Virus record (IMG/VR): IMGVR_UViG_3300016484_000738
Location: 1-33,067 of that record
DNA: 33,067 bases
Strand: one strand, 5' to 3'
Origin: a virus
Taxonomy: Duplodnaviria; Caudoviricetes
The notes below the pieces were generated by a model. That model was not told the origin of the DNA. It saw only the letters and a list, made by a program, of their open reading frames with translations, and did no database searches. Below, piece after piece: positions 1 to 33,067 of the stretch; the stretch's first letter is position 1; each line of letters opens with the position of its first letter. The position numbers were made by a program, and so were the translations under genes.

Positions 1-597
1 CCCGGCCGCGATGCGGATCCGGCCGAGGTCGCGCGCCTGGTCACGGTGGAAGTCGCCCGCCAGGTCGCCGAGATCGAGATCCCGACGCCGGCGCCGTTGA
101 CGCCCGCCGACCTGCGACCGCTCGTCGGCGAGGTCGTAAACGCCGAAGTGGCCCGCCAGGTCGAGGCGATCGAGCCGGCGCGTGACGGCCGCGGCATAGC
201 CGGCGCGCTGGTCGACGGCGACGGCGCGCTCGTGCTCACGCTCACCGACGGATCGACCCTCAAAGCGGGTCGCGTCACCGGCCGCGACGGCGCCGATCTC
301 GAGGATCTGCAGCTCACGACCGACGACGGCCGCACGTTCCGCCTCGAGGCCAAGGCCGGCGGCCGTCGCGTCTCGTGCACCTTCAAATGGCCGGGCGTCG
401 TCGATCGCGGCATCTGGCGCGAGCGCGCCTATGACGCCGGCGACGGCGTCACCTACAAGGGCAGCTATTGGCTGGCCGAGCGCGAGACCGACCGCCGGCC
501 CGGCGACGACGACTCGGGCTGGCGGCTCGCCGTCAAGCGCGGGCGCGACGGCCGCCCCGATCGCCGCACGCCGGCGCTGCAGCATGGGGCGATCTGA
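1..597 (+). CDS. Head-module protein, 5'-truncated (GRDG-repeat protein that commonly follows the major capsid gene)
   Basis: Frame open from base 1; repeated EVARQV and RDG motifs; C-terminal RGIW..YDAGDGVTYKGSYW..GWRLAVKRGRDG segment seen in phage head-region proteins; stop overlaps next ATG. Confidence 0.6.
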   Translation, partial: PGRDADPAEVARLVTVEVARQVAEIEIPTPAPLTPADLRPLVGEVVNAEVARQVEAIEPARDGRGIAGALVDGDGALVLTLTDGSTLKAGRVTGRDGADLEDLQLTTDDGRTFRLEAKAGGRRVSCTFKWPGVVDRGIWRERAYDAGDGVTYKGSYWLAERETDRRPGDDDSGWRLAVKRGRDGRPDRRTPALQHGAI

Positions 598-956
598 TGC
601 CAGCGACCCTCATCACCGTGACCGAGGCGGGCGAGCACCTGCGCCTCGATCTCAATCTCGTTGCAGCGTCGCCCGTCACCTATGACGACGAGCGATTGCC
701 GGCCCTGCTGGTCAAGATGGCCGCGGCCGAGGCGATCATCCTCGACTATCTGAAAGTCGATCCCGCCGCGATGACCTCATCGCCGCCGACCTGGCCGGCC
801 AAGCCGCGCGATCTCGAGGTCGTGCGGGCGGCGATCCTGCTCATCCTCTCGGCGCTCTGGGACGATGCGCCCGAGCGAACGGTCGCCGACTACATGAAAC
901 GCGACGGCACCGTCGCGCTGCTGCTCGCCCGTCTCAGGGATCCGGCCATCGCATGA
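597..956 (+). CDS. Head-tail connector (HK97 gp6/SPP1 gp15-like)
   Basis: TGATG coupling at 595-599; LITVTEAGEHLRLD..AAEAIILDYL..VVRAAILLILSALWD pattern; position. Confidence 0.85.
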   Translation: MPATLITVTEAGEHLRLDLNLVAASPVTYDDERLPALLVKMAAAEAIILDYLKVDPAAMTSSPPTWPAKPRDLEVVRAAILLILSALWDDAPERTVADYMKRDGTVALLLARLRDPAIA

Positions 957-1633
957 CCCCGTTCCCGACAGAGACCGTCGTGCGGCGCTGGCACGGCGAC
1001 GAGACGATCGTCGTCGCCGCGACCGGCCCCTCGCTAACGCCCGACGTGGCGCAGGCCGTCGCCGGCTATCCGGTCGTCGCCGTTTCCGACGCCTGGCGCC
1101 TCATTCCCGAGGCGGCGATCCTCTATTCGTGCGACGCCGCCTGGTGGCGCGTGCACGACGGCTGCCGCACGTTCGCCGGCGAGCGCTGGTCGTGCCACGG
1201 CGGCAACGACCGCAACGACAAGGCGCCGATCGCCCGCGACTATGGCGTGCGCCTGGTCGCCGGTGCGCTGGGCGACACGTTCTCGACCGACCCGACGCGC
1301 ATCCATTTCGGCAACAATTCCGGGTTTCAGGCGATCAACCTCGCGCTGCTGATGGGTGCGCGGCGCCTGGTGCTGGTCGGGTTCGACATGCGCGTCGTCG
1401 ACAGCAAACGCCATTTTTTCGGCGATCACCCGCGCCCGCTCAGCAACGCGATCGATTACCGCTATTTCGCGCCGCAGTTCCTCGCCGCTGCCCGCGCGCT
1501 CGCGCCCGACGTGACCATTCTCAACGCCACGCCCGACAGTGCGCTTAAAGCCTGGCCGATCGTGCCGCTCGGCGACGCGCTCGCGCCGCACCGCCATCAC
1601 GTCGCAGCCAACGCCGACCAGGTGCTCGCATGA
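953..1633 (+). CDS. Glycosyltransferase-like protein (Maf/DUF115/MptE-like, sialyltransferase-type GT-A fold)
   Basis: VVAATGPSL, VVAVSDA, NSGFQAINLALLMGARRLVLVGFDM..HF and ILNAT motifs; ATGA coupling on both sides. Confidence 0.7.
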   Translation: MTPFPTETVVRRWHGDETIVVAATGPSLTPDVAQAVAGYPVVAVSDAWRLIPEAAILYSCDAAWWRVHDGCRTFAGERWSCHGGNDRNDKAPIARDYGVRLVAGALGDTFSTDPTRIHFGNNSGFQAINLALLMGARRLVLVGFDMRVVDSKRHFFGDHPRPLSNAIDYRYFAPQFLAAARALAPDVTILNATPDSALKAWPIVPLGDALAPHRHHVAANADQVLA

Positions 1634-2421
1634 AAACGGCGCTCCTCCTCGTGCGCTCGGGCCTGGCGCATCATGTCAAATGGGCCGACGCCTTCGCCGA
1701 GGGGCTCGAGCGGCACGGGATCCGTCCCGTGATCTCGACGGCCTGGGCCCCGTCCGATCTGCTCGTCGTCTGGGGCGTGCGCGCGCAATACGAGTTCGAG
1801 CTGCAGCGCCGTTATGGGCAAATTTGCGTGCTCGAGCGCGGCTATCTCGGCGACCGCTTCGAGTGGACGAGCGTCTCGTTCGGCGGCGGCCTCAATGGCT
1901 GGGGCGAGTTCCGCGGGCCCTCCTACCGAGCCCGGTTCGAGGAGCATTTCGGGCACCTGTTCAAGCCCTGGCGCACGCACGACGCCGGCGACGTGCTGAT
2001 CTGCGGCCAGGTCGCCGGCGACGCCTCGCTCGTCGACTGCGATATCGAGAAATTCTATGTGCGCGCACGCACGGCATTCGAGGCGCAGGGGCACACCGTG
2101 CGATTCCGCGAGCACCCGGCGAGCCTGGCGTCGCGCCTGGCGCCGCGCCGCTCGCTCGCCGACGATCTCGCGACGGCGCGCTGTGTCGTGACCTGGAACA
2201 GCAACAGCGCCGTCGAGGCGGTGCTCGCCGGCGTGCCGGCCGTCGTGATGAACCGCGGCGGCATGGCCTGGCCGGTCGCCGGGCACGAGCTCGCGCTGCC
2301 CCCGAAACCGGATCGCACGGCCTGGGCGCATCGCCTCGCCTGGTGCCAGTGGCGCGAGTTCGAAATGCGTTCCGGCGCCTGCTGGGACTCGGTCGGGCGC
2401 CATATGGAGGCCGTCGCGTGA
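1630..2421 (+). CDS. Glycosyltransferase-like protein (KpsS/KpsC capsule-synthesis-like GT-B)
   Basis: VLERGYL, GQVAGDASL, FREHP, VVTWNSNSAVEAVLAGVP match the E.G(Y/F), Q...D, HP and NS....EA...G.P motifs of the KpsS/KpsC family. Confidence 0.7.
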   Translation: MKTALLLVRSGLAHHVKWADAFAEGLERHGIRPVISTAWAPSDLLVVWGVRAQYEFELQRRYGQICVLERGYLGDRFEWTSVSFGGGLNGWGEFRGPSYRARFEEHFGHLFKPWRTHDAGDVLICGQVAGDASLVDCDIEKFYVRARTAFEAQGHTVRFREHPASLASRLAPRRSLADDLATARCVVTWNSNSAVEAVLAGVPAVVMNRGGMAWPVAGHELALPPKPDRTAWAHRLAWCQWREFEMRSGACWDSVGRHMEAVA

Positions 2422-2831
2422 TCGGCGCCCGTCTCGATCGCCGGATCTCGATCCTGCGCAAGTCGATCACGCTCCTCGCCTCGGGCGAGCCGGTCGAGGC
2501 CTGGTCGCCGATCGCGATCTCGATCGCCGCCTCGATCGCGCCCATGAGTGGCGAGGAGCGTTTCGCCGGCGACCAGTTCGTCGCGCGCGAACAGGTCGAG
2601 ATCCGCGTGCGCTGGCGTGCGGCGCTCGTCGATCTCTCCCCGCTCGATCGCATCGTCGAGCCGGCACTCTCGCTCGTCGAGCTCGCGGGATCGCCGCCCG
2701 ACACCGTGCTCGAGGGCGAGATCAGCGATCGCCGGCAACTCGAGATCATGGCTGCGCACGAGCTCGGCCGCCGCGAGGGCTGGCGGATCCTCGCCGCCCG
2801 CCGCGTCGATCAACTGACGATCAGCACATGA
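2418..2831 (+). CDS. Head closure/head-tail adaptor (SPP1 gp16-like)
   Basis: GTG at 2418 overlapping previous stop, GGAGG upstream; LDRRISI..GE...W..ASIAPMSGEERF..IRVRWR motif. Confidence 0.85.
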   Translation: MIGARLDRRISILRKSITLLASGEPVEAWSPIAISIAASIAPMSGEERFAGDQFVAREQVEIRVRWRAALVDLSPLDRIVEPALSLVELAGSPPDTVLEGEISDRRQLEIMAAHELGRREGWRILAARRVDQLTIST

Positions 2832-3247
2832 CAGCCGTCAAAGACATTCGCCCGGGCCTGCGCGCGTACCTCCTCGCCGACGGCGCAATCGCCGCACTGA
2901 TCGGGCCGCGCATGTTCCCCTCGATCCTGCCGCAGGGGATCAATGCGCCGTCGCTCGTCTATCAACGCATATCGGGTTTCGGCGATCATCACATGCAAGG
3001 GCCCTCGGGCTATGCCGTCGCGCGCGTGCAGGTGCGCGCCTGGTCGTTGAACCTCGAAACGAGCGAGGGCCTGGCAAACCTGGTCAAGGGGCGCCTCGAC
3101 GGGTTTCGCGGCACGTTCGGTTCGGGCCCGACGGCAGTGCGCGTGCTCGGCATTTTTTACGAGCAGGAGAATCCGCCCGACTTCGACACGGGCCGCAGTC
3201 TGCACGGCATCGGCCGCGATTACATGATCCATTATCAGGAGCGCTGA
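2828..3247 (+). CDS. Tail terminator/completion protein (DUF3168-like)
   Basis: LLADGAIAALIGPRMFP..LPQ..PSLVYQRIS..RVQVRAW pattern; position. Confidence 0.8.
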   Translation: MTAVKDIRPGLRAYLLADGAIAALIGPRMFPSILPQGINAPSLVYQRISGFGDHHMQGPSGYAVARVQVRAWSLNLETSEGLANLVKGRLDGFRGTFGSGPTAVRVLGIFYEQENPPDFDTGRSLHGIGRDYMIHYQER

Positions 3248-3251
3248 CACG

Positions 3252-3782
3252 ATGGGCGTCACGCGCACGACGGTCAAGGTCGAGGGGCTCAAAGAGCTGC
3301 AGGCCGCGCTCGAGGATCTGCCGAAAGCGACCAGCCGCAACGTTCTGCGCCGCGCGCTGCTCGCCGGCGCCGCGCCGATCGAGGCCACGGCCGAGCAACT
3401 GGCGCCGGTCAAGACGGGCGCACTGCGCACGTCGCACACGGCGGGCACCAAGCTCTCGCGGCGGCAGAAGGCGGTGCACCGGCAATGGGCGGGACAGCAA
3501 CCGGCCGAGCGCACGGCGCAAGGCTTCCGCTCGAAACCGTCCGACGCGGTCTATGTGTTCGTCGGCCCAGGCGGCATGCCGCAGGCGATCACCCAGGAAT
3601 TCGGCACCGTCGACCATGCCGCGCACCCGTTCATGCGCCCGGCCTGGGATCAGAATCAGCACCGCGCGCTGCAGATCGTCGTCGAGCGCATCGCGGTCGA
3701 GATCCAGACCGCGGTCGCGCGCATCGCCCGCAAGGCCGAGCGCGAGGCCGCGAAGATCAAAGCGACGACGACCAAGCCGTGA
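3252..3782 (+). CDS. HK97 gp10-family tail morphogenesis protein
   Basis: VEGLKEL..L, APVKTGALR, QEFGT...AAHPFMRPAWD motifs. Confidence 0.9.
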   Translation: MGVTRTTVKVEGLKELQAALEDLPKATSRNVLRRALLAGAAPIEATAEQLAPVKTGALRTSHTAGTKLSRRQKAVHRQWAGQQPAERTAQGFRSKPSDAVYVFVGPGGMPQAITQEFGTVDHAAHPFMRPAWDQNQHRALQIVVERIAVEIQTAVARIARKAEREAAKIKATTTKP

Positions 3783-3838
3783 TCGGCCGGGCGTCACCCT
3801 TCACTGCAAACCCGCTTCACCCCGAGGAGACCTAACCC

Positions 3839-4279
3839 ATGACGACGAATGCCCTGATCGGTCACGGCGCCACGTTCCAATTGCTCGACGAGACGCTCTC
3901 GCCGCCGGCCTATGTGACCGTCGCCGAGGTCACCAACATTTCGTCGCCGTTCGCGATCTCGCGCGACTCGGTCGAGGTCACGCATACCGAGAGCACCGAT
4001 GGGATTCGCGAGTTCATTCCCGGCCTGGTCGATTACGGCGACGCCTCGATCGAGCTCAATTGGGTGCCGAAGTCGACGACCGACAAGCGCATTCGCGACC
4101 TCTTCCGCACCAAGGCGCTCTCGTCGGCGAAGATCGTGTTTCCGACCTCGCCGGCCTCGACCCTGACGTTCGATTGCTTCGCCACGGCCTACAGCCCGGG
4201 CGCGCCGCTCGACGACAAGCTGACGGCGTCGGCGACGTTCAAGATCTCGGGCCGCCCGGTCTTCACCGGCGAAGTCTAA
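3839..4279 (+). CDS. Major tail tube protein
   Basis: GAGGAG RBS; VAEVTNIS..SRDSVEVTHTES..REFIPGLVDYG..TFKISGRP pattern. Confidence 0.9.
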   Translation: MTTNALIGHGATFQLLDETLSPPAYVTVAEVTNISSPFAISRDSVEVTHTESTDGIREFIPGLVDYGDASIELNWVPKSTTDKRIRDLFRTKALSSAKIVFPTSPASTLTFDCFATAYSPGAPLDDKLTASATFKISGRPVFTGEV

Positions 4280-4349
4280 TCCGCAGGCCGCGCTGGGAAA
4301 CCGGCGCGCCCGCTCACCATCACCAAAGCAACCCGCGGGGGCACTATCC

Positions 4350-4736
4350 ATGAGCAATACCCAGACCGGCAAGATCGACGTCGTCGCCGACGGCAAAACC
4401 TGGTCGCTGCAATTCTCGATCAACGGGCTCTGCGTCCTCGAGGCGGATCTCGGCGCGTCGGATCTGACCGACATCATGGGACGCATGGGCGCGACGCCCT
4501 CGCTCACCATGCTGCGCACCATGTTCTGGGCGGGTCTCGCCGAGCATCACCAGGGCATCACGAAAGAAGAGGCCGGCCGCATCATGCAGGCCGTCGGCCT
4601 GCAGCGCGCGACCGAGGTCGTAAGCCTGGCGCTCATGTCGGCGCTCGGCGTCGCGAACGGAGCGGCCGGCCCTTTAGCGGTGCCGGCGACCGCGGGCGGC
4701 GCGACCTCGACACCGCTCACCGCCGCGATTGGCTGA
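4350..4736 (+). CDS. Tail assembly chaperone, short form (GTA gp10-like)
   Basis: Between tail tube and tape measure; LQFSINGLCVLE..LR..FWAGL motif. Confidence 0.85.
   Translation: MSNTQTGKIDVVADGKTWSLQFSINGLCVLEADLGASDLTDIMGRMGATPSLTMLRTMFWAGLAEHHQGITKEEAGRIMQAVGLQRATEVVSLALMSALGVANGAAGPLAVPATAGGATSTPLTAAIG
4670..4676 (+). other. -1 programmed ribosomal frameshift site C CCT TTA
   Basis: X XXY YYZ heptamer in frame (codons CCT 4671, TTA 4674); the -1 frame is open to 5014. Confidence 0.85.
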
Positions 4737-5014
4737 CGCTGCTCGAGCAGTGGGTCGAGCTCGGGCTCGATCCCGAGCAGTTCTGGCGCCTGACGCCGCG
4801 CGTCATGCTGGTGATCGCCGCCGGCGCCCGCCGGCGCCAGGCCGCCGAGCACAACCGCGACGCTTGGCTCGCCTGGAATATCGTCGCGCTCGATCGCGCG
4901 CGACGGCTTCCGCCGCTCAAGAGCCTGCAGATCGACCCGGATCGGCCGGCCGTGAAGCGCGCGCAGACCTGGCGCGAACAGCTCGCGATTGCGCGCCAGC
5001 TCGCCCTGCACTGA
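4670..5014 (+). CDS. Tail assembly chaperone, frameshifted C-terminal extension (long form 4350-5014)
   Basis: -1 frame reads ..DWLTLLEQWVELGLDPEQFWRLTPR..AWLAW, the typical GLxPxxFWxLTP chaperone motif. Confidence 0.85.
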   Translation, partial: PFSGAGDRGRRDLDTAHRRDWLTLLEQWVELGLDPEQFWRLTPRVMLVIAAGARRRQAAEHNRDAWLAWNIVALDRARRLPPLKSLQIDPDRPAVKRAQTWREQLAIARQLALH

Positions 5015-5035
5015 GATCATAGGATCGCCGCACGC

Positions 5036-6883
5036 ATGTCGACCCCATCAGTCATCGGCGCACTGCGCGTCGTGCTCGGCGCCGATACCGCCCAGCTCGA
5101 CACGGCATTCAAGGACAGCGTCAAGAAGGCCGCGCAGTTCGGCGTCGACATGGGCAAGGCCGCGGCGACGGCGGTCGCGGCGTTCGCCGCCGTCGGCGCG
5201 GCGGTCGCCCATGCCGTCACCAATGCGCTCGGCGAGATCACGCAAATGTCGCGGCTCTCGCAGTCGATCGGCGTTCCGATCGAGCAGCTGCAGATGCTGA
5301 AACATGCCGCCGAGCAATCGGGCGTTTCGCTGCAGACGCTCGGCCAGGGCTTCAAGGATCTGGCGCAGAAAATGAACGAGGCCGCCGGCGACAAGGCCTC
5401 GGGCCCGGCGCGCGCGTTCACGGCGCTGGGCGTCTCGATCACCGATGCCTCGGGCCGCCTCAAGAGTTCCGAGCAGGTCATGCTCGACGTCGCGCAGAAG
5501 TTTTCCGGCCTGCAGGACGGCGCCAACAAAACCGCACTCGCCGTGCATATGTTCGGCGAATCCGGCGCGCAACTGATCCCGTTCTTGAACCAAGGCCGCG
5601 ACGGGATCAGCCAGCTCGGCGACCAGGCCCGGCAGTTCGGCCTGGTGCTCGACGGACAGACCATCGCCGCGGCTGATCGGTTCAACGTCAACCTGCAGCA
5701 GATTTGGAAAACGAAAGACGCACTCGCGACGATGCTCGCGGCGAAGCTGGCGCCGGCGCTCGAGCGCCTATCCGAGCGGTTCCTCGCCTATGTGACCGAC
5801 GCCAAGAAAAGCGATGAGATGACGTCGCTGCTCGTCGGCTCGTTCAAGGTGCTGGTGACGACCCTCGAGATCGTCGGCGCTGGGATCGCGATCGTTCGCA
5901 CCGTGTTGAGCAACTTATGGGCGAGCCTCACGAACGATCGGTCGATCGAGGACGTCGCCGCCCGCATGCAAAAGATCTTCGCCGAGATCAAGGGCACCGT
6001 CGGCGGCACCGCGCAAGAGATAATCCAGACCTGGAACGGCTGGGCGCCGACGGTCACGAAAGCGGCCGACACGACCGTCAAGGCGCTGGCGCCGGCGATC
6101 GAGTCCTCGGCGCAGATGGCCGAGCGTCTGGCGCGCGCGCGCGCCGAGCTGCAGGCCCTCGTGCAGGCGCCGACCGACAATTTCGCCGAGAAGATGGTCG
6201 CGATCCAGAACGCAGTGAATGCAGGCCTTATCCCCGTGTCGCAGTCGATCCAGATGACGACGCAGGTCTATGGCCAGATGCGCACCGAAGCGCGCGCCAC
6301 GCTCGACGAGCTCGTCAATGCGCCGCTCGAAACCTACACGACGAAAATGCAGGCCGTGCAGGGCGCGCTGCAGGACGGCACGATATCCATGCGCGAGTAC
6401 GGCAAGACGACGAAGGCGATCAACGAGGAGAACGTCGGGCACATGCAGGCCCTCGCCTCGGCCGTGTCGTCGTCGCTGACGGCGATCTTCGGCAAGTCGA
6501 AAACCGCGGCGATCGCCTCGGCCGTGATCAACACCGCCCAGGCCGTGACGAAAAACCTCTCGCAGTATCCCCAGCCCTATGGTGGCATCATGGCCGCGCT
6601 CGCCGCCGCGACCGGCGCCGCCCAGATCGCCCAAATCAAGTCGACCAATCTCTCGAGCGGCGGCAGCGCCGCACCCGCGCCGGCGCCGAGCGCACCGGCA
6701 CCGGCCGCGGCTGCAGAGCCCGCCGCGAGCAGCCTCGCCGGGCCTGCAGGCCTCAATCAGACGCTGACCGTAAGCGGCCTCGACGCCGGGCAGTTTTTCG
6801 GCGGCGAGGCCGTGCGCCGCCTCGCCGAGAAGCTCCTCGACTATCAACGCAACGGCGGCACCGTCGTGCTGGGATCTCGCTGA
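5036..6883 (+). CDS. Tape measure protein (615 aa)
   Basis: IGALRVVLGADTAQ N-terminus; long Ala-rich helical sequence; follows chaperone. Confidence 0.92.
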   Translation: MSTPSVIGALRVVLGADTAQLDTAFKDSVKKAAQFGVDMGKAAATAVAAFAAVGAAVAHAVTNALGEITQMSRLSQSIGVPIEQLQMLKHAAEQSGVSLQTLGQGFKDLAQKMNEAAGDKASGPARAFTALGVSITDASGRLKSSEQVMLDVAQKFSGLQDGANKTALAVHMFGESGAQLIPFLNQGRDGISQLGDQARQFGLVLDGQTIAAADRFNVNLQQIWKTKDALATMLAAKLAPALERLSERFLAYVTDAKKSDEMTSLLVGSFKVLVTTLEIVGAGIAIVRTVLSNLWASLTNDRSIEDVAARMQKIFAEIKGTVGGTAQEIIQTWNGWAPTVTKAADTTVKALAPAIESSAQMAERLARARAELQALVQAPTDNFAEKMVAIQNAVNAGLIPVSQSIQMTTQVYGQMRTEARATLDELVNAPLETYTTKMQAVQGALQDGTISMREYGKTTKAINEENVGHMQALASAVSSSLTAIFGKSKTAAIASAVINTAQAVTKNLSQYPQPYGGIMAALAAATGAAQIAQIKSTNLSSGGSAAPAPAPSAPAPAAAAEPAASSLAGPAGLNQTLTVSGLDAGQFFGGEAVRRLAEKLLDYQRNGGTVVLGSR

Positions 6884-7712
6884 TGATCGTCCTCTCGCAG
6901 GCCCTGGTGCTGGCGCCCGCCGGCGCCCAGCTCAACACACCCGTTTTCGGCTGGGACTCGCTCGTCACGTCGTCGAGCGTCTCGGCCTCGAGCGCGGCAT
7001 CTGGCTATCCCGCGAGCGATCTCGCCAATCCGTCGACCGTGCTGTTCTGGCGCGCGGCCGAGACCTCGCCGCCGGCCGACGTCTATCTGACCGTCGACGT
7101 CGGCCAGGTCGACCCGATCGATTATGTCGCCGTCGCCGCGCACAATTTCGGCTCGGCCGGAATCGCCGTCTCGGTCGAGATCGCGACCGGGCTCGCGGGC
7201 TCGCCGCCGGCGCTCGTTTGGACGGAGGTCGTCACGCCGCGCCTCGTGGTGCGCGACGATCCGCTGATCTTCCGGTTCGCGCCGACCTCGGTCGTCGGCG
7301 TGCGCCTGCGCCTGCAGCCCGGCACGGCACCGGCGCAAGCCGCGGTGCTCTATGCCGGGCGCCTGCTCGTGATGCCGCGCGGCACGTCCGACTCGCATGT
7401 GCCGATAAACTTCGCCCGCGTGACGAAGCGCCTGCGCCAGACCAGCGCCAACGGACATTTTCTCGGCGAGATCCTGCTCGCCGAAGCCCGGCAGAGCGGG
7501 ATCGGGTTCAAATATCTCGAGCAGGCGTGGTTCCGCGAGACCATGCGGCCCTTCCTCGACGCCGCTCGCGTCGTTCCGTTCTTCTTCGCGTGGAAGCCGC
7601 AGCAATGGCCCGACGACGTCGGTTTCTGCACGCTCTCGAATGACCCGCAGCCGACGGTCGATTTCTCGACGCAGCGCATTGCGATCGACCTGCAGCTCGA
7701 GGGCGTGGCGCT

Positions 7713-7716
<4 letters not shown>
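6883..7716 (+). CDS. Tail protein (distal-tail position)
   Basis: TGATG coupling at 6881-6885; MIVLSQAL..PFFFAWKP; directly after tape measure. Confidence 0.75.
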
Positions 7717-9989
<2,273 letters not shown>

Positions 9990-10012
9990 CACCCGAGAAA
10001 CGGAATCGAGAT

Positions 10013-11263
10013 ATGGCATTCGCACGCTGCGAATTCGTGGTTCAGGACGCGGCCGGCAACATCGTGCCGGGCGCCGAGATCACCGTGCGCCGCGAGGTCG
10101 CCGGCGCGCCGCTCGCGACGCTGTACTCGGATCGAGACGGCGCGACGCCGCTCGCCAATCCGCACACCATCGGCAGCAACGGCAAGGTCGCGTTCCATGC
10201 CGCCGGCGGCGCCTATCGCATCACCGCGACGTCGGGCGCGTTCTCGGCAGAGTGGCGATACATGGCAATCGGCACCGCGGCCGAGCACGACATTCTCTCG
10301 ACGACGATCGCGCATCTCGGCATTGTCGGCCTGCATTTCGCGTTCGACACGGCGACCGCCGACGCAAATCCGGGCACCGGCAACCTGCGTGCCAATTCCG
10401 CCGATCTGACCGCCGCGACCTGGCTCTACATTTCGGAGACCGATGCCAGCGGCAACGCGATTGCGGCGCTGCTCGGCGCCTGGGACGACTCGACCTCCTC
10501 GATCAAGGGGCAGATCGGGATCAAGGCGTCGCAGGATCCGAGCCGCGTCGTCGTGTTCAACGTGACGGGCGCGGTCGTCGACGGCGGTGATTATCGCAAG
10601 GTGCCGATCGCGTTCGTCGGCCCGACGCTCGTCGACACGTCGCCCTATGCTGCCGCCGACGCGCTCGACGTTTCGTTTCAGCGCACCGGCGACAAAGGCG
10701 ACACGGGCGCCACGGGTGCGACGGGCGCCACGGGTGCGCAAGGGCCCGCCGGCGCAGCAGGCGCCACGGGTGCGCAAGGGCCGGCAGGCGCGGCTGGCGC
10801 TACGGGCGCGACTGGCGCCACGGGTCCAGCCGGTGCAGGCGTGGCACCTGCATCGGCGCGCGTGACGAAGTCGGCGGCCCAGAGCATCGCCAACGCGACC
10901 GTAACGACGGTGACCTGGGACGCGGAAACCTGGGATGCAACGGGCATGCACGACAACGCGACCAACAACTCGCGGCTGACCGCGCAGGTCGCCGGCAAGT
11001 TCCTGGTTTCCGTCGGCATCATCTTTGCGAGCAACAACACCGGGATTCGGCAGCTCATCTTTCGAAAGAACGGCACTCAGTTCGCGGCGCAGATCTTCCC
11101 GAACAACAACGCCGGCGAGGATCAATGTTTCCTGACGACGGCGATCGACTTGGCCGTGAACGATTATGTCGACGTGCAGGTCTATCAGGCGAGCGGCGGC
11201 GCGCTCAACATCAACGGCGGCGCGCTGGGTTGCTCGGCCGCCATGATTCGGGTCGACGCCTGA
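10013..11263 (+). CDS. Tail fibre/receptor-binding protein with collagen-like stalk and C1q/TNF-like head
   Basis: ATG 10013; Gly-X-Y run at about 10688-10840; C-terminal beta-rich domain (QSI..VTWD..RLTA..GKFLV..RKNG..L..NDYVDVQVYQ). Confidence 0.8.
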   Translation: MAFARCEFVVQDAAGNIVPGAEITVRREVAGAPLATLYSDRDGATPLANPHTIGSNGKVAFHAAGGAYRITATSGAFSAEWRYMAIGTAAEHDILSTTIAHLGIVGLHFAFDTATADANPGTGNLRANSADLTAATWLYISETDASGNAIAALLGAWDDSTSSIKGQIGIKASQDPSRVVVFNVTGAVVDGGDYRKVPIAFVGPTLVDTSPYAAADALDVSFQRTGDKGDTGATGATGATGAQGPAGAAGATGAQGPAGAAGATGATGATGPAGAGVAPASARVTKSAAQSIANATVTTVTWDAETWDATGMHDNATNNSRLTAQVAGKFLVSVGIIFASNNTGIRQLIFRKNGTQFAAQIFPNNNAGEDQCFLTTAIDLAVNDYVDVQVYQASGGALNINGGALGCSAAMIRVDA

Positions 11264-11288
11264 TCGCACAGAGAACGCAGGAGGCATC

Positions 11289-11783
11289 ATGACATTGCAA
11301 CGCATCGACGCAATCCAGACCGACGACCACGGCCGACCCCTGCGCCGCGTGACGCGCTACGTCGAGCGCGGCGCAGGTGGCGCGCGGGTCGGCGTCGCTG
11401 TGCCCGCCCAGGTCGAGCCTGGGCCTGCCGGCCTCGCGTCCGACCCGGGCCCGAGTGGCCTCGATCAGGCAGGCGGCGAGATCGATCTCGACCAGACCGA
11501 GACCGTGCGCGGATTGCGGCGCGAAATCGCCGAGCTCGCCGCCGCGAAACTGCAGATCGATGCGGCGATCGCGCGGCTCGGCGAGCGCCTCGAGGCCATT
11601 GCCCGGCGGCCGATGCCGACGCCGGCGCCGCCGATCGAGCGCGCGCCGGTCGATCTCACACCGCTGCAGTCGGCGCAAGCGCTGCTCGATCGGCGCGTCG
11701 ATGCGATCGAGCAGGCGCTCGGCGCGCTGGGCGCGATGGGCGCTGCAGCCGCGGCAGCCGATGCGGCCAAGCAAGGCAGGTGA
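11289..11783 (+). CDS. Hypothetical coiled-coil protein
   Basis: GGAGG RBS; coupled to endolysin start; no family recognised. Confidence 0.65.
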   Translation: MTLQRIDAIQTDDHGRPLRRVTRYVERGAGGARVGVAVPAQVEPGPAGLASDPGPSGLDQAGGEIDLDQTETVRGLRREIAELAAAKLQIDAAIARLGERLEAIARRPMPTPAPPIERAPVDLTPLQSAQALLDRRVDAIEQALGALGAMGAAAAAADAAKQGR

Positions 11784-12490
11784 TCATGCTCTCGCAACGC
11801 TCGCACGCAGCTCTCACCGGCGTGCACCCTGACCTAGCCCGCGTGATCGAGGCCGCCAGCCACGGCGCCCGCTTCCATGTGACCGAGGGCCTGCGCTCGA
11901 TCGATCGGCAGCACCAGCTACTGGCCGCCGGCAAATCGACAACGATGAAGTCGCGGCACCTGACCGGGCACGCCGTCGACCTGGTCGCGGTGACGGCCGC
12001 CGGCGCCGTTTCATACGCCGACGCCGATATGCGCGCGCTGGCGGCAGTCGTGAAGCGGGCGGCGCAATCGCTGGGCGTCCCGATCGAGTGGGGCGGCGAC
12101 TGGAAACAATTCTGCGACACGCCGCATTTCCAGCTGCCGCACCGGATCTATCCGACCGCAGAGCCGGCCGACGTCACCGGTTCGCCCTGGCAGCAGCAGG
12201 TGACACCGGAGCAATCGCCGCCCGACCAGGCGCCGAGCGCTGGGCCGCCGGCGCAGGGTAAGACCGGCATCACCGAAGTCGCCGGCGTTCTGACGGCCGG
12301 CTCGCCGGTGCCCATGGTGACCGAGGCCGCCGGTTCCATGTCGCGGCTCAATGCCAAGGGCAAGGCCTGGCAGATCGTCGACCTGGTGCTCGATCTGCTG
12401 ACGTCGCCCGTGTTCGTCACGGCCTGCATCACCGCCGCCGGCGGCGCCTACATTTTGTTGAAACGCCGCGCACAAAAGAGAGTGCCTTGA
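11780..12490 (+). CDS. Endolysin, M15-family Zn peptidase with C-terminal hydrophobic tail
   Basis: EGLRS..RQ, SRHLTGHAVD, WGGDW..DTPHFQ motifs; alternative start ATG 11786. Confidence 0.9.
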   Translation: MIMLSQRSHAALTGVHPDLARVIEAASHGARFHVTEGLRSIDRQHQLLAAGKSTTMKSRHLTGHAVDLVAVTAAGAVSYADADMRALAAVVKRAAQSLGVPIEWGGDWKQFCDTPHFQLPHRIYPTAEPADVTGSPWQQQVTPEQSPPDQAPSAGPPAQGKTGITEVAGVLTAGSPVPMVTEAAGSMSRLNAKGKAWQIVDLVLDLLTSPVFVTACITAAGGAYILLKRRAQKRVP

Positions 12491-12491
12491 C

Positions 12492-12926
12492 ATGCTGCCA
12501 GCATTCCTCGTGCCGCTCCTCGACAGGCTCGCGCTCGGCCAGGCGGTCGCGCGCGTCAAGAGCCTGGCGACGGGCCCGGTCGTCGTCTCGATCGCGATCG
12601 CGACCGTCGTCGTGACGCTCGCGATCTGCGCGGCGTGGCTCCGATCCGACGCGCGTCGCGATGCGGCGATCGCGTGCGATCTGCGCGAGCATAAGCGACA
12701 GATCGCGGCGGCGCTCACGCGAGAAACGGCGCTGATGCGTGCGGGCAACGAGAAAGACATCGAACTATTGCGCCGCGCGAAGCAGGCGCGCGACGCGGAA
12801 TCCGAACAACAGCGCATCAGCGCGGAAATGGAGGCGCTACGTGAAAAAAGCAAACTTGAAGCGGCTGGCCGTGGGTGTGTGCCTGCTGACGACGAGTGGC
12901 TGCGCGGGCGATCCAAAGCCCGTTGA
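12492..12926 (+). CDS. Inner-membrane spanin (Rz-like)
   Basis: TM segment VVVSIAIATVVVTLAICAAWL, then coiled coil and a C-terminal Cys; overlaps a lipoprotein gene. Confidence 0.7.
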   Translation: MLPAFLVPLLDRLALGQAVARVKSLATGPVVVSIAIATVVVTLAICAAWLRSDARRDAAIACDLREHKRQIAAALTRETALMRAGNEKDIELLRRAKQARDAESEQQRISAEMEALREKSKLEAAGRGCVPADDEWLRGRSKAR

Positions 12927-13236
12927 GCTCGCCGCGCCCGTCGTCGTCGATCTCGCGGCAGCGCGCTGCCCGCCGCTCGATCCCGCGACCGCTGCAGCGT
13001 TCGGCGCGCGTGTTGCGCGGCCCGCTGCCGATCTCACCGATGCCAACGGCCGGCGCTGGGTCTCGGCCGAGGCGATGCGATCCGGCATCGACGCGCGAGA
13101 TCTGTTGATCGAGCGCATGAGTCGCACGGGTCTCTCGCTCGCCGACAGTTATGAGCGATGCCGCGGCACACCGCCGCCGGCGCCGCAACCGCAACCGCCG
13201 CCCCGACCTCGCGCCATAGCAGCAGCGACACCATGA
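12841..13236 (+). CDS. Outer-membrane spanin lipoprotein (Rz1-like)
   Basis: GGAGG at 12830, GTG 12841; signal peptide KKANLKRLAVGVCLLTTSG-C; Pro-rich mature part; overlaps the i-spanin 3' end. Confidence 0.7.
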   Translation: MKKANLKRLAVGVCLLTTSGCAGDPKPVELAAPVVVDLAAARCPPLDPATAAAFGARVARPAADLTDANGRRWVSAEAMRSGIDARDLLIERMSRTGLSLADSYERCRGTPPPAPQPQPPPRPRAIAAATP

Positions 13237-13263
13237 GCCGCACAATCCCGATCGAGCATCGCT

Positions 13264-13707
13264 ATGCAGCACCGCCCCGGCTCCAATCCCTGGCCGGTCG
13301 AGCACGACCTGCACCCGTCGACACCGCCGTCGGGCGAGCGCCTGGCGAGGCTCGAGGTCGTGACCCAGCACCTGACGGAACACCAGCGCGCGCAGTCGAT
13401 GCGGGTCGAGCACCAGGCCGAGGGACTCAGCCGGGCATTCCAGCGGATCGGCCTGGTCGAGACGACGATCGGACCGATGCGCGAGACTGTGGCGCGTCTC
13501 TCCGATCTGCCCGAGAGGCTACGGCGGCAGGAGGAGCTCGCCGAGGACAAGCGGCGATCGAAGCAAGAGCAGCGCGAGCTGCGCCGGGAAGCCATGGCGA
13601 CGGTTCAGTGGCTGCTGTTCCTGGCGTTGATCGTGGGCTCGATCCTCGGTCGCGTGCCGGCCGACGTATTGAAGGCGGCCGGCCCTGCTTTGGGGTTCGG
13701 CAAATGA
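13264..13707 (+). CDS. Membrane protein, possible holin
   Basis: ERLARLE coiled coil plus C-terminal TM segment; in lysis cassette. Confidence 0.5.
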   Translation: MQHRPGSNPWPVEHDLHPSTPPSGERLARLEVVTQHLTEHQRAQSMRVEHQAEGLSRAFQRIGLVETTIGPMRETVARLSDLPERLRRQEELAEDKRRSKQEQRELRREAMATVQWLLFLALIVGSILGRVPADVLKAAGPALGFGK

Positions 13708-13817
13708 TGATGCTCGCGCGCCTGGCGCGCGCGTGGCGTCTGCCCACCGGCTGGATCCCGACGGCGGCGCTCGGCGCCGCAATCGTCGCCGCCCTTGCCG
13801 CCGCTCTGGCGCAGTGA
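13704..13817 (+). CDS. Small hydrophobic protein (37 aa)
   Basis: ATGA/GTGA coupling at both ends; one TM-like segment. Confidence 0.45.
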   Translation: MMMLARLARAWRLPTGWIPTAALGAAIVAALAAALAQ

Positions 13818-14044
13818 CAACGCCCGCAATTCCTCTCGACGATCCGCCGCCGTTCGCCTGCGGCGGCGTTCTGTTCTCGTGTTACCGGCTCGACGCTGGC
13901 GGTTATGTCTGGCGCTCGCCCGACGGCCGCATTGCGTGCGGGCGATGGCTTGGTCGCTACGTCGTCAAACTCGACGGGCGACTGATCGGCGAGGGGCGCA
14001 CATTGCGCGAGGTCATGAGGCTCGGCGTTCTTCGCCTCGCCTGA
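13814..14044 (+). CDS. Hypothetical protein
   Basis: GTG coupled to previous stop; ends just before a hairpin. Confidence 0.55.
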   Translation: MTTPAIPLDDPPPFACGGVLFSCYRLDAGGYVWRSPDGRIACGRWLGRYVVKLDGRLIGEGRTLREVMRLGVLRLA

Positions 14045-14065
14045 CGAGCGTCGGCTGCCTCAAAT

Positions 14066-14099
14066 GACAACGGCCCAGCGGATGCGCTGGGCCGTTGTC
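14066..14099. terminator. Hairpin between convergent operons
   Basis: Perfect 15-bp stem GACAACGGCCCAGCG/CGCTGGGCCGTTGTC, loop GATG. Confidence 0.75.
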
Positions 14100-14122
14100 G
14101 GTTGAGTGGTGGGCAACTCCTG

Positions 14123-14374
14123 TTAGGTGGCGGGCTCGTACGTCGCGGCGAAAATGTCGGGCTTGCAGGGATACAATTCACCCTTCACGCCTCGAATGAT
14201 CCAGTCGCCAGGGACGGCCTGCATTGTGCCCTCCAGGGTCTGGATCAGCATTGTGCCGTCTTCGGGATAGCGCACGCGCCCGGCGATCACGTCGTCGGCA
14301 AACGCGCCGTCCTGCTCGCCCGCGCGGAACTGCACGGCTTCGATCACAACAGGCTTCTTTCGATACTTCGGCAT
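14123..14374 (-). CDS. Widespread small phage protein (KKPV..TLEG..PGDWII..YPCKPDIF family), function unknown
   Basis: Recognisable conserved motif; CAGGAG RBS. Confidence 0.85.
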   Translation of the reverse strand: MPKYRKKPVVIEAVQFRAGEQDGAFADDVIAGRVRYPEDGTMLIQTLEGTMQAVPGDWIIRGVKGELYPCKPDIFAATYEPAT

Positions 14375-14391
14375 GTGGTGGGGATCTCCTG

Positions 14392-14559
14392 TTAGTTTAT
14401 AAGGACGGTGTATCGGTCAGCGCCAACAACTATTGCCCTGCGTTCAGCCCACTCTTCGGCGGCCTGTCGCGTCGCGAACTTCGCAGCCGTGCCGCCGCGA
14501 CCTTTGACGGTCACAACCCAATCGCCAGAAATCGTCTCGAACACGTAGACCTGCGGCAT
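14392..14559 (-). CDS. 55-aa hypothetical protein, copy 2
   Basis: MPQVYVFETISGDWVVTVKG..; near-identical paralogue at 14836-15003. Confidence 0.75.
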   Translation of the reverse strand: MPQVYVFETISGDWVVTVKGRGGTAAKFATRQAAEEWAERRAIVVGADRYTVLIN

Positions 14560-14578
14560 CGTGGGGCTTCCCTTCCTA

Positions 14579-14821
14579 TCAAACGGACGCGGCGAGGCGC
14601 GCAAGCAAGCGCACGTCGTCCGCGAAATCGATCAGCCCACGCTCGCCGAGCGCATCAGCTATCGCCTTTGCCTCAAGCTGGACACGGGCCAGACACTCGC
14701 CTCGTGCGACGTAGCCTTGCCGCGCGCTATCAACATCGTTTTGCAGCGCCTTGATGGTGGCGTCTCGCCTATCAAGCGCTGCGTGGTACTCGGCCTGACT
14801 GACGCGCCCGAGGTGATCCAT
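14579..14821 (-). CDS. 80-aa helical hypothetical protein
   Basis: CAGGAG RBS; fills the gap between the two duplicated genes. Confidence 0.7.
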   Translation of the reverse strand: MDHLGRVSQAEYHAALDRRDATIKALQNDVDSARQGYVARGECLARVQLEAKAIADALGERGLIDFADDVRLLARLAASV

Positions 14822-14835
14822 GTGGCGATCTCCTG

Positions 14836-15003
14836 CTAGTTCGTGAGGACGGTGTATCGGTCAGCGCCGACAACTATTGCTCTGCGTTCGGCCCATTCTT
14901 CGGCGGCCTGCCGCGTCGGAAATTTAGCGGGTGCGCCGCCGCGACCTTTGACGGTCACAACCCAATCGCCGGAGATTGTCTCAAACACGTAGACCTTCGG
15001 CAT
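14836..15003 (-). CDS. 55-aa hypothetical protein, copy 1 (absent from the ORF track)
   Basis: MPKVYVFETISGDWVVTVKGRGGAPAKFPTRQAAEEWAERRAIVVGADRYTVLTN; many differences from copy 2 are synonymous. Confidence 0.75.
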   Translation of the reverse strand: MPKVYVFETISGDWVVTVKGRGGAPAKFPTRQAAEEWAERRAIVVGADRYTVLTN

Positions 15004-15058
15004 CGCGCGGGCGGTCCTGTTGCTGGGCGGCGAACGCCGCTTCTCTCATCTGTGGAGC

Positions 15059-15088
15059 ACTATACATTGGGCTTGCAGCTTTCGTCAA
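15059..15088 (-). promoter_or_regulatory. Sigma70-like promoter for the leftward island genes
   Basis: Minus strand TTGACG-N18-TATAGT. Confidence 0.65.
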
Positions 15089-15108
15089 GCTGTGAGAAAC
15101 TTTTGCAC

Positions 15109-15987
15109 ATGAAAGCTGTTGACGCAAATAGGGGTTGGGTGCGCGGGTCTCGCCGAGCACCGCTTCGCGCCCAAATCAAACTGCTCCGCGCGGCAGGCGT
15201 CGAGACGATTTACAATGCCGAAGAGCAGACGGTTGACTCTCTGGTGCGCGCACTTCGATTGGGCGACGAGGTCAAAGTGACAACGCTTGCACGCCTCGCG
15301 AAGCACCGTCGCGATCTCGGCCGCATCGTCGATGCGATCCACGATAAGGGTGCCGTCGTCGTCGAAGTGGTCTCCGGCCGGCGCAGCGACAATGCGCGCG
15401 ACCACGCCAAGATGATCTTTGATGCCGTCGACGAAATAGCCAGCGACGGGCGCGGGCTTCCGTCCGAGGTTGCGAAGACGTTCGGCAAGATGGGTGCAGC
15501 CGCACGGGCTGCAACTCTGGAAGCAGCCAGGATGCCCCGGCACGAGGCAGAAAAGCATTGGTTCGACGCGAGGAACGCCACCACTGGCGATGCGCTGGCC
15601 AAAATGCCGGGATGGGCACTGCCTGCCGCATACAAGTATTTTGGCCCTCGCAAACTCGGTGCCGGTCGCCCCCGTCGCACAGCCATTGCGGAGCGTCCAG
15701 GAGATGCGCCTCGGCTGGTTGCGGGCTCTGTCTATTTCCTTCTCTGCTCCGACAACCGTGTCAAGATCGGCACAACGACGAACATCAAGCACCGCATGAG
15801 CGGCATTCAGAACGGCCAGAGCGACGAGGTGAAGTTGCTCGTTGAAATTCAGGGCAGCTACGAGACAGAAAAAGCTCTGCATCAGCAGTTCAAGCGCTAC
15901 CGAATTCGTGGCGAATGGTTCAGGTATGAAGGAAAGTTGAAAACCTACGTCGGCAACCTCATGAAGAAGAAGCCGACAGCAACATGA
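15109..15987 (+). CDS. Serine recombinase (resolvase)-like domain fused to a C-terminal GIY-YIG/T5orf172-like domain
   Basis: GWVRGS..Q..L..G...LRLGD.V.V..LARL..DL..IV resembles the resolvase catalytic domain; VYFL..VKIGTT..R..E..LH..F..RIRGEWF is the T5orf172/MUG113 signature. Confidence 0.7.
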   Translation: MKAVDANRGWVRGSRRAPLRAQIKLLRAAGVETIYNAEEQTVDSLVRALRLGDEVKVTTLARLAKHRRDLGRIVDAIHDKGAVVVEVVSGRRSDNARDHAKMIFDAVDEIASDGRGLPSEVAKTFGKMGAAARAATLEAARMPRHEAEKHWFDARNATTGDALAKMPGWALPAAYKYFGPRKLGAGRPRRTAIAERPGDAPRLVAGSVYFLLCSDNRVKIGTTTNIKHRMSGIQNGQSDEVKLLVEIQGSYETEKALHQQFKRYRIRGEWFRYEGKLKTYVGNLMKKKPTAT

Positions 15988-15988
15988 T

Positions 15989-16018
15989 GGAGACCACCAA
16001 TGAGCGAAGGCGATCAGT
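15989..16018 (+). repeat. 30-bp direct repeat, copy 1 (RBS + first 6 codons)
   Basis: GGAGACCACCAATGAGCGAAGGCGATCAGT identical to 16816-16845. Confidence 0.95.
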
Positions 16019-16413
16019 ACATCGGACGCACACTCGAAAGCATGAAAGACGAGTTCAACCCATCGATGACGTTCCAGCGGTTCAGCGCGATCAACAACGC
16101 GCGCTGCCGCGACGGCTTCAAGCACGATCCGGCGACGTGGTCGGCATCCGATTGGATGGTCGCCACCATGGGTGAGCTTGGCGAGGCCGCGAACGTCCTG
16201 AAGAAGCTGAACCGTGAGCGCGACGGCATCAAGGGCAACACGGCGACTGCGCAAGTGCTCAAAGAAAAGTTGGCGAGCGAGTTGGCTGACACGTTCATTT
16301 ATCTCGACCTGATGTCGCAAGCGCTCGGCATCGACCTCGAAAGCGCGGTGCGCCGGACGTTCGACGCCAAGTCGCGCGAGATCGGCTATCCCCACATGAT
16401 CGACCGTCAATAA
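16000..16413 (+). CDS. MazG-like nucleotide pyrophosphohydrolase 1
   Basis: GELGEAANVLKK..ELADTFIYLDL..GIDLE (EXXE..EXXD). Confidence 0.85.
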   Translation: MSEGDQYIGRTLESMKDEFNPSMTFQRFSAINNARCRDGFKHDPATWSASDWMVATMGELGEAANVLKKLNRERDGIKGNTATAQVLKEKLASELADTFIYLDLMSQALGIDLESAVRRTFDAKSREIGYPHMIDRQ

Positions 16414-16429
16414 GCAGGAGACTTTCACG

Positions 16430-16816
16430 ATGGGTTACATGACAGATGGCGTCACGTTCAACGTGCTGCGCGGCGCGAACAAGCGTCGGCAGCAAGAGTG
16501 GCCGGGCAACGAGAAGGCCGACGTGGCATTCCGTGCGATCGAAGTTGCCGGCGAAGCTGGCGAGGTCGCCGAGGCCGTCAAGAAGCTCTTGCGCGCCGAA
16601 CGCGGCATCAAGGGCAGCACCGCGACGAAAGACGACGTTGCAGACGAGATGGGCGACTTGCTCGTGTCTCTCGATCTGTTGGCCGAAGCGCTCGGCATCG
16701 ACCTTGGCCGCGCCGTCGAACGCAAGTTCAACCGCACGTCGGACAAGTACGGCATGCGCACATACATCGACGGCGGCGACTGGCATCTGAAGCCTGTCGA
16801 AGCCCTCAAGCAGTAG
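16430..16816 (+). CDS. MazG-like nucleotide pyrophosphohydrolase 2
   Basis: GEAGEVAEAVKK..DEMGDLLVSLDL..GIDL..KFN. Confidence 0.85.
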   Translation: MGYMTDGVTFNVLRGANKRRQQEWPGNEKADVAFRAIEVAGEAGEVAEAVKKLLRAERGIKGSTATKDDVADEMGDLLVSLDLLAEALGIDLGRAVERKFNRTSDKYGMRTYIDGGDWHLKPVEALKQ

Positions 16817-16845
16817 GAGACCACCAATGAGCGAAGGCGATCAGT
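16816..16845 (+). repeat. 30-bp direct repeat, copy 2
   Basis: Identical to 15989-16018. Confidence 0.95.
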
Positions 16846-17138
16846 CATTTGATGCATCGGCAGCGATCGAGGATCGAGCGATGGCGTTTCTTGACGCCTA
16901 CATCGAAGCGCCAGCGGACGCCGAACTTGGCATCATGTCCGGTCGCTCTGAGGACGGCCGCCCCGCCATGGTGATCCGGCTTTGCGGCGAGCTTCACGGC
17001 TTCACGATCGATGAGGCCCGCATGGTTGCCGACATTGCGCAGACGTGCGTGGACAAGTTTCCGAACAACGCGGGACCATGGCGCAACCTTGTTGCCGGAC
17101 TTCGCGAGGCCGCCGACAGATGCGACCGGAAGAATTGA
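16827..17138 (+). CDS. Hypothetical protein
   Basis: AGGAG RBS; starts MSEGDQ like the 16000 ORF but is otherwise unrelated. Confidence 0.7.
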   Translation: MSEGDQSFDASAAIEDRAMAFLDAYIEAPADAELGIMSGRSEDGRPAMVIRLCGELHGFTIDEARMVADIAQTCVDKFPNNAGPWRNLVAGLREAADRCDRKN

Positions 17139-17142
17139 CGCC

Positions 17143-17304
17143 ATGACCAGCTATCAGTTCCGCATCGATGGCCAGCCGGCCGGGCCATGGCGGCGAACGT
17201 GGCGTGAGGCTGCGCAAGACGCTGTTGATGCTGGACACGCAGCTTGGTGGCGATCGGGGATTGAGATTACCGGCCAAGGCTCGATATTTTGGATTTCGAT
17301 CTAG
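17143..17304 (+). CDS. Small hypothetical protein (MTSYQFRIDG..)
   Basis: Packs between neighbours in the operon. Confidence 0.5.
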   Translation: MTSYQFRIDGQPAGPWRRTWREAAQDAVDAGHAAWWRSGIEITGQGSIFWISI

Positions 17305-17324
17305 CAAGGCATAGGAGCGACGTC

Positions 17325-17537
17325 ATGCTTGAGTTGTGGCGACTGGCGCATTTTTTGTCCGGGGCCGACTACGTGCATCTGGAAAACTCGGCCACGCAGA
17401 TCATACGGCGCGTGCGCTACACAGATCACGGGCGGCCTTACGTTCGGTACTACGGACACAACCTAGTGTGGCTGGACAGACCCACCAACTGGATCGTCAC
17501 GCTGTTGACAACACGAGAATTGAGCAAACCTCGCTAG
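17325..17537 (+). CDS. Small hypothetical protein (MLELWRL..)
   Basis: TAGGAG RBS at 17312. Confidence 0.6.
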   Translation: MLELWRLAHFLSGADYVHLENSATQIIRRVRYTDHGRPYVRYYGHNLVWLDRPTNWIVTLLTTRELSKPR

Positions 17538-17551
17538 GAGCGGGACGTGAC

Positions 17552-17737
17552 ATGCGGTGCACCTGTTGTCGAGATCATCGAGTGGTGCTCGACGCCACCG
17601 GCACGTCGCGTCCGTGCTCGCGCTGCAACGATGTCGAGTGCCTCAAATGGTGCGCATCGCGTGTACCGGTACGCGTGGAACCGGTGCGGGCGGAAGGGGC
17701 AGTTGTGTCGCCTGCTCGCGCGCGGAACGATGAATAG
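17552..17737 (+). CDS. Small Cys-rich (CxCC..CxxC) protein
   Basis: TAGGAG RBS at 17535; zinc-finger-like Cys spacing; overlaps next ORF. Confidence 0.4.
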   Translation: MRCTCCRDHRVVLDATGTSRPCSRCNDVECLKWCASRVPVRVEPVRAEGAVVSPARARNDE

Positions 17738-17807
17738 CTGCCTGCTCGAATTCGAGGACGGGTGGCGGATGGTAACTAGCCGCAACGCTTTGCGGCGTAC
17801 AAGCTAG
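17661..17807 (+). CDS. Small phage protein (RKGQ.C..LARG.MNSCL.EFEDG..VTSRNALRR); start uncertain
   Basis: Resembles a recurring small phage hypothetical; frame open from 17547. Confidence 0.5.
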   Translation: MYRYAWNRCGRKGQLCRLLARGTMNSCLLEFEDGWRMVTSRNALRRTS

Positions 17808-17828
17808 AGCGATAAGGGAGGGTCGACG

Positions 17829-18032
17829 ATGCCGATGACGAACGTGGTCTTGGTGTCTGACGATGGTATGGACTACGAGATCGAGGCAATCGCGCGCCTC
17901 GATGGCTCGATACGGATGCACTGTCACGACAGCCACGGCGCAGTTGCGTACATCCCCGTCATGACACCGGAAGAAGCGCGAAGGGTGGCCGCGAGTCTGA
18001 CAGCCGCTGCCGATTTCGCCGACACGAAATAA
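17829..18032 (+). CDS. Small hypothetical protein
   Basis: GGGAGG RBS; last gene before hairpin. Confidence 0.65.
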   Translation: MPMTNVVLVSDDGMDYEIEAIARLDGSIRMHCHDSHGAVAYIPVMTPEEARRVAASLTAAADFADTK

Positions 18033-18084
18033 GGTCAACCCAAGGAAGGAGCGCGCTGGGTTGAGTGCGGCAACGATTGACAGC

Positions 18085-18127
18085 AAACGACGAGGGCCCG
18101 GTGCGATGCGCCGGGCCCTCGTCGTTT
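18085..18127. terminator. Bidirectional terminator-like hairpin
   Basis: 17-bp stem AAACGACGAGGGCCCGG/CCGGGCCCTCGTCGTTT between convergent genes. Confidence 0.8.
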
Positions 18128-18144
18128 CGGAATCGCGCTACCGT

Positions 18145-19335
18145 TCAGCCGACCGCGCGCACCGCGAGGCTGACGTGCAACTCGCGGCCGATGCGCTGGG
18201 CCACGACCAGCGTGCCCGCCTCGCGCCAGCGCCGCGAGGCCTCGCCGGTCGACACGCCCATAGCCCGGCCGAGCTCGCTCACCGTCATGGATCGACCCGC
18301 CGCCTGCAGCGCGGCAACGATATCGCTCGACCCGCCAAGCTTGCCGACAACCTTCGCCGACGTTGGCCGGGCACCGTTGCCGGCGTGCAGGGTGACGACG
18401 TTTGCCGGCAACTGTTGTGCAGGCTCTGCGGCAACCTTTGCCGGCAACGATTGCCGACGACGTTTGCCGGCAACCTTCGCCGCCGGGCGACGCTTGGACG
18501 TTGCCGGCAACGATTGCCGGTGACCGAGCGCGAGGCCGAAAAAGGCAATCGTTGCCGCCTCGCCGATCACCACGCCGACAAACGGCATGACCAGCTCGAG
18601 CCGTTCCTCGATCGCGGCCGCCGTCGCCGTGACGAACGGCAGCGCCGCGATCACCTTCGCCGCATGCGCATAACCGCCCGTCGCCGCCGGCGCCTTCAAG
18701 CCGTCGAGATATTTGCGCGCCTCGGCGACCTGCGGCTCGAGCTCGTGCTTGCGGATCGCGGCGGCCATCTCGACGCGCAGTTTCAAGAGCGGGCCGCAGG
18801 CCTGCGCCGACTCGGGCTTGGTGATATCGGTGCACTGCATCGACCGCCGGAACACCGCGACGGGCACCTGGCCGTCGGCGCTGCCGACGATCGCATCCAT
18901 CGCCGCGCGCACCGATTGCGTCGAGCGGGCGCCGGCGACGGTCTGCAGCTCGGCGTCGAGGCGCTGCCAGGCGGCGAGCGCGGCGGCGCGCTCCTCGCGC
19001 GACTTGGCGGCGCCGGCGACCTTGCTCGCCTGGGTTTCGGCGTTGCGCATGCCCGAGGAGACGACGACATAGCCGGTCGCCCCGATGAACACGAGCACCA
19101 GCAGCAGGCCGTAAGCGATCGAGCCTTGCCGCAACGACGGCAAGGCGAAGTGACCGGCGGCGATCGCCGCCACGATCCCCGTGATCGCCGCGATGTGAGA
19201 GACCGTGAGACGATCGAGCAGCGCCGGCGACCAGGCCCAGACGTCGTCGAGCAGCACACGGGCCGTCACGCCCGCAAAGAACAGCGCCAGCGCCATTGCC
19301 GGCCAGCTGCGAATTGTGCTATGTGAATGCCGCAT
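18145..19335 (-). CDS. Multi-pass membrane protein with coiled coil and C-terminal winged HTH
   Basis: About 3 N-terminal TM segments, helical region with Cys pair, further TM, basic linker, MTVSELGRAMGVSTGEASRRW HTH; GAGG RBS before ATG 19335. Confidence 0.7.
   Translation of the reverse strand: MRHSHSTIRSWPAMALALFFAGVTARVLLDDVWAWSPALLDRLTVSHIAAITGIVAAIAAGHFALPSLRQGSIAYGLLLVLVFIGATGYVVVSSGMRNAETQASKVAGAAKSREERAAALAAWQRLDAELQTVAGARSTQSVRAAMDAIVGSADGQVPVAVFRRSMQCTDITKPESAQACGPLLKLRVEMAAAIRKHELEPQVAEARKYLDGLKAPAATGGYAHAAKVIAALPFVTATAAAIEERLELVMPFVGVVIGEAATIAFFGLALGHRQSLPATSKRRPAAKVAGKRRRQSLPAKVAAEPAQQLPANVVTLHAGNGARPTSAKVVGKLGGSSDIVAALQAAGRSMTVSELGRAMGVSTGEASRRWREAGTLVVAQRIGRELHVSLAVRAVG
18313..18557. 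repeat. Array of 13-bp quasi-palindromic repeats GGCAACNNTTGCC
   Basis: Four tandem units at 18430-18481; further copies near 18346, 18394, 18506, 18544. Confidence 0.85.
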
Positions 19336-19424
19336 GTCGTGCCTCTTGTTCCGCAAGGGGTGGACTTAGGCCCGGCGCACCGTTCCCGCGGTGCGTCGGG
19401 CCGTTCGATTTCATGGGTATAGCC

Positions 19425-19483
19425 GATTTGTGTTTACAAATCCACACAAATCTATTACAAACGCGGGCATCAGCAACACAAAC
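19425..19483. promoter_or_regulatory. Putative operator in divergent promoter region
   Basis: GATTTGT-N4-ACAAATC inverted repeat; ACAAA at 19436, 19446, 19457, 19478. Confidence 0.65.
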
Positions 19484-19499
19484 GCCCGGATTTCTGCCC

Positions 19500-19688
19500 A
19501 TGTCCTCGCCCTCGACCGACAAGCCGGTGATCAGCTTCCGCATCAGCGAGGAGCTCAAAGCGGCCCTGCAGCGCCTGGCCGAGGCCGACGAGCGCAGTCT
19601 CGCGAGCTACGTCGAGCGTGCGCTCCGCGCCCATGTCGAGGCCGCCGACAAGGCCGCGGCCGTTGCGCGCAATCGGCAAATCACATAA
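19500..19688 (+). CDS. Ribbon-helix-helix (Arc/CopG-like) regulator
   Basis: VISFRISEELKAALQRLAEADERSLASYVERAL. Confidence 0.85.
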   Translation: MSSPSTDKPVISFRISEELKAALQRLAEADERSLASYVERALRAHVEAADKAAAVARNRQIT

Positions 19689-19730
19689 ACGGCGTGGGCC
19701 GTGCCGCGTCACACGCCTCGAGGTGACCGC

Positions 19731-20150
19731 ATGCACCGAATCGCAGTCTGCGCCCTCTTGCTCGTGCTCGCAGGTTGCGCGGCAACCGCGGGCCCGCCGC
19801 TGCCGCAGACGATCGAGGATCCGCCGCCGGCCGAATGGCGCGCCAAGCTCGCGGCGCACGTCAAGGCGACGTTCAAAGATCCAGCCAGCATCCGCGACGC
19901 GGCGATCGCAGCGGCGCCGGTGCCCGAGATCGTGCCGGCGCAGCTGCAGCATACCCTGCGCCCGCGCTGGGTCGTGTGCTTTGCCGCCAACGCAAAGAAC
20001 GGATTCGGCGGTTACAACGGTCTGACCGTCTATCAAGCGACCTTCCGTGACGGCCAGGTGCTCGCCGTGCACCCGGCGCGCGACATGGGCCCAGCCTGCA
20101 ACGGCGTCGCCCTGCAGCCCTTCCCCGAGATCAACGGCGCCGGCGTCTAG
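19731..20150 (+). CDS. Lipoprotein, possible lysogenic conversion/superinfection exclusion
   Basis: GAGGTG RBS; lipobox LAG-C; KDP.S and NAKNGFGGY motifs. Confidence 0.75.
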   Translation: MHRIAVCALLLVLAGCAATAGPPLPQTIEDPPPAEWRAKLAAHVKATFKDPASIRDAAIAAAPVPEIVPAQLQHTLRPRWVVCFAANAKNGFGGYNGLTVYQATFRDGQVLAVHPARDMGPACNGVALQPFPEINGAGV

Positions 20151-21373
20151 CCCTCGGCCGCAGCCTCGCCCCGTAACGGCACGACCACGCTCGCCGTGCC
20201 GGCACCGCAATAGCGCGCCCAGGCAGCCATAACTTCGCGCCGGCGCTCGAGCGCGTGCCCGCGCCGATAGGCCCGCTCGACCGCGCTCGCGATCGTATGC
20301 GCGAGCGCCTGCTCGGCGAGCTCGCCGGGATAGCTTGTCGCGTCTGCGATCCAGTCGCGAAACGTCGAGCGAAACCCGTGCACGGTCACGCCCGGCGCCA
20401 GACCCTTGAGCAGCTCGGCCATGGCCATGTTCGACAACGGCCGCCGCGGATCGCGCGCCGGGAACACATGCACGCCGCCGAGCTGACGCGCCTCCTCGAG
20501 GATCTTGAGCGCGCGCGCCGACAACGGCACCCGGTGCTCGCGCCGCATCTTCATACGCTCGGCCGGCACGATCCAGACCTTGTCGGCCGGCACGATCTCG
20601 GCCCAGCGCGCGCCGATCGTCTCGCTCGTGCGCGCCGCTGTCAGTATCGTGAATTCGAGCGCCAGCGCCGAGACGCTGTCACGCGCGCGCAGCAAACCCA
20701 TGAACGCCGGCAGCTCGCGCCAGGGCAGCGCCCGGTGATGCCCGCGCGCGAGCGACTGCTGCCGCGCCAGCATCATCTGCAAGTGACCCTTCCAGCGCGC
20801 GGGATTGTCGCCGGCGCGGTGACCTGCAGCCTTGGCGGCGTCGAGCACGCGCTCGATCCGCCCGCGCAGGCGCTGGGCCGTCTCGGGCTTCGCCAGCCAG
20901 ACCGGCTTGAGCACCGCGAGCACGTCCTCGGTCCCGACCTTGTCGACGGGGATCCGGCGCAGGCGCGCGCAATAGGCCTCGCCGAGCGTCATGCGCCAGT
21001 GTGCGACGTTCTTCGGATTGCGCAGGCCCGGCGCGATCGCGTCGACATAGGAATCGGCCGCCGCCCCGAACGTCGGCGCGGCCTGCGGGCCCCGGCGCAC
21101 GCTGCGCGGATCCTCGCCCCGGGCGATCGCCTGGCGGCACGCGCGGGCGAGATCGCGGGCCGCCGCGAGCGTCACGTCGCGCACCGGCCCGAGCGAGATC
21201 GTCTGCTCGCGCGACGCCTCGCGGGCGCCGCGCCGCCAGCGCAGCAGCCACAAGCGCTCGACACCGGCGCCGCGCTGGCGCACCTGCAGATAGAGACCGC
21301 CGCCGTCGGCATAGCGCCCGGGCTTGGTGACGGTCGACACGAAGCGATGTGTCAGAAGCGACGAGGCGGCCAC
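20147..21373 (-). CDS. int: Tyrosine integrase (P4-like, N-terminal arm-binding domain)
   Basis: PGRYADGGGLYL N-terminus; catalytic R (TAARTSE), K, HGFR, LAH, Y (ERAY). Confidence 0.95.
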   Translation of the reverse strand: MAASSLLTHRFVSTVTKPGRYADGGGLYLQVRQRGAGVERLWLLRWRRGAREASREQTISLGPVRDVTLAAARDLARACRQAIARGEDPRSVRRGPQAAPTFGAAADSYVDAIAPGLRNPKNVAHWRMTLGEAYCARLRRIPVDKVGTEDVLAVLKPVWLAKPETAQRLRGRIERVLDAAKAAGHRAGDNPARWKGHLQMMLARQQSLARGHHRALPWRELPAFMGLLRARDSVSALALEFTILTAARTSETIGARWAEIVPADKVWIVPAERMKMRREHRVPLSARALKILEEARQLGGVHVFPARDPRRPLSNMAMAELLKGLAPGVTVHGFRSTFRDWIADATSYPGELAEQALAHTIASAVERAYRRGHALERRREVMAAWARYCGAGTASVVVPLRGEAAAEG

Positions 21374-21390
21374 GTTTCAGCGTCTCCCGT

Positions 21391-21632
21391 GATCCCGGTA
21401 CACCGACCGGCACACCGACGGGCGTGCGCTCGGCAGTAACTCACGGTCACAACGTGCAACAACTCGAGGCCGGATTTACAGGGGATTCGCGCCCTCGTGC
21501 AACACGAGGCACCACCAGGCACCAGGTCTGCAAATCCTACCCCCGGAGCCAAAGACACAACGCAAGCAACTGATTTATATATATTTTTTAGAGCGCCGCC
21601 GATCCCGGATCACCGACCGGTTCACCGACGGG
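21391..21632. other. attP: arm repeats (21391-21422, 21601-21632), tRNA-like core (21531-21551), IHF site (21563-21575)
   Basis: GATCCCGGnnCACCGACCGGnnCACCGACGGG twice; CAAATCCTACCCCCGGAGCCA resembles a tRNA 3' end; minus-strand AATCAGTTGCTTG fits WATCARnnnnTTR. Confidence 0.8.
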
Positions 21633-21663
21633 AACGGGCTCGACGACGGCCGCGGAGTCAGGA

Positions 21664-21759
21664 TCAGCCGCGGCAGCACATGATCGCGACGCCGACCAGC
21701 ACGAACAGGCCGGTCAAAACCGGCACGGCCAGCACGGCGATCTCTGGGGCGATGATCAT
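21664..21759 (-). CDS. 31-aa single-TM peptide
   Basis: MIIAPEIAVLAVPVLTGLFVLVGVAIMCCRG; ATGA-coupled to the xis stop; GAGG RBS. Confidence 0.55.
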   Translation of the reverse strand: MIIAPEIAVLAVPVLTGLFVLVGVAIMCCRG

Positions 21760-21989
21760 AGGGACGCCTCACCGCCCGTCGTCGGCGCTGGGCTTGCCTC
21801 GACATCGAGCGCGAGAATGCGCGCGATCTCGCTCGCCGGCACCAGGCGCCGCCCGCGCATCTTGACCGTGTGAATCTGGCCGGCGCAATGCATGCGCCAG
21901 ACCGTCACGCGATGCACGCCGAGACGGGCGGCGGCAGCCTGCATCGATAGCGCCGCCGGCGCTGGATCGGGACTCGCTGTAACGCTCAC
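21756..21989 (-). CDS. xis: Excisionase-like HTH protein
   Basis: LSMQAAAARLGVHRVTVWRM..GQI..VKMRGRRLVPASEI; GGAG RBS and GTG 21989; next to attP/int. Confidence 0.8.
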   Translation of the reverse strand: MSVTASPDPAPAALSMQAAAARLGVHRVTVWRMHCAGQIHTVKMRGRRLVPASEIARILALDVEASPAPTTGGEASL

Positions 21990-22264
21990 AACCAAACTCC
22001 TACGATCTGCGGCTCGTCGTAGGGATGACGGGCGAGGAACACCAGGCCGGGCGGCAGTTCGGCCTCGACGGCTGCGCGCGTCGCGCCTCGGATGTCGACG
22101 CGCGTGACGACAGGTTTCGGCAACGACACGCAGAGCCGCGCGACGAATCCCTCTGGGTAATCGTTCGGGCGCTCGTGCAAGACCCACATCGGAAGTTGCT
22201 CGCGATAGTGATGATGCAGTTGCGCGAGTTGCTCGCGAGAGCGCCGCGGCAGGGGCGAGGTCAT
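21986..22264 (-). CDS. Conserved hypothetical protein (W..RP.DYP.GFVAR..LP.GL..R..D.P.IV..WL)
   Basis: Translationally coupled at both ends. Confidence 0.7.
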   Translation of the reverse strand: MTSPLPRRSREQLAQLHHHYREQLPMWVLHERPNDYPEGFVARLCVSLPKPVVTRVDIRGATRAAVEAELPPGLVFLARHPYDEPQIVGVWL

Positions 22265-22491
22265 GGTTTCCCTACCAGGCGCGGGTGCGCGGCCTCGTCC
22301 GCGGTCAACCCACGCGGCTCGGCGACCGTGTTGCCTTTGATATTGCCGCACATGGGGCAGTGAGCGCCCTGCATCACCGCGACCGTGCGCATCGCCTCGA
22401 GCGGCAGCACGACAACGTCATAGATCCAATCGCAGGCGGCGCATTTTGTGCGCAGCATCTGCTTTCCCGGCCCGAGATCCCTGGTCGTCAT
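22261..22491 (-). CDS. Zinc-ribbon protein
   Basis: CAAC..CPMC; ATGA coupling. Confidence 0.7.
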   Translation of the reverse strand: MTTRDLGPGKQMLRTKCAACDWIYDVVVLPLEAMRTVAVMQGAHCPMCGNIKGNTVAEPRGLTADEAAHPRLVGKP

Positions 22492-23024
22492 GGCGCGTCG
22501 CCCTCCCCGGCGAGCAGATCGTCGAGATCTGTTTTCGCGCGATCGATACGATCGTTGACGGTCGGCAGATTGGCCACGTCCTCGGCCAGGAAGAACGCGA
22601 CGATCGCGAGCCGCGCGGGGTCGAACGGCTCGCCCTGGCGCGCCTTCATCGCGCGCGCCATCAGCGCGATCGCACGGCCCGCCGACTGCAGCGCGACCTG
22701 CTCGACGAGATCGGGATCGTGCCCGGCCTCGCGGCCCATTTCGACCCACCAGGCGAGCGAGCCGAGCAGCGACACGTCGAGGCGGCGCACCTGCTCGGCG
22801 TTGTCACGGGCGAACGCCTCAAGGCTCTCGCGCAGGCCGATCGGCGTTCTCGATCGATCGAATGCCCGCTGGATACCTTCGAGCAAGCGATCGCGTTCCT
22901 CGATCCCGACGAGCGGCACTGCCTGAACACCCTCGACCGACGTGCTGCGCTGCTGGTCGCGCACCCGCTCGGCGAGCCTCTGCACTTGGCCGCCCTGTTC
23001 GTGTCTCGAATTGTGTGAGGTCAT
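22488..23024 (-). CDS. Hypothetical helical protein, first gene of the leftward early operon
   Basis: GGAAGG RBS; coupled to downstream gene. Confidence 0.65.
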   Translation of the reverse strand: MTSHNSRHEQGGQVQRLAERVRDQQRSTSVEGVQAVPLVGIEERDRLLEGIQRAFDRSRTPIGLRESLEAFARDNAEQVRRLDVSLLGSLAWWVEMGREAGHDPDLVEQVALQSAGRAIALMARAMKARQGEPFDPARLAIVAFFLAEDVANLPTVNDRIDRAKTDLDDLLAGEGDAP

Positions 23025-23066
23025 GACCGCTGCCCTTCCCGCTCGGCTCGGTTCCTGCACCTCGTA

Positions 23067-23104
23067 TGGAAAAATCCTCGACCCTGGTCAAGAGGATTCC
23101 TTCA
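23067..23104. promoter_or_regulatory. Putative left operator sites
   Basis: TGGAAAAATCCT and AGGATTCCTTCA resemble the AGGAAATTTCCT palindrome at 24041. Confidence 0.55.
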
Positions 23105-23345
23105 CTGCCTTTCAAAGAAAAATACACGATCCCGCCGCGAGGCGGGTTCCTGTTTTTATTATTGTAGAAGTTTAAGTGATTTTTTCTTCGCGCGCGCGAG
23201 GGGATGGCGCAACGCATTGGCATGGTTGACGTTTCGGCGTTTTCGAGCGCGGCGGGACATTCACCGGATATCCCGTGAACATCCAACGTCTATCGACAGA
23301 TCATCCCCAGGCTTGTGCACAGCCCGGCCGGTGGCTCGGCGCGGC

Positions 23346-23972
23346 TCACGTATCCCTGTGGAGCGAGCGCAGAATGCCGACGATGCGCGCCACATGCGGC
23401 AGCGCCGGGTCGTCGAGCGCCATCGCGAGATTGTCGGTCGTGCGATTCGTCACGACGATCGCAGGGCGCAGGAATTCGCGCAGCCAAAGCCGCGGTGCCT
23501 CCTCGCCGCGTGCGACCTCGACGAGCACCAATTGTTCGGATCGCACGCCCTCGATCGCCGCCGGCGCCGTGTCGAACGTGAGTACGTCGCCGACCAGAAT
23601 GCCGAGGGGATGCCGCCCGACGACGTCACGACGCACCCGATAACTCGCGCCCGATCGGGCCTGCACGGGCACGCCAGGCATGCGTGTCGGCGTGTACGGC
23701 TCGACGTCGTCGTCGTCGCTGGGTGGGCGGGTCGCCGGCCGCGACCGGGCCGCATCGGGCCCGAGGCCCAGCTGCTCGATCGGGATTCCGAGCATGGCAT
23801 GCAGCGCCAGGCGATCCTCGTGCGCGAGTTTCCGCGGGCTCTTTTTTCCGTAGAGATATTGTTGGAGGTACGAACCATTGCGCCCGAGGCGCAGCGATAC
23901 CTCGCGCAGGCTGATGGCCTCAGCCTGCGGAGAGTTCAGGAAGTCAATCAGGTTCTGGCGCACGTCGGTCAT
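23346..23972 (-). CDS. CI-like repressor (HTH + degenerate S24-like domain)
   Basis: SLREVSLRLGRNGSYLQQYL..PRKL..EDR..L..LG is typical of alphaproteobacterial phage repressors; divergent from a Cro-like gene. Confidence 0.8.
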   Translation of the reverse strand: MTDVRQNLIDFLNSPQAEAISLREVSLRLGRNGSYLQQYLYGKKSPRKLAHEDRLALHAMLGIPIEQLGLGPDAARSRPATRPPSDDDDVEPYTPTRMPGVPVQARSGASYRVRRDVVGRHPLGILVGDVLTFDTAPAAIEGVRSEQLVLVEVARGEEAPRLWLREFLRPAIVVTNRTTDNLAMALDDPALPHVARIVGILRSLHRDT

Positions 23973-23995
23973 GCATCGTCATATCGCACCGACTT

Positions 23996-24052
23996 GAGGA
24001 AAACTTTTTTCGGATGCGCGGATTTTCCCTCTTGTGGTTAAGGAAATTTCCT
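23996..24052. promoter_or_regulatory. Right operator region (about three sites)
   Basis: Perfect palindrome AGGAAATTTCCT at 24041-24052; variants CGGATTTTCCCT (24019) and AGGAAAACTTTT (23997). Confidence 0.7.
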
Positions 24053-24066
24053 CTATTGATCCGCGC

Positions 24067-24378
24067 ATGGTCGCACAGTCACGGTCGCCGCGCCCGAGCG
24101 GTAAATCCGAGATCAGGAAGTCGATCGAGCGGTTCCTCGAGCGGCACGGCATGTCGGCGGGCAAGTTCGGCCTCGCCGCCTGCAACGATCCCAATCTCGT
24201 GAAACAGGTGCGCGCCGGGCGCGAGCTGCGTTCGGCGACGCAACTCAGGATCTTCACCTACATGCGCAACGTCGAGGGCCCGCCCCGCCGGCGTCGCAAA
24301 GTCTCGACCTCGACACTGTCTCCCGATCCCACACCCCGCACCCCGGCGAAGCCGTCACCGGCTCACCCGGCGGAATAG
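24067..24378 (+). CDS. Cro-like regulator
   Basis: IERFLERHGMSAGKFG..NDPNLV..R.GRELR..T; position opposite the repressor. Confidence 0.8.
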   Translation: MVAQSRSPRPSGKSEIRKSIERFLERHGMSAGKFGLAACNDPNLVKQVRAGRELRSATQLRIFTYMRNVEGPPRRRRKVSTSTLSPDPTPRTPAKPSPAHPAE

Positions 24379-24466
24379 CGTCTCACAAGGCCTCACCCAT
24401 TCGTCGGCGTAACGGGGACACGATCGCGCGTTCCCCGGTCTGCCCTCTGTTGTCCGGAGTCCGATC

Positions 24467-24823
24467 ATGCAGCTGCCGCCCGTCAAAGTCAGTGAGTCGC
24501 AGATCCAGCGCGCCGTGTTCCAGCACCTGCGCCTGCGCGCGCTGCCCGACGTCGTCGCCTATCACCCGGCCAACGGCGGCCAGCGCAGCAAGGCCGAGGC
24601 CGGCCGGTTCCGCGCCGAGGGCGTCACGCCTGGCATTCCCGACGTCGCGCTCGTGATCGGCGGCAGCGCCTATTTCCTCGAGCTCAAAACCGCGAAAGGC
24701 CGCCTCTCGCCGGTGCAGGTCGACATGCACCAGCGCCTGGTGCGCGCCCGCGCCGAGGTCGCCGTCGCGCACTCGCTCGACGACGCGATCGCGCAGCTCG
24801 TGCGCTGGGGGGCGATGCGATGA
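24467..24823 (+). CDS. VRR-NUC nuclease
   Basis: ESQIQ..HPANGG.R..GV.PG.PD..FLELKT.KGRLS..Q. Confidence 0.9.
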   Translation: MQLPPVKVSESQIQRAVFQHLRLRALPDVVAYHPANGGQRSKAEAGRFRAEGVTPGIPDVALVIGGSAYFLELKTAKGRLSPVQVDMHQRLVRARAEVAVAHSLDDAIAQLVRWGAMR

Positions 24824-24931
24824 CCAGGCCGCGAGGCATCGCGCGCGGGCCGCCCGGTGCGGCGCAGATGGGCAGTGCGCCCGAGGGGACAGATCAGGAC
24901 GAGACGGCCAGACCAGCGCGGGAAACACGAC

Positions 24932-25456
24932 ATGCACCAGCAGACCACGGGAAAATACGGCGACGAGGTCGTCGCCTTCATACGAGAGCAGCTGCAGGAC
25001 GGGCGCAGCTTCACGTCGATCGCCGTCGCGCTGCACGACGCCGGTCACGGCACATTCACGAGCGGATCCGTCGCCGGCATCGTCTGGCGCTATATCAAGG
25101 GCAAAAGCCCGCGCGGCGAGCGGGCCGCACATATTCCGGTGCCCGTCACCGCCCCGCCGCCGCCGCCGAAACAGCGCCGAATGACGACGCTCGATCCCTG
25201 GTCGAAGCACGCCCGCGCCAACGCACACGCCGCTCTGCCGTTGCCGACCGAGGCGCCGCCCGCGCCGTCGCAGAGCCTGGTCGCGACACGCGATCTCGAG
25301 CCGCATCATTGCCGCTGGCCGTTCGGGCACCCGGGCGAGGATCATTTCGGGCATTGCGGCGCGCGTCGTGACGGCGCCGGGCCCTACTGCGGCGAACACG
25401 CCCGCCGTGCCGTGTTGCGTTCCCTCGAGGCTCCGAGCGAGGAGGCCGCGGCATGA
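24932..25456 (+). CDS. gcrA: GcrA-like transcription regulator
   Basis: N-terminal HTH (GRSFTSIA..SVAGIVWR) and C-terminal L...CRWP.G.P...CG...PYC..H. Confidence 0.85.
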   Translation: MHQQTTGKYGDEVVAFIREQLQDGRSFTSIAVALHDAGHGTFTSGSVAGIVWRYIKGKSPRGERAAHIPVPVTAPPPPPKQRRMTTLDPWSKHARANAHAALPLPTEAPPAPSQSLVATRDLEPHHCRWPFGHPGEDHFGHCGARRDGAGPYCGEHARRAVLRSLEAPSEEAAA

Positions 25457-27429
25457 CCAGCACCCAGCGCACCAGCACCCGCCCGCGCAAAGAGACGCCG
25501 CGCCCGCCCGTCGCGCCGGCCCGTGCCCGTCCGGTCACGGCGCACGAGATCCAGAACGTGCCATTCGCCAAGCTGCGCCCAGGCAGCGCCAACGTGCGCC
25601 AGGCCGGCCGCGACGACGATATCGAGCAGCTCGTCGCCTCGATCCGCGCCAAGGGGCTGCTGCAGCCGCTCGTCGTGCGCGAGCGCGACGGCGTCTATGA
25701 GGTCACCGCGGGCAACCGGCGCCTCGCCGCGATCGGCCGCCTGATCGAGGCCGGCGAATGGGATGGGCCGATCCCGGTGATCGTGCGCGAGGAGAGCGAC
25801 GACGAGGCCCGCGACACGAGCCTCGTCGAGAACGTGGCGCGCCTCCCGATGCACCAGGTCGATCAATACGAGGCGTTCGCCGGCCTCGATCTGACGACGC
25901 CCGAGATCGCCGCCCGCTACGGCGTGACCGAGGCGGTCGTGCGCCAACGCCTGGCGCTGGGCCGCCTGCACCCGAGCATTCGCAAGGCCTGGCGCGAGCG
26001 CCAGATCGACGCGACCGCCGCGCAATGTTTCACGCTCTGCCGCGACCAGGCCCGCCAGGCCGACGTGTTCCGCGAGCTAAAGTCGACGAACCGGCTCGCG
26101 ACGCATGCGATCCGCCAGGCCTTCATTTCCGACCGCCCGCGCACCGACGACGCCCGCGTCGCGCTGGTCGGCCTCGAGGCCTACCGCAAACGCGGCGGCG
26201 AGGTCGACGAGGATCTCTTTTCGAACCGCGGCTATCTGAACGACGGCGCCCTGCTCGATCGCCTCGTCGCCGAGAAACTCGAGATCACCTGCGCCGGGCT
26301 TCTCGCCGACGGCTGGGGCTGGGCCGAAACCGCCGTCGGGCCTGGTCGCTCAGTCGGCACGCGCGCCAAGCCCGCCAACGAGGGGCTGCCGTTGCCGGCC
26401 GAGGCGAAGCTGCTCAAGTCGATCGAGGCCGAGCTCGTCAAGATCGAGCGACGCGAAGAGCAGGGCCGCAAGCACGAGGACGATTGGCGCCGGCGCGATG
26501 CGCTCGAAACGCAGGGCGAGGAGATCAAGAACCGCATCGCCGCCCGTGGTTTCACGCACGCGCAGAAAGCCAAGCTCGGCTGCCTCGTCGAGGTCGGCGA
26601 GCACGGCCTCGCCATCACCTGGGGATTGACGCGCGACGGCGGCACGACCTCGGGCAAGGCGCCGGCCGGGCCGCCCGACCAGATCAGCCGCGACGACGTC
26701 AAGCCCGACCCGCGCGATCCCCATGCGATCCCGCTCGCGCTGCTCGCCGACGTCGGCGCCGTGCAGACCGAGGCGGTCGCGCTGGTGCTGCGCGAAGTGC
26801 CCGAGGTCGCCGTGCAGATCGCCGCCGCGGCGCTGCTCTCGACGTCCGACAACTACGGACGCGGCAATTCCCCGGTGCGATTGCGACCCGAGGGACTCAA
26901 TTCCCGCCGCCTGGCGCCGGATCCCGACGACGACGACGAAGCCGACGACGCCGCCCTGCGTTCCTCGGGTTTCGCGCCGGCCATGCGCGCGATCGGCGCC
27001 AATCCGCGCGACGCCGCGGCAGCACTCGCCCGCGAGATCGCCCGCGCCCTCGACTGCCGCAATCTCAAGTTCCGGCCCGTGACGGCCGAGGATCTGGGCG
27101 CCCTCGTCGGCGCCTTGCCGGCCGAGCGCTATCATGCCCAGGTGAAAGCGGCGCTCTCGCTCGAGGACTATTTCAAGCGGGCGCCGGCCGCGGCTGCGAT
27201 CGCTGCGATCGAGGAGATGGGCGGTCGCCCGCTGCACGCGGCGAAAAAATCGGCGCTGGTCGCGTCGGCCGTCGCCAACGCACACGACTGCGGCTGGCTG
27301 CCGCCGGCGGTGCGCCATCCCGCCTATAAGCTCGCGCGCCGGATCGGCGACCCGCACTCGGGTCTCGCGCCGGCGGCGGGCGCCGCCGCACCGGCCAAGG
27401 GCAAGAGCAAGCGGGGGCGCGCATCATGA
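25453..27429 (+). CDS. Long ParB/RepB/Spo0J-family protein
   Basis: NVR..L.ASI...GLLQPLVVR..AGNRRLAA..SLVEN..R..HTH (EIAARYGVT..VRQRLALGRL). Confidence 0.9.
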   Translation: MTSTQRTSTRPRKETPRPPVAPARARPVTAHEIQNVPFAKLRPGSANVRQAGRDDDIEQLVASIRAKGLLQPLVVRERDGVYEVTAGNRRLAAIGRLIEAGEWDGPIPVIVREESDDEARDTSLVENVARLPMHQVDQYEAFAGLDLTTPEIAARYGVTEAVVRQRLALGRLHPSIRKAWRERQIDATAAQCFTLCRDQARQADVFRELKSTNRLATHAIRQAFISDRPRTDDARVALVGLEAYRKRGGEVDEDLFSNRGYLNDGALLDRLVAEKLEITCAGLLADGWGWAETAVGPGRSVGTRAKPANEGLPLPAEAKLLKSIEAELVKIERREEQGRKHEDDWRRRDALETQGEEIKNRIAARGFTHAQKAKLGCLVEVGEHGLAITWGLTRDGGTTSGKAPAGPPDQISRDDVKPDPRDPHAIPLALLADVGAVQTEAVALVLREVPEVAVQIAAAALLSTSDNYGRGNSPVRLRPEGLNSRRLAPDPDDDDEADDAALRSSGFAPAMRAIGANPRDAAAALAREIARALDCRNLKFRPVTAEDLGALVGALPAERYHAQVKAALSLEDYFKRAPAAAAIAAIEEMGGRPLHAAKKSALVASAVANAHDCGWLPPAVRHPAYKLARRIGDPHSGLAPAAGAAAPAKGKSKRGRAS

Positions 27430-27665
27430 GCACGCTCACAAACCTGCGCATCGAGGTCGACCGCACCGATACCCAGCGCCTGGCGGCCGAGCTCGCCGAC
27501 GAAGTCGCCTTTTGGAAGCAGACCGCGATCGACCTGCAGGTCGCCGTAATCCTCGGCCGCCTGCCGACCGAGGCCGACAGGCAGGGCAAGACATGGGCCG
27601 CCATGCGGTCGTGGCTCGAGGCCAACTATCACGTCAAGCGCGCGGCCCGGAGACAAACGCCATGA
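27426..27665 (+). CDS. Hypothetical protein
   Basis: ATGA coupling at both ends. Confidence 0.65.
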   Translation: MSTLTNLRIEVDRTDTQRLAAELADEVAFWKQTAIDLQVAVILGRLPTEADRQGKTWAAMRSWLEANYHVKRAARRQTP

Positions 27666-27874
27666 TCAACGTCTGCACGCAAGAGGTCGCGCCGTGGCTC
27701 GTCGGCCTGGTGCTGCTCATGTTCGCCGTCACGGTGCATGCGCTGATGCGCGCGCGTTACGCGCAGGACAAGGCCGCGCGCTGGGAAGCGGCCTATCACG
27801 AGGCGATGGCGCCGCCGCCCGGCGCGCTCGGGCGCACCTTTACCCCAACGCCCGGCAAGGATCGAACGCCATGA
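27662..27874 (+). CDS. Small membrane protein
   Basis: GGAG RBS; TM segment WLVGLVLLMFAVTVHAL; coupled. Confidence 0.65.
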   Translation: MINVCTQEVAPWLVGLVLLMFAVTVHALMRARYAQDKAARWEAAYHEAMAPPPGALGRTFTPTPGKDRTP

Positions 27875-28281
27875 GCTCGCGACCCGAAAAATTTGCCCGC
27901 TATCCGTCCGAGGTCATCGCCGCCGAGCCGGGCGACGCGGCGGCCCAGATGCGCGCGATCGCCGAGCAGCTCGCCGGCGAGGGCGACCACGCGCAGGCGC
28001 TGTGCATGGAATTGCAAGCCTCGCTCGTCGTGCACGCGATGCGGATCGCGCACCTCGAGGACGAAGCGACCCGTAAGCGATTGATCGCCGTCGCGAGGTC
28101 TGGCGGCGCCGGCAAGGTGCCGTCGGCCATCACGACCGCTTACCTCTCGGCAGCGATGCACATCATCGGCAATCTCGGCCGCGTCGATCCTACCGTCGTC
28201 GAGGCCATGCAAGAAACCGCAGAGCGCACGCTCGCCCAGTTCATGGAACGGGCGCGCAGCCATCGCCGCGACGCCAGATGA
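27871..28281 (+). CDS. Hypothetical helical protein
   Basis: ATG 27871 coupled; AAGGA RBS. Confidence 0.65.
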   Translation: MSSRPEKFARYPSEVIAAEPGDAAAQMRAIAEQLAGEGDHAQALCMELQASLVVHAMRIAHLEDEATRKRLIAVARSGGAGKVPSAITTAYLSAAMHIIGNLGRVDPTVVEAMQETAERTLAQFMERARSHRRDAR

Positions 28282-28385
28282 AACCGGCGGGCCGTGCGTT
28301 CGGCCCGCATCACCGATCCCCGGCACGCTTCCGCAGGGCACGCGCCGGGCCCGTCTCGCTCCGGGGGATTGGAGCGAGACGCACT

Positions 28386-28449
28386 GACCGCCTCGCCGCG
28401 TCCGCTGTTTAGGGCAAGTGGGGGCAGCGGCCGGCGAGGCGGTCTTTTT
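28386..28449 (+). terminator. Intrinsic terminator/attenuator-like hairpin upstream of the NusG-like gene
   Basis: GACCGCCTCGCCG/CGGCGAGGCGGTC stem with inner CCGCTG/CAGCGG, followed by TTTTT. Confidence 0.6.
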
Positions 28450-28462
28450 CGAGGGGCTGGAC

Positions 28463-29095
28463 ATGACGACGACACCGACAGACACACCGCCGCAGTCGAC
28501 GCCGGCGCCCGCACCGGCGGCGCCCTGGTATGCGCTCATGATCGCGGGCGGCGCCGGGTTCAAAGACGGCCGCCGCGTGATCCCGGAATTCGCGGCCGTC
28601 GAGGCGATCGGCGACGAAGGGCACCATGCGTTCGCACCGACGCACCGCATTCTCGTGCGCCGCCGGCGGCACCAGCAGAAGCGCGAGCCGGCCTATATCC
28701 CCCTTATCCCGGGCTATGTGTTCGCGCAGTTCGCGCGGATCCCGACGCGCGCTGATCTGCGGCGCTGGGCGCCGGTTTACGACCTGGTGCGCCTCAACGA
28801 CGTGCCGGCGGTGATCCCGCTGCACCAGATCAAGGCGCTGCAGGCGCTCGACGAGACAGACGTCGGCATCGACACGACCGGCAAGCCGGACGGCGTGCCT
28901 CTCGCGCGCATCGCCAAGGTCGGCGACCTGGTCGAGCATCGCGGCGCGGCCCTCGGCGGCCAGGCCGCGACCGTGCTCGAGATCCACAAGCGCGAGGCGG
29001 TGCTGCTCATGGAATTCCTCGGCCGGGCGTGCCGCACACGCGCGCCGCTGGCCGAGCTCGAGGTCATGGGCAAGTCGAGCGCGCGGGGGCAATGA
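28463..29095 (+). CDS. NusG/RfaH-family antiterminator
   Basis: WYAL..PLIPGYVF (NGN domain) and VGDLV..G.LGG..V..FLGR (KOW domain). Confidence 0.85.
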   Translation: MTTTPTDTPPQSTPAPAPAAPWYALMIAGGAGFKDGRRVIPEFAAVEAIGDEGHHAFAPTHRILVRRRRHQQKREPAYIPLIPGYVFAQFARIPTRADLRRWAPVYDLVRLNDVPAVIPLHQIKALQALDETDVGIDTTGKPDGVPLARIAKVGDLVEHRGAALGGQAATVLEIHKREAVLLMEFLGRACRTRAPLAELEVMGKSSARGQ

Positions 29096-29096
29096 C

Positions 29097-29462
29097 ATGC
29101 GACGAGACGGATATCAGCGGCTGTGGCGATGGTTCGGGCTCTCGCGTGCGTCGTTCCTGACGCTGCCGCGCGTGCTCATGCACGAAATGCCCGACGACTG
29201 GCAGCTGCGCATGTCGGCGCTGCTCGAGGAGTACGACGCGACCTGGGATCGCCGCGATCTCTCCGACTGTAAGGTGCTCGCCGTGACCGACGCCGGCCGG
29301 TTCGCCCGTTGGCCCGACTGGCTGGTCAACTATCGGCACCCCAACGCCGCCCAGATCGAGGCGATCCGTGCGCGGGCGTGCGAGGAGTGCGGGCGCCTGG
29401 CGCACCGGTGCCTATGCGTGCAATCGGCAATCGACCGCGCCGCATCAGGGGACCGGCCATGA
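29097..29462 (+). CDS. Conserved phage hypothetical (WFGLS.AS.L.LPRVLM..MP..WQ)
   Basis: Motif recognition; coupled to next gene. Confidence 0.7.
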   Translation: MRRDGYQRLWRWFGLSRASFLTLPRVLMHEMPDDWQLRMSALLEEYDATWDRRDLSDCKVLAVTDAGRFARWPDWLVNYRHPNAAQIEAIRARACEECGRLAHRCLCVQSAIDRAASGDRP

Positions 29463-30025
29463 GCAGCATGAAATTGAACCGGCACCTGCGCCTCGACTGG
29501 CCGCCCGGCTGGCGGCGCACGCCCGCGCGCAAGGGCGCGGCGTTCGACCTCTCCTATGATCGGGCGCTCGAGGATCTCGCCGCCGAGATCCGCATGCTCG
29601 GCGGGCGCTCGGCGATCGTCACTCACAACCCGTTTCGATCCGGCGCCGACCCGTACGATCCCGGCGTGTCGGTGTGGTTCGATCTCGAGGGTGCGCGCAA
29701 GGTATTCGCGTGCGATCGCTGGCATCGCGTGCGCGACAACGTGCGCGCGATCGCGCTCACGATCAACGCCCTGCGCGGAATCGGGCGCTGGGGTGCGAGC
29801 GACATGCTCGGCCGTGCCTTCACCGGGTTCGACGCATTGCCCGCCCCGCGCTCGTGCTGGCAGATCCTGGGCGTGCGCGAGACGGCGACCGCCGACGAGA
29901 TCCAAGCGGCCTGGCGCGACAAGCTCAAAGCGGCGCACCCCGACACCGGCGGCAGCCACGCCGCCATGGCCGAGATCAACGCAGCGCGCGATGCCGCGCT
30001 CGAGGCTGCAGGTGATGCGATATGA
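29459..30025 (+). CDS. J-domain (DnaJ-like) phage protein
   Basis: WQILGV..EI..A..HPD.GG...M.EIN.A; N-terminal L.WP.GW.RT..DPGV.V.F..CDRW domain. Confidence 0.9.
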   Translation: MSSMKLNRHLRLDWPPGWRRTPARKGAAFDLSYDRALEDLAAEIRMLGGRSAIVTHNPFRSGADPYDPGVSVWFDLEGARKVFACDRWHRVRDNVRAIALTINALRGIGRWGASDMLGRAFTGFDALPAPRSCWQILGVRETATADEIQAAWRDKLKAAHPDTGGSHAAMAEINAARDAALEAAGDAI

Positions 30026-30348
30026 GGCGAACAAGCACCCGCGCGACGCCGGCGAGCACGTTATCGTTGCCGCCGAATTTCGAGCAGAACCTGGCCAGTT
30101 ATCCGTTAGGGCATCGGCAATCGGCAATCCTCGACCTGGTGCGCCAGCGCGCTGCCGACGGGCGCACCTTCCCGACCCTGCAAGAGATCGCCGACGCGCT
30201 GGGCTATCGGCACGGCCTCAACGATATCGAGACGTCGCTGCTCGGCCTCGCCGCGCGCGGCATGATCGAGCTCGTGAAGATCAAGCGAGACCGCAAGGGG
30301 CGGCCGACTCGCATGTGGGCACTCACCGCTGCAGGACGGGACGCATGA
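30022..30348 (+). CDS. LexA DNA-binding-domain-like winged HTH protein
   Basis: RQSAILD....G..PTLQEIADALG..L..L..RG.I. Confidence 0.7.
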   Translation: MRRTSTRATPASTLSLPPNFEQNLASYPLGHRQSAILDLVRQRAADGRTFPTLQEIADALGYRHGLNDIETSLLGLAARGMIELVKIKRDRKGRPTRMWALTAAGRDA

Positions 30349-30770
30349 CCATCGCAGCACGCACCCAGCGCGAGCCACTATCACTCGGCCGCGCGCACGC
30401 ACTCAATAGCGCCATGGTGAAACTCGCGCTCGAGCGCGAGGGGATCGTCAGCACCACGCGGCAAGAGATCGATCTGCTGCGCGCGGCAAGCCTGATCGAC
30501 CTCGCCGAAGCTGCCGCGGTCGTGAAAGAGGCCGAGGAGCGCGAGGCGATCGGGCACACCGGCCCGCGATCGGTCTCTATGGTCTGCGACGATCGCCTCG
30601 TCGCTGCGATCTATGCGTTCCTGCATTTCGCGATTCCGCCCGCGGCCGGGCCGTATGACGACGATCAGCTGCTCGTCAAAATGACCGGCGGCGCGCGGCA
30701 TTGGTTCCTGATTTGCGGATCGCGCGAGATCGGCAGCCTGGGCGACGACGACGACGAGGCCGAGGCATGA
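30345..30770 (+). CDS. Hypothetical protein
   Basis: ATGA coupling at both ends. Confidence 0.65.
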   Translation: MTIAARTQREPLSLGRAHALNSAMVKLALEREGIVSTTRQEIDLLRAASLIDLAEAAAVVKEAEEREAIGHTGPRSVSMVCDDRLVAAIYAFLHFAIPPAAGPYDDDQLLVKMTGGARHWFLICGSREIGSLGDDDDEAEA

Positions 30771-31003
30771 GGGCCCTCGTCGTCGATCATCTGCCCTGGC
30801 TGTTGAGCGTGATCACGATCTGGATGACCGTTCTCGCCGGCAACAAGCACCCATCGGCCTGGCTGGTCGGCCTGGTCAATCAGGCGCTGTGGCTCGGCTG
30901 GATCGTCGCCGGCGAGGCCTGGGGATTACTGCCGATGAATGTCGCGCTCTGGATCGTGTACGGGCGCAATCATTGGCGCTGGGTATCGGAGGGAACACCA
31001 TGA
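30767..31003 (+). CDS. Small 3-TM membrane protein (half-PnuC/SemiSWEET-like)
   Basis: 78 aa, Trp-rich, AWLVGLVNQALW motif; coupled. Confidence 0.6.
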   Translation: MRALVVDHLPWLLSVITIWMTVLAGNKHPSAWLVGLVNQALWLGWIVAGEAWGLLPMNVALWIVYGRNHWRWVSEGTP

Positions 31004-31263
31004 CCGAATTGGAGAAAGAAACGACGCGCACGCTCGAGGCTGCGAAGATCCTTATCGAGGGTCGCGACGTCGATCGCGATGCGTCGCATATCGTGGTTAC
31101 GCTCGAGGCCCTGGTCGCGCTGGTGCTGCTCGTCGTCATGAACAACGACACGCGCAAGGCCGCAAGCATGCTGAATGAAGGCTTGGTGCCAGCGGTCGAG
31201 GAGCTCCTCGCACGGGCCGCCGCGCGCCAGCGCTTACAGGTCGACCCACGCGACGCGGGATAA
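31000..31263 (+). CDS. Hypothetical protein
   Basis: GGAGG RBS; coupled. Confidence 0.65.
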   Translation: MTELEKETTRTLEAAKILIEGRDVDRDASHIVVTLEALVALVLLVVMNNDTRKAASMLNEGLVPAVEELLARAAARQRLQVDPRDAG

Positions 31264-31477
31264 CTCCGAACGGCCCTTGACGGCCTCACCCAAATCACAT
31301 TAACGGCCGACTCAGGGCGATTGCCGATCCTGTGCGAGCGACTTTTGTCAGTCGCGACGCCGGGCAATCCAGACCTTGGCCGTGTTGTTCGGGCCCTGGT
31401 CGCACCGGCCTCATTGCGCCTCGAGCGCGCCAGATCACAACCGCCATCGCAGCACCAGCCGAACGGAGACGCGCGCC

Positions 31478-32638
31478 ATGCGTGACGCCATCAAATCGCT
31501 GTTCGCCCGGATCACCTGGGACGCGATCGTGATCAATATGCTCATGCTCGCCGGCATGGCCGCGGTCGTGTACTACGCCGACAAGCGCAGCGTCGACGAC
31601 ATGACGAAAGTCATCATCGCGGCAGTCGGTATCGCCGGCGTCTACTACGTGCGCAAGTCGGTCAACATCGGCTGCCACGCCTGGCACCAGCGCCGGTTCA
31701 TGAAATTCTGCGGCGCGCTCTGCCTCCTCTCGTTCGCCTCGACGATCGAGGCCAACAATCATCTGTCAGTGGGCTCGAGCAATCAGGACGGATTGACCGC
31801 CGACCGCGTCGCCGCCAAGGGCCGCAGTGACGCCGCCGACATGACCGTCAACATCGCCGCGCAGCAGGTGCTCAAACTGCGCGGCGAGGCCGCCTGGAAG
31901 AATGTCGACCTGCTGCCGCTCGATGCGATCCAGAAGAAGATCGACGGCGAAAAGGCGACCCGCTTCTATCGCGAGGTAACGCAGGGCTGCACGATTACCA
32001 AGGGCCCGCAGACGACCGAATTCTGCCGCGCCCTCGCCCAGCTCGAGGCCGACAAGGCTATGGCGTCGCGCAAGCTCGTTCTCGACGTCGAGATCCCCGC
32101 CGCCGAGAAAGCGCTCGAGGAAGCCCGCGCCGAACGCAAGCGGACAAAGTACGTCACGAGCGGCGAGCGCGCCGATACCCGCAACATTCGCAAGGTCGCG
32201 GCCATGGTCGGGTTCCAAGAGTTCGACGTCGAGCTCTCGAATGCGGTGCTGTTCCTGATCGGCCTGGTCGGCCTCCTCGCGCTCACCGAATGGCTGCACG
32301 TCTCGGCGACCTACGAGGGCAAACAGCTGCCGCCCTGGCCGCTGTTCGCCCGCATCGGCCGGATCGGTCGCGGTATCGGCCGCGGTATCGCCCGCGGCAT
32401 CGGCCTGGCTTGGTATGGCCGAGGCAAAGAGGCCCAGGCCGCACCAGGCGCAGGCGTGACCGAGACCCCGATCGTGCAGGCCGAGCCGGTCGCGACCCCG
32501 CTGGTGCCACACCTGCCCGCACCTGCTGCAGGTGGCGTGACGGTCGTGCAGCAGCGATTCAGCGATGCCCGCTTTGCCCAGCATGCAGCGGCCGTGCTGG
32601 CACAGTTCCGCCGTGACGAGCAGGCCCGCGCCGCGTGA
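31478..32638 (+). CDS. Multi-pass membrane/coiled-coil protein, distant paralogue of 18145-19335
   Basis: GGAG RBS; 3 TM + helical region with CT..P...C motif + TM + low-complexity tail. Confidence 0.7.
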   Translation: MRDAIKSLFARITWDAIVINMLMLAGMAAVVYYADKRSVDDMTKVIIAAVGIAGVYYVRKSVNIGCHAWHQRRFMKFCGALCLLSFASTIEANNHLSVGSSNQDGLTADRVAAKGRSDAADMTVNIAAQQVLKLRGEAAWKNVDLLPLDAIQKKIDGEKATRFYREVTQGCTITKGPQTTEFCRALAQLEADKAMASRKLVLDVEIPAAEKALEEARAERKRTKYVTSGERADTRNIRKVAAMVGFQEFDVELSNAVLFLIGLVGLLALTEWLHVSATYEGKQLPPWPLFARIGRIGRGIGRGIARGIGLAWYGRGKEAQAAPGAGVTETPIVQAEPVATPLVPHLPAPAAGGVTVVQQRFSDARFAQHAAAVLAQFRRDEQARAA

Positions 32639-33000
32639 GTGACGAGGGCAAGCGGGATCGGGACAAGCGGCACGATGCACGCCGCCGCGTATCCCAGCCC
32701 TGGCGTGCGCTCTATGACACCGCCCGCTGGAAGCGCCTACGTGCAGAGCAGCTCGCCCGCGAGCCGCTCTGCCGACGCTGCAGGCGCGAGGGCCGCACCG
32801 CCGCCGCAACGGTCGTGCACCACGTCGAGCGCCACGACGGCGACCCCGTGAAGTTCTACACCGAAGACCTCGAGAGCCTGTGCAAGCGCCACCATGACGG
32901 CGAGGCCCAGCAGCAGGAAGCGATCGGCTACTCGACCACGATCGGCACCGATGGATGGCCGACCGACCCCATGCACCCCGTGCATGCACGCGCACGCTAG
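32635..33000 (+). CDS. HNH endonuclease (terminase-associated, HK97 gp74-like)
   Basis: Y...RW..LR..L.REPLC..C..A.VVHH..H.GD..L.SLC..HH. Confidence 0.9.
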   Translation: MSDEGKRDRDKRHDARRRVSQPWRALYDTARWKRLRAEQLAREPLCRRCRREGRTAAATVVHHVERHDGDPVKFYTEDLESLCKRHHDGEAQQQEAIGYSTTIGTDGWPTDPMHPVHARAR

Positions 33001-33067
33001 GCGCTGCTGCAACCGTTAACCCCCCGGGGGGGGAGTGATTAAGATTTTTTCAACCGCCGGAGACGAC

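Follow-up and report, generated by a model that had tools for sequence, protein, structure and literature searches.

Short Ser-Pro loops recur in the virion proteins of a tailed phage (Caudoviricetes) and of its relatives, and they co-occur with a cassette of two predicted glycosyltransferases. We consider it fairly probable that a Maf-like enzyme of this cassette (GT1) puts an ulosonic acid, probably Kdo, on the serines of these loops, and that a KpsC-like enzyme (GT2) extends it. A broader proposal, which we advance tentatively and with rather less confidence, is that of a two-gene, tag-directed system widespread in proteobacterial phages, in which the Maf domain would read a Ser-Pro word of 3-4 residues, the KpsC-like enzyme would build Kdo, the word would stand in nearly every outer protein and sister clades would read D-S-x-G.

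Ser-Pro tags in the virion genes

The window, which is the whole stretch of 33,067 nucleotides analysed here, encodes the following features with their tags.

597..956, + strand: head-tail connector, 119 aa; AASPV, S25 (669), and TSSPPT, S62 (780)
953..1633, + strand: GT1, 226 aa, a Maf/GT42-like domain standing alone, candidate for the Ser O-glycosyltransferase of the initiating step
1630..2421, + strand: GT2, 263 aa, similar to the retaining beta-Kdo transferases KpsC/WbbB, candidate for the extension step
2418..2831, + strand: head closure protein (PF05521); LAGSPPD (2682-2702), S92 (2691), in an insertion of about 25 residues
2828..3247, + strand: tail terminator (PF11367); untagged in the window, with an inserted SP loop in relatives
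3252..3782, + strand: HK97-gp10-like protein (PF04883); untagged
3839..4279, + strand: lambda-like tail tube (PF16461); ETLSPPA (3890-3910), S21 (3899), and PTSPA (4142-4156), S104 (4148)
5036..6883, + strand: tape measure protein (PHROG tape measure matches); zero SP
6883..7716, + strand: probable distal tail protein (Dit) with F5/8 type C domain (weak match to PF00754); ETSPPAD (7060-7080), S62 (7066), and LAGSPPA (7192-7212), S107 (7201)
7713..9989, + strand: tail tip protein (PHROG 11439); DTSPPAD (7761-7781), S19 (7767)
10013..11263, + strand: tail fibre with collagen repeat (PF01391); DTSPY (10634-10648), S210 (10640)
11780..12490, + strand: M15 endolysin, non-virion (PF13539); QSPPD and three further SP in the C-terminal half

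The role of the connector is assigned from its position and from family clustering; it has no Pfam or PHROG match, and its close relatives carry 2-3 SP sites each in the alignment. For the head closure protein no relative of solved structure was found. A search of positions 1-14500 of the window gave no sigma-70-like promoter.

Each of the nine Ser-Pro motifs claimed by the first-pass annotation is present at the positions given above and in frame with its gene. The 11 genes of the virion region (3145 aa) contain the tripeptide SPP 6 times; composition-matched shuffles average 0.54, and none reached 6 in 1000 trials. The remaining 37 genes of the window have a single SPP (shuffle mean 0.87). 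TPP, APP and PP are not elevated in the virion-region genes by the same comparison. SPP is the most extreme tripeptide of the window and is found in 5 of the 11 proteins; it was chosen post hoc, and 20 of 200 shuffles yield some equally extreme tripeptide when all tripeptides are considered, so that the evidence from the window alone is weak (p ~0.1 after look-elsewhere correction).

The annotation had further pointed to near-identical words in unrelated proteins. Both of the shared 6-mers are there, but they make up 2 of the 13 cross-protein 6-mers of the window. It had also placed the tags of the connector and of the head closure protein in insertions, which the alignments bear out for head closure and for the first connector site, whereas the alignment is less clear at the second site of the connector. 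Both Dit sites likewise lie in insertions in the alignment, and the two loops are shorter and devoid of SP in L290 and L358, as well as in three cultured phages that gave no GT match. The tag of the tail tip protein is situated on a short linker where other members of the alignment have a longer segment. In the tail tube, ETLSPPA forms the first hairpin turn and PTSP falls in a short insertion with respect to lambda gpV. The QSPPD of the endolysin, raised earlier as a caveat, is indeed present (S146, 12215), and this protein has 4 SP against 1.1 expected.

The two predicted transferases

GT1 matches PHROG 4603 with an E-value of 1.9e-40. Its match to PF01973, a domain carried by 26% of one near Atlas cluster, is below the curated cutoff (21.4 bits against 34.6, E 2e-4). 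The best fold match of its predicted structure (pLDDT 93) is Maf (5MU5; Z 16.4, rmsd 3.4, 186 residues of the model aligned; Foldseek TM 0.54), of which it covers residues 253-514 of the 632-residue chain, corresponding to the central domain. Other matches are HPPK (Z 11.6), sugar-acceptor sialyltransferases (Z 10.3) and TPK (Z 8.3). A pyrophosphokinase as the closest fold was considered and rejected, HPPK and TPK both scoring below Maf. Residues D61 and D145 are nearly invariant among GT1 sequences; in M. magneticum Maf the catalytic residues are Asp324 and Glu415. The modelled fold suggests that GT1 likely works like Maf; we do not class it as Maf, since it has 226 aa and its gene lies between those of the head-tail connector and head closure proteins. 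A distinct clade of GT1 accompanies another word, D-S-x-G, found in 9 of 11 tubes against 0 of 2 without GT.

The predicted structure of GT2 (pLDDT 95) has KpsC, WbbB and KrkA at Foldseek ranks 1-14 (TM 0.45-0.56, E 2e-6 to 4e-5, rmsd 7-10), with sequence identities of 11-19%. KpsC/WbbB-type enzymes are characterised by a QxxxD nucleophile motif and an HP motif, according to the accessible portion of PMC10148158. At the sequence level both are found in GT2, with Q127, D131 and P163 invariant and H162 conserved in at least 90% of 70 sequences. GT2 is thus a candidate retaining beta-Kdo transferase-like enzyme of predicted modified GT-B fold. Single-sequence locus searches with GT2 and with Dit gave no matches, and relatives were reached by alignments.

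In the mechanism that we propose, GT1 would act first and attach an ulosonic acid to the tag serines (probably Kdo, drawn from the CMP-Kdo of the host), and GT2 would then add beta-Kdo, giving Ser-O-Kdo(-Kdo) on the virion. Host CMP-Kdo is the presumed donor because no gene for sugar synthesis is encoded in the window and the phage probably infects an alphaproteobacterium with LPS. The tag loops are expected to face outward, and the modification may give the particle an acidic coat of sugar, with effects on its sticking, its stability or the way it is recognised. The tags probably arose from an ancestral turn in the tail tube, GDG[AG]-x-PE, and other virion proteins then gained them repeatedly.

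Association of the tags with the cassette and alternative readings

The density of [GDETAS]SP in core virion proteins has a median of 3.51 per 1000 aa in 79 GT2-positive loci and of 1.19 in 83 related loci without detected GT (Mann-Whitney 5e-17). Among the residues that precede Pro, Ser alone rises (4.06 against 1.35); Thr, Ala, Asp, Glu, Gly and Asn show no rise with GT, and the densities of TP and AP do not differ between the two groups. GT loci are also slightly richer in Ser overall (6.3 against 5.8%). The family-wide tag word is [G/A/D/E/T/S]-S-P-x, the second Pro being lineage-specific and present at 15% of 334 tag sites. Strict SPP was rejected as the family motif, its median being 0 in GT-positive and GT-negative groups alike. 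Five loci first scored negative were set apart together with L281, because they carry a 254-aa gene of which one segment remotely resembles GT1 (hhalign probability 62%); L233 was also set apart, and L464 (probability 5%) and L536 (no match) were left unclassified.

Tag sites fall in gappy alignment columns more often with GT (168/669) than without (31/240), and within the last three residues of the protein 20 times against none, as in closure proteins ending in DGSP or ETSP. Particular tag columns, picked from the same GT-positive versus GT-negative contrast that they then describe, are found in the capsid (one with 29/51 vs 0/67, another with 24/51 vs 3/67), the connector (18/61 and 17/61 vs 0/73), the terminator (15/65 vs 0/51), the insert of the head closure protein (16/86 vs 1/64), a second tube family (25/27 vs 3/26) and the tail tip (17/26 GT-positive). 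At the first turn of the tail tube, SP is present in 37/42 GT-positive vs 3/49 GT-negative loci. Structural SP sites are common to both groups. The earlier caveat about the tail-tube family, in which a single SP is to be expected, is upheld by HxxSP, seen in 29/54 GT-positive and 43/51 GT-negative tubes. The tape measure, which is buried in the tail and serves as an internal control (family observed/expected SP 0.64), the gp10-like family (0.44 in GT2-positive loci) and the transferases themselves are not enriched in SP.

In samples selected solely on the tube word, 12 of 37 loci with Ser have a GT, against 0 of 28 in which a different residue takes its place (p 0.0007); the second of these samples by itself is not significant (3/19 vs 0/10, p 0.53). 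Counted for the GT link in the same samples, the neck proteins have 4.26 against 0.66 tags per 1000 aa (11 and 51 loci). Several loci depart from the association. GT1 is present and tags are absent in L384 and L399; CcrBL9 has GT1 and GT2, yet no SP excess in the stretch examined (39 vs 35), and none was apparent by eye in S20 and phiNP.

The serines could be glycosylated and yet receive their first sugar from another enzyme, either a GT-A of the cassette or a cytoplasmic enzyme of the host, with GT1 and GT2 extending or capping it; we judge this unlikely, though to be taken seriously. Two loci are tagged without GT1, namely L364 (five tags and two GT-A genes, in a record 85% complete) and L557, an apparent negative with five tags in which four glycosyltransferases are present. 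Many cassettes hold GT-A, GT8, GT9, methyl- and acetyltransferases, and GT42-type and GT107-type enzymes normally take sugar acceptors, as indicated by the fold matches and the available text of PMC10148158. The cassette of the window, however, consists of GT1 and GT2 alone (the head genes are missing from the contig, and a further gene may lie beyond it), GT1 is found in 7 of 7 GT-positive loci of the first sample drawn by the tube word while the other transferases vary, and the word shifts with the GT1 clade. GT1 as the sole possible reader, the strict form of the preferred reading, was rejected on account of L364 and L557.

It is quite unlikely, in our estimate, that the tag is a lineage trait, that is, a common beta-turn that no enzyme reads, kept by descent or preference in clades that have the cassette by coincidence. 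Such a trait would accord with the slightly raised Ser content and with the 25 of 37 Ser-type tubes that have no detected GT nearby, so that the SP of the first hairpin also occurs without a transferase. The cassette is moreover clumped on the trees, its presence changing only 7 times on a 97-row tree, and most pair tests miss 0.05: with 7 independent pairs the median p is 0.125 for the tube loop and 1 for two or more tags, and four larger trees give p 0.031, 0.0625, 0.125 and 0.125 with a threshold set after inspection of the data. Inheritance nevertheless fails to explain why at least 7 proteins have gained the word at sites that are not homologous, why SP was added at C-termini or why Ser is strictly preferred over Thr, Asp and Gly, and pairs of opposite direction are near zero (0.1-0.7 of 8-12). 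These tree-based contrasts, few as they are, agree in direction with the GT link and lend it modest support.

Use of the word for something other than sugar, such as (pyro)phosphorylation, with GT1 acting like MptE, or as a docking site for a decoration protein, appears improbable. The likeness of GT1 to the HPPK and thiamine-pyrophosphokinase folds and its weak MptE-like Pfam match are in keeping with it, and Ser-Pro is the site of proline-directed kinases in eukaryotes. Phosphorylated virion proteins have also been reported in marine phages, in the part of PMC12014285 available. Against these points, Maf exceeds HPPK by almost 5 Z units, the neighbouring genes encode glycosyltransferases and glycan-tailoring enzymes, and no kinase or shared decoration gene is seen among the cassettes examined.

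A DNA-level repeat or codon-bias artefact of this 69% GC genome, suggested by TCG CCG CCN at all six virion SPP sites and by 26 copies of the 8-mer TCGCCGCC on the + strand, is largely refuted and highly improbable, because the SPP excess is not reproduced by composition-preserving shuffles and the tag Ser of relatives is spread over all six codons (TCG 198, AGC 103, others 110, of 411), the use of both TCN and AGY indicating selection on the protein.

The first-pass reading of a shared tag tied to the GT genes is therefore retained in part. In the comparison with relatives, co-occurrence, Ser specificity, insertions, C-terminal additions and the Maf/KpsC-like folds speak strongly for it, whereas strict SPP and an exclusive tie to these two enzymes are given up, phylogeny-corrected support is modest and the modification itself is putative.

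Significance and comparison with known systems

Within the literature reached, virion glycosylation is documented for mycobacteriophages only, and the present case is a minimal two-gene candidate elsewhere. It bears on the manner in which phage transferases choose their sites, through a short testable acceptor word and a predicted mass of +220 Da per Kdo, and cultured homologues exist in D3, PMG1, PAJU2, CcrBL9 and P1 as genes without assigned function. If correct, it would give a role to PHROG 4603 and an instance of a Maf domain operating without flagellin; a small soluble tag-reading enzyme would serve glyco-engineering. The broader and more tentative two-gene proposal would add a sugar coat code on virions and a portable cytoplasmic tool for Ser-O-Kdo tagging. 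We found no description of a Ser-Pro virion tag or of Kdo on virions in the literature, chiefly that outside subscription, and the portions seen of the reports on JBD30 (PMC11445458) and the P1 proteome (PMC9024508) have no bearing on virion tags.

The Maf flagellin O-glycosyltransferases transfer Pse, Leg, Neu5Ac or Kdo directly to Ser/Thr, and GT1 shares the fold of their central domain. They are however multi-domain proteins of ~600 aa that are encoded in the flagellar locus and act on flagellin, while GT1 has no flagellin nearby. The addition of Kdo or Neu5Ac to Ser/Thr by Maf is described in a preprint (10.1101/2020.06.03.131540), the accessible text of which uses 'sequon', 'consensus' and 'motif' 0 times. 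Retaining beta-Kdo transferases of the KpsC/WbbB type take Kdo from CMP-Kdo, pass through a covalent Asp-Kdo adduct and act on a sugar acceptor. GT2 resembles KpsC (GT107), WbbB and KrkA in its predicted fold and in its QxxxD and HP motifs, and differs from them as a single module in a phage morphogenesis context and not in capsule or O-antigen synthesis.

Homologues of GT1 (PHROG 4603, 28-37% identity) are found in the P1 pmgO region, D3 orf7, PAJU2 gp10, CcrColossus/CcrBL9 and S20, and in cultured phages they often lie among the late genes. The pmgO gene of P1 is non-essential, as stated in the available part of PMC10695390. CcrBL9-type phages retain the GT1-GT2 pair as in the window. In D3/PAJU2-type phages D-S-x-G is commoner than SP, although the D3 tube still has an inserted DSSGSP loop next to a DSNG loop elsewhere in the protein.

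Freeman et al. (2023) reportedly described virion glycosylation of the mycobacteriophages Che8, Corndog and Myrna. No mycobacteriophage, the group to which the enzymes Che8 gp110 and Corndog gp38 belong, appears among the GT homologue matches listed or in their organism tallies. In the three mycobacteriophages, phage glycosyltransferases modify capsid and tail tube proteins, according to the accessible portions of PMC12363180 and PMC10877033. The likeness to these systems consists in the presence of two predicted transferases among the morphogenesis genes of the window. Mycobacteriophage glycans are situated at the C-termini of the subunits. Unlike them, the window belongs to a proteobacterial phage, its predicted enzymes are of CMP-ulosonate type, and its putative acceptor is an internal word that recurs in many virion proteins.

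Ser-Pro words in the window and its relatives

A word made of a small or acidic residue followed by Ser-Pro (SP), referred to here as the tag, is a real and family-wide feature of virion proteins in the phages related to the window, and probably serves phage-encoded O-glycosylation as an acceptor tag. The window, a virus record of 33,067 bases with structural genes of about 69% GC, represents part of the genome of a temperate siphophage. It encodes integrase, repressor-like, ParB, NusG, GcrA and HNH proteins; terminase, portal and capsid genes are absent from it. Named relatives are found in Mesorhizobium, Filomicrobium, Bauldia and other Hyphomicrobiales, so the host is, by sequence kinship, likely to be an alphaproteobacterium. 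The late genes are ordered as connector, GT1, GT2, head closure, terminator, gp10, tube, chaperones, tape measure, distal tail (Dit), tip, fibre and endolysin. Genes of the window and of the fetched loci were called with our own codon-model caller, which can overlook or fuse genes (GT1 of locus L040 was overlooked).

953..1633 (+): GT1, Maf/GT42-like gene (226 aa)
1630..2421 (+): GT2, KpsC/WbbB-like gene (263 aa)
11780-12490: endolysin, whose C-terminal half combines a hydrophobic tail with four Ser-Pro sites
15052-16816: resolvase-N + MUG113/T5orf172 gene, then two MazG-like genes, in a lower-GC block (~60%)
24857-30348: GcrA-like, ParB-N (658 aa), NusG-like, DnaJ-domain and LexA-HTH genes, an early/late control region

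All the motifs reported by the first-pass annotation are present where it had placed them. The 11 virion-region genes contain six SPP where 0.54 are expected, a count that 0 of 1000 shuffles reach; the 37 other genes contain one (0.87 expected). Once the choice among all tripeptides is allowed for, 20 of 200 shuffles are as extreme, and recurrence in the window alone is therefore suggestive only.

Relatives were collected from an alignment of 70 GT2 sequences, drawn from the 120 listed among 461 homologues, which led to 181 fetched loci, 91 of them non-redundant and at least 4 kb long. The closure, connector, capsid and tube families of these loci have 2.1-2.9 times the SP expected. For Dit, tip and portal the ratio is about 1.4, and GT1, GT2, tape measure and gp10 show no excess. 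Among 334 tag sites the Ser is preceded by A (28%), G (22%), D, T or S (10% each) or E (6%), with Asp common two to four places upstream, and the Pro is followed by A (22%), E (16%), P (15%) or L (12%). S-P-P, proposed earlier as the recurrent word, does recur in the window, but is the version of the window lineage of this wider word.

Alignments reveal that the inserted loops carrying SP differ from lineage to lineage, and that SP also occurs in added C-termini (DGSP, ETSP and DNSP among them). The two capsid tags of the relatives are insertions with respect to the RcGTA capsid protein. Both loops of the window Dit are longer and SP-bearing in most of the transferase-positive members shown, and are short and without SP in L290, L358, P12026, 1N2-2 and GJ44. 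A 390-aa protein record (P0095) joins a GT2 homologue to a head closure protein with DTSPPT, which is either a true fusion or the product of an overlooked stop.

Association with transferase genes

Capsid, tube and gp10 alignments were used to fetch 80 loci each, blind to transferases. In all, 360 loci were 4 kb or longer, and 273 of these were non-redundant; with the window, 116 have a transferase, 83 span capsid to tube but lack one, and 75 unclassable loci were left out. The proposed link of the motif to the transferases gains support: tag density is 3.51 per 1000 aa in 79 GT2-positive loci and 1.19 in 83 loci without a transferase, all with 400 aa or more of core proteins. Thr-Pro and Ala-Pro densities do not differ between the two groups, and before Pro only Ser is raised in loci with a transferase. 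In column counts for which L233 and the six loci carrying a remotely GT1-like gene were set apart, the tag columns are near zero in 77 negatives, and structural SPs are common to both groups. Tag sites are concentrated in gappy columns and C-termini, and the tag Ser is encoded by all six Ser codons.

A 254-aa gene with a remote GT1-like segment follows the capsid genes in L379 (4242-5003), L277, L281, L311, L365 and L381. It has no Pfam, PHROG or NCBIfam match, and these phages have few tags.

A sample not chosen by enzyme was obtained by scanning viral contigs for the tube turns G-D-G-A-x-P-E and G-[DN]-G-G-x-P-E with x free. Each scan gave at least 120 stretches, from totals estimated at about 920 and 330; flanks were taken for 80, and 36 and 29 of these were usable. 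By our own profiles a transferase is present in 7/18 Ser against 0/18 non-Ser loci of the first sample (p 0.008) and in 3/19 against 0/10 of the second (p 0.53). When 120 unlabelled genes of both classes were scanned against Pfam, L451 and L557 were added as transferase-bearing, and the pooled count is 12/37 against 0/28 (p 0.0007, or 0.004 if an unclassified gene of L536 is counted as a transferase). Neck proteins carry 4.26 and 0.66 tags per 1000 aa in 11 loci with and 51 without a transferase; L418, which duplicates L200, was dropped, as were L464 and L536, which are unclear. Phages with a cassette, that is, transferase genes within the morphogenesis run, thus use Ser at the tube turn. The turn itself is older than, or independent of, the transferases, since 25 of the 37 Ser-type tubes have no cassette nearby. 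The L411 connector holds GDGASPEVW, nearly identical to the tube word.

Cassettes are clumped on the trees by descent. The 97 loci with four neck and tube proteins provide 7 independent pairs. For the tube loop, 3.7 of these favour the association and 0.0 oppose it (median p 0.125); when two or more tags are scored, the figures are 2.7 and 1.4 (p 1). Larger single-gene trees, for which a cut-off of 3.5 tags per 1000 aa was picked after the data were seen, give 6.6/0.1 of 11 pairs for capsid (p 0.031), 5.0/0.1 of 8 for gp10 (p 0.0625), 4.5/0.5 of 12 for closure (p 0.125) and 5.6/0.7 of 11 for portal (p 0.125). These contrasts, which rest on FastTree trees, have the same direction throughout and low power.

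The enzymes and the words they may read

The predicted model of GT1 is confident and its best fold match is Maf 5MU5 (Z 16.4), followed by HPPK (Z 11.6), a Campylobacter sialyltransferase (Z 10.3) and SteA (Z 10.2); profile matches to Cst-II are weak (E 0.014). GT2, also modelled with confidence, best matches KpsC, WbbB and KrkA and carries QxxxD and HP motifs. Both folds are those used by CMP-ulosonate transferases. No sugar-synthesis gene is found in the window. Bigger cassettes also hold GT-A, GT8-like, GT9-like, methyl-, acetyl- and aminotransferase genes, consistent with the assembly and tailoring of a glycan. Three tandem GT2 paralogues are found per cassette in L367, L378, L181 and L567, as if for a defined oligo-ulosonate chain. 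In a podovirus (MW202713.1, L001:2165-6581), an unannotated GT2 homologue lies upstream of terminase, adjoining genes for a methyltransferase and a TibC-like glycosyltransferase.

GT1 is the common gene in 7/7 cassettes of the first tube-turn sample and in 3/3 profile-found cassettes of the second. Against its exclusivity, L364 and L557 have tags with transferases other than GT1 only, L451 has only a GT2-family gene, and L384, L399, CcrBL9, S20 and phiNP have GT1 without SP excess in the parts read. Ser-Pro turns may suit several enzyme types well as acceptors, or a tag may outlive a cassette swap. Between connector and closure (5179-8277), L557 encodes four glycosyltransferases unrelated to one another (GT2 family, group 1, PLOD-type and GT2-like); it has five tags and no Maf-like gene.

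A second candidate word is D-S-x-G (DSNG, DSSG, DSDG, DSAG), which occurs in tube and connector loops of phages with a sister GT1 clade: L052, L060, L062, L063, L066, L070, L073 and L168, and the cultured D3, PMG1, PAJU2 and Psp6 (L529-L531, L655). This supported clade of 8 rows contains most of the D-S-x-G-rich loci. The word is present in the tube loop of 9/11 transferase-positive members, these four phages included, against 0/2 without transferase matches; it is absent from the matching loop of Vibrio H20 and SOVA965, which have none. In the D3 tube, SRDSSGSPTGD forms an inserted loop. The GT1 homologue of D3, orf7 (L529:5691-6409), is annotated as 152 aa, yet its match begins at 5804, under orf6.5; the PMG1 copy is annotated as 198 aa.

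Proposed mechanism and known virion glycans

Beside the motif, its specificity, placement and co-occurrence, and the predicted folds of the enzymes, all established here, a mechanism is proposed in which the tag loops would face outward on the virion and their serines would be O-glycosylated, GT1 acting first and then GT2, with CMP-Kdo as the putative sugar donor; the sugar coat may benefit the phage. We regard glycosylation of the tag serines by some route as likely, and the GT1-first, ulosonate model as somewhat favoured. Maf enzymes are described as attaching Neu5Ac or Kdo to Ser/Thr, including with the CMP-Kdo of E. coli itself (10.1101/2020.06.03.131540).

No description of a Ser-Pro virion tag was found in the literature searched; the primary work on mycobacteriophage glycans may name acceptor sites. 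Phage-made virion glycans are reported for mycobacteriophages in work cited in PMC12363180 and PMC10877033. The annotated homologue in P1, pmgO, is given as dispensable for plating (PMC10695390), which fits an accessory coat.
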